A stretch of 64,000 nucleotides of DNA, taken from contig OZ360235.1 in assembly GCA_977017645.1 (NCBI GenBank), forward strand, positions 75,826,001 to 75,890,000, in the 5' to 3' direction. The notes below the pieces were generated by a model that saw only the letters and a program-made list of their open reading frames with translations, was not told the DNA's origin and searched no databases. Both the position numbers and the translations under genes were made by a program. Shown here piece by piece: positions 1 to 64,000 of this stretch. This DNA comes from Torpedo marmorata (taxonomy: Eukaryota). Within the stretch, counting starts at the first letter, position 1; each line of letters begins with the position of its first letter.

Positions 1-163
1 TTAAATTTAGACATGCAGCATGGTAACAGGCCCTTTTGGCCCACGAGTCCGTGCCACCCAATTTACACCTAATTGACCTACACCCCGGTACATTTTTAAT
101 GGTGGGAGGAAACCGGAGCACCCGGAGGAAACCCACGCAGACACGGGGAGAGAGTACAAACTC
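1..163 (-). mobile_element. V-SINE / HE1-like SINE fragment
   Basis: GGAGGAAACCGGAGCACCCGGAGGAAACCCACGCAGACACGGGGAGA is the reverse complement of the V-SINE central core; related copies at 503, 49452 and 49942. Confidence 0.75.
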
Positions 164-502
164 TGATATTTTCAGGCATGTGGAATTTTCAGAAATGGGA
201 CAAGAGAGCTGCTGTCCGTCCAATATCCAAAAAAATTGTTTACCCATGTCACACCCTATCACTCTATCCTGCATTGTCCTATTGCCCCGGTAACAAATCA
301 CTCTCTTGTATATCGAGATCTGCCATAAAAACATTCAGACTGCTTCCACCGGCCTTTCAAGAATTCCCAAGAATCACAACCCATTTCTGAAAGAATAAAA
401 AAGCCTCATTGCTGTCTTAAATAGGCAAGCTCTTATTTTGAGACAGTGATCCCTCTCCCAGAAAAGAACGTGTCCACCTCGTCAAGACCTTTCAGAATCT
501 CA

Positions 503-733
503 ATTTAGAGATGCACCATGGGAACAGGCCCTAACGTCCCACGAGCCAAATACACCCCAGAGACCAATTAACCTACTAACCCCGTACGTCTTTGGAAAAT
601 GTGAGGAAGCCAGAGCACCTGGAGGAAAACAACGCAGTCATGGGGAGAACATGCAAACTCTTTATGGACAGTGGGGGATTTGAACCTGGGTCGCTGGCGC
701 TGTGATAGCATTGCACTAACCACTACACTAAAT
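503..733 (-). mobile_element. V-SINE / HE1-like SINE
   Basis: Same core; the minus strand shows a tRNA-like head with box A (TAGTGGTTAG) and box B (GGTTCAAATCC). Confidence 0.7.
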
Positions 734-805
734 GTGATGCACATGGTGAGTGGCCTGAATGGCTACTTGATGTTTGTTTATAATTATCTTAATTTAAGAT
801 GTACC

Positions 806-1701
806 TGTTCACAGAATATTATTTTATATTGGACATTGTTATGGACCATGACTGACCATTTGGACTGCGGACGGTCAGCAGGAAGGATGAAGTCTTTTGA
901 GTACACACTGGGACCAGGTACTGAAAGAGTTAACTTGCCCAGGACTGGCTGTGCTCAGAGAGAGACACACACATAGAGAGAGAGAGAGACAGGCTGTGGA
1001 AAGATACTTTGTTGCACTTTTGCAAAAGCAGGTGCAAACCTCTGCAAAATGCATTCAGTTTGGAGTTGCAAAAGGCTGAAGCAACAACACCAAAACCAGG
1101 CTTGTGCATTCCAGTAGAAAGAGTGGGGAAAATAGCACATGGCCTCTTGTGTCAGCAAAATCCTGGTATAAAGCAACTTTCGTGGAGAACAGGCGTGAGA
1201 TCAGCGAGACAGGCTGTGAGATCCAAGTATACGCCTCCATCAGTGGTATACTGATTTGGAACAGCAACCCTCGTGCACCTACAAAAAGGGAAAGTCATTG
1301 GAAGGAAAGCAGGCCAAGCATTCGTAAGCTTAAACAGTCATTGTCTCTCTCTCCAACGTTCATTAAGAAGTCCTTCGTGCCAGCGCACAGAGCTGAATTT
1401 GGACCCTGAACATAGAGAGTGATTTTTGTGGACTGTATTTTTGGGACTGACTTATTTTTATGACTGACCTGGGGGTTTTGGGGAAGGTTTTCTATTTTTT
1501 TTTTCTTGAGGGTTGGGCACAGACTGTAATGGTCTGGGTTTTACACACACACACTTTAGATAAGAGTAGTGATTATAGACATTTATAGTGGGTTAATTGT
1601 TAAGAAATTATATATTTAATTGTCTTTAATAAATATAAATTTCAATTTTACCCCTTTTGCATTGCGTCTTCTGTCGTTGCTGGTTTGAATTTGTAGCAAC
1701 A
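806..1701 (+). mobile_element. Candidate solo LTR (~900 bp)
   Basis: TGTT...AACA termini, AATAAA ~70 nt before the end, imperfect 4-bp flanks TACC/TATC, no coding signal. Confidence 0.35.
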
Positions 1702-2053
1702 TATCTTTAAGATTTTAGGTTTCTTTAGGAGTTTTTATGTTGAAACTGATGGGAAACACCTTCTCGATTTACAAATGATCACTTCCCAGGAAACACAATC
1801 CATTTGTTAATTGTGGAATACCTGTACCATCAAGTCAGGATGTTTGTGACGTTGATGGGACATTGGAAGTGGTGACATTTCCATGCTCTCACTCTCTTTG
1901 TTGTTCTTGATACCAGAGATTACAGATTTGAAAGACATTATCAAAGAAGCCTTTTTTTAATGTGGTGTATAATGCAATGGTGTGTCAGTAGTGGAATGAT
2001 TGATTAGGGTGTCAATGAAGGAGAATGTTTTCATCTGAATGGTATACAGCTTT

Positions 2054-2323
2054 AGGAAGTAAAAACACAATGCTGGAGAAACCCAGCAGGTCAAATAGTG
2101 TCCTTTATATAGCAAAGGTAAAAATATATAACCGATGTTTCGGGCATGAGCCCTTTATCAAGGTATAATAAAGCTCCTACCTTGATAAAGGGCTCAAGCC
2201 CGAAACGTTGGTTATGTATTTTTACCTTTTCTATATAAAGGACACTGTTTGACCTGCTGAGTTTCTCCAGCATTTTGTTTTTACTTCAACCATGGTGTCT
2301 ACAGATTTTCGTGTTTTATTTCT
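2054..2323. mobile_element. Hairpin insertion built from two inverted Penelope terminal repeats (pLTRs)
   Basis: 110-bp inverted arms 2056-2165 and 2178-2287 with a 12-nt loop; arms match the Penelope 3' repeat at 13726-13833; 9-bp TSD TACAGCTTT at 2045-2053 and 2324-2332. Confidence 0.85.
2178..2216 (+). ncRNA. Minimal hammerhead-ribozyme-like motif, U3:A8 variant (mirror copy on - strand at ~2127-2165)
   Basis: TACC TTGATAA A GGGCT-CA-AGCCC GAAAC GTT GGTTATG: core, stem II, GAAA, NUH site and ACC/GGT stem I. Confidence 0.5.
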
Positions 2324-3000
2324 TACAGCTTTTGGAAGTGCATTTATTCAGACAAGAGTTTTTCATCAGCTTCCTCTTAGATTCCTGCCATCACAGAGGC
2401 TGGTCTTCAGACTTCTCCTGTTCAAGCACCAAATCTGTGGATCTTTCATGGGAACATGAGTTGTCCAAGGAAAGAACTTGAACTAAGCACTCCCTGTCAT
2501 TAAGCAGTGGCCAGGCCAAAGCTTTGCATGGTTTACTTTCAGCTGCAACTGAAGGTCTAAGGTATAACATAGCTCTGTTTCACCATGTTAGCTCTTGATT
2601 GATCAACTTTGATATGGAGATGGTTCAGGTCATTCTACATAGTCCCTATTCAGCTGCTCAGACACCTCAGTGCTCATGCTTCCCACTGTCACAGATAGTG
2701 CCGGAATCCAGTATTAAAACGCGGAAGATCCCACCACGCATTTTTATGCCGTATAGTGTCAATTTAGAGGATGTCCTTTATCCACTCTGAGTCATTTCCT
2801 CTCTCCTTGGCTGCCACCCAGCTGTGTCTGGATGTCTGATGGTGCAATTCCAGTGAAGATGTATGGGCAGTTGTGGCATTAAGTCAGTCAGTGATGATTT
2901 GGCCGATATCATTCAGCAGGAGGTTGCATGGCAGAGTATTCTGTTCCCAGATGCACATAATCAACATGGAGGTAGTAAATGGTGAACACAAAAGTTCCAA

Positions 3001-3359
3001 TCAGAATCAGAATCAGAATTTATTGTCATGAACAAATCACAAAATTCGTTGTTTTGCGGCAGCATCACAGTGCAAACATTTATATAAACCACCTTACAAA
3101 AATAAATAAAAATAGTGCACAAAAAGTGAAAGTAAGGCAGTGACTTTGGTTCATTGATCATTCAGGAATCTGATGGCAGAGGGGAAGAAGCTGTCCTTGT
3201 GCCACTGAGTGTTCATCTTCAGGCTCCTGTACCTTTTTCCCAATGGTAGCAGAGTGAAAAGGGCATGGCCTGAGTGGTGGGGGTCCTTGAGGTTAGAGGC
3301 TGCTTTCTTAAGACACCGCCTCATGTAGATGTCCTCGATGGAGTGAATGAACTGTCTGG
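3001..3359 (-). mobile_element. Rex1/Babar-type LINE, 3' fragment
   Basis: (TTCTGA)n tail; ORF end KDPHHSGHALFTLLPLGKRYRSLK...KDSFFPSAIRFLN. Confidence 0.85.
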
Positions 3360-3749
3360 CATTTTGATTTTCCAAGTTTCCAGAAGATTCTCTTTCAGGG
3401 ACTGCATTAAAATCATTGGTCCTGTTCTCAAGAACCAGCTGGATGTATCAAGGCAATGGATAGGATTAACTGTGGTGCTCAAACTAATAGTCCATAACAA
3501 ACCAACCAGCTGTGTCTCTGGTAAAGTTCCTGTACATTTATCACACTGGCATCAATTGAAAATGTGGAAGATTGGCAAAATATGTCCTGTCCATGATATA
3601 TATGATCCAATATATATAAAATAGATCCAATGACTGATCACCTCACAATCAGCCTACTCTTATCGACAGTACAGCAATGGAAGGTGCCATTGACAGTGCT
3701 GTGAAGCAACGAGTAACTTGCTTGCCTCAGATCACTTTGGAGACTAATT

Positions 3750-4404
3750 CCAAAAAATAGGCCAATGGACAAATCCTGAGTGAAGCAAATAATTTGCAAA
3801 TGATTTCATTCACAATGAGAGCATTTGACCAAATGTGACATCCAGGAGCCCTGTTAAAACTTGGGACAAAGGCCATCAAGGGAAAACAGTCCAATGGTTG
3901 GAGTCGTACCTTGCATGAAGGGAGATGATCAAGAGGTCTGTAGGAAGAAAGCTGGAGGAAGACACAAGGAGCTGGAGGAACCCAATGGGTCAGGCCGCTC
4001 CCATGGAATGCAATAGGGAGATGATTATGGTTATAGGCAGGCAATCATTCCAGCCCTTGGACATTATTACAGGTATTCCCAGCATATTCAGTAGCTTCAT
4101 TAATGACCTTCTGTTCTTCATAAAGTTAGCAGAATGACCTGCGAATTATGCATTTCATCAGTTCCTTCCACAAACCCTGAGTTAACGAGACAGTCCATGG
4201 CTGTGTACAGAAACACCAAGACAACATTGGGGCCTAGACTGACAAATGTAAGAGACATGTGCGCCACAAAAGTGCAGGCAAAAGAGAGTCTCACCAACTT
4301 CCCTTGACATTCAATAGCATAGACATGAATGAACTTTCTTCAAGCCACCAATAACAACAGGATCTGCTGCATAAATACTGTGGTTACAAAAGCTGGCCAG
4401 GAGC
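3750..4404 (+). mobile_element. Highly decayed old LINE (CR1-like) remnant
   Basis: Degenerate RT-like traces (e.g. IFSSFINDL); boundaries approximate. Confidence 0.35.
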
Positions 4405-6798
4405 TAGTTATCGAGAAGGGTGGATATGAGAGAGGAACTCTGAGAAGTGAAGAACCGGCAAGCCGCGCTATTCACCTCAGAGTCCTCCAAGATCATCTTC
4501 CGATCCAGAGTCCACACAGTGGAGCCGGATGAGACGTGCTCACGCTTCTTCTTCTGAAAGGTTCACAGAGGGAGCTCTGTGATCCACAGCCTTAAGGAAG
4601 AGGACGGCTCAGCCACATCCTTGCAGACGGGCATTCAGACGATCAGCAGATCCTTTTATGCTGAACTGTATGGCACTAAGGCTACAGACAGAATGGCCTC
4701 CCAGAACTTCCTGTCCTCAATCACGGAGGTATTAGTCAACAGCAAGCGAGAGAGTCTGAACCAACCAATTACCCTGGGGGAGCTGACGGACTACATTCAT
4801 TCCTTTGGATCGAGTAAAACTCCCAGAAGCAAAGGCTTATTGGCTGAGTTGTACATGGCTCTGTGGGACTTGGCCCAGACCTGCAGGAAGTATACAATGC
4901 AATGCTCCTAGCAGGCAGAATCAAGTCTGCCTGGGGCAGGTGAAGCACCCAGACCATTCCTGCATGGTTCTGAGCAGGAAAATCTCTGACAGCCTCACGC
5001 TGCTCAGAGATACCATCACCTACATGTAGGACAGCGGGGTGGACACCTGCCTGGTCAGTTTCGACCAGGAGAAGGCTTTCGACTGGATATCGCACACGTA
5101 CATGATGGACATGCTCTCAAAAATGGGCTTTGGGGAGGGAACGACTGGCCTGGATGTCATCACCAAAGGTGGGAGTTGCTGGAAGATGGCCAGCCTCTCG
5201 CTCCGCACGGGTGAGGCATACACATTGATCAGCCAGAGCGGGGTGTTGCGGTACATTAGATCCACCATGAGGAGATGCCCCCCAACCACGTACTTAACCT
5301 TGGTGATTACAAAGTTGCCTCCGCGCAGCAAGATATTGGATTAAACTGGACTACACAGACATCCCCAGCGCAGTCCAAATCAATGGGTGCAAAACAGATA
5401 TCTTCCCCATCAAGTCTGGAGTCAGGAAGGGTTGCCCACTCTCTCCAGTCTTATTTGTGTGCTGCATAGAGCCCTTTACTGAATCCATCAGGAAGGACTC
5501 TTCAGAATCAGAATCAGAATTTATTGTCATGAACAAGTCATGAAATTCGGTGTTTTGCGGCAGCATCATAGTGCAAACATTCATATTATAACTATCGTAC
5601 GACATTACTATAAAAAATAAAAATAATAGTGCACGAAAAGTAAGGCAGTGTCTTTGGTTCATTGATTATTCAGGAATCTGATGGCAGCGGGGAAGAAGCT
5701 GTCCTTGTGCCGTTGAGTGCTCGTCTTTAGGCTCCTGTACCTTTCTCCCGATGGTAGCAGAGTGAAGAGGGTGGTGGGGGTCTTTGAGGATAGAGGCTGC
5801 TTTTTTAAGACACCGCCTCATGTAGATGTCCTCAATGGAGTGAAGTCTGGTGCCTATGATGTCACAGGCCGAGTTAACAACCCTCTGGAGTTTATTCTTG
5901 TCCTGAGTGTTGGCGCCTCCATACCAGGCAGTGATGCAACCTGTAGAAGTTTTCAAGAGTCTTCGATGACATACCGAATCTCCTCAGACACCTCACAAAG
6001 TATACCCGCTGACAAGCCTTCTTTGTGATTGTATCAACGTGGAGGCTCCAGGACAGATCCTCGGAAATGTTGACACCCAGGAATTTGAATTTCTTGATCC
6101 TCTCCACTACTGAGCCCTCGATGAGGACTGGGTCATGTTCCCCTGACTTCCTCCTGAAGTCCACAATAAATTCCTTGGTTTTGCTGACGTTGAGTGCAAG
6201 GTTGTTGTCGTTACACCATTCAACGAGCTGATCTATCTCCCTCCTGTACGCTTCCTCATTGCCGCTTGTGATTCCGCCGACAACTGTGGTGTCATCGGCA
6301 AACTTGTAGATGGCATCGGAATTGTGCCTGGCCACACAGTCATGGGTATAAGCGGAGTGATGTTGCCGGGCAGTGGAGGCACTCAGGTCAAAGCCTCCCT
6401 GTACCTGGACGAAGTCACCGTCTTCTGTTTAGATCAGCATCTGGGCCATTTTGAGTCCGCATCGGGCGTCAGGGTAAACCGAAAGAAAACCGAGGCAATG
6501 CTCTTTGGTAACTGGTCCGACTGGTCCAGCATCCCCTTCACAGTCAGATCTGACTACATGAAGGTGTTGGGGATCTGGATTGGAGGGGCCGAGGCGTGCA
6601 ACAAAAATTGGTTGGAGCAATCGCAAACGTCCACCAATAATTGAGTCCTGTGGGTGCAGCGATCCTTATCAATAACAGAGAAATACCTGATCACCAGGTG
6701 TGAGGTGCTCTCGGTACTGCTGTACGTGGTGCAGGTATGGTCCATCTCCTGCACATCCACCCTGTGGATCCAAGATGGAAAAGGTCCGAAGGGTCGCC
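4405..6798 (+). mobile_element. Tx1-clade LINE, 5'-truncated, left part
   Basis: ORF2 remnants ETCSRFFF, IHSLKEEDGS, VSFDQEKAFDWISH, SLYLDEVTVF; continues at 26146 across the Gypsy A TSD. Confidence 0.8.
5502..6350 (-). mobile_element. Rex1/Babar-type LINE inserted in the Tx1 element
   Basis: ORF 5892-6335 has [12 protein letters not shown] and FKFLGVNISEDLSW; (TTCTGA)n tail at 5502. Confidence 0.9.
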
Positions 6799-6947
6799 TG
6801 TTATGGGAACACGCATGTGCGCGTGATGTCACAAAAGGAGTTACATTTGTATTGCGTGTTCAGTTAGACGCCATCTTGATCAGAATAAAGAGTGCTTACT
6901 GTTTCTCTCGTATGAGGCGATTCTTTAATAGAAATACACGACAGAAT

Positions 6948-6960
6948 TGGCGACGAGGAT
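6948..6960 (+). promoter_or_regulatory. Primer-binding site of Gypsy A, tRNA-Ser(GCT) type
   Basis: TGGCGACGAGGAT 4 nt after the LTR; complementary to the ...ATCCTCGTCGCCA 3' end recalled for tRNA-Ser(GCT). Confidence 0.7.
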
Positions 6961-7205
6961 CAAAAAAAATAATTCGACACTCCGGGCGACGGAATCTACG
7001 GGATTTCGAGTAAAAGAGGACGTCGGAGGTGAAAATTTGGTGGCGAAAACGACGACCGGGACGACGTCAAGCTGCAACGGGTCGAAAGCACATGTTCGTC
7101 AGCAGTGAAAAAAGGAAGAAACTCGAGAAGAAGACAACAAAAGAGTGAGAATAAACAGCACTGGCATAGCGGATTTACTTTGATACTAAATAATAAGTAG
7201 TGAAA

Positions 7206-10200
7206 ATGGCAGAAGGATGCTTTGGGGAATATAGAGAGACTGAAGACTGATTATGTAGATAGGTTCTATATATACTGCATTGCCCATGATGTGGGGGATA
7301 CGGAAACTTGCAATAAAAAACAGGCGTTGTTTTTAAGCGAGGTGGGGAGCAGAACATACGGTCTGATCAACACTCTATTTGTACTGGTAAAACCAAATAC
7401 CAAGTCTTATAAAGAGTTATCTGACTTGTTGGAGATCATCTGTCCCCAAAGCCAATAGCAATCGCTGAAAGATACAAATTCTATACCAGAAGGCAAAAGG
7501 CTGGCGAAGCAGTGAGCCAATATTTGGCCGAATTGCGTAAGTTGTCCGAGACATGTAGTTTTGGTAACTTCTTGGACGAGGCTTAGAGAGACAGATTGGT
7601 GATCGGTTTGGCGGACCGCCATGCCCAACAAAGATTGTTGAGTTAAAAAAATTTGGACATCAAGTCCGCCTATGAGATAGCATTGAGTTTCGAAATGGCC
7701 GATCGTAACATTGATATTATACAGGGGGAGCACGTGGTGAAGAGAATGGACCGACGAGAATGTTTCCGCTGTGGGAGAAATAACCACAGCCCTGATAACT
7801 GATTACAAAAAGGCTAAGTGCTATTTATGTGACAATGTAGGACACATCAAGTCAAAGTGTCCAAGACAAAAAGAAAAGAGAGAGAAAGAGGGTCACAGAA
7901 GGAAGAAAAACCAGAAATTGAAGTATAAAAAACAATCTTCCAAAGTTAAAAACCTCATGAAAAATTACAAAAGTTCTAGCAGTGAGCCAGAGTACAAAAG
8001 TGACTACAAGGATGACAGGGCATTGGCATTAATGTACATCCGTAGTGTATTTGATCGCAGGTCAGAAATTCTTGTTCGTATTAAAGTTAACAACAAACCG
8101 GTCCACATGGAACTCAACACAGGGGCGGCTGTGTCATTAATGCCAAAAGATCTGAAAGACAAACTACTGCCCAAACTTAAAATGAAACAGTCTGACATAG
8201 TGTTAAAGACGGTTACAGGAGAGAAAGTTAAAGTGCTAGGGAAAGGTGAAGTGGACATCGAGTATAAGGGACAGACAAAGAAAGGACTACCTCTACATAG
8301 TAGATATAAAAGGACCCGCCTTGTTTGGAAGGGATTGGTTGTCGCACATCCAACTTGATGGGAGGCAATTGGTGCGGTGAAGAGTGTACAAACTGATAAT
8401 AAAAAATCAAAGCTGGAACAGATGCTTCAGAAGTACCAAACAGTTCTTCTTCAGGAAGAACCTGGGAAACATTCAGGGAGTCCAGGTCAAATTGCAAGTG
8501 AAATCGGAAGCCAATCCTAAATTCTTTAAGCCAAGGTCGGTACCTTCTGCTATAAAAAAGGGAATTGAGACTGAACTCAACAGATTAGAAAGTGAAGGGA
8601 TAATCGAGAAACTTCAGTACAGCGACTGGGCAGCTCCTATTGTACCGGTCAGAAAACCCAGTGGTGAAATACAAATTTGTGGTGATTATAAGGTCACAAT
8701 TAACCAAGCCCTGCAAGCCCCCGGACATCCAATTCCGAGAGAGAAGGAATAATTTCAAGCTTTGAATGATGGAAAAAAGTTCCCGAAACTAGACTTATCA
8801 CAAGCATATCAACAAGTCGAATTGGATCCCGAATCGAGGAAGTATGTTGCTATCAACACTCACCTGGGGTCATTCACTTATACCAGGATGCCGTATGGAA
8901 TATCATCAGCTCCAGTGATATTTCAAGCTGTTATGGACAAACTATTGCAAGGACTAAATGTTGGATGTTACCTAGATGACATCATCATTATGGGTCGTGA
9001 CGACGCAGAGCATCTAACAAACTTGGAAAAGGTCCTGGCCCAGTTAGAACAAGTTAAATTCCAACTGTGTCAAGACAAGTGTGTATTTATGGTGCCCTCA
9101 GTAACATATTTGGGATTTACGATTGATCGTGAAGGAGTCAGGATGGATACAGCTGGCACCGAAGCCGTTCGCAGTGCACCCTGTCCATCGAATCGAGCTG
9201 AGTTGCAATCGTTCTTAGATTTGGTTAACCACTATCGAAAGCACATCCCTAACATGTCAACTCTTTGCAACCCACTCAACCAATTGTTGAAAAAAGACCA
9301 GAAATGGTGTTGGAATGTCGAAACCGACAAAGCTTGAAGAAACTGCTGACCTCAAGGGATAATGTTCTCATTCACTACGACCCAGACAAGGAAGTGACCC
9401 TGGCTGTTGATGCTTCACCTGTTGGTTTAGGTGCAGTATTATCACAAGTCACAGAAAAGGGAGAACAACCAGTTGCATACGCTTCCCACTCGCTAACGGC
9501 CTGTGAACGAAACTATGGGCAACTGGAGAAGGAAGGATTGGCCATAATATTTGGTCTCAAGCGATTCCACCAATACCTATATGGTAGGAAGTTCACCTTA
9601 GTGACGGATAATAAACCATTGAGTTTGATCTTAGGCCCCAAGAAAGGCATTCCTGTGCTAGCGGCTGCAAGAATTCAAAGATGGGCGATGGAGCTCGCAG
9701 CGTATGATTATGATCTAAAGCATCGTCCTGCAGACAAGAACGGCCATGCTGATGCATTATCGCGCTTACCTCTGCCTGTGACAGAACAGACTGAAGGGAA
9801 TATTAAGAAGTAAAACACGAAAATCTGCAGACACCGTGGTTGAAGTAAAAACACAAATGCTGGAGAAACTCAGCAGGTCAAACAGTGTCTTTTATGTAGC
9901 AAAGGTAGAAATACATAACCAACGTTTCGGTCTTGAGCCCTTCATCATTAATTAATTAATTGGACTGTGGAAGCCACAGCTATCAACCAGGAACAACTGC
10001 ACCACTTGCCCACTACAGCTAAGGCTATCAGCAAAGAGGTACGAAAAGAGGCCATACTGTCGAAGATTCTGTACTTCACCTTGAATGGGTGGCCCGAGGC
10101 TGACAGTATTACTCCCGAATTGAAAGCTTTTTATACGCGGCAAAACAAAATATCGATTGAAGAGGGTTGCCTGTTGTGGGGGACAAGAACTATCTTTCCA

Positions 10201-11374
10201 AAGAAATGGCAGGAGGCCTTGCTAAAGGAACTCAACACCAATCATCCAGGAATGGTCCAGATGAAGGCGCTGGCACACATGCATGTCTGGTGGCCATCGA
10301 TTGACATAGATATTGAACATCTGCCAAGAAATGCAACCGAAAGCACCCCAAGCAGAAGCTAACCCATGGAAATGGCCATCACAACCATGGCACCAAATTC
10401 ATATTGATTTCACTGGTCCATTTATGGGGGAAAACTTTCTGATTATTGTCGATGCACACTCCAAATGGCCGATTGTGTGGCGAATGCGGTCAACAACAAC
10501 GGAAAAGACAATTGAGAGACTATGAGGTGTGTTCGCAGGTTATGGATTACCCATAGAACTGGTTTCAGACAATGGACCTCAATTTATATCAGACGCTTTC
10601 AAGCAGTTCCTGTGAAACAACAATGTTTATCTGCACATATTATCTGCACCCTACCATCCAAGTACGAATTGGGAAGCAGAGCGCTTCGTGCAGACTTTTA
10701 AACGGGCGATGAAAGCAAAGAAGTCATTAAAATCATCATGGAATCATAAAATCGCAGAATTTCTGTTATCATACAGAACAACACCGCACTCCACTACAAA
10801 ACGCACGCCGGCAGAACTGATGTTTGGACGCAACTTGAGAACCCGACTTGCTGCGGTGCACCCAAACATCGGACGTCGTATTCAGCAGTTGACATCCCCG
10901 AGTAAGCCAACAAGATCTCTGGAGATTGGAGAACAAGTATTGGTACGAGATTACAGGGTGCATGAAGAAACATGGGTAAGAGGCGTGTCTCAAGAAACTA
11001 AGTCCATGTTCATATTCGGTACTAGTGGGTGACAAGATATGGAAACGACACATCGACCAGTTAAGATCAATCGAGGACCCCATTTCCGTTCCGATTTCGG
11101 ACAATCCCCCTGACGTTCCGCTTTTGGCACAACCTGACTATGCTGCCCCTGGATAGCCCCGGTACCGGTTACTGAGTCACCATCATTGGTGGCTGCACAG
11201 GGGCAAGATGCCCGCCAAGCACCGGACACACAGCCAGTAGTGTCAGCCAGTGAGGAGAAGGTATCTGCTCCAGAAAAGTCGAAAAGTCGTACTCCTGTTC
11301 GGTGTTGTTCATCCCCGAGAAGATCCAAGAGAGAAAGACACCCTCCAGCACATCTCAAAGACTATGTGCAGTGA
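7206..11374 (+). pseudogene. Degenerate gag-pol of Gypsy A
   Basis: Zn knuckle CYLCDNVGHIKSKC, protease MELNTGAAVS, RT (WAAPIVPV, CYLDD), RNase H (DASPVGLGAVL), integrase (IHIDFTGP, SDNGPQF); many stops and frameshifts. Confidence 0.92.
9807..9947 (-). mobile_element. Penelope pLTR fragment inserted in Gypsy A pol
   Basis: Reverse complement of the repeat at 2183-2322; ends inside the hammerhead core; interrupts pol between RNase H and integrase. Confidence 0.85.
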
Positions 11375-12379
11375 CTTAAAGACTTTGTGTGTTTCCAGTT
11401 AATGCATTTTCAAGTTAGATTGCGTGGTATCTATAGTTACAATTATTAGTTGAAGTTATGCTTAAGTTCTCAGTAGTGTTTACAAGTGTTAACATATTTA
11501 AGTTTCCCTTGAGTAGATCGAGTCGACAGGGCTGCCCTTTGTCTCCAGGACTCTTTGTCTTGGCTATTGAGCCGAAGCAATTAGACAGGCTCCTGATATA
11601 AAAGTTTTCAAAGTAGATCAGACAAATCATAAAATTAACCTCCTGGCAGATGACGTAATTTTGTACTTAACAGACCCTGCTAACTCCCTCACCAAATTAC
11701 AGGCTCTATTAAACGCTTATGGTGTTATTTCAGGATATAATGTGAATGAACTGGGAAAAAAGTGAAATTATTCCACTGACGAGTTTTGATTTCACTGAGT
11801 ATCAGCAAACAACCCATTTAAGTGGCTTCCAAATGGTATAAAATATCTTGGAATAACTGTAGATAATGACCTTAAAAATTTGTATAAACTTAATTACCTC
11901 CCATTGCTCAGTGGAATTGAAGATGACCTATGTAGGTGGATGAGTTTGCCCATTACTCTAATTGGCAGAGTCAACTGTGTGAAAATGAATATGTTACCGA
12001 GGTTACAGTATCTTTTCCAGTCCTTGCCCATTTTACTACCCCAAACTTTCTTTAAAACCCTCAACAAACATGTTAGACAATTCATATGGAATTATAAAGT
12101 GCCAAGAGTATCTATGGGAAAATTAACATGGGATTATAGATTAGGGGGCCTTCAATTACCCAGTTTTAAAAATTATTATTTGGCAGCTCAAATGCAATTT
12201 ATTTCAAGGAGTAAAACACGAAAATCTGTAAAACACGAAAAGCACTTCGCTTCTTCCTGGACCAAAGACCCGACCAGTCACCCTCTACCACCACCCTCCT
12301 CCGCCTGGCAGAACTTGTCCTCACTCTCAATAACTTCTCTTTCAACTCATCCCACTTCCTCCAAATCAAAGGAGTAGCC

Positions 12380-13540
12380 ATGGGTACCCACATGGGTCCC
12401 AGCTACGCCTGCCTGTTTGTGGGCTTTGTGGAGCAATCCATGCTGCAAGCCTACACAGGCAAGACCCCTCATCTCTTCCTCCGGTATATCGACGACTACA
12501 TCGGGGCTGCCTCATGCACCCGCGATGAGCTTGTCAACTTCACCCACTTCGCATCCAACTTTCACCACGATCTCAAACTCACCTGGTCCATCTCCGATAA
12601 CACTCTCCCCTTCCTGGATCTCTCTGTCTCCATCTCGGGAGACAAGCTTTCCACCGACATTTACTACAAACCCTCCAACTCCCACAACTATCTGGACTAC
12701 ACATCCTCACACCCTGTCCCCTGCAAGGACTCCATCCCCTTCTCTCAATTTCTCCGCCTCCGCCGCATCTGTTCCCAAGATGAGGTGTTCCACTCCAGAT
12801 CTTCTGAAATGTCTGCCTTTTTCCACAAACGTGGCTTCCCCTCCACCACTATCAACTCAGCCCTCACCCGCATCTCCTCCATTTCCCGCTCATCTGCCCT
12901 GGCCCCCTCTGCTCCCAGACGCAACAAACATAGAATCCCCCTCATCCTCACCTACCACCCCACCAGCCTCCGCATCCAACACATTATCCGCCGGAATTTC
13001 CGGCACTTACTACAGGATCCCACCCCCAGACACATTTTTCCTTCTCCTCCCCTCTCGGCCTTCCGTAGGGACCGCTCCCTCCGCAATTCACTTGTGCACT
13101 CATCCCTCCCCACCCATCGCACCCCCGGAACCTTCCCCTGTGCCCGCAGGAGGTGCAACACCTGCGCCCACACCACCCCCCTCACCACGGTCCAGGGCCC
13201 CAAACAGGCCTTCCAAGTGAAACTACACTTCACTTGTACATCCAGAGAACTTATTTACTGCATCCGGTGCTCCCTTTGTGGCTTTCTATACATTGGAGAG
13301 ACCGGTCGTAGATTGGGAGACCGCTTTGCTGAGCACCTCCTCTCCGTCCGCAACAACAGCGACCTCCCAGTAGCCAACCATTTCAATTCCGGGTCACACT
13401 CCCACACTCACATGTCTGTCCATGGCCTCATGTACTATCCCACCCAGACTACCCGCAAATTGGAAGAACAACATCTCATTTTCCGTCTCGGCACTCTCCA
13501 GCCAGATGGCATTAACATTGACTTTTCTGCTTTCCACTAA
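12380..13540 (+). CDS. Penelope RT C-terminal half plus GIY-YIG endonuclease (partial ORF)
   Basis: MGTHMGPSYA, FLRYIDD, LPFLD, CxxxxCxxC linker, LIYCIRCSLCGFLYIGETGRRLGDRFAEH, HFN, EQHLI...PDGIN. Confidence 0.92.
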   Translation: MGTHMGPSYACLFVGFVEQSMLQAYTGKTPHLFLRYIDDYIGAASCTRDELVNFTHFASNFHHDLKLTWSISDNTLPFLDLSVSISGDKLSTDIYYKPSNSHNYLDYTSSHPVPCKDSIPFSQFLRLRRICSQDEVFHSRSSEMSAFFHKRGFPSTTINSALTRISSISRSSALAPSAPRRNKHRIPLILTYHPTSLRIQHIIRRNFRHLLQDPTPRHIFPSPPLSAFRRDRSLRNSLVHSSLPTHRTPGTFPCARRRCNTCAHTTPLTTVQGPKQAFQVKLHFTCTSRELIYCIRCSLCGFLYIGETGRRLGDRFAEHLLSVRNNSDLPVANHFNSGSHSHTHMSVHGLMYYPTQTTRKLEEQHLIFRLGTLQPDGINIDFSAFH

Positions 13541-13725
13541 ACCTGCTTGTCGTTCCCTTCCCCTCCCCCCTCACCTGTCCTTCCTGTTTTTCTCCAGCTA
13601 CCCAGCCATCCCTCCTCCCCCTCTTTGCTGCTGTCCCCTCCCTCCTTTCTCCACCTATCATCTCCTGCCTTTGCCATCCCCCTTCCCCCCTCACTCCTTT
13701 GTTCGGACGCCTGCCGGCATTTTCT

Positions 13726-13766
13726 CATACTTTGATGAAGGGCTCAAGCCCGAAACGTCGGTTATG
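13726..13766 (+). ncRNA. Minimal type I hammerhead-ribozyme-like motif in the Penelope pLTR
   Basis: CATACT TTGATGA A GGGCT-CA-AGCCC GAAAC GTC GGTTATG; palindromic ACGT at stem III; GUC site at 13757-13759; C3 is U. Confidence 0.6.
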
Positions 13767-15073
13767 TATTTCTACCTTTGCTACATAAAGGACACTGTTT
13801 GACCTGCTGAGTTTCTCCAGCATTTGTGTTTTTTGCGATTTATTTCATCCTATTTTGAGGGTGATGGTGTCCTCTCCTGGATACAAATTGGATTGCACTC
13901 CCTGAAAGAAAAGGTATTCAGTGATTTTTATTTATAAATGGAACTCCAGGATTATATCCAACAGGACAGACAATCCTATTTTAAAGCATTTGATTAAAAT
14001 ATGGTGTGAGACTCGTGGAACCTTTGGACTGAAAATGGGATTGTCACCAAAAACACCTTTGAGACAAAATGAACTCATACCCATGACTCTAAACAACAAA
14101 ATTCTAGAGACTTGGCATCATAAAGGGATCCAACATTTGGAAGACTGTTACGAAAAAGGACTTTTCACGTCCTTTGAACAATTGAAGAAGAAATATGACT
14201 TGTCCAGCAAGACCTTCTTCTGTTATCTTCAGTTAAGATCTTTCTTAAAACCAACCTGGGCCCTGAAATGACTTTACCTGTACTTACTGATGTGGAGAAA
14301 CTGCTTCATGAGGGAAATGTATGCCAATTTATTTCTAAAATGTATTCCTTACTGCTGAACGAAGGCCCAAAGCCAGGTTTGCACAAATCTAGAGTGAGAT
14401 GGGAATCAGATCTGAACATAACAATTGACGAACAGCTCTGGTCAGATTTATGTCAAGGAAGTTTGTTAGCTACCATTAATGCCCGGTACAGACTGGTTCA
14501 CTATAATTTCCTCCATCAACTGTACGTCACCCCACAGAAACTACATAAATATAAACCTGAATTGTCAGAGATTTGCTTCAGGTGTGGTATAGAGGTCGGC
14601 TCCTTCCTGCACTCTACCTGGCTTTGTACAAAGGTGAGGCCCTTTTGGTATGACCTCTGTGACACCTTGACCAAGATCATAGGAGTCACCTTCCCATCAG
14701 ATACTGAGCTTTGCTTATTGGGGAATTTCACGAGTGTTAGTAGATCTTTAACCAATTCCCAAATTAAATTTATGGAAATCGCTTTATGTGTGGCCAGGAA
14801 ATGCATAACAGTGACTGTGGTAAACCACTTGAAATACCTGTATATATGTTTATGGTCATCTGGACACGTCCCTTACTGGCTGTACCTGTGGCTCCTCCCA
14901 CAGACCCCTGAATAAAGGCTATTGTGCCACAGCTCCCTCCCCAGTCCAGCACAGACGACCACCAGGAATGTGCATCCATTCCAATGTGAATAAAAGCCTA
15001 CCAGTTCTTGCTTAACTTCTAGTCTTTCAGAGTTATTGATGGTGCATCAATTTTATTCGCATTGTTTTCGATA

Positions 15074-16849
15074 ATGGATCAGTACCTGAAGCCTGAAAAG
15101 TTGGAGGTAGACCCTCAATCATCCGAGGCATCCAACGGTTTCGAACACAGGCTGCGTTGTTTCGAGGCATTCTTGAGGGCCTCCGCTACTGTCGTTCAAT
15201 CTGAGGACGACAAACTGCAAGTACTACATTCCCGAGTCGGGCCCCAGGTGTACTCGATGATCAGGGACGCTGAATCTTACCGGGGGGCCATGGACACGCT
15301 GAAAGTCCAGTAACTGAAGAAGGTAAATGAAGTCTATGCAAGACATCTCCTGGCTACTCGAAAGCAGCGACCTGGGGAATTAGACGGGCCTGTAGCTGCA
15401 AGGCTGTTACGGCCGTGACGTACAACAGAGGACCTCATAAGAGATGCCTATGTTGCCGGTATCCGATCGAACTACATAAGACAGAGACTGTTGGAGCAAG
15501 GTGAGCTCAACTTGCAGAGGGCCGTGGACCTAGCAGGCACGCTAGAAGTGGCCCTCCAAAATATAGACGCGTACTCTGCCGATAGCGCGGCCGCTTCGTG
15601 GTTGCCAAAGGCGCTGCCTGTGGACCACCACCACGTTCCATTAGTGACTCGACCACGGCTGCTATGACCCGCGATTAGCCGAAGTGCTACTTCTGCGGGC
15701 TGGATAAGCACCCCCGGAAACACTGCCCGGCGAAAGACGCGGTCTGCGCTAGCTGCGAGAAGAAGGGGCACTACGCAAAAGTCTGCAAGTCCAAACTGCC
15801 ATCTAGACCCAGCAGCGCCTCGTGTGAGCGGAGGGCGCCGCCATCTTCCCAACTCAGCAGCGCTGCGTGCTAACCGTGGGGGCTGCCATCTTGGACGACG
15901 TCATCTTCCCAACTAAGCAGTGCCACGTGCGAACCATGGGGGCCGCCATCTTGGACGGCGCCATATTGGACGGACCGAACACCCGAACACCACATCACCC
16001 CTACAGAACCCGAGAGCGACTCAGTACTGGCCTCCATCACACTGGATCAAGGGAGCCCCCATCAACTGGCCAAATCGATGATGGACATTGAGGTGGACGG
16101 CCACAAGACGAGCTGCCTCTTTGATAGTGGGAGCACGGAGAGTTTTATACACCCCGACACGGTACAGAGTTACCGCCTTGCGGTAATGCCAGTAAGCCAC
16201 AAAGTCTCCATGGCTTCCAAGTCCCACACAGCAGAGATCCGCGGTTACTGCGTAGTGACCCTGACTGTGCTGGGCACAGAGTATAAACTTTTTAAATTAC
16301 TTGTCATGTCACAGCTCTGCGCGGACGTGCTGCTGGGGCTAGACTTCCAATGTCACCTTAAAAGCGTGATGTTGGAGTACGATGGGCCCCATCCCCCCCT
16401 CACCATCTGTAATCCACAGTTTATAAACTGCCCATCGCAACTCACCCACAGAAGCTCCCCGATCCACCCTCCCATCGCGTCCAGCCAGCAACCCACCGAT
16501 CGCCCACCACGCGCGACCTGCAGCCTTTCTACCGTCCGGATCACCCCCCCCCCCTCACCATCGCTGTTCGTTAACCTTACCCCCGACTGCAAACCCGTGG
16601 CTACCAAAAGTAGGCAATACAGTGCCGGGGACAGGACCTTTATCAGGTCAGAAGTGCAGCAGCTGTTGAAGGAGGGGATTATTGAAGCCAGCACCAGTCT
16701 CTGGAGAGCTCAAGTGGTGATGGTAAAGAATGGGGAGAAGAACAGGATGGTCATCGATTATAGTCAGACCATCAACCGTTATACGCAGCTGGACGCGTAC
16801 CCCCTCCCCTGCATAGCCGACATGGTAAACCAGATCACCCAATACCGGG
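15074..16849 (+). pseudogene. Gypsy B gag, protease and RT N-terminus (disrupted)
   Basis: MDQYLKPEKLEVDP; two Zn knuckles CYFCGLDKHPRKHC and CASCEKKGHYAKVC; LFDSGSTESFI; RMVIDYSQTINRYTQLDAYPLP. Confidence 0.9.
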
Positions 16850-17393
16850 TGTAAGAGCCGTAGGCTTAATTACTTACCTTGGTCGTGGCGCTCCGATGGT
16901 CTCAGTGGGTTGCGGAGGAGTCGCGGTGTTTGTAAGCTGTGCTAGGTTTATTTAGTACTCTGCGCATGCGCAGTTGGGAATTGACGGCAGTGTGCGCGGT
17001 AGAGTATGCGCGGTGGAGTATGCGCGGTGGATTATGCGCATTGAGCATGCGCGAATCGGGAAAAAAGTATTGGAAAAAGATGGCGGCTTAGAGGAGGGTG
17101 AGTGAGATCGCCATGTCTTTTATTGACCGTTTCATTGAACATTTAAACTCGTTTCATTATGGTTTAAAGTCATTTAATTGAACATCTAAATACAGTCAAA
17201 GGAATCGTTTAAAGGAATTCATTAAACATCGTTATCAAGAACTGTTTATTTTCGGGGGGACGTCACGTGATGCCGTAGAGTTAGGACGCAGTAACCCGAC
17301 CCTCCTGGGATTGTTAAAAAAAGTTCGATTAAAAAACGTTTTTTAAAAGTTCTAATTTTCTTTAAAAAGTATTTAAGTACTAGGGAGAAAGTA

Positions 17394-18518
17394 ATGATGC
17401 CTCAAAAAAAAGATAAAACAGCCAAAGCCTTACCTAAAGCTCAACGGAAGGAGAAGATCCTGACTGCAAAAAGGCCTCGACGCCTGGGAGCTGAAGTTCA
17501 AACGGAGCCCCGGGAGGAGGCACCGCTGGTGGGGACATCTGCTGGCACTGCTCGTCCTCGATGGCAAGAACATGGCGTCGGGGAGGAAGTCGGGCCGGCA
17601 CTGCGCATGCGCGAAACTCCGCAGCTATCAGCAGACTCTGCGACGTCGGGACAGGAAGAAACGAGCAGCTCCGATTCGGATGACGAAAGAGGCCAGCTGG
17701 AGGCGGAAGAATTACAACAACAACCGCGGGAAGAACGAATACTATCATTTAAAGGCAAATCACCAGACTATGCAGCTTTGTTAACAATATTGAATGAGTT
17801 AAAGGCTGATATGAAAAATGTTAAAGAAGTGATAAAAGATATGAGGGGCTTAAAGTTAAAAGTGAATAAGATTGAGAATAAAGTTAAGAAAATACAAACT
17901 GACATGGAAACTACCGAAGAGAGAATGGAGGGGGTGGAAAACAATGCTACTGCTTTAGTAATGGAAAATAAGAAGCTTCAACAAAAAGTGGACATATTGG
18001 AGAATTTTAGTAGAAGAAATAATATAAAAATAGTTGGTCTTAAAGAAGAAGAAGAAGGACAAGATATGAGTGCTTTTATGAAGACTTGGATACCGGAGGT
18101 GCTGGGTGCAGATAAGTTTGACCACACAATTGAAATTGAAAGAGCACACAGGGCTCTAAGAGTGAAGCCGTCACAAGACCAGAACCCGCGCTCGATCTTA
18201 GTTAAATTTCTACGTTATCAAGACAGAGAGAGAGTTTTACAACTAGCAATGGAGCAAGCAAGAGATAGACAGGGCCCTTTGATATATAAGGGGGCCAGAA
18301 TTCTTTTTTATCCTGATATAAGCGCTGACTTAATGAAGAGAAGGAAGGAATTCAACCCAGCTAAAAAGACTCTTTGGGAGAAGGGCTACAGATTTGTGTT
18401 GCGACATCCTGCGACCTTGAAGGTCTTCTTACCAGATCAACAAAACAAATTTTTTACAAATTACACCTTGGCAGAGGAATTTGCCAATGAACTTCCGCAG
18501 GCTTCGGATGAGCGTTAG
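17394..18518 (+). CDS. L1 ORF1p (coiled coil, RRM, CTD), intact 374 aa
   Basis: LENFSRRNNIKIVGL, IERAHR, PRSILVKFLRYQDRE, FYPDIS, HPATLKV. Confidence 0.93.
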   Translation: MMPQKKDKTAKALPKAQRKEKILTAKRPRRLGAEVQTEPREEAPLVGTSAGTARPRWQEHGVGEEVGPALRMRETPQLSADSATSGQEETSSSDSDDERGQLEAEELQQQPREERILSFKGKSPDYAALLTILNELKADMKNVKEVIKDMRGLKLKVNKIENKVKKIQTDMETTEERMEGVENNATALVMENKKLQQKVDILENFSRRNNIKIVGLKEEEEGQDMSAFMKTWIPEVLGADKFDHTIEIERAHRALRVKPSQDQNPRSILVKFLRYQDRERVLQLAMEQARDRQGPLIYKGARILFYPDISADLMKRRKEFNPAKKTLWEKGYRFVLRHPATLKVFLPDQQNKFFTNYTLAEEFANELPQASDER

Positions 18519-18974
18519 AAAGAGAATGTTTTATAATTGTTGATGGAATGATATATATCAGTTTGTAACTTTGGTAAAATTGATGATGGATTATTTAGTG
18601 TTTGTATTTATTTTTTAAAAATAATATGTATATATAAAAAATGTTATACCAGGGGGGTCGGGGGGAGGAGATGAGGTCCTGACTTCTACTGTAATCATGT
18701 GTACTTTTGCGACTTCGGTCGTGGCCTATAAAATAGAAGGGGTAGCGCTGTATATTTCAAAAGCGCTAGAGGGGATATAGTTAGATTATTTTTTCATTTT
18801 TGTGGAAGGGGGGGATTGTATTCTTTAATTGTATATTTTTTCTTTTTTGTCTGTATGGATTGCTGGGGGGGACATATGCTGATGCGATGGAGATTGAAGA
18901 ATGAAGTAAAAGGGAGAGAGTTAGGGGTCTGGGCTGGAAGAGGTAACATTAAAAGGAATGAAATATAATCTAAA

Positions 18975-21900
18975 ATGAGTAATATAGTAAGATTCTTGAA
19001 TTTTAATATTAATGGGATAAATGGACCAATTAAGCGGAAAAGGATACTAGCGTATATTAAAAAATTGGGTGTTGATGTGGCTTTTTTACAAGAGACGCAT
19101 TTAATAGAGAAAGAACATTTGAAATTAAAAAGGGACTGGGTGGGGTATGTAGCGGCTTCTTCATTTAACTCCAAGGCAAGGGGTGTGGCAATTTTAATAA
19201 AAAAGAATCTTCCAATTATAATTCAGAATGTTGTGACAGATCCTGCAGGGAGATATGTAATGATTCACTGTCAGATATATTCAGAATTTTGGACTTTTTT
19301 GAATATATATGCTCCCAATACGGATGATGATAAGTTTATTCAAGAGACCTTTCTCAATATAGCGGAAGCGCATGAGAATATTATAATAGGGGGAGACTTC
19401 AACTTTTGTTTAGATCTGGTTTTAGATAAGTCCACAAGAGGAGTGAAGAGAACTAAGGCAGCGAAAGCTACGTTGGTATTAATGAATGATTTAAACTTGA
19501 TTGATGCTTGGAGAAGAATTCATCCTAGGGATAAAGATTTTTCTTTTTACTCTAGCAGACATGACTCTTATTCCAGAATTGATTTATTTTTAGTTTCAGC
19601 TCAATTGCAAGATAGAATTTTAGAAGCAGAGTATAAAGCAAGAATCCTGTCTGACCATTCACATTTATTGATGACAGTTGTTGTACCTGATAAAGAAAAG
19701 TCGATATATAGATGGAGATTAAACCCTTTATTATTAAAAAGAATAGACTTTTGTGATTTTATAAGGAGGCAAATTCAGATATTTTGTGAAACAAATCTAA
19801 ACTCCGTGCCTGATAAATTTGTAATATGGGAAACTTTGAAAGTATATTTAAGAGGTCAAACCATAAGTTACTCTTCAAAAATTAAAAAGGATTATATGAG
19901 AGAAATAGACCAATTAGAAAAGAAATAACGATTCTAGAAAAGGATTTACAAAAGAGGAGCTCTGTAGATAAACGTAGACAATTAACTAATAAAAAACTTC
20001 AATATAATATGTTACAGACTTATAGAATGGGGAAGACTATTACAAGAACCAAGCAAAGATACTACGAGTTAGGTGAACGCTCACATAAAGTATTAGCATG
20101 GCAATTAAAAACAGAACAGGCATTAAGAACAATTAATGCAGTTAAAACTGAGGCTGATATTATTAGTTGTAAACCTCAAATAATAAACGATTCTTTAAAA
20201 AAATTCTATTCTGATTTATACAAATCAGAATCTCTGCAAGATGATAGTAAAATTGATGGATATTTATCACAGATAAATTTACCAAGATTAAATACGCAAG
20301 AGCGATTAGAATTAAGTACCCAATTTACGCAGAGGGAAGTGAAAGATGCAATGAGTTCATTACAAAGTAATAAAGCACCGGGGGAGGATGGTTTTCCACC
20401 AGAGTTTTATAAAGAATTTAAGGAATTATTAATTCCTATTTTTATGGATATGTTACAACAAGAGTCTGTGACTCATACACTTCCAGAATCTTTTTCTACT
20501 GCAATAATTACAGTAATACCAAAAAAAGATAGAGACCCTCTGAAACCTTCATCATATAGACCAATTTCATTATTGAATGCAGATTATAAGATTGTGGCGA
20601 AAATCTTGGCAAATAGGATAACAAAATTTTTGCCAAAATTAGTAAACATGGATCAAACAGGCTTTATAAAAAAGAGACAAGCAGCTGACAATGTAGCAAG
20701 GTTACTTACTATTATTCATTTAGCTCAAAAAAGAAAAGTACTAAGTGTAGCAGTGGCACTAGACGCAGAGAAAGCTTTTGATAGACTAGAATGGGACTTT
20801 TTGTTTAAAGTATTGGAGAAATTTGGATTTGGGAAGATTTATATAGATTGGATTAAAGCATTATATAATGATCCAAAAGCTAAAGTAGTGACTAATGGAC
20901 AAATATCAACTTCGTTCTGCCTGACAAGATCTAGCCGACAGGGATGCCCGTTGTCACCAGCTTTATTTATATTAGCTATAGAACCGTTAGCAGAGGCAAT
21001 TAGAAGTGATTTGGCAATTAAGGGATTTATATTTGGTCAAGAGCAACATAAAATTAGTTTATTTGCGGATGATGTCTTAATATATTTGACGGAGCCTGAG
21101 ACTTCTTTGCAAAGATTGCATTTTAAATTGGAGGAATATGGGAAAGTCTCTGGTTATAAGATAAATTGGGATAAAGTGAAATTATGCCCCTTACAGAGGG
21201 AGATTATACTTTATGTAAAAGAAGTACTCAGTTCAAATGGCCACATAAGGGAATAAAATATCTTGGGGTTCGAACAGATAATAAATTAAAAAAATTATAT
21301 AAATTGAATTATCTACCATTGCTTAAAAAGATTAAAGAAGATTTGGAGAAATGGATTAATTTACCCATTACATTGATTGGAAGAGTTAACTGTATTAAAA
21401 TGAATATATTTCCAAGGATACAGTACCTGTATCAAACTATACCTATTTTATTACCACAGGCTTTTTTTCAGGATTTAAACAAACAAGTGCGAAAATTTCT
21501 TTGGAAAGGTAAAATGTCAAGAGTTTCTATGGAACGTCTAACATGGAAATATCAACTGGGAGGTCTACAACTCCCTAATTTTAAGAATTATTATCGAGCG
21601 GCACAAATGAGATTTGTTACTTCGTTTTTTGAAAGTGAAGTAAGACCTGCATGGGTTGGAATAGAGCTTGGAGAAATAGGAGAAAAGGTACCAGAAGAAT
21701 TTATATACAAATGGAATTCAAAATTATTGATAGGTGCTAAAGAAACGCCGTTGTTAAAACATTTGATTAATGCTTGGAACAAGATTAATGATGAGATAGG
21801 GATGAAAGGAAACATATCACCCAAAATGTCTTTGATACAGAATAATCTTATACCATTTACAAAAGATAATCAATTTTTAAACATATGGTCACAGAAAGGA

Positions 21901-22752
21901 ATAAAGAAGATAGAAGATTGTTATGAAGGGAACTAGTTGATGTCGTTTGTACAATTACGGAATAAATATGGAATACCCAATAACACTCTTTTTTGTTATT
22001 TTCAACTAAGAGGTTATCTAAGAGAAAAACTAGGGCCAGATATGTTGTTACAAGATTGTAGTGAGGTAGAAATTCTTATTAGGAAAGGAAATATTAAAAA
22101 ATTTACTTCTATAATGTACTCTTTGCTACAAAGGGGAACTTTAAAACGAGGACTTCATAAATCTAGACAAAGATGGGAGCAAGATCTTAACGTTACAATT
22201 GATGAAAAAAGATGGTCGGATTTATGTCAAGATAGTATGACTAATACTGTTAATGTAAGATATAGATTAGTACAGTACAATTTTTTACATCAATTATACC
22301 TTACACCACAAAAACTGAACAAGATAAAATCTACGTTATCAAATAGGTGTTTTAGATGTGGCGAAGTGGAGGGAACTTTTTTACATTCAACATGGTTATG
22401 TTCTAAAGTTAAATGTTTTTGGATAGAGTTAGGGAACCGGTTAAAACAAATTACAGGTGTTACATTTCCACAGAATCCTGATTTATTTTTATTAGGAAAT
22501 GTGGAAGGAACTAGACCAAAGTTGAAGTTATCTACATGTCAATTGAAATTTGTAAAAATTGCTTTAGCAGTAGCAAGGAAGTGTATAGCAGTAACTTAGA
22601 AATCAGATACAAATATAAGCATGGATAGATGGAATTCAGAGATGCGGAGCTGTATTCCTTTGGAAAGAATAACATATAATATGAGAAACAAATATGGGAT
22701 ATTTTTGCAAATTTGGCATCCATATATCCAATCATTAGGTATGAATATTTGA
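18975..22752 (+). pseudogene. L1 ORF2p (APE endonuclease, RT, Cys domain), broken by two frameshifts and two stops
   Basis: NINGIN, LQETH, GGDFN, SRIDL, LSDH; SYRPISLLN, DAEKAFD, RQGCPLSP, LFADD; CFRCGEVEGTFLHSTWLC; breaks near 19925, 21180, 21934 and 22597. Confidence 0.95.
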
Positions 22753-23278
22753 ATGTGTTGCTCTACATCCTGGACCCTATTGACTCTCTCAAACTTAAAG
22801 AATAAATATTGTTGAATACCACGCGTCGAGCCGTGGACCCAGCAGCGATCCGTTCAGTTGTTTTTGATAAGAAATATCAATGCCTTCTTTTCTATTTTTC
22901 TTTTAGTTTTTAGTAAGGGGAGGGAGTTAAAGGGAGGGGAAGGGTGGAGGGTGGGCAACTTTACAGAGGGTGGGTTAAGTGAGGGGTTAGATACACTGTA
23001 ATACAAATTATGTCTTTTATATACTGGAATTAATAATGTATACTACGTATGTTGTATTACTGTGAGAAAATTTAAAATTTAAAATAAAATATTTTAAAAA
23101 AAGAACTGTTTATTTCGTTTAAAGAAGATATTTAAGTCATTGAAGATTACTGCAAGTCACATGTGTAAATAAAGTTTTTTGAACATATCGGACTTTGTTA
23201 GTAAATTAATTGAAACGCGTCAAAGACAAGTATCTCACCTAGCCTCCAAGTGACTATTGTTGGATTGAAGTCACTATA

Positions 23279-25375
23279 CCAGGTGTTCTCCACCATCGAC
23301 TTAAAGTCGGCATACCACCAACTACCCATCCGACCGGAGGACCGCCAATACACTGCCTTTGAGGCAGATGGCTGCCTCTATCATTTTCTGAGGGTTCCCT
23401 TTGGTGTCACCAACGGGGTCTCGGTCTTCCAGCGGGAGATGGACTATATGGTTGACCAGTACGGGCTGCAGGCCACATTCCCATATCTGGATAATATCAC
23501 CATTTGCGGCCATGTCCTACAGGATCATGAAGCCAACCTCCAAAAATTCCTCCAGACCGCCAAGCTCCTCAACCTTACTTATAATAAGGATAAATGCGTC
23601 TTTGGCACAACACGCCTGGCTATCCTTGGCTGCGTCGTACAGGACGGAGTAATTGGCCCAGATCCAGACTGCATGTACCCCCTGTTGGAACTCCCCCTTC
23701 CCCACAGCCTCAATGCACTGAAAAGGTGCCTGGGCTTCTTTTCCTATTATTCCCAGTGGGTCCCCAATTATGCGGACAAGGCTCACCCCCTCGTCAAATC
23801 CATCTCTTTTCCCCTGACGTCAGAGGCCCGCGCGGCCTCCAGCCGCATCAAGGCGGACATCGCCAAGGCCACGATGCACGCTTTGGACCAATCCACCCTG
23901 TTCCAGGTGGAGAGCGATGTGTCTGACTTCGCCCTGGCCGCCACCCTCAACCAAGCAGGCAGACCCGTAGCTTTCTTTTCCCAGACCCTCCAGGACCCAG
24001 AAATCCGACATCCCTCTGTCGAGAAAGAGGCCCAAGCCATTGTTGAGGCGGTACAGCACTGGAGGCACTACCTCGCCGAAAAACGATTCACCTTGTTAAC
24101 CGACCAACGTTCAGTTGCGTTTATGTTCAATAACCAACAGCGAGGTAAAATTAAGAATGACAAGATTCTGAGGTGGAGAATCGAACTTTACACCTACAAT
24201 TGCGATATCTTGTACCGGCCCAGTAAATTCAATGAGCCCCCAGATGCCTTTTCCCGCAGAACATGTGCCAGCGCACAAATAGACCGCCTACAAGCCCTCC
24301 ACAGCAACCTCTGCCACGCCGGGGTCACCAGATTCTTCCATTTCTTAAAAGCCCGCAACCTACCTTACTCCATCGAGGAGGTCAGGACCATGACCAGGAA
24401 CTGCCAGATCTGTGCGGAGTGCAAACCACACTTCTACCAACCAGTCAGAGCGCACCTGATAAAAGCCACCCGCCCCTTCGAACGCCTGAGGTTCGACTTC
24501 AAGGGACCCCTTCCCTCCTCTGACCGCAACGTGTACTTCCTCAACATTATTGACGAGTACTCACGTTTCCCGTTCGCGATCCCCTGCCCGGACATGACCA
24601 TGGCCACAGTCATCAAGGTCCTACGCAACCTTTTCACCCTCTTCGGGTACCCCTGCTATATCCATAGCGATCGGGGGTCCTCTTTTATGAGCGATGAACT
24701 GTGTCAATACCTGTTGGCCAGAGGCATCGCCACAAGTAGGACCACCAGTTATAACCCCCAAGGGAACGGGTAGGTGGAGAGGGAGAACGCTACCGTTTGG
24801 AAGGCCACCCTCCTAGCCCTAAGGTCGAGAGGTCTTCCAGTCTCCCGCTGGCAAGTGGTACTCCCTGAGGCACTCCATTCAATCAGATCACTCGTGCACC
24901 GCCACCAATGCCACTCCACATGAGAGAATGTTTTCCTTTCCTAGGAAGTCCACTTCAGGGACCGCGCTGCCGTCCTGGCTGACATCCCCAGGGCCGGTCC
25001 TACTCTGGAGGCATGCGAGGAGCCATAAGCATGACCCACTGGTCGAAAGGGTCCAATACGCCTACGTGACGTACCCTGATGGGCGGGAGGACACGTCTCC
25101 GTTTGGGACCTGGCGCCCTCAGGAGTCCCTGACACCACTGCCGACCGCCCTGCCCCCTCCCCACCTACCGCCACCCACGATGCACCGTTGCCATGGCAAG
25201 TGACCCCAGCTCCGGGGGATGACTTGCCAGATCCTTCGCCGCCACGCATCCACCAAGACAGAGCCGACAACAACACACAGGTGATCCAATCAGGACTGGA
25301 TGCAACAGCTGCGCCACAGCCGGTACTATGACGGACGCAGCGGCAGACCAGATCACCTGAAAGACTGAATCTGTG
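23279..25375 (+). pseudogene. Gypsy B RT, RNase H and integrase (continuation)
   Basis: FSTIDLKSAYHQ, VPFGVTNG, YLDN, RPVAFFS, HxxxxH...CQICAEC, DFKGP, HSDRGSSF. Confidence 0.92.
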
Positions 25376-26145
25376 AGAACTTTAATTCACTTCACCCCGC
25401 AGGACTCTTTTTTTAAAAAGGAGGGGTGAATGTGGTAAACCACTGTAAATACCTGTATATATGTTTATGGTCGTCTGGACACGCCCCTTACTGGCTGTAC
25501 CTGTGGCTCCTCCCACAGACCCCTGAATAAAGGCTATCGTGCCACAGCTCCCTCCCCAGTCCAGCACAGACGACCACCAGGAATGTGCATCCATTCCAAT
25601 GTGAATAAAAGCCTATCAGTTCTTGCTTAACTTCTAGTCTTTCGGAGTTTTTGATGGTGCATTAGTGACATGGAAATCTGATTTCCCTCTCCTCATTGAT
25701 AGATGGTCTTTGGAAATGAACAGTTGTATTCCTCTTGAAAAGATCACATATAGTCTTAGAAAAGGATACAACACCTTTCTGAAAATTTGGCAGCCTTACC
25801 TAGAATATATAGGCACTTCACTGACGCCACCATAGGGATGTGATCATTTCTGGTTAGACAGAAGGCCTCTTTAAAGGATATAACACTGAGTTAGTACAGT
25901 GTCTCTATGTGTTTCACTGTATGCACTGACTGTTTTCTTTCCCTTTAATTGGGTTTATTTAGGAAGGGTAGGGAAGTGGGGATTCTTTGATGTTTTGTGT
26001 TCTGTATAATTGTTAAAAATAAGTTTGAAAATGAAAATAAAATAAAATAAATAAAAGGAGTTCAGTTAGACGCCATCTTTATCAGAATAAAGAGTGCTTA
26101 CTGTTTCTCTCGTGTGAGGCGATTCTTTAATAGAAATACACGACA

Positions 26146-27219
26146 TCGCCATGTACGAGTCACCAGAAAACGGGGGAGGGGGGGTGCAAGGGGTTACCCA
26201 ACGTGGCTCTCATCCTGATGACCACCTTCATGTGTGACTGCATTATGCTGTTTGTGTGACCAAAGTACGAGGGCACCAAGTGCCGCTATGTGCTGAGGTT
26301 CTTCCTTCCCCAGCTGTTGCGAAGGTTGTGCCTGGCCCCGTTGCCGCGCAATGTCTCAGTCAGCTGGACTTTGCCACACCACCTATCCTGTGTGGAAACG
26401 TTTTTCCAGAGGAACACCTTTGACCACAAGTCCATCAGGCAGTGGTCAGCACGGAATGTCCTGCAGACACTGAGAGATGAGGACTCGATGGATCTGGTGG
26501 AGTAGTTCCCTGAGCAGACCATCCAGGTCATCTGGCAGAATGCCTCATCGCCAGTCCTCACAAACAAGCACCAGGACTTGGGCTGGCTGGCGGTGATAGG
26601 AACCCTCCCAGTCAGATCCTTCCTGTACAACCGGAACATCACCCACAACACACGTTGTCCCCGAGGTGATTGCAATGGAGTGGAGACAGTCGCCCACCTC
26701 TTTGCAGAATGCAGTTTCACTAAGAGCGTGTGGAGAAGGATGTAAGGGTCCTTGTCACGGTTCATCCCCAGCAGCAGCGTGACAGAGGACTCTCTGATTT
26801 ACGGTCTGTTCCTGGGGATGCACACAGACTCTGACATCCAGAACTGTTGGAAGATTATCATCTGCCCAAAACCTGTTGGGTCTTTCAGCACACGGAGATG
26901 TCGTTGTGGGAATGCTGCCGACCGGGACGCACTGAAGTTTGGTGCAGACAACGCGAGGGCGCTGTGGGGAAGGACCAGAGTCTAGAGTTCTTCCATTACC
27001 GGGCATTGAGGGGCTGAATCTGAGGGGAAGCTCCTCAAACAACAGAGGGACTGGTACTGACAAGTTGCCACAGTGATGGCATGCTGCTAAATAGGAATGA
27101 AATGTAACAATGTACAGTGATGGAAATGTATGGATACGAAACTAAGAGTGCAAAGAGACTTTGAACGGATTTCTGTTTGTAAATAATTTATTGTGAATAA
27201 AGTCTATTTTTCTAAAAAA
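26146..27219 (+). mobile_element. Tx1-clade LINE, 3' part
   Basis: Resumes after TSD TCGCC; CPRGDCNGVETVAHLFAEC Cys motif; ends AATAAAGTCTATTTTTCTAAAAAA. Confidence 0.8.
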
Positions 27220-27620
27220 TCACACTGGATGTGCACCATCCACAAATGCACAGCAGTCACTTGGAGATAATGCAAGGCTTTCCCTTTCACATCAGTGCCT
27301 CAGTGATGAAGATCAGGACCCTGGCCAATCTAGAATAGGCAAGTTTGTACCTATTACATACTGTAGATCAGGAGTGAACTTAGGCAGCTCACCTCTGCTA
27401 GGAAATTTCAGGGAATTGTCATAAAATGCCACAGAAATCGAACATCGTTATCCCTTCTTCATACCTTCCATTTGCTAATCAGGATATACAGTATTTTTTA
27501 TCCATTAAATGACATAAGGATGATCTTGATATTGTAAATGAACCATATTCAAAGTGCAAACTCTGTCAATGCTTCTTCTTTTATTTAATGCAACTCACTT
27601 TTATTTAATGAAACTCAAGT

Positions 27621-29143
27621 TTCACAGTGGCCGACGTGAGGAGAGTGTTAAGCAAGGTTAACCCACGGAAAGCTGCTGGGCCAGATAACATTCCCGGCAG
27701 AGTGCTCAGGGGATGTGCGGCCCAGCTGGCTGATGTTCTCACCGACATCTTTAACATCTCCCTGAGCAGTGCCGTGGTTCCAACGTGCTTCAAAGCCGCT
27801 ACCATCATCACCGTGCCGAAGAAGTCGACAGTGTCCTGCCTCAATGACTACCGCCCTGTCGCACTCACATCTACCATCATGAAGTGCTTCGAGATGCTCG
27901 TCATGAGGCACATCAAGCTTCTGCTGCCCCCCTCACTGGACCCCCTGCAGTTCGCATATAGATCAAACTGCTCCACAGATGATGCCATCATTACCACCCT
28001 CCACCTAGCCCTCACCCACCTGGAAAATAAGGATGCGTATGTTCGAATGCTGTTTATTGACTTCAGCTCGGCATTCAACACAATCATACCTCAGTACCTG
28101 ATAGGGAAGTTGAGTGGGCTGGGCCTAAACTACACCCTCTGTAATTGGATCCTAGACTGCCTGACGGGAAGACCTCAGGCAGTCCGGATTGGAAACAGCA
28201 CTTCTAAGGTCATTACATTGAGTACGGGGGCTCCCCACGGCTGTGTGCTTAGTCCATTGCTGTTCACCCTGCTGACTCATGACTGTGCAGCAAAACACAG
28301 CTCGAATCACATCATAAAGTTCGCTGATGATACGACCGTGGTGGGCCTTATCAGTAAGAACGATGAGTCAGCATACAGAGATGAGGTGCAGTCACTAATG
28401 GAATGGTGCGGAGCCAACAACCTGCATCTGAATGTAAACAAAACAAAAGCGTTGGTTGTCGACTTCAGAAGGGCCCGGGGGGATCATTCTCCATTGACCA
28501 TGGACGGCTCTACCGTTGAGGTCGTAAAGAGTACCAAGTTTCTTGGAGTTCACTTGGCGGAGAGTCTCAGCTGGTCCCTCAACACCAGTTCCATAGTCAA
28601 GAAAGCCCAGCAGCGTCTTTACTTCCTGCGAAGGCTGAGGGAAGTTCAATCTCCCACCCTCTATCCTTACTACATTCTACAGGGGATGTATTGAGAGTAT
28701 TCTGAGCAATTGCATCACCGCTTGGTTTGGTAACTGTACCATCTCGGACCGAAAGACCCTGCAGAGGATAGTGCGGTCAGCGGAGAAAATTATTGGAGTC
28801 TCTCTCCCCACCGTGATGGACATCTACAACACACGATGCATGAGGAAGGCTAAAAACATTGTGAAGGACTTCTCACACCCCTTTGGTAAACTGTTTTCCC
28901 CTTTGCCATCTGGAAGGAGGTACCGAAGCACTCGGGCTCGTACGTCCAGACTGTGCAACAGTTTTTTCCCCCAAGCCATCAGGCTCCTCAATTCCTAGAT
29001 ATATATGTGTATTAGCATGTTATAGTTTTTCTATTGTATTATGATATTTATGTACATTTGCCCATGGTCCTGGAGAAACGCTATCTCGTCTTACTGTGTA
29101 TATGGTAATGAACGACAAATAAAGGTGACTTGACTTGACTTGA
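27621..29143 (+). mobile_element. Rex1/Babar-type LINE, 5'-truncated
   Basis: ORF 27627-28694: [39 protein letters not shown]; (GACTT)n tail. Confidence 0.93.
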
Positions 29144-29196
29144 CTCCCAATGAGCTGCACGTGTTGGGAAAAAAACACATTTTCTGCTCTTTTCAG

Positions 29197-29362
29197 GTGA
29201 CAGTCTCACAAAACCCTGGACTGGATTATGAAACTCAATCCCATTACGACTTATTGATCTACATTGAAGATAACAAGGGGTACACTGATTTTCAAACGCT
29301 TACAGTTTTATTAGTCGATGTTAATGAGCCTCCAAGATTTGTGGATAATCTCACCAATGGAG
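29197..29362 (+). CDS. CDHR3: Cadherin-related family member 3-like, internal exon (166 nt, phase 0 to 1)
   Basis: ttttcag|GTG...GGAG|gtaagt; VTVSQNPGLDYETQSHYDLLIYIEDNKGYTDFQTLTVLLVDVNEPPRF with LDYE and DVNEPP cadherin motifs. Confidence 0.85.
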
Positions 29363-29484
29363 GTAAGTGGAGGAACGTGTATATTTTGACAAAGAGTACG
29401 TGTAGAGATCATGCAAACAGGCACTTGCACTCTTTTCACAAGCACATTTTAAGAATGCTGCAGTACAGATATAAGGGAAGATTT

Positions 29485-29730
29485 TAACCTGAAAGAACAT
29501 GGCAAGAGAAGTTGTGAAGGATGAGGACAAGTTCTGCCAAATGGAGGAGAGAGTTAATAGATGGTGACTGGACGGCTCTGTATTCAAGAACGAAGCAGAG
29601 GGCCCTGATGCCTTCCTAATGGGGAACGGATGTGTATTGGGATTGCACATCCATGATGAAGATGAGGCAGGGGAGGCCAGAGAATTGGAATTATTCAAAG
29701 AGATAGAAGCGGGCAGGAATGCAGTGAATG
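29485..29730 (-). mobile_element. Old Penelope RT remnant
   Basis: Minus-strand translation (SSIWQNLSSSFTTSL) resembles the same off-frame reading of the Penelope at ~12300 (SSAWQNLSSLSITSL). Confidence 0.5.
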
Positions 29731-31148
29731 TGTTTTTACAGGTTTTATGCTCTCATGTACCATAAAAAGTCAAAGAAAGAAATAACTTCCAGTCCAAAAC
29801 AACAAACAATGTGCTGGAAGAACTCAGAAGATTCCGAAAATTTTTTAAGCTCCTCTGTGCAATTGGTTGGTGAAAATTATCCAACAAGAAATCTTGGCTT
29901 TATATTTAAACATTTATTTGTCTGCAAGTTTGAATATTTTATTGCAGTTACAACACAAAATTAGTGTCACCACATCATATTTCCATGGCATCCTGTTCTC
30001 CCAATTCTCAGTTTAGTGATTTCCTTCTAAATTGTTTTCGATGTTATTTTTCAAGTTGTTTGGGTACAAATCGTATCAACAATTTAAGGGTTGACGGCCT
30101 GATGACACTGCAGAAGAGTCATTCTTGGGATATTTTCAAAAATATCTGGTTTCCAAGTAACTGGTTTGTTTTAGATCTATGTGATTGATTCCTGGTGCAG
30201 GAGCACTGAAAATTCAGCACAAATTCTGTATTTTTATTGAAGTATGCGGCATGCATTGACAGAACATTGTCTTCATCTCTCTCTGCCTGCTATCCCTTCA
30301 GCCATTTTCCATTTTTTCCCCATATAGTCAGACAACACAACATTACACATATTATCCAAAAATAGCAACACATCATGCAGACGAAGAAGCTTACAATCTC
30401 AACCACTTTTATCTCAGTTCAGATTTTGTTCTTTTTCTGCGATTGACTTGCCAAAATAAAAATAAACTGCTGCAAAAAACAAAATCTGGCATCAAATTCA
30501 AAATCATCACCATTTTGAGAGAAGCAACAATGCAACAGAAATATTGACAAGTAACAAACTATTCTCTTCTATTCTGTTCTCTTGCAACATTATATGTACA
30601 TGTCATGCACAAAAGTCTGCTGATGACAAACAGGATTATTTTAATTGATAAATGAACGAGAATATCCGTAATGTTCTGGTTCCTGCTCCTCTTCAGCCAA
30701 CAGTTCCACGGACAAATACTGAAAGCAGCAATGTGCAAGTCATTTTGTACCTGTCTTTGATGCTTGTTGGGAACAGCATAGAGGTCAAGTGACAGCACCT
30801 CTGACTTCCTGCAGGACTCACCGCAGGGGTGAGACTTGTTGCCGACCTAAATTGAAAGTGGCAGCTAAGTGTTTTGATTTATTTTAATTAACATAGTCAG
30901 AGAATCATTATTTGTTTCAATCAGGGCCGGATTAAGCTAGGGCGGGCCTGTAGCATATGTTATAAAGGGGCCCTAAATTTAAAAAATACACATAAATATG
31001 AAAACACATAAATTGTTTACTTGCATAGTAAAGTAATTCATTTTTTTCATTTGCTATACAGCCAGATAATACGACAAATATGTCTGACATTTCAGTAATA
31101 GTATTACTTACATGAAGGTATCAATTTCAAATGTCAAAAGTAACAAAA

Positions 31149-34100
31149 TGTAGCCGCGCGCTACTCGAAAGAAGACACACACACGTAGTGTAGTCAGGTT
31201 AAGCTCTGAGTTTTTATTAGGGCTCAGGCCCGACTTTTATATTTGCACTGTTCCCGCCGTGGCCTCTTTTTGCTGACGTCACAACATGCATAACAAAAGC
31301 GGGTTTCCCGCGCGCGGGTACTTTCCTGCATAACAAAACCCTTCTTCCCCGCGCGCTGTCCCTGTCTGTTGGCTGCGCAGCAAGACCAGCGCCATTTTGG
31401 AGTCGCTGGCCTTTAAGCTGCCCTTGCCGTTCACCCGCCGATTCGCTTGTTGGGGCCAGTGCCGCTGCGCGGGCTGCTGGCCTTTGGTTGTGCTCACCGC
31501 TCGGAGCGCCGGCTCGATCGCCACGGCGATATTGGTATTGTTCTTGGTGCCCTCTAGGCAAAGTCTCTGCAGCCTTCGGTGGCCTGCCTCTTCGGCATGG
31601 TGCTGGTGTCTCGACCGGGCGCGCCGGGTCCAGGTGTGCCGGCTTCAGCCTGTCTGTGGTGAAGACCTCTGTCTTGCCTCCGACCTCCAGCTCGAACGTG
31701 GCCCCGTTGTTGCGGATGACCCGGAACGGACCCTCGTATGGCCTCTGAAGCAGTGGACGATGTGGACCCCTGCGAATGAAAACATACTCACAGTCCTGCA
31801 GGTCTCTGGGTATGTTGGTCCTCACGTGTCCGTGCCTGGAAGGTGGAATTGAGGCCAGGTTGCCAACTCTTTCCCTTAGCCTGCTGAGGAACGCTGCAGA
31901 GTCGTCCTGCTGCCCGCCTGGGGATGGTATGAATTCTCCCGGGACCACCATTGGAGCTCCTTAGACGAGTTCGGCCGAAGAGGTGTTGAGGTCCTCCTTG
32001 GGTGCTGTGCGGATGCCCAACAGCGCCCATGGTAGCTCGTCTACCCAGTTGGGACCTTGGAGTCTGGTCATGAGCGCGGTCTTGAGGTGCCTGTGGAAGC
32101 ACTCCACCAATCCATTGGACGGTGGGTAGTAAGCTGTTTGTGATGCAGCTGGGCACCCCACAGGCTGGCGAGGTCGGACCACAGACTGGAGGTGAACTGG
32201 GCCCCTCTGTCGGATGTGATGTGGGATGGTAACCCGAACTGTGCCTCCCAGGACGAGATGAGGGCCCTGGCGCACGAGGTTGTGGACGTGTCTGCTGGCG
32301 GGAATGCTTCTGGCCACCTGGTGAAGCAGTCGACCATCGTGAACAGATAATGGAAACCCTGGGATACCTGCAAGGATCCTACTATGTCCACGTGGATGTG
32401 GTCGAACCTTCGTTCTGCGAGCTCGAAGTGCTGAGGTGGGGTCTTGGTGTGCTGCTGTACCTTGGCTGTTTGGCATTGCATGCACGTCTTCGCCCACCCG
32501 CTGACCTGTTTCCGCAATCCATGCCACACGTATTTGCTGGCCACCAGCCAGACCGTGGTCCTGACGGATGCGTGAGCCAGTCCGTGGATGGAGTTGAAAA
32601 CCTGTCGTCTCCAAGCCGCCGGGACGATGGGTCTGACCTGACCGGTGGCCACGTCGCACAGGAGAGTAGTGTTACCTGTGCCGACTGGGATGTCCTGGAG
32701 CTGCAGTCCCGATATGGCAGTCCTGTACTGGGGCATCTCCTCGTCTTTCTGCTGCGCCTCCGCCAGTGCCACGAAGTCCACTCCCCTTGATAGCGCGTGG
32801 ATACTTTGCCTGGACAGTGCGTCGGCCACCACGTTGTCCTTACCAGAGACGTGCCTTACATCTGTGGTGTACTCTGAGATGTAAGACAGGTGTCATTGCC
32901 TGCAGGCCTACCAGGGGTCCGAGATCTTAGCCAAGGCGAAAGTCAGGGGCTTGTGATCTGTGAAAGCCGTGAAGGACCTTCCCTCTAGGAAGTACCTGAA
33001 GTGGCGGATGGCTAAGTACAGTGCCAGTAGCTCTTTGTCGAAAGCGCTGTACTTCAGTTCTGGAGGCCGCAGATGTTTGCTGAAGAAAGTCAGCGGCCGC
33101 CAACTTCCTTCGATCTGCTGCTCCAGAACTCCGCCGATCGCCATTCCTGAGGCATCCACCATCAGGGCCGTTGGAGCATCTGCCCTGGGATGTGCCAGGA
33201 GAGCGGCGTCCGCCAGGGCTTCCTTGGCCTTCAAAAAGGCTTCCGCTGACTCCTCGTCCCAGGTGATGTCCTTCGCCTTGCTTGCCATCCGGGCAAACAA
33301 GGGCCGCATGATCCGGGCAGCTGAGGGGATGAACCTGTGGTAGAAATTGATCATCCCCACGAACTCCTGCAGTCCCTTGGTCGAGTTGGGTCTGGGGAAC
33401 TTCCGGATGGCCTCCACTTTACTGGGTAGCGGTGTGGCTCCTTCCTTTCCTGCCCAGGAAGTCGATGGCCTCCAATTCGAACTGGAATTTGGCTGGGTTG
33501 ATCGTCAGGCCGAACTCGCTCAGTCGGGTGCAGAGGTTGCGGAGGTGCATCATATGCTCCTGTTTGTTCCTGCTCGCCACCAGGATGTCGTCCAGGTACA
33601 CGAAGGTGCCGTCCAGGTCTTGGCCCACCGCGTCCATGAGTCGCTGGAAGGTCTGTGCGGCATTCTTTAGCCCGAACAGCATTCGGAGGAATTCGAAGAG
33701 GCCGAACGGGGTGATGATGGCAGTCTTGGGGATATCCTCGGGGTGTACCGGGATCTGATGATATCCCCACATGAGGTCCACCTTGGAGAAGATCCTTGCC
33801 CCGTGCAGGTTCGCCGCAAAGTCCTGGATGTGCGGCACGGGGTACCGATCCGGTGTTGTGGCCTCGTTGAGCCGGCGGTAGTCGCCGCATGGTCTCCAGC
33901 CCCCAGTTGCTTTGGGTACCATGTGCAGGGGAGAAGCCCATGGGCTGTCCGACCGTCGTACGATGCCGAGCTCCTCCAGCTTCCTGAATTCCTCCTTCGC
34001 CAGCTGGAGCTTCTCCGGAGAAAGGTGTCTTGCCCTTGCATGGAGCGGCGGGCCCTGGGTCAGGGTGTGGTGCTGTACTCCATGTCGGGGCATCACCGTG

Positions 34101-35673
34101 GTGAATTGGGGGGTGAGCACTGCAGGCAACTCGGCCAGGACCCTGGCGTACTCATTGTCCGATCTCTGCACGGAGTCCAGGTGGAGTGCTGGGAGCCTGG
34201 CGTCTTTGAGGGGGAAGGTTTGAAAAGTCTTGGCATGGACCAATCTCCTTCCCTTGAGGTCCACTAGCAGGCTGTGGGCGCGCAGGAAGTCTGCGCCGAG
34301 GAGCGGCTGTTCCACTGCGGCCAGCGTGAACACCCACGAGAAGGGGCTGCCTCCCAACAGCAGTTGGGCTTTGTGGGTACCGTAGGTCCGAATCGTGCTG
34401 TTGTTGGCAGCCCTCAGCGTGGGGCCCGACTGCCTGTTCCTGGTGTCCTGTCCCGACGGGGGAAGGATGCTGACCTCTGCTCCTGTGTCCACGAGGAAGC
34501 GTCGTCCGGACTGGCGGTCCCAAACGTACAGGAAGCTTGGTGGCCAGCCGTCGTGACCATTAGCGACAGCTGGCCCCGGTGTTTCCCTGAAACGTGCATG
34601 GCGGCCTGCACCGGTGGGCTCAGGTGCCCCATCTCTAGTGGTAGAAACACCACTGGTCGTCTAGATCACCTCCTCTGGGGCGCTGCTGTTCTCTCGACGG
34701 CTCTGCATGGATCTGGCTGCAGGGTTTAGTGACGAGCCCCACGGACACCGAGCACTCTCTCTTCTGTTTCCACAGAACATCCGCTCGTGCTGCGATTTTA
34801 CGGGGGTCGCTGAAATCCGCGTCAGCCAGGAGCAGTTGGATGTCCTCGGACAGATGCTCCAGGAATGCCTGCTCAAACATGATGCAGGGCTCGTGTTTTC
34901 CCAGGAGGGCCAGCATCTCGTTCATGAGGGCTGACGGGGGCCTGCCCCCTAGCCCGTCCTGGTGGAGCAAACGTGCCCCTCTCTCACGCCGTGAGAGCCC
35001 GAAGGTCTCGATCAGCAAGTCCTTGATGGCAGTGTACGCGCCTTCCGATGGGGGCTCCTGGATGAAGTTGGCCACCCGGCCTGCTGTGTCCTGGTCCAGG
35101 GCGCTCACCACGTGGTAGTACCGGGTGGATTCTGCTGTGATCTGCCGGATCTGGAACTGTGCCTCAGCCTGGTCAAACCACATGCGTGGTTGATTCGTCC
35201 AGAAGGTTGGCAGCTTGAGAGCAACCGCGTTGACTGCTGCCTGTTCGCTCATTGTTGGGTTTAGATGCCGTCTAAACCGTCGGGGTCACCAATTGTAGCC
35301 GCGCACTACTTGAAAGAAGACACACACACGTAGTGTAGTCAGGTTAAGCTCTGAATTTTTATTAGGGCTCAGGCCCGACTTTTATATTTGCACTGTTCCC
35401 GCCGTGGCCTCCTTTTGCTGACATCACAACATGCATAACAAAAGTGGGTTACCCGCACGCAGGTACTTTCCTGCATAACAATACCGTTCTTCCCCGCGCG
35501 CTGTCCCTGTCTGTTGGCTGCGCATCAAGGCCAGCGCCATTTTGGGGTCGCTGGCCTTTAAGCTGCCCTTGCCGTTCACCCGCCAGTTCGTTTGCTGGGG
35601 CCAGACCCACTGCGCGGGCTGCTGGCCTTTGGTTGTACTCGCCGCCCGGAGTGCCGGATCGATCGCCGCCACA
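31149..35673 (-). mobile_element. Gypsy LTR retrotransposon C, CsRn1/Kabuki-like
   Basis: LTRs 35294-35673 and 31149-~31524 (about 7% different by manual count), 4-bp TSD AAAA, tRNA-Trp-type PBS TGGTGACCCCGACG at 35278-35291. Confidence 0.92.
31530..35252 (-). pseudogene. Gypsy C gag-pol (disrupted)
   Basis: Gag KLPTFW...WFDQAEAQF and CFYH...CRPPC (CHCC); VDTGAEVS; [15 protein letters not shown]; YSAFDKELLA; HVDIVG, TSDRGAQF, GPF motif. Confidence 0.92.
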
Positions 35674-35800
35674 AAAAATACAATTTAAATGTTACATTTT
35701 CTAGATATAGCATGAGCAAATTTGTTGATGATACTGGAAATGTTTATAAGTAAACTTTGAGCGAGCTGTTCAGCACTATGACCTTCCATATCCAAAAACT

Positions 35801-38081
35801 TCACAAATCTTTCAAATAGTCCAAAAACGGCAAAACATCGCGCACAGTCAAAGTCAGCTGGCCCACATTAGATATATCTGGAGTAGAATCCAATGAAACA
35901 GAATAATACTTGTATTTCTTCGCTTCACAGATAATGTGATCCAGTATGCTGGATCCAATCAGATTGACGAATTCCTCACATGTTGTTTTAGATCGGTATG
36001 ATTTATGTCCCCTTCCTTTGTTTGCATGAGTATTTATATGCTCTGCCAGAAAAGGCTCAAACTTGGCCAGTAATTCTAACAACCCCAAGTAACTTCCATT
36101 ATGAGGAGAGCCAACAGTTTCATCACGACCATGAAATGAAAGGCCTCGTTCTGCTAAAAACTTTACAACTTCAATTATTCGCTCTAGAAGTGTGTGCCAA
36201 TACTTTTGTTCATCTCCATTTCTTTCACAAGTTGGGAATCGACACGTAAACCTTTGTTTTTGTGCATCAACAGTGAAATTAAAGCTTGTCTATGTGAGGA
36301 ACTGTCTTCATGTCGACGTAATAGATTGCTTTCCTTTTTCCAGTCATTAAACCCCTCTTCAGCAAACTTTGATGAACATCCTTTTTTTAAATTTATTTCT
36401 TTATTTTATTTATTTTATTTTTTTAATAGATATATTTTTTAAATCCAAAACATTCCCTTCCCTCCCCACCCCCTTCTGGCGCCAAGTAAAGATGGCTCCA
36501 ACCCTTTCCATAATTGGGGGTGTACCCTAAGCACATGCCAGTCATAATGCAGGCTCTTTGCCAGACCAGCTGCGTTCTGTCAAGGTCATTTATTCTCAAC
36601 TGTCTCTTTTCCAGATATAAAATTCAATTAGACTAAACTACTTGACAATAACCATTTTAATATTTTTTAACAGTCTTAATTATATTTAAAAAAAACAGAA
36701 AGCACGTAACACACAAAAATACATTCCCAGCTAAATCTCAATTATAGCTCTATTTCATTATCCAACAATATACACAAAGTATTCTTGAAAAGCCAGTCTA
36801 CTGTCCTCAAATTTTTCCTGAATTCATCCATTTAATTTCAACAATTCCAACAGCTCCCATGGACTCTTGGAACGATTCCCGCTGGTCTCCCCGCAGCGGT
36901 TCTCTCAACGGCTCCCGCTGGCCTCTCCATAGCACTCCTGGAGAAAGACACGTACTTTCTCGGGAGTATTAAAATATCGCCGACCCTCCGCTGTATCCAC
37001 TCGTAGTGTAGCGGTGGTGAGAAGCACAAATCTCAGACCTTTTTCCTTTATCTCCCGTTTCACCTCATCAAATACTTTCCGTCTTCATCGGAGCTCTGAC
37101 GTCATATCAGGGAAGAAAGAAATATTTTTCCCGTCATATTGGATCTGAGGCTTATTATGTCGACGCCATTCAATCGCCAATTGCAATATTTTCTCACGGT
37201 CTTGATATCTCAAAAAGCGAACCAACATGGGTCTGGGTCTTTCATCCTCCGTGGAACGTGGGGCATAGATTCGGTGTGCCCTTTCAATTTGTAATGATTC
37301 AGGAAGGTTTTGCTCACCAAAGACTTCATGGATCAATTTTTCTAAAAATTTTATCCGATTTCCATTTTCACAACCTTCTTTAAGTCCAATAATCCGGATA
37401 TTTTCCCATCTAGTTTTCGAGCTTGTCAATTTTATTGTGTAAATATTCATTTTCTTTTTTAAATTTCTCCACAGCTGACTGTAGCTCTTCAACTTTCTCA
37501 ATTTTCCTCACTTTTAACCATTCTCTGTTCCACTTCAGTCACACAACTGGTCATATTCTTCATAAAATCTTTCACTTCTTCCATGTAATGGTGAGAATCT
37601 TCAACTTTTTTTAAAAATCATCCATTTTCTTTGATAATTGTTTAAGTTGTTTAAAAATTGCTGACAATGTCTCCTGAACATCCATGTCTTCTTCAGAGGA
37701 AGTTTCTTGGCATCCCTCAAAGCTTTTAACTGCTCGTGCTATAGCTTTTGATTTAGCCTTTTTTCCTTGTTTGCCTTTGGTTTGAACACTCATATTGTCT
37801 CAAGTAGAGTGTTTTTTGAAAATTTGATGACAGTTTAAAGGATCAAAAAACAGATCTTTTGACAGAGTCTTAAAAGTTGCGTCTAGCAAGTTATCTGCAT
37901 CAGGCTCCTCCCCCTTTGATGAACATCCTGAAGTCATAACCTTGCATGGGAAACAGAATAGGCTTCCTTTGCTTTCTGAATAGCATAAACAATTTCTTGC
38001 ATGTTGCTTGTTTGTAGGTTTATGAACATGTGTGAAATAAAACTTCTGACAGTGCTGAGGTTTCTTTTCATTGTCATACAA
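35801..38081 (-). pseudogene. hAT transposase remnants (TTF-type Zn finger plus DUF4371/ZMYM1-like region), interrupted by L1
   Basis: CYSESKGSLFCFPCK at ~37945-37990; GLLELLAKFEPFLAEH...YYSVSLDSTPDISNVGQL at 35801-36088. Confidence 0.8.
36383..37913 (-). mobile_element. ORF1-only L1-derived element (half-L1-like), 1.53 kb
   Basis: 16-bp TSD CTTTGATGAACATCCT at 36367-36382 and 37914-37929; 5' G-run; frameshifted ORF1 from 37793 (NIRIIGL, IERAHR, FFPDMT); A-rich tail; no ORF2. Confidence 0.85.
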
Positions 38082-38340
38082 TCACATGGATGAAGAGAAG
38101 TCACTATTATCATGTTGACATTCATCACTTCCCTTGGCTATCCAATATTCACGATTAAAGGTGATAACTGGCTAAAATCGCTAACAAACACCCAGTCGTT
38201 CATAAAAGTTGAAGGCAGTATAGTACTATAGTAATAGAGCAAGTGCAGAATCACTGAATTGGAATTGATAGCTCGCAAGCATGAAAATGCGGGGCTCATA
38301 GCATATGCTACTTTTGCTGCTATTAATCTGGCACGTTTCA

Positions 38341-39317
38341 TAGAAACATAGAAAATAGGTGCAGGAGTAGGCCATTCGGCCCTTCGAGCCTGCACCACCA
38401 TTCAGTATGATCATGGCTGATCATCCAACTCAATACCCTGTACCTGCTTTCTCACCATACCCCCTGATCCCCTTAGCCACAAGGACCACATCTAACTCCC
38501 TCTTAAATATAGCCAATGAACTGGCCTCTACTGTTTCCTGTGGCAGAGAATTCCACAGATTCACCACTCTCTGTGTGAAGACATTTTTCCTCATCTCAGT
38601 CCTAAAAGATTTCTCCCTTATCCTTAGACTGTGACCCCTGGTTCTAGACTTTCCCAACATCAGGAACAATCTTCCTGCATCTAGCCTATCCAATCCCTTA
38701 AGAATTTTATATGTTTCAATAAGATCCCCCCCTCAATCTTCAAAATTCCAGCGAGTATAAGCCTAGTTGGCCAAGTCTTTCTTCATATGAAAGTCCTGCC
38801 ATCCCAGGAATCAATCTGGTGAATCTTCTCTGCACACCCTCTATGGCAAGAATGTCTTTCCTCAGATTAGGAGACCAAAACTGTACACAATACTCCAGGT
38901 GTGGTCTCACCAAGGCCCTGTACAACTGCAGCAGAACCTCCCTGCTCCTGTACTCAAATCCCCTTGCTATAAATGCCAACATACCATTCGCCTTTTTCAC
39001 TGCCTGCTGTACCTGCATGCCCACTTTCAAAGACTGGTGTACAATGATACCCAGGTCTCATTGCACCTCTCCTTTTCCTAATCGGCCACCATTCAGATAA
39101 TAATCTGCTTTCCTGTTCTTGCCACCAAAGTGGATAACCTCACATTTATCCACATTATACTGCATCTGCCATGCATTTGCCCACTCACCCAACCTATCCA
39201 AGTCCCCATGCATCCTCTTAGCATCCTCCTCACAGCTAATACTGCCGCCCAGCTTCGTGTCAACTGCAAACTTGGAGATGTTGCATCCAATCCCCTCATC
39301 TAAATCATTAATATATA
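38341..39317 (-). mobile_element. CR1-clade (HER1-like) LINE, 3' fragment
   Basis: ISKFAVDTKLGG, LVRPHLEYCVQFWSP, FTQRVVNLWNSLP; TAGAAACA-type tail repeat; TTTCA duplicated at both ends. Confidence 0.92.
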
Positions 39318-39656
39318 TTTCAATTAATATCAATTTTATAATAAATCAATAATAGTTGAAGATTTTTAAAATGCATTTGTTTAAATGAAATGTTACTTTT
39401 AAAAATTATTTTGAACTGTTTTAGTTGTCTGACCTGCCACCTGAGCCCCACTTGCTGACCATTCCACCTCAGGGGGTAGCTGTAGTAGCGAAGCCTTCAG
39501 CTGAATTTACCCTAAGGGAGGTGAGAGCAAAGAGTTTTATCAGGTGCAGAGACCTCTTGGTGTGGAGTGGTGGTGAATGCACAGTGCAGGTGAATCAAGC
39601 ATTATCTGACCCCAAACTGTGTCAGCGTGTTCATTCACCCCATTTTACTTTCGCAG

Positions 39657-39751
39657 CCGTGTACGTTGACTTTCTGGAGAATTTAGCGGTTGGTGCGATT
39701 ATATATGAAGTTCACGCAACTGATCCTGACAAAAACGATGACATTCTCTCA
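39657..39751 (+). CDS. CDHR3: CDHR3-like internal exon (95 nt, phase 1 to 0)
   Basis: tttcgcag|CC...CTCA|gtaagt; AVYVDFLENLAVGAIIYEVHATDPDKNDDILS with xEN and ATDPD motifs. Confidence 0.85.
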
Positions 39752-40009
39752 GTAAGTCATTTCCAAAATAGGTAGATGAAAATTCCAAAAAGAGAATCTT
39801 GCTTTTTCCCCATCACCTCTCGCATTTTTCTTTATTGAAGCTGGTGGCCACAAATTGAGATGTAGATTTTCAGCACGTCGTCTTGTACTGTGAGCATAGG
39901 TGGAGTGGGAAAGGAAAGCCATGCTAACTGGACAACACAGGCCTTGCAGAATTTTCCAACAAGCACCTTTTCTCATGAATGAAGAGAAAAAGGAGCTCTG
40001 ATTCCTGCA

Positions 40010-43000
40010 AACACACTCCCCATCCCCACCCCCACCACCGCACTGCTCCCCCCACACCCCCAACCACACTCCCCATCCTCACCACCGCACTGCTCCCCCC
40101 ACACCCCCAACCACACTCCCCATCCCCACCACCGCACTGCCCCCCCACACCCCCAACCACACTCCCCATCCTCACCACCGCACTGCTCCCCCCACACCCC
40201 CAACCACACTCCCCATCCCCACCACCGCACTGCCCCCCCACACCCCCAACCACACTCCCCATCCTCACCACCGCACTGCTCCCCCCACACCCCCAACCAC
40301 ACTCCCCATCCCCACCACCGCACTGCTCTCCCCACACCCCCAACCACACTCCCCATCCTCACCACCGCACTGCTCCCCCCACACCCCCAACCACACTCCC
40401 CATCCTCACCACCGCACTGCTCTCCCCACGCCCCCAACCACACTCCCCATCCCCACCACCGCACTGCTCCCCCCACACCCCCCACACCCCCAACCACACT
40501 CCCCATCCCCACCACCGCACTGTTCCCCCCACACCCCCAACCACACTCCCCATCCCCACCACCGCACTGCTCCCCCCACACCCCCAACCACACTCCCCAT
40601 CCCCACCACCGCACTGCTCTCCCCACACCCCCAACCACACTCCCCATCCCCACCACCGCACTGCTCTCCCCACGCCCCCAACCACACTCCCCATCCCCAC
40701 CACCGCACTGCTCCCCCCACACCCCCAACCACACTCCCCATCCTCACCACCGCACTGCTCCCCCCACACCCCCAACCACACTCCCCATCCTCACCACCGC
40801 ACTGCTCTCCCCACACCCCCAACCACACTCCCCATCCTCACCACCGCACTGCTCTCCCCACACCCCCAACCACACTCCCCATCCTCACCACCGCACTGCT
40901 CTCCCCACACCCCCAACCACACTCCCCATCCTCACCACCGCACTGCTCCCCCCACACCCCCAACCACACTCCCCATCCTCACCACCGCACTGCTCTCCCC
41001 ACACCCCCAACCACACTCCCCATCCTCACCACCGCACTGCTCCCCCCACACCCCCAACCACACTCCCCATCCTCACCACCGCACTGCTCTCCCCACACCC
41101 CCAACCACACTCCCCATCCCCACCACCGCACTGCTCTCCCCACACCCCCAACCACACTCCCCATCCTCACCACCGCACTGCTCCCCCCACACCCCCAACC
41201 ACACTCCCCATCCTCACCACCGCACTGCTCTCCCCACGCCCCCAACCACACTCCCCATCCCCACCACCGCACTGCTCCCCCCACACCCCCCACACCCCCA
41301 ACCACACTCCCCATCCCCACCACCGCACTGTTCCCCTCACACCCCCAACCACACTCCCCATCCTCACCACCGCACTGCTCTCCCCACGCCCCCAACCACA
41401 CTCCCCATCCCCACCACCGCACTGCTCCCCCCACACCCCCCACACCCCCAACCACACTCCCCATCCCCACCACCGCACTGCTCTCCCCACACCCCCAACC
41501 ACACTCCCCATCCTCACCACCGCACTGCTCTCCCACACCCCCAACCACACTCCCCATCCTCACCACCGCACTGCTCCCCCCACACCCCCAACCACACTCC
41601 CCATCCCCACCACCGCACTGCTCTCCCCACACCCCCAACCACACTCCCCATCCCCACCACCGCACTGCTCTCCCCACACCCCCAACCACACTCCCCATCC
41701 CCACCACCGCACTGCTCTCCCCACACCCCCAACCACACTCCCCATCCCCACCACCGCACTGCTCCCCCAACCACACTCCGCATCCCCACTACCACACTGC
41801 TCCCCCCACACCCCCAACCACACTCCGCATCCCCACTACCACACTGCTCCCCCCAGACCCCCAACCACACTCCCCATCCTCACCACCGCACTGCTCCCCC
41901 AACCACACTCCCCATCCCCACCACCGCACTGCTCCCCCAACCACACTCCCCATCCTCACCACCGCACTGCTCCCCCAACCACACTCCGCATCCCCACTAC
42001 CACACTGCTCCCCCACACCCCCAACCACACTCCCCATCCCCACCCCCACCACCGCACTGCTCCCCCCACACCCCCAACCACACTCCCCATCCCCACCCCC
42101 ACCACCGCACTGCTCTCCCCACACCCCCAACCACACTCCCCATCCCCACCCCCACCACCGCACTGTTCCCCCCACACCCCCAACCACACTCCCCATCCCC
42201 ACTACCACACTGCTCCCCCCACACCCCCAACCACACTCCCCATCCTCACCACCACACTGCTCTCCCCACACCCCCAACCACACTCCCCATCCCCACCACC
42301 GCACTGCTCTCCCCACACCCCCAACCACACTCCCCATCCCCACCACCGCACTGCTCTCCCCACACCCCCAACCACACTCCCCATCCCCACCACCGCACTG
42401 CTCTCCACACACCCCCAACCACACTCCCCATCCCCACCACCGCACTGCTCCCCCCACACCCCCAACCACACTCCCCATCCCCACCACCGCACTGCTCTCC
42501 CCACACCCCCAACCACACTCCCCATCCTCACCACCGCACTGCTCCCCCCACACCCCCAACCACACTCCCCATCCCCACCACCGCACTGCTCTCCCCACAC
42601 CCCCAACCACACTCCCCATCCTCACCACCGCACTGCTCCCCCCACACCCCCAACCACACTCCCCATCCTCACCACCGCACTGCTCCCCCCACACCCCCAA
42701 CCACACTCCCCATCCTCACCACCACACTGCTCCCCCCACACCCCCAACCACACTCCCCATCCCCACCACCACACTGCTCCCCCCACACCCCCAACCACAC
42801 TCCCCATCCCCACCACCGCACTGCTCCCCCCACTACCGCACTGTTCCCCCCACACCCCCAACCACACTCCCCATCCCCACCACTGCACTGCTCCCCCCAC
42901 ACCCCCAACCACACTCCCCATCCCCACTACCGCACTGCTCCCCCCACACCCCCCACACCCCCAACCACACTCCCCATCCCCACCACCGCACTGTTCCCCC

Positions 43001-46000
43001 CACACCCCCAACCACACTCCCCATCCTCACCACCGCACTGTTCCCCCCACGCCCCCAACCACACTCCCCATCCTCACCACCGCACTGTTCCCCCTACACC
43101 CCCAACCACACTCCCCATCCCTACTACCGCACTGCTCCCCCCACGCCCCCAACCACACTCCCCATCCCCACCACCGCACTGTTCCCCCCACGCCCCCAAC
43201 CACACTCCCCATCCCCACCACCGCACTGTTCCCCCCACACCCCCAACCACACTCCCCATCCCCACCACCGCACTGTTCCCCCCACGCCCCCAACCACACT
43301 CCCCATCCCCACCACCGCACTGTTCCCCCCACACCCCCAACCACACTCCCCATCCCCACCACCACACTGTTCCCCCCACACCCCCAACCACACTACCCAT
43401 CCCCACCACTGCACTGCTCCCCCCACACCCCCAACCACACTCCCCATCCCCACCACCGCACTGCTCCCCCAACCACACTCCCCATCCCCACCACCGCACT
43501 GCTCCCCCAACCACACTCCGCATCCCCACTACCACACTGCTCCCCCACACCCCCAACCACACTCCCCATCCCCACCCCCACCACCGCACTGCTCCCCCCA
43601 CACCCCCAACCACACTCCCCATCCCCACCCCCACCACCGCACTGCTCTCCCCACACCCCCAACCACACTCCCCATCCCCACCCCCACCACCGCACTGCTC
43701 CCCCCACACCCCCAACCACACTCCCCATCCCCACTACCACACTGCTCCCCCCACACCCCCAACCACACTCCCCATCCTCACCACCACACTGCTCTCCCCA
43801 CACCCCCAACCACACTCCCCATCCCCACCACCGCACTGTTCCCCCCACACCCCCAACCACACTCCCCATCCCCACCACCGCACTGTTCCCCCCACACCCC
43901 CAACCACACTCCCCATCCCCACCACCGCACTGCTCTCCCCACACCCCCAACCACACTCCCCATCCCCACCACCGCACTGCTCTCCACACACCCCCAACCA
44001 CACTCCCCATCCCCACCACCGCACTGCTCCCCCCACACCCCCAACCACACTCCCCATCCTCACCACTGCACTGCTCCCCCCACACCCCCAACCACACTCC
44101 CCATCCCCACTACCGCACTGCTCCCCCCACACCCCCCACACCCCCAACCACACTCCCCATCCCCACCACCGCACTGTTCCCCCCACACCCCCAACCACAC
44201 TCCCCATCCCCACCACCGCACTGTTCCCCCCACACCCCCAACCACACTCCCCATCCCTACTACCGCACTGCTCCCCCCACGCCCCCAACCACACTCCCCA
44301 TCCCCACCACCGCACTGTTCCCCCCACGCCCCCAACCACACTCCCCATCCCCACCACCGCACTGTTCCCCCCACACCCCCAACCACACTCCCCATCCCCA
44401 CCACCGCACTGTTCCCCCCACGCCCCCAACCACACTCCCCATCCCCACCACCGCACTGTTCCCCCCACACCCCCAACCACACTCCCCATCCCCACCACCA
44501 CACTGCTCCCCCTACACCCCCAACCACACTCCCCATCCCCACCACCGCACTGTTCCCCCCACACCCCCAACCACACTCCCCATCCCCACCACCGCACTGT
44601 TCCCCCCACACCCCCAACCACACTCCCCATCCCCACCACCGCACTGCTCCCCCAACCACACTCCCCATCCTCACCACCGCACTGCTCCCCCAACCACACT
44701 CCGCATCCCCACTACCACACTGCTCCCCCACACCCCCAACCACACTCCCCATCCCCACCCCCACCACCGCACTGCTCCCCCCACACCCCCAACCACACTC
44801 CCCATCCCCACCCCCACCACCGCACTGCTCTCCCCACACCCCCAACCACACTCCCCATCCCCACCCCCACCACCGCACTGTTCCCCCCACACCCCCAACC
44901 ACACTCCCCATCCCCACTACCACACTGCTCCCCCCACACCCCCAACCACACTCCCCATCCTCACCACCACACTGCTCTCCCCACACCCCCAACCACACTC
45001 CCCATCCCCACCACCGCACTGCTCTCCCCACACCCCCAACCACACTCCCCATCCCCACCACCGCACTGCTCTCCACACACCCCCAACCACACTCCCCATC
45101 CCCACCACCGCACTGCTCCCCCCACACCCCCAACCACACTCCCCATCCTCACCACCACACTGCTCTCCCCACACCCCCAACCACACTCCCCATCCCCACC
45201 ACCGCACTGTTCCCCCCACACCCCCAACCACACTCCCCATCCTCACCACCGCACTGCTCCCCCCACACCCCCAACCACACTCCCCATCCTCACCACCGCA
45301 CTGCTCTCCCACACCCCCAACCACACTCCCCATCCCCACCACCGCACTGCTCCCCCCACACCCCCAACCACACTCCCCATCCCCACCACCACACTGCTCC
45401 CCCCACACCCCCAACCACACTCCCCATCCCCACCACCGCACTGCTCCCCCCACTACCGCACTGTTCCCCCCACACCCCCAACCACACTCCCCATCCCCAC
45501 CACTGCACTGCTCCCCCCACACCCCCAACCACACTCCCCATCCCCACTACCGCACTGCTCCCCCCACACCCCCAACCACACTCCCCATCCCCACCACCGC
45601 ACTGCTCCCCCCACACCCCCAACCACACTCCCCATCCCCACCACCGCACTGCTCCCCCCACACCCCCAACCACACTCCCCATCCCCACCACCGCACTGTT
45701 CCCCCCACACCCCCAACCACACTCCCCATCCCTACTACCGCACTGTTCCCCCCACACCCCCAACCACACTCCCCATCCCCACCACCGCACTGCTCCCCCC
45801 ACACCCCCAACCACACTCCCCATCCCCACCACCGCACTGTTCCCCCCACACCCCCAACCACACTCCCCATCCCCACCACCGCACTGTTCCCCCCACACCC
45901 CCAACCACACTCCCCATCCCTACTACCGCACTGCTCCCCCCACGCCCCCAACCACACTCCCCATCCCCACCACCGCACTGTTCCCCCCACGCCCCCAACC

Positions 46001-46615
46001 ACACTCCCCATCCCCACCACCGCACTGTTCCCCCCACACCCCCAACCACACTCCCCATCCCCACCACCGCACTGTTCCCCCCACGCCCCCAACCACACTC
46101 CCCATCCCCACCACCGCACTGTTCCCCCCACACCCCCAACCACACTCCCCATCCCCACCACCACACTGCTCCCCCTACACCCCCAACCACACTCCCCATC
46201 CCCACCACCGCACTGTTCCCCCCACACCCCCAACCACACTCCCCATCCCCACCACCGCACTGTTCCCCCCACACCCCCAACCACACTACCCATCCCCACC
46301 ACTGCACTGCTCCCCCCACACCCCCAACCACACTCCCCATCCCCACCACCGCACTGCTCTCCCCACACCCCCAACCACACTCCCCATCCCCACCACCGCA
46401 CTGTTCCCCCCACACCCCCCAACCACACTCCCCATCCTCACCACCGCACTGCTCCCCCTACACCCCCAACCACACTCCCCATCCCCACCACCGCACTGTT
46501 CCCCCCACACCCCCAACCACACTACCCATCCCCACCACTGCACTGCTCCCCCCACACCCCCAACCACACTCCCCATCCCCACCACCGCACTGCTCCCCCC
46601 ACACCCCCAACCACT
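40010..46615. repeat. C-rich minisatellite, 47-bp unit, roughly 140 copies
   Basis: Consensus CCACACTCCCCATCCCCACCACCGCACTGCTCCCCCCACACCCCCAA with length variants of about 36, 46, 53 and 56 bp. Confidence 0.97.
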
Positions 46616-46786
46616 GCAGGCTGCAATTCCAGGATTAAATATATGTATCATCGACAGTACAGTTAATATTACAACTTTCTCTGGACAGCCCCTCTCCTCA
46701 CCGTCCACCCTTATAATTTTGGGAAATATTTCAGAACATTACTAATTCAATCCATAAATTAATGAGTTTTTTTGGCTTTATTTCAG

Positions 46787-46884
46787 TATTCAGTCAACTC
46801 GTCACTGGTTATTATGAATAGCAATGGGAAAAATGGGGCAATTCTTGCAACAAAATCATTTGATTATGAGAAAGATTTGCACAG
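46787..46884 (+). CDS. CDHR3: CDHR3-like internal exon (98 nt, phase 0 to 2); absent from the ORF track
   Basis: tttcag|TAT...CACAG|gtaaca; YSVNSSLVIMNSNGKNGAILATKSFDYEKDLH with FDYE; its phases bridge both neighbours. Confidence 0.85.
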
Positions 46885-46989
46885 GTAACAAGTCTTTCTC
46901 TTTTCCTTTATCAGTTGATGTTTTGACTTCATTTTACACGGAAATTGCTTATAGCCTCCTGCAGGGCAGAGAAGTTGTCTGCCTCTTTC

Positions 46990-49212
46990 TTTTTTGAATA
47001 TTTTATTTGTATTTTTTAAAGCCAAACATAGTACAGGTATCAATAACAAAAGTAATACATCATCAAATATAATATTCATCTGTTGACTATTATACTAAAA
47101 AACAACAACAAAATTACAAACAAAGAAAAACCCACCCACCCAATTCCCCCTGAGGGAGGAATAGAATAAGAAAAGGTTGAAATAGAAAAGGAAAGAAGAC
47201 GTTGGAGACTCGTCGCCCACCCCACAGGCTTAAATTACTTGGCATACTCGGATTTTTGAAGATGAAATGGACACAGGTCCTGGAGGCGAGGGGGGGCCTG
47301 GTTATAGATTTACAGCCATGTGTTGTAAATATGGAGTCCAAATCTTTAAAAATATATCATATCTATTTCTTAGATTATAGGTAATCTTCTAAAGGGGAAC
47401 ACAACTGTACATTTCCTCATTCCATCTTGTCATACCTAGATGGGAATCAGACTTCCATGTGACCGCTATACATTTCCTGGCCACCGCCAATGCGATCTCC
47501 ACAAATTTTATTTGAAATTTTGACAGCCTCATCTTAGGTCTTACGCCGGAGATATTGCCCAATAGAAATAATTCTGGGCGTTGTGGGAACTCAATTTCTG
47601 TAATTTGTTCTAAGAGTTTCCCGAAATCCGTCCAGAAAGGTTTTACTTTGGGGCATGACCAGGTTAAATGCAAAAACGTTCCTATTTCTTTGTCGCATCT
47701 AAAACATTTATCTGATATTTCTGATTTAAATTTATTCAATTTTTGCGGGGTGAGATACAACTGGTGCAAAAAATTGAATTGTACCAGACTATATCTCACA
47801 TTTATTGCGTTTTTCATACTGTCCCGACATAAGTCGGACCAGTTTTGTTAATTAATTATTATATCCAAGTCTGACTCCCATCTCTGTCTAGATCTATGTA
47901 GCCCCTGTTTAGGGGTTCCTTTTTGTAGTAAAAGATAGGCTGCTGAAATAAACTTCTTTGTGATCCCCTTTCGAATCATTGATGGGCCCAATTTATCCCT
48001 TAAGTAAGATCTCAGCTGGAAATAGCAGAAGAGTGTATTATTCATAATACCATACTTATGTTTTATTTGTTCAAATGACATAAGTTGTCCCTGCTCGTAC
48101 CAATCCTCGACACATCTGATCCCTTTCCGGGACCAGGCGTCCAGGATCTTATTATCCATTGTAAAAGGTGTACACCTATTTTGAGCCAGGGGCGTTTTTG
48201 GAGATAACCTCCCCTTATTCCCAATTTGATAATTTATTTATTTTTTTATTTAAAGTGCTGGAACTATTTGGACTTGGACAGAATTTTATAAACTGGATTA
48301 AGGCTTTATATAATAAGCCCCAAGCTAGAGTTGTGACCAATGGACAAATTTCATCAGCATTCCCACTATCCAGATCTACCAGGCAAGGCTGTCACTGTCT
48401 CCAGCTCTTCTTATTTTGGTTATAGAACCGTTAGCAGAAGCTATTCGGCGAGATCCAGACACTAAGGGATTCAGGATTAACCAGGAAGAGCACAAAATTA
48501 ACTTATTTGCGGATGATGTACTGATATACCTGACAGAACCAAAAGTTTCTTTAGAAAAATTGCACTTAAAATTGGAAGATTATGGGAAAATTTCCGGTTA
48601 TATGATAAATTGGGACAAAAGTGAAATTCCTTGGCATACAAAGGAATACAAATTTTAAGTGGCCGGCAAATGGGATAAAATATTTAGGTATTAAAACAAA
48701 TAACAACTTACAAGATCTGTATAAGTTAAATTACCTCCCCTTGCTTAGAAAAGCTGAAGAGGATCTTAACAGGTGGACGGCACTGCCAATAACACTTATT
48801 GGTAGGGTCAACCGTATAAAAATGAAAATATTGCCACGGATCCAATATCTTTTCCAAACACTACCTATACCACTGCCTCGAGGGTTCTTTCAAGAATTAA
48901 ATAAATATATCAGGAAGTTCATTTGGAGAGGTAAGGTAGCCAGAGTCTCCACTGAAAAATTAACATGGAGATATGAACTGGGAGGTTTACAACTCCCAGA
49001 TTTCAAAAAATATTATTGGGCAGCCCAAATGCAATTTGTCACCTCTTTCTTTGAAGGGGGAGACAAGCCTTCCTGGGTAAAGATGGAACTGCATAAGGTG
49101 GGAGAAAGGATAGCAGAAGACTTTATATACAAATGGGATAAAAAAAATTAATATCCGGTGTGAAAGAAACCCCCCTGTTGAAACACATAATTGATACCTG
49201 GTATAAAATAAA
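46990..49212 (-). mobile_element. 5'-inverted (twin-primed) L1: sense part 46990-48238 on -, inverted part ~48245-49212 on +
   Basis: 15-bp TSD TTGTCTGCCTCTTTC at 46975-46989 and 49213-49227; the + part ends WYKIN and the - part starts INYQIG, adjacent positions in ORF2. Confidence 0.88.
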
Positions 49213-49451
49213 TTGTCTGCCTCTTTCCATCTCTGGCATCCATCTGAAACTAACTGTGCTCTTCACAACTTTTCTTATCATATCATTCCTATTTTCTTAT
49301 GACATAGAAGGAGGCCATTCAAACAATTGAGTCTACGCCGGATCTCAACCCAAGTGTCATATTGGACGAGGTAGTGAGCTTCAAATTATCAACATCATTG
49401 TAAAAGCCAATCTCCACCTCCTTTAGGATAGGATTGCACCAGAGGGATTTT

Positions 49452-49688
49452 AAATTTAAATTTAGACGTACAGCACGGTAACCGGCCCTTCTGGCCCACA
49501 AGCCCGTGCTGCCCAAATACATGAATTAATCTACAACCCCCATACGTTTTTGAAAGGTGGGAGGAAACCGGATCACCCAGAGACATGGGGCGAGCATACA
49601 AACTCCTTACAGACAGCACGGGATTCAAACCTGAAGTCACTGGCATTGTTATAGCATTATGCTAACTGATATGCTAATCGTGCCACCC
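49452..49688 (-). mobile_element. V-SINE / HE1-like SINE
   Basis: Matches the copy at 1-163 (TTTAAATTTAGAC...GGAGGAAACCGGA) and has a tRNA-like head. Confidence 0.7.
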
Positions 49689-49925
49689 TAATTGCAAAGG
49701 AGATTCACCAGGATAGTGCTTGGGATGGAACGTCTCAGCTGTGAGGAGAGATCGGAGAGGCTGGGTTTGTTTTCCTTGGAGTACACAAGGCTCAGAGAAA
49801 CCTGGCTAAGGTTCATAGGTTTAAGGTAAAGGGTAGGAGACTTAGAGGGGATTTGAGGCAACATTGTTTTCACTTCGTTTTTTTAAAAATCTGTCACACA
49901 CTAAGTGAGGGGGTGGTGGAGCCAG
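49689..49925 (+). mobile_element. Decayed CR1 3' fragment
   Basis: GGAGATTCACCAGGAT...GAGGAGAGAT...GGCTGGG, like the CR1 at 38341-39317. Confidence 0.55.
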
Positions 49926-49941
49926 GTACTCTCACAACTTG

Positions 49942-50202
49942 GAGGTAGTGGCACAGCTTCATAATTCCAGTAACTTGGGTTCCACCCTGACCTTAGGAGC
50001 TGTCTGCGTGGAGTTTGCATGTTGTCCCTGTGACCACGTGCAGGTTGAATTGTTTATTGGCCACTGTAACTTGCTCCAGTGTGTAGGTGAGTGGCAGAAT
50101 CTGGGGGAATGTGAGGAAAATAAAATGTAGGATTAGTTTAAATGAGTGTTTGGTGATCCGTACAGACATGGTGGGCTAAAGGGGCTGTTTCCATGCCGTA
50201 TG
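49942..50202 (+). mobile_element. V-SINE-like element, decayed
   Basis: GCTGTCTGCGTGGAGTTTGCATGTT core; 3' GGTGGGCTAAAGGGGCTGTTTCC shared with CR1 ends. Confidence 0.55.
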
Positions 50203-50608
50203 AATTCACAGCCACAACAGCCCATCTTTGTCCATCTGCTGCTGAGACCTGTCGAAGTTACCTTGAGACTTGATGAGTCTGAGGACACCCAGCCAACCTT
50301 CTCATTCTATTGTTGGTGAACTCAAGGTCATCCAAAACTCTTCTGCTGTTAACATTCATCCTCGAAGTGTACTGGCAGACTTCATTTGTTAAGTCTTGTA
50401 TCAGTTATTTTCAAATTCCCCCCATGGTCACTTCACTACCTCAGTAATTCCCTCCAGCCCTTCAAGCTGCCAAAATCTACATTCTTCCAATTCAGTCCTC
50501 TTCAGATAGAGTTATTCACCACTGCCAGGTATTCCTTCAGGCCATGAGCACTGTAACTCCCCCACATACAGTATCTCCATCTTTCCTTTGCTAAAACATT
50601 CCTCAAAC

Positions 50609-51260
50609 TCAGAATCAGAATTTATTGTCATGAACAAGTCATGAAATTCGGTGTTTTGCGGCAGCATCATAGTGCAAACATTCATATTATAACCATCTTA
50701 CGACGTTACAATAAAAAAATTATAAACAATAGTGCACGAAAAGTAAGGCAGTGTCTTTGGTTCATTGATTATTCAGGAATCCGATGGCAGCGGGGAAGAA
50801 GCTGTCCTTGTGCCATTGAGTGCTCGTCTTTAGGCTCCTGTACCTTTTTCCCGATGGTAGCAGAGTGAAGAGGGCATGGCCTGGGTGGTGGGGGTCTTTG
50901 AGAACAGAGGCTACTTTTTTAAGACACCGCCTCATGTAGATGTCCTCGGTGGAGTGAGGTTTGGTGCCTGTGATGTCACAGGCCGAGTTAACAACCCTCT
51001 GGAGTTTACTCTTGTCCTGAGAGTTGGAGCCTCCACACCAGGCAGTGATGCAACCAGCCAGAATGCTCTCCACGGTACACCTGTAGAAGTTTACGAGAGT
51101 CTTCGGTGACATACCGAATCTCCTCAGACACCTCACAAAGTATAGCCGCTGGCGAGCCTTCTTTGTGATTGCATCAACGTGGAGGTTCCAGGACAGATCC
51201 TCGGAGATGTTGACACCCAGGAATTTGAAGTTCTTGACCCTCTCCACTACTGAGCCCTCA
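50609..51260 (-). mobile_element. Rex1/Babar-type LINE 3' fragment, same subfamily as 3001 and 5502
   Basis: ORF 50762-51265 FKFLGVNISEDLSW...KDSFFPAAIGFLN; (TTCTGA)n tail. Confidence 0.9.
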
Positions 51261-51391
51261 GTCACCTTGCCTTAAGTGCTTTATGTAAATTTGTTTGATA
51301 ACCACATGGGAAACTCCTGAGATGCATTGTTAAAGGCACTATATAACTCCAAGTTGCTCTGTTGTTGAGTTAATACTTTATATTTTCACAG

Positions 51392-51496
51392 CTTCAATTT
51401 GATAGTGACAGTGGAGGATGCAACAGGTAATAGCATCATGGGAATTATTGTGGTCAATTTAGTTAACGTGAATGATAACTGGCCGGTTTTTAAACA
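51392..51496 (+). CDS. CDHR3: CDHR3-like internal exon (105 nt, phase 2 to 2); absent from the ORF track
   Basis: ttttcacag|C...AAACA|gtaagt; FNLIVTVEDATGNSIMGIIVVNLVNVNDNWPVFK with NVNDNxP. Confidence 0.87.
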
Positions 51497-52257
51497 GTAA
51501 GTACTTGTTTTTTTTTATCCGTTTACTTACTGAATGCTCTCATTCACCAAAGACCTGTGTCAGAGTGGATTCAGTTTGGGAAAAGGGAAGATCAATAAAT
51601 GACACAACAAGAAAATGGTCAGCTTGCACAGTGCATTCAAGGATTTTTTTTAAAAATGCCAAAGTGGTCCTGAAGGACAAGTTCCAATGAAGAATAACAG
51701 TTCAAATCTTTCTTTAACCTGAGAATTGATTTGGTGCATACATCATATTTTCATCAATTGCCATTTTGTTTTGATTCCCATTATTCAGAAGAAACATTAT
51801 TTTGAGATATAACTATTGCATGTGAGTTTAGAATTTAATGCCCATATACAATTGCCAAGAAGGTCTCCCAGATTATGTTTTGATATGACACAGTGTGTTA
51901 CTACACAACATAGACTGTTTCAGAGGAGACTGAAGTCGACCACATTTGGTATAACCAAGCTTCTTTCCTGAAAGGATGCTATTGAATTGTGTTGAATGTA
52001 ACCTGACAGCCAGATACTGTACCAGCTTTACATTTCCAATTTTTTTTTCAAGAATTTACTTGAAATTATCATGTGGAGTGTGAGCTCTAATTCATTAATC
52101 CCAGAACATAAACAACAAAATATCTCATTCAGAACGTGACTTTCATGTTTTCCATGTGAAATTACCGCAGATAATCTGTAAGATAATATTTTACATTATG
52201 CCTTGGATCAACCTCAGCAAATGGTTTTGCTGGATGATGTAATTTGTATTGTTCCAG

Positions 52258-52406
52258 GAATGAAACTATGTTTAATATTTTGGAAGAAAAGCAACCAAAT
52301 TCAGTCATCGGAAAGGTTACCGCCTATGATCCTGATGATGATGGTGTATCAATGAGCTTGATTTATTCTATGGGCACACCAAACCAATATTTCACCATTA
52401 ATTCAG
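52258..52406 (+). CDS. CDHR3: CDHR3-like internal exon (149 nt, phase 2 to 1)
   Basis: gttccag|G...TCAG|gtatgg; NETMFNILEEKQPNSVIGKVTAYDPDDDGVSMSLIYSMGTPNQYFTINS. Confidence 0.87.
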
Positions 52407-52819
52407 GTATGGAAATCATCAAAAATGTACTACTCACAAGGAGGCCCTTTGCATGAGTGCCATATCTACCTAACCTCAGCTCAATTTCCACATTGATCCA
52501 TAACTGCGTGGTCTTGGCTCTTCAGATAGACACAGGGACACATGAACTGAGTGCAGAAGTAGGCCACACAGCCTCTAAAGCCGGTTCCACCATTATATAA
52601 GATTGTGGATGATCTGATTGTAACTTCAACTTGGCACTGCAGTCTATCCCTGTTAACCTTTCACCTTCTTTCTACTTTTGCCAACTCACTTTGCAACCAA
52701 GTAAAACAGACTTTGTCTCAATTTAAAATCTTTACTCCGATTTTATATGAGTTATTTTCCATAACTATGCCAGATCAGACTGAATGATGATCACAGGAAT
52801 AAAGATTCTTGCTGCAATT

Positions 52820-53262
52820 AAATCAGACATTGGTAACCTAAAATAGTGAGTGTCATTTGGTCTCCTTACCTATAAAAGTATATACATGCAACAAAGATCT
52901 TAAGGGGGCTTGACAGGGTAAATGTTCAGATGTTTTCAGTGGTGGGAGATTCTCAAACAAGAGCACGTTGCCACAAAGGAAGAGGCTGATCATTTAAAAC
53001 TGATGAACATGGCAATTTCTTCTCTCAAAGGAAGGTGAAGCTCTGGAATTCTCTGACCCAGAGTGTAATGGAGCCCAGATTATTGGAAACATCAAAGGTG
53101 GAGGTAGGTGAATGTTTGAAAGATCAAGGAATTGAGGGTAATGGGGAACTGGCACAGAAGAGTTGAGGCCAGCATAGATCAGCCAATGATTACATTGAAC
53201 AATGGGACAGGATTGAAGGGCCAAATGGCCTATACCTGCTCCTATTTTCTTGCGTCCTTGTG
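52820..53262 (+). mobile_element. Decayed CR1 3' fragment
   Basis: CTCTGGAATTCTCTGACCC and GAAGGGCCAAATGGCCTATACCTG match the CR1 3' end at 38341-38600. Confidence 0.6.
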
Positions 53263-54078
53263 TCAGAATCAGGGATAGGACATTTAGCAGAGATGATGAG
53301 AAATTTCTTCATGTTGAGGGTTGTGAATCTCTAGATGAGCACAAAAAAAAATCATGGCCAAAATACAAAGAACATGCAGCAATGAAACAAGCCAGTTGAA
53401 ACAACATTAACTGTGCTGGTGTTTATACACCACAGAACATATCATTTGCCTCATCTCAATCTTTGAGTATGTCTTTCTTTTCTGTCTCCTTCCAATGAAC
53501 ATCCAGTTTCCTTATTTTTCTTAAAGTACCGAATTTTTTTGTCTCAATCATTTTCACTGCAACAATTTCAACCACCATCGAAATGAACAAAGTTTTACCT
53601 TATTGCCAAAGTGGCCTTTTGCATTACGTTCTCCATGTTTATCCTGTTCAATTCATTCACAGTTTGAAAGATCTCAAGTCTCTTCCCTCAAGAGAATAAT
53701 TCCAACCAGTTTAATCATAGGGAGATGGTTCTTAGTTCTGGCCCATCCTCCATTTTCCTTGCACCATTTCCAGTGATTATTTTATTCTTTAACTGAAAGA
53801 TACTTCTCTCCTTCATTTCCACTTTCTTGACTGGTTGACACCCTATGGTTTCGTGCGGAACAAAAACTCTTCTATAATCCATTGGCCTTTGAAATTGTGG
53901 GAGTAATCCTGGACTGAAGAAAAAGGGAAGAGAGACACAGTGGAGGATCCTTTCCTTGGATAATAATCCAATGATTTCTCATTTCTATTAGCTTTTGCAA
54001 TGGCCCATTCACAAAAATATTTAGAATTTACATAGAAAAATGTTATTTTAAGTGTAGTATGGTACATTTCTATTTCAG

Positions 54079-54268
54079 TTACAGGCGAGCTGATTGTATC
54101 ATCAACAATTGACCGAGATAATGAATCTTTCAGAGATGTTCCAATCCAAGAGTTTGAAGTCACTGTTAAAGACAGTCCTTCTCAAGGGCATACAAGCTCG
54201 ACGACCATTATAGTCAACATACAAGATGTCAACGATAACCAACCCTTCTGTTTCCCACATGCTCACAG
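54079..54268 (+). CDS. CDHR3: CDHR3-like internal exon (190 nt, phase 1 to 2); absent from the ORF track
   Basis: tatttcag|TT...CACAG|gtactt; TGELIVSSTIDRDNESFRDVPIQEFEVTVKDSPSQGHTSSTTIIVNIQDVNDNQPFC. Confidence 0.88.
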
Positions 54269-56310
54269 GTACTTGGTGAATTCATTCCTTTGTTACTACA
54301 AACATTGGTAAAGCTGGAAGTGCTCCACGAGATAAAAGTAGATCCCATTACGTGACAAGAGCTGGCCATTTACAGGAGAGGTTTGATCAGTGTGCTGTGT
54401 GTGGAAAACAAGAGAGTATTTTCAGCTGAAGTGTTTTTTTTAAAGAAGGATCCATATATTTTCAGTTAAATGATTGAAAGGAATGAGCATATGGAGCAAG
54501 ATATAACGGAATAGTGTTGGATGCCTGTAATTTCTGCCAGGACCATAATGTGGGGCACAGACAAAAATATTGAAGAACACCTGGACTTACCTTGCCCAAA
54601 TAACATCCACGTTGAGCTGATCTCAGACCATGCCAATATGAATTTACCCCATTGGTACGTCATCCAGATCACTGAGCACTTACGTTTGTTCTGCCCTCTT
54701 CACATAATAACAGGTGGTACTGATTTGCTCTCTGCCTGCTGTGTCTAAGGCTCATGAAGGTCACAAAAGTTATTAAAATTAACTCCATATTATGCCACCT
54801 CAGTGGTTGAAATATACTAAGCCCACTGGCCGATAACCTATGAGGTTGGATCCTCAAATGGGATTATAAATTCAAACAGTGGGTGAGCATTGTGTTTCTT
54901 GCAGATTGGGTGCAGTCTTTGAATTGTTGTCAATCGCATTCAAAGGCATCTAAGACAGTTTGACAGTCCTATATCCAGAGGTAGTTCATAATGGAATTGG
55001 GACACAGGAGGATGCGTTCACAACCTTAGCAGTCAATAGCACCATGGAATAACAAATATAGCACAAGATAATTGTGACCAGTATTTTCCAAAGGAGTCTG
55101 CATATTGATCAGGAGAGAGACATTTGAGGTGTCAAAAAGCCAAAACTTGAATCTTATTTGAATACTGTATTTGCACTTGTTTTGATGACAACTGCTTTAT
55201 TTCGAGATTACAGAGAAAATATCAGTCAAGTCTCAGCGCCAGTAGTGACACGTGTGAGGCCTTAAAACCCCTCCTGTGGGGAAGTTTCTATTTGACATAC
55301 CACTGGTGTACATTCATGTATATTTGCCTCTAACCTGACAATTGTCAACATTAAGGCCGAATCAGTGGAAAGAGGAACAGTTTCAAGTGGACGATGCTGA
55401 TCTTCAGCATGTTAAGAACAAAAACTGCTGTGTGCCAGAGAGTTTCTTGAAATCAACTCTGACACAGTGAAGATCAGAGCCAAATAATTCCCTCTGCCCC
55501 AATAAAGTATTTGTGCTGGAAATTATCCAGAGTTTAAAATTTAAGTGAAAGAACAAGAATTGGGGAGGGTTGAGATGCTCTGTCACAGAGAATCATGGTT
55601 TGTTGCAGGTTTATTTGCAGGTTCAGAATTGCAAAGATGAGGTGCTGATTGCGATCCTTTTAGATGCCACACACTTTGCAGACTACCCAGAATGAAATAA
55701 CAATGAAAGACGGATGCAAAGCCATAAAACTGCTTTTGTCATGCAAGTAGTTTGAGACAGTACATTTTCTCCAGAGTTCGGAGCTCCACCCACACTCCCA
55801 TCGCTATTTATCCTCAGTTATGGTCAGCATCCACGTAGTGTTCCTCCTTGAAACACTTTTTCGACACATCTATAGAGGCTGCATTTGTTGGAGTGCGAGA
55901 CAACAGTCGATATCACATGTTCAATTCAAGTCAGCCTGTGACCTCCATCACCACAGTCACTTCAAGAAGGAAAATTATTCTAGAAAATTGCTACTGCTGT
56001 CCTTTATTTAAATATGAAAACCCACCCTGTATGCTCCTGATGGTAAAGAGGTTGAATACGAACAAAAAGAAAAGGATTAAACTTATGAGAATTTGGGAGA
56101 TCTTCCCTCTACCATCGTTATTATCTTCAAGTCCAACGGATGTAAATTCCTCATATTCCACCAAAAAAATCATGTTTTGCTTTATACATGACGATGCCTG
56201 CTATGTGCAGCAATGTTCTGCAAATGCATTCACAAACATATATAACTACATGTGACTACATATCCCAACATGTATATACACATTAAAAAGAAAATAAAAA
56301 CCAGAAATAT

Positions 56311-56545
56311 AAGTCAAGTTTATTGTCATCTGATTGTACAAGTACAACCCGACGAAACAGCGATCTCCGGTCTTTGGAGCAAAACACGCAGACGCACAAC
56401 CAGACATAACACACATACAGACAAACAATACATATGCAAGCCAAGTATTTTATCTATATATATAAATAAATAAATATTGTTTTGTACAAATGAGAGTATC
56501 GGATGGTTAGTGTGAGCAGTTCCTTTGGTCGTTCAGTATTCTCAC
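56311..56545 (-). mobile_element. Rex1-type LINE 3' UTR fragment
   Basis: AAGTCAAGTTTATTGTC tail is the reverse complement of the GACTT-type tail at ~29115-29143. Confidence 0.5.
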
Positions 56546-56969
56546 ATAAATAGGTTATCAGCATCATTTGAGAATCGGTCATTTTATTTACATATGCAGA
56601 CAGATCCACTTTGTACTTCATCCACCATGTGTGGTATCTGTTTACCTTGGATTTAAAAAGGACAGACTGGGTTGCAATGAAAGTATGAGCAGGTGTGTGG
56701 TACTCAGTTTCCCAGCTCAACATCTGCTTCCAAAAATTATGGAAACACTTACCATACTGCCAGTATGCTTCAAGTTTCAAGATTGCAAAATTTAATGGAA
56801 AATGATGCCCAGGCAATTATATAGGGAAAGTCCTGGCCAATACAAGCATATCTCTGCATTTACAAAGCAGGCAAAGAATTGTTGAATTTAAGGGGATAAT
56901 TGCTTTGTGATGGTGCAGCAGTGCTGCAATGAGGACAAACAGTATAGTCGTTGTTTGTGTCAGACTGGT

Positions 56970-57601
56970 GTTCAAGGTTCAAGGCTCAAGGTTCCTTTTA
57001 TTGTCACGTAATAGTACATTAAAAATTTATTCATGATATACTTTAATTTTTGTCTGCTGTAAGGCAAACAGAGTTGCCATGAGCATTGCCTGGCACCCCT
57101 AATAATAGGAGAAAGAGAAGCAAAAGAGAGTCCCATCAGAGCCACTGAGTGTCCATGGATTCGCCTCCAGCGCTCTCACAACCTCTGCAGCCACACAGAC
57201 TCCTGTTCGATCCATTGGCAAACTGAGCTCCGACACGATCAGGAAGCCTTCCGCACCCGAGGCTCGTCATGAGCCCTTCTTGCCCTCCGCACCCTCGCGA
57301 ATTCTCACTCCGATACCTGGTCCCATGAGCCAGTCTCCAGCAGCCCGCAATCTGTGCGGGTCCCTCAGCCACTGAGCCCCTTGCTGTCTGCTGCCGTGGT
57401 CACTTTCCCGGTAGGGTCCTGCAGCCGCTAGGCCTCTCGCTGGTCTGCCGCCGTGGTCACCTTCCCTGTAGGGTCATCTCCTCTGGTTCTCCTTCTCAAC
57501 AGGGGGTGTTCTCCCCATTTCTGGTTTCCTGCACTGGTCCACTTCTCCCTAGAGTCTGCAACACCTCGTGGCCGCTGCCGAGCACAGGCGCCACCATCTT
57601 G
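56970..57601 (-). mobile_element. Non-coding interspersed element with a LINE-type tail
   Basis: GC-rich 630-bp island; minus strand starts CAAGATGGTGGCG and ends AATAAAAGGAA(CCTTGAA)n. Confidence 0.45.
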
Positions 57602-58259
57602 TGGCTTTGGGGGTAAGTGGGAGGGGGAGTAATCTTAGGGTCATGGTCTTTCCATTCATTTGCTCAAGGTATTGGTTTTGGAAGAACATACCTTGGCAAT
57701 TATTAAGGTACCTGAACATTTCCTCCTTAATTGTACACAATTAGGAACATTGGAAGGCTCTGATTGCCCTTGTCCAAATGGTATCAGTTCTCTGCAGCAG
57801 ACCACCTGTAGTGAATTTCCACGGTTGCACAGCCAAAGCAAAATCAAGTTCTGCTCTGAGACAACCATTCATCCATCTGCAATAGCAGGGGAACTTAAAA
57901 AGATTTCATAATGTTTCTAATACATCATAGCTTGGGCCATCTCATCCCATGACTCCTTAATGTAGCAGTGGATGTTGACTTCAGTCTCCAGTGGGAGGTC
58001 CAACAGAAAGAGCTCTGGATGCATATGGGGTGAGAGCTGCAGTCCACACCACACTTCAAAGGTACCACATCATTCGCTGATTCAAGAGAGGCAGCCAGGT
58101 TGTCAGTCGTTTCTGTAGCTCCATTTTTAGAGTTACCTTCAGATTGTTGCATCATAATGATCTTCTACAGTAGCACATAATCAGCCTTCATTAATACTGT
58201 ACAAAGTATTGAACCAAATGCTCACAGTGAAATTTTTCCGAGTTGTTCACATACCCCAA

Positions 58260-59190
58260 AGACAGAGCACTGGCATTAATGGGTCTTTCTCTGGTTGGCA
58301 ACATGTAATGAGTGGGGTGTCATGGGGTCTCAACTTTTTACAATTTAGTTAAGTAACTTGGATCTAGGGACAGAAAGTTGCTGATGATACTAAGATAAGT
58401 AATGGAGAGAAAATTAGGAGACCGCAGAAGGATATAAAAAGGTAAGTGAGTAAAATTCTGGCAGATAAGGTATAATGTGGGAAATTGCAAATTTGTATAT
58501 TTTGATAGGAAAAATGGAAAAGAAGGATATTACCTAAATTACAGGAGTTTGCAGAGCTCTGAGATGCAGAGGGACTTGGGTGTCCTAATGCATGATTCAC
58601 AAAAGGCTAGTATGTAGGTGAAGCAAGTCATGAGGAAAGCTCACAAAATGTTATAGTTTAATGCGAGAGGAATTGACAAACAAAAGTAGAGAAGTTAAGC
58701 CTCATTAATATTGAGCATTGGTGAAGCTACATATGGATTGCTGTGTACTAGATTGGTGTAATTCATTTGAAATAGTTCACAGAAAGCTTACTGTGCTAAA
58801 ACCTGGAATGAGTGAGTTGCCTTTTGACAAATGTTGGATGGGCTAGCCTTTTATCTACTGTTAGAGTTTAGAAGTGAGAAAGGTGACTCATGGAAGATCC
58901 TGAGAGATATTGACAGGGGGTATGTGGAGAAGATGTTTCCTCTTGTTCACTATTTACAATTTAGGTGGTTGACAGAGATGCGGAGGACTCTTCTTTTCTC
59001 TCTTTCTCAGAAGCTCATGAGCACTCTCTTCCTCCAAGGCAGTGGAAGCAGAATCTTTGAAAATATTTTATGGTGGAGGCAGACAGAGAATGAAAAATTT
59101 GAGAAGATAAGATGGAACGTGGACTTTGGTCACAATCAGATCTGCCACAATCTTACTGAGAAGGGATTGTGGCCTATTCCCACTCGCAAT
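58260..59190 (+). mobile_element. Decayed CR1 LINE
   Basis: KVADDTK-like GCTGATGATACTAAG, GAGGGACTTGGGTGTCC and CR1-type 3' end. Confidence 0.7.
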
Positions 59191-59432
59191 TTGTATCTAT
59201 CCCTGAAAGGTCTATCACCTGAGTTAACCAATACTTTTGAACCTGAAATTCATTCAACTATGGGAAATCTCACAGCCCTTTTACATCACTGTAAATTCCT
59301 GCCCATGTTCCTTCATGTCTGACATCTACTACTCATGAAATGTCATTCAAATTTAGCAATGCCAGAGTTAGACATGTAAAACTGTACGGCGTTCTGAAGT
59401 AGAAACAACTGTTCACTTTGGACCTTGTCTAG

Positions 59433-59598
59433 TATTCAGGTACCAGAGACCACTGAAAAAGACACAACCATTGTAACCATATCCTGCAAAGATAATGATG
59501 TGGATCTTGCAAACAGCCAGTTCACGACTTCACTCCAGCCTGGTCTCAGGACTGGTGGAAAATTTGCTTTGAACGAGAAGAATAGTACAACTATTGTG
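59433..59598 (+). CDS. CDHR3: CDHR3-like internal exon (166 nt, phase 2 to 0)
   Basis: ttgtctag|T...TGTG|gtaaga; IQVPETTEKDTTIVTISCKDNDVDLANSQF with PE and CxDxD motifs. Confidence 0.85.
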
Positions 59599-59869
59599 GT
59601 AAGACAGTTTCTCTTTTCAGCATGTATACTGGATTAAGGCCAGATCATGTGGCTCTCTCCAGAGGCAATGCCTTTTCATAGGGAGAAATGAACCTTTTGG
59701 ATATGGAAAAAATTCTTACAATTTTCTGACACAATCTTGCAGTTTGTTTGAAAGTTCACAACTATAAACACCTTGTAGAGTGGTGCTGAGGTGGTCTACA
59801 GAACAGATTTGGGCATGATCAGTGTTGATGAGTTTCAATCAGGAGAGAAGTAGAAGTACTGCAATACAC

Positions 59870-60315
59870 TTAGTGGAGATTTGCCAGGCTAATTCCTGGA
59901 ATGAGAGGGTTGTCCTATCAAGAAAAGCAAACAGGTTGGTTCTGTATTCTTCAGAGTTTGGAAGAATGAGGGTGATCAAATTGAAACATACAGGATCCTG
60001 AAAGGGCATGCCAGGGTCAACATTCAGTGATTTTCAAGGGTGGAGAATCTCAAACGAGAGAACATCATTTCAAAGTATGGAATCTTTCATTGAAAAGCAA
60101 TGTGTGTAGACATTTCTTCTTGCAGAGGGTAGCAAGTCCCTGGAGTTCTCTGCCCCAGAGAGTGGTAGCAGTGAGATCATTAGAACTACTTAGTGGAGCT
60201 AAAGGTTCTGGAAATTGTGGGCTTTGGGGATCTCACAGAAGAGGGGTTGAGACCGTGGGTAGCCCTGCCATGGTTTAGGAACCAGGTGGCCACTTCTGCT
60301 CCGATTTTGTTTTGT
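59870..60315 (+). mobile_element. Decayed CR1 3' fragment
   Basis: FFLQRVASPWSSLPQRVV in ORF 60027-60278. Confidence 0.7.
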
Positions 60316-60396
60316 ACATTTATTATCATCATCTTCCAGCATTGGGAAGGGAGGGGTGAAAATCAGTGTTCCTGCTAATGATTTGTGTCAGCAGGG

Positions 60397-61700
60397 AATA
60401 GAGCCATAGAGTTTTATAACATGGAAACAGGCCCTTTGGCCCAATGTGTCCATGCCAACCAAGCTAGTCCCATTTGCCTGCATTTGACCCATATCCCTCC
60501 AAATCTTTCCAAATGTCTAAATATCTTTTCAATGTTGCAATTCTACCCACCTGTACCACTTCCTCTTGCAGTTCATTCTGTATACGCTCCAACCTCTATG
60601 TAAAGACAGTGCCTCTCAATCCCCTTTTAAATCTTTCCCCTCTCACCTTAAATCTATGCCCTCGCATTCTACATTCCTCTGCCCTGAGAAAAAAAGAACA
60701 TGACTATTTACCTTATATAGGCCCCTCAAGATTTATAAATTTCTAAGGTCTCTCCTTAGTCACCTGTGCTCCAGAGAGAAAAGTCGCATCCTATCCCAGC
60801 CTCTCCTTATAATTCAGCCTTCCAGTCCTGGTAATATTCTTGGACCCTTTCCAGCTTAATGATGTCTTTTGTATAGCTGGATGACCAGATACTCCAAATG
60901 CGGTCTCCTCTTGCACAGTTGCAACATGACGTCCCTGCTCCAGTAGTCAACCCCCTGACAGATGGATGCAAGCATGCCAAATGCCACCCTGTCTACCTGT
61001 GTCGCCACTTTTGTGGAATTGTGAACCTGTACCTTCAGGCCTCTCTGTTCTACAACCTAACATTCACCATGCAAGACCTACCCTGGTTTAACCTACCAAA
61101 GTGCAACACCTCACACTTGTCTGAGTTAAATTCCACTGTCATTCTTTAACCCACCTTGCAGTTCACCTAGATCCTGCCGTAATCTTAGATAACCTTCTTC
61201 ACTGTCCACTATAACACCAATTTTGGTGTCATCCGCAGACTTAAACCATGCTACCTACGTTGTCATCCAAGTTGTTAATATAGATGAAAAAGAACAGTGG
61301 GACCAGCACTGAAACCTGCAGCACAGGCCTCCAAACTAAATAACAAACCTCTACAACTATCTCCTAGCATCAAGCCAATTCTGTATCCATCTTGTTAGTT
61401 CAGCCTGGATCTCATACAATCCGACCTTCCAGAGTAGCCGTCCGCGTGAGTCCTTCTCAAAGGCCTTGCTAAGGTCCACGTAGACAACATCTAACAATGT
61501 GCTCTCATCAATTATCTTGGTTACCTCTTCAAAAATACTCAAATTCATGAGACATGATTTCTCATGCACAAAGTCATACTGACTATCTGTAATCAGTCCA
61601 AATGCTGGGAGATCCTGTCTCTCAAAATCCCCTCCAGTAACTTACCCACAACTGACATCAACCTCACTGGCCTGTAGTACCGTGGCTTGTCCTTCCTTCT
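60397..61700 (-). mobile_element. Decayed CR1 LINE
   Basis: DVVYVDLSKAFE...WIQNWL in ORF 61357-61569; CR1 3' tail near 60400. Confidence 0.8.
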
Positions 61701-61725
61701 TTTTAAACTTGGTCTCTGGGGCCTG

Positions 61726-61850
61726 CTCAGGCCCGAAACTTTGGTAATATATCTTTACCTCCTGTGGACGCTATGAGACCGGCTGAGTTCCTCCAGCATT
61801 TCTGTGTGTTTTTGCTACAATCACAGCGTCTGCAGACTTCGGTGTTTCAC
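61726..61850 (+). mobile_element. Penelope pLTR fragment of a diverged subfamily
   Basis: CTCAGGCCCGAAAC...GCTGAGTTCCTCCAGCATT...TCTGCAGACTT parallels 2193-2320. Confidence 0.7.
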
Positions 61851-62263
61851 TGGGGTTGTGAGACAGAGACTCTACTTGCTTCACCACTATGCCATCCCAA
61901 AGATGTGTTTGACATTTTTTTATTTCTTTGTTCGGACTGAGAAGACCATTGACAATTGTGGATTTCTGATACCCATAACCCATCTTTGGGCTCTGTCCCA
62001 ACACACTAAGGAACCACAGCGCCACTCCTGGAAGTCAAAGTTATGGCAGTGATCCATCTTGCTTATGGTATTGGAATGACTAAAGATAAGAGTTCAGCAA
62101 TTTTTCCTGCTACTGTCCAAGAAGCAGAACAACAAAAGAATAGTTGATTATTCGCAACAACCTATGGAACAGTCTGAGATGAGACAAAGAAAATACCAAT
62201 TGTGGAAGGTTCTGGAATTTGGGGTCCGGAGTTACCTTACATTAAATCACATCTCAAATTGTT

Positions 62264-63117
62264 AAAACCATAGAAAACCTACAGGCCCTTTGGCCCACAA
62301 AGTTGTGCCGAACATGTCCCTACCCTAGAAATTACTAGGCTTACCCATAGCCCTCTATTTTTCTAAGCTCCATGTACCTATCCAAAAGTCTCTTAAAATA
62401 CCCCATCGTATCCACCCACCACTCTCTGCGTAAAAACATCCCTGACATCTCCTCTGTACCTATTCCCCAGCAACCTGTGTTCTCTTGTGGCAACCATTTC
62501 AGCCCTGGGAAAAAGCCTCTGACTATCCACACGATCAATGCCTCTCATCACATTATACTCCTCTATCAGTTCACCTCTCATCCTCCGTCGCTCCAAGGGG
62601 AAAAGGCCGAGTTCACTCAACCTGTTTTCATAAGGCATGCTCCCTAAACCAGGCAACACCCTTTCTATGGCTTCCACACCCTACCGGTAGTGAGGTGACC
62701 AGAACTGAGCACAGTACTCCAAGTGGGGTCTGACCAGGGTCCTACACAGCTGCAACATTACCTCTCGGCTCCTAAATTCAATTCCACGATTAATGAAGGC
62801 CAATACACTGTATGTCTTCTTAACCACGGAATCAAACTGCACAGCTGCTTTGAGCGTGGTATGGACTGGGACCCCAAGATCCCTCTGATCCTCCACACTG
62901 CCAAGAGTCTTACCAGTAATACTATATTCTGCCATCATATTTGACCTACCAAAATGAACCACTTCACACTTATCTGGGTTGAACTCCATCTGCCACTTCT
63001 CAGCCCAGTTTTGCATCCTATCAATGTCCCGCTGTAACTTCTGATAGCCCTCCATAACACCCCCAACCTTTGTGTCATCAGCAAACTTACTAACCCATCC
63101 CTCCACTTCCTCATCAC
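62264..63117 (-). mobile_element. CR1 LINE 3' fragment
   Basis: VSKFADDTKVGG, LVRPHLEYCAQFWSP, FTQRVVG. Confidence 0.88.
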
Positions 63118-63408
63118 TTACAGCACAGAAACAGGCCAGTTCGGCCCTTCTAGTCCATGCCGAACACATTCTCCCACCTAGTCCCACTGACCCGCACCCG
63201 GCCCATAACCCTCCACACCTCTCTCGTCCATATACTTATCCAACTTTTCCTTAAACATTAAAATTGAACCTGCATCTACCACTTCGGCCGGAAGCTTGTT
63301 CCACACTCCCACCACCCTCTGAGTGAAGAAATTCCCCCTCATGTTTCCTCTAAACTTTTCCCCCGTCAATCTCAATCTATGCCCTCTTGTTTGAATCTTC
63401 CCCACTCT
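63118..63408 (-). mobile_element. Second CR1 3' end abutting the previous copy
   Basis: TRGHRLRLTGEKFRGNMRGNFFTQRVVGVWNKLP. Confidence 0.85.
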
Positions 63409-64000
63409 CTTTTTTTTATTATTTTTAAAAAAAATTTAAAAAATATTTTATTTAAAATTTTTAAATCACAAAATACATAAGGTAAAATATAAAATTATCA
63501 AAATACATGTGATACATTTTCACCCTCCCTCCCTCCCACCCCTTCTAATCTACTAAAATAAAAAGAAAGAAAAAAAAAGAGAAAGAAAGAAAAAAATAGA
63601 AAAAGGAGAATGTCAATCTAAAAAAATACATCTATAACTAATTTTATTATGGAGGATAGGTTCACCAGTCAGATCCGATGTCCAGAGATCTTCAAATTCT
63701 TAAACCAACAACCTTCATGTATGGGCTCCATATTTTCAAAAAGAAATGATATTTATTATGTAAATTATAAGTAATTTTTTCAAGTGGTATACATGAACGA
63801 AGTTCTGCATGCCATCTTTCTAACCCTAAATCTACATCAGATTTCCAAGTAATAGCAATACATTTCTTAGATACCGCTAAAGCAATTCGCAGAAATTCTA
63901 TTTGATACATATTTAATTTCATCTTAATACTAACTCTTTTAATATCTCCAAACAGAAATATCATAGGGTCCATTGGGAATGTAATTTTTAATACTTTATC
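63409..64000 (-). mobile_element. L1 3' end running off the window
   Basis: ALAVSKKCIAITWKSD...IPLEKITY...KIWSPY, G-rich 3' UTR, poly(A) seen as a T-run at 63409. Confidence 0.9.

Follow-up and report, generated by a model that had tools for sequence, protein, structure and literature searches.

The window, by which we mean the whole 64,000-nt stretch of Torpedo marmorata DNA analysed here, holds between 6858 and 26145 a nested stack of mobile elements: Gypsy A, within it a LINE-1-like element, within that element B, and within element B a second LINE-1-like element (~16835–23100). Gypsy A is represented by matching LTR pieces at 6858–6943 and 26060–26145, with a TGG site at 6948; from features of its gag we take it to be Mag-type. 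Gypsy C lies farther along, on the minus strand (31140–35667). It is CsRn1-like, with a tRNA-Trp-type site and LTRs that are 92% identical.

Element B, the ‘Gypsy B’ of an earlier note on this DNA, is a Ty3/Gypsy LTR element: TG...CA LTRs, a target duplication, a polypurine tract and the order gag–PR–RT–RH–IN are all present, and among solved structures Ty3 Gag-Pol is the best match to a full-length relative. All of its features are on the plus strand. The left target-site duplication, GTGAC (14811–14815), recurs as an identical 5-mer at 25665–25669. The 5′ LTR (14816–15049, 234 nt, TG...CA) ends where the earlier note had placed its end, with the terminal CA at 15049; BLAST against the 3′ LTR finds nine differences, and family copies have the same boundaries. 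The gag start (15074–15313), identified from homologous N-termini in relatives, is broken by a stop in the window copy. Protease and the beginning of RT follow (15874–16854), and near 16832 the element is split by the second LINE-1-like insertion, of ~6.3 kb. The remaining RT (with a YLDN motif), RNase H and the integrase core occupy 23214–24773; full-length relatives are without a chromodomain. A polypurine tract, recognized from its sequence, lies at 25415–25426 and the 3′ LTR, in which the terminal CA has become TA, at 25431–25664.

Pairing at the primer site

Immediately past the 5′ LTR, where the TGG of a tRNA primer-binding site would be expected, element B has none, as had been claimed: TGG follows the LTR in 0 of its 30 closest genomic copies, and directly follows it in both Gypsy A and Gypsy C. 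The position is occupied instead by a sequence complementary to the element’s own LTR. After a single unpaired A (15050) comes the primer-binding position, ‘arm 2’ (15051–15064), the complement of ‘arm 1’ (14982–14995) within the LTR; arm 1 is the predicted 3′ end of a self-primer. The earlier note described the two as pairing over 14 nt with one G:U. This is correct for the window copy, where the G:U is due to G15059, and is not the state of the family. Complementarity is perfect in 24 of the 30 closest copies, which were fetched individually (40 were scored, of 3,398 candidates in the genome); three carry the G variant, the window copy included, and three have one change in arm 1. Arm 1 does overlap an AATAAA, the poly(A) signal at 14989–14994, and the same arm is present in the 3′ LTR with no arm 2 downstream of it, so that the partner strand is missing there, as had also been noted. 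Complementarity of this length is not readily obtained by chance: when the LTR of a family copy was dinucleotide-shuffled 20,000 times, a 14-nt complement to the 25-mer that follows the LTR never appeared, the maximum being 13.

Folding predicts one long hairpin. The z-score for 14960–15090 is –2.26, and the 5′ 148 nt are predicted to form a hairpin of –33 to –38 kcal/mol. Between the arms lies a loop (14996–15050) made up of the remainder of R, U5 and the spacer A, the predicted template for minus strong-stop DNA. According to the folds and to base counts in 21 arm types, it opens with a predicted stem-loop at a conserved (G/A)CC. A second helix, of 7 bp, is predicted between 14974–14980 and the gag start region; it reads ATCCAT/ATGGAT in element B and CTCCAT/ATGGAG in one sister family.

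The two segments, whose covariation the earlier note had put forward as a test, change together, both within the host genome (eight arm types) and in other contigs (21 LTR families). Searches with gag added 60 host loci, for a total of 90, of which 69 are in register and 21 were excluded for loss of the LTR or of anchor motifs. Pairing is perfect over 14 nt in 56 of the 69, and each of the eight arm types has its own perfect partner: CAATGTG/CACATTG, TTTTGCC/GGCAAAA, TATTGTT/AACAATA and TGTAGCT/AGCTACA, for example, all precede the common AATAAAA/TTTTATT. Sister families within this one genome thus differ at up to 6 of the 14 positions of the primer site, always in a way that matches the family’s own LTR.

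Outside the host, gag alignments were too variable for searching, and we used an alignment of pol. This provided 80 metagenome loci (the best 80 of 491 confirmed) and eight genome-contig loci. A gag start could be placed in 41 loci, and 37 of these have at least 120 nt of upstream DNA. In 33 of the 37, a helix is present whose 3′ arm begins one base after CA (CA-N-TTT..., paired to an arm in the LTR); the other four resemble mutated copies of helix-bearing families. Over positions 1–13 in 21 LTR families, 266 of 273 positions form Watson–Crick pairs. When partners are swapped between families as a control, pairing at 12 or more of the 13 positions occurs in 15 of 420 combinations, compared with 20 of 21 true partners. 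G:U pairs are nearly absent from the helix (2 of 257 predicted arm pairs) and common in stems of the loop (41 of 242). The scarcity would be expected if arm 1 serves as the template from which arm 2 is copied, though the comparison sets a helix that was selected against stems that are predicted.

Arm 1 ends with AATAAA or ATTAAA in most families, and with GTTAAA, TTTAAA or GATAAA in several. In the non-host relatives (L062–L148), an AG located 11 nt upstream of the end of the arm is strongly conserved (A in 17 and G in 19 of 21 arm types), as is a (G/A)CCT immediately past arm 1; these could possibly be cleavage or initiator motifs. An 11-nt primer of the Tf1 kind, starting at the conserved AG, was considered and not adopted: pairing remains at 90% to position 13 and stays above the swapped level to about position 16. 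Relatives with species names (rays, a catshark, a sea anemone and a nematode) are known as proteins only, without DNA context, and the viral contigs searched contained no relative. Members of the clade (L141–L148) lie in contigs filed under bacterial MAGs, where they are probably host contamination of the assemblies.

Covariation across eight arm types and 21 families makes a fixed host RNA a most unlikely primer. One could still suppose that a host tRNA half, or some other small RNA, primes synthesis and that the match to the LTR is secondary, and half-tRNA priming does exist in Copia lineages (PMC6317226). We regard this as extremely improbable. A site that varies at up to six positions between sister families, each variant matching its own LTR, is difficult to reconcile with such a primer, and the over-run copies described below carry LTR leader, not tRNA. 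The longest match between the post-LTR site of element B’s family and 53 distinct host tRNA sequences is 6 nt (8 nt for sister families); these sequences come from 59 genes representing only 14 anticodon types, a partial sample from which the cognate tRNA of the positive controls is absent.

Transcript ends and fossil junctions

Two kinds of aberrant copy in the host genome bear on where the transcript begins and ends. The first is a LINE-type retrocopy of the short LTR RNA of a sister family (L358:1425–1535; G000:C39:87710993, minus strand), flanked by a 13-bp target duplication. It begins with one extra G, and then with the base equivalent to 14943; its A-tail starts 18–20 nt past arm 1. It shows that polyadenylated short RNAs consisting of R alone, apparently capped, were made. 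From this one retrocopy and from the clustering of junctions described next, both in the host genome, we infer that transcription starts at 14943, the A of CCAGTCC, which would also be the 5′ end of the primer and would put arm 1 at nt 40–53 of the RNA. A TATA-like sequence (14911–14918), kept in sister families and putatively functional, lies 32 nt upstream. The poly(A) site would fall at ~15013–15015. A start at the Inr-like CCATTC (14978) was also considered; junction ends lend it no support.

The second kind we term ‘fossil junctions’. At 92 genomic sites, arm 2 runs on into the LTR leader in reverse complement, and the same pattern written backwards, as a control, occurs at none. The pattern is blind to over-runs of less than 21 nt in total. 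We examined 90 of the 92 sites together with L059, which is one of the 92; two proved to be an unrelated LINE. At L059 the loop between the arms is exactly inverted. Arm 1 there leads directly into the LTR end in reverse complement, the order expected where a primer is attached to strong-stop DNA. The primer side extends to the start of the LTR in about two-thirds of the junction copies. These fit strand transfer after copying of the primer, but could also have arisen where DNA folded back, or the template was switched, at the 14-bp inverted repeat, so they are not diagnostic. With one tandem duplicate removed, 29 junction copies end between 22 and 140 nt from the arm end, three of them being plain deletions inside full U3. 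Eleven of the 29 end at 50–55 nt, a concentration that 100,000 uniform simulations never reached; those extending no farther than 55 nt number 21 (p ~1e-6). Leader-copy ends cluster, that is, at 14943 (position –53 from the arm end) and thin out past it.

Twelve copies have a fuller structure: host flank, the whole 5′ LTR, A, arm 2, 21–66 nt of leader copy, and then a jump to sense gag or pol. One of the 12 was assigned by eye. Eleven stop at or before 55 nt, and one (L254) passes the start by 13 nt. Such copies are expected if plus strong-stop DNA copies the attached primer beyond the length of the site and then mislands in the second transfer. For Tf1, PMC11042837 reports that about half of the cDNA retains a copy of the primer-binding site at its 3′ end.

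The start-site base may have a second role, as a hot spot for slippage. A 33-nt deletion, with its ends at the TATA-like element and the start site, is found in 3′ LTRs of different subfamilies (L355, L359, L360, L276; L365–L368), and one event in the cluster of 11 belongs to this type. The breakpoints of junction copies carry microhomology. Genome-wide, eight breaks fall at the start and three at a control site in U3, counts too small and mixed to be informative. We considered whether the 33-nt deletion is an error of the first transfer and rejected this, the 5′ LTR being normal in both of the elements where one was found. Separately, 11 solo-type LTRs (L195, L198, L202, L218, L224, L247, L250, L252, L260, L261 and L268) show a recurring rearrangement in which arm 1 is followed directly by an inverted duplicate of the LTR end. 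Their 5-bp duplications are perfect in eight and have one mismatch in three, and arm 2 follows in none.

The junctions fix the sequence of the primer and its 5′ end; they do not separate cutting in cis from priming by another element-derived RNA. The primer could be supplied in trans, or from the 3′ end of the transcript: a short capped R-only RNA, a co-packaged second RNA, or the 3′ copy of R would anneal to arm 2 and then be trimmed. Short polyadenylated R RNAs exist, as the L358 retrocopy attests, some junction copies have U3 and polypurine tract on the primer side, and covariation and leader-copy fossils are equally compatible with such a source. We nonetheless think it unlikely. The hairpin predicted to form in cis should be stable, and it would occupy arm 2; the folds predict that the conserved (G/A)CC stem stacks immediately against the helix; and leader copies whose ends coincide with the start site suit a 5′ piece of the RNA, not a primer made from 3′ R.

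The earlier note also proposed that the helix masks the poly(A) signal of the 5′ LTR, and this stands in part. The AATAAA within the arm works, in that the RNA copied at L358 was polyadenylated ~18–20 nt downstream of it, and the arm 1/arm 2 helix would probably hide the signal in the 5′ LTR. With AAUAAA inside the helix, and with arm 2 absent after 3′ and solo LTRs, polyadenylation at the 5′ LTR alone would be suppressed. The proposal fits less well those relatives whose arms end in non-canonical hexamers.

Might masking, of the poly(A) signal and perhaps of the AUG, be all that the helix does? Another primer would then be in use, and the junction copies would be DNA-level fold-backs at an inverted repeat. 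A functional signal at the arm end of most families (AATAAA or ATTAAA) agrees with this, as does the simple inversion of the between-arm loop at L059. Several observations, however, make it distinctly improbable. In 33 of 37 loci, arm 2 begins exactly one base past the terminal CA, the position required of a primer site, and nothing else that could serve as one is seen. The arm closes with GTTAAA, TTTAAA or GATAAA in several families. A helix kept by selection alone should tolerate G:U pairs as the loop stems do, and fold-back does not predict the drop in leader-copy ends at the start site.

A model for self-priming

We conclude that the pairing is real throughout the clade and, reasoning from sequence, that element B very probably primes its own reverse transcription, as the earlier note had suggested. 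Clade-wide covariation, the near-absence of G:U from the helix, and genomic copies in which arm 2 continues into a copy of the leader all support this. The particular form of self-priming that we favor, and consider probable for the clade as a whole, dispenses with tRNA: minus-strand synthesis would be primed by a cut ~53-nt piece from the 5′ end of the element’s own RNA.

In outline, this model would work as follows. RNA starting at 14943 would fold so that nt 40–53 pair with the primer site. It would be cut just past ...AAUAAAA (after 14995), the presumptive cutter being the element’s RNase H by analogy with Tf1, for which RNase H is cited in that role in PMC4600332 and PMC5341516. The resulting capped piece of ~53 nt would prime ~55 nt of strong-stop DNA, and this would transfer to the 3′ LTR by way of the ~18 nt that separate the cut from the poly(A) site. 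The primer would next be copied in plus-strand synthesis, ordinarily for only ~14 nt of its considerable length, and in this way arm 2 would be rewritten from arm 1 in every cycle, which would account for the strictness of the Watson–Crick covariation. Occasionally the plus strand would over-run into the leader, giving rise to fossil junctions. The same helix would conceal AAUAAA in the 5′ LTR only, and the second, short helix is predicted to lie over the gag AUG.

We also put forward a broader reading, tentatively, as one that may well prove wrong. According to this, a large clade of animal Gypsy elements evolved tRNA-free priming separately from Tf1/sushi, with a long capped primer that ends at the poly(A) signal. 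A single hairpin would serve as primer, as silencer of 5′ polyadenylation and as cover for the gag AUG; the cut would be the switch from messenger to template; and mis-copied insertions would record the primer’s 5′ end.

Relation to known elements

In trees of RT–RNase H (one of 64 of 119 rows, another of 33, redundant or short rows being excluded; both unrooted and without Tf1 and sushi themselves), element B and all arm-bearing loci form a single clade (100/100) that excludes the chromodomain-bearing elements, the Mag-type elements and Gypsy C. The earlier note held that the gag of element B does not look sushi-like; for its RT, nesting with six chromodomain-bearing references, which are algal or unnamed, is rejected (p-AU 4e-6). 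A sister relationship of the clade to chromoviruses (p-AU 0.21) or to Mag (p-AU 0.15) is not rejected in the unrooted tree. The chromodomain (PF00385) was found in 0 of 120 listed relatives and in 0 of six that were rescanned. A sushi-like reference was sought in the host genome as well: Chromo matches there are host genes, Retrotrans_gag matches are mostly Mag-type, and DUF4939 gave none, its control being silent too. The gag N-terminus of element B presumably resembles those of Mag-type gags, a resemblance that we treat as a lead only. Mag and CsRn1 elements are, like element B, animal Ty3/Gypsy elements that are not chromoviruses, and their representatives in the window, Gypsy A and Gypsy C, have TGG sites and fall outside the element B clade (100/100).

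Known self-priming, according to the sources we used, is placed in Tf1/sushi, Tcn1 and TAR (PMC3601003, PMC6317226, PMC13524379, PMC6934838, PMC5006619, PMC6238403, PMC2582038, PMC5341516, PMC4600332, PMC4558846, PMC11042837, PMC5445492, PMC12471100, bioRxiv 2022.12.06.519325). Tf1 is described as the only element for which it has been shown; for the chromovirus relatives of Tf1, and for a single Copia lineage of plants, it has been deduced (PMC6317226; bioRxiv 2022.12.06.519325). In Tf1 and Tf2 of Schizosaccharomyces pombe, Tj1, Tosmo/Tcry and Tf1/sushi chromoviruses, the site after CA is complementary to the 5′ LTR, and RT is reported to cut the self-primer (PMC5341516, PMC4600332 and bioRxiv 2022.12.06.519325). 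Element B resembles these in having no tRNA site and a primer site directly after CA that pairs with its own 5′ LTR. It differs from them in that its clade is without a chromodomain and has an RT motif that is mostly YLDN. The self-primer of Tf1 is the 5′ end of the RNA, whereas the arm of element B appears to lie at nt 40–53 and ends in the poly(A) signal. Tf1 is said to form a three-duplex ‘pretzel’, in which both flanks of the primer-binding site pair with LTR downstream of the primer; element B is predicted to form one long hairpin, in which an outer helix joins the downstream flank to sequence upstream of the arm. In how it works, then, element B is like Tf1, yet on the features tested it is not a Tf1/sushi member. 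What the evidence suggests to be new, relative to known self-priming, is the length of the primer and the place where it ends, the poly(A) signal; the support for this is indirect.

For plant elements (Tcn1, a Gypsy; TAR, Houba and Osr-1, all Copia), the text of PMC6317226 that we used predicts self-priming where post-LTR sequence and 5′ LTR are complementary over 10 nt or more. Tcn1 groups with Tf1/sushi and TAR is a Copia, both from plants, whereas element B is an animal Gypsy; and for neither does that text, unlike our analysis of element B, describe an overlap with the poly(A) signal or a primer 5′ end. The CsRn1 clade has a tRNA-Trp primer site, which that of Gypsy C matches, and a 4-bp target duplication (PMC2582038), whereas element B has no TGG and a 5-bp duplication. 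Saci2/lennie of flatworms is an unplaced animal Gypsy clade with a single gag-pol frame and short LTRs (PMC12471100); a tRNA-Leu site and mostly 4-bp target duplications are reported for it in PMC4558846, in contrast to the 5 bp of element B, a comparison made from published descriptions. The fungal GalEa elements, with a Conserved Hairpin Site, and the Dictyostelid Skipper, with a polypyrimidine site, also are without a tRNA site, and unusual priming has been proposed for both (PMC5445492, PMC5006619). Their authors found no complementarity to the LTR, the very feature that defines element B. Outside subscription journals and the entries of Repbase and GyDB, we found no account in the literature of how the element B clade is primed.

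A second widespread clade of self-priming Gypsy elements, in animals, would if true bear on whether priming by tRNA is ancestral or derived, a matter that PMC3601003 leaves open. 3′ tRNA fragments would find no target site in self-primed elements, and these would be missed or mis-assigned by annotation pipelines for which a tRNA primer-binding site is a requirement. Coupling of the primer to the poly(A) signal, if true, is a compact solution to premature polyadenylation in the 5′ LTR. Aberrant insertions, read as fossil reverse-transcription intermediates, allowed the primer and the start to be mapped without an active element, an approach applicable to other families. The element B clade is very abundant in this host: 28,326 LTR junctions of the element B group match the exact pattern in the genome.

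Elsewhere in the window, at ~39900–46750, is a long tandem array of 47-bp repeats, with plus-strand stop-free frames of more than 2,200 codons. A short exon-like stretch at 29198–29362 resembles what we take to be part of a cadherin-type repeat, suggesting that the window lies within the introns of a host gene.
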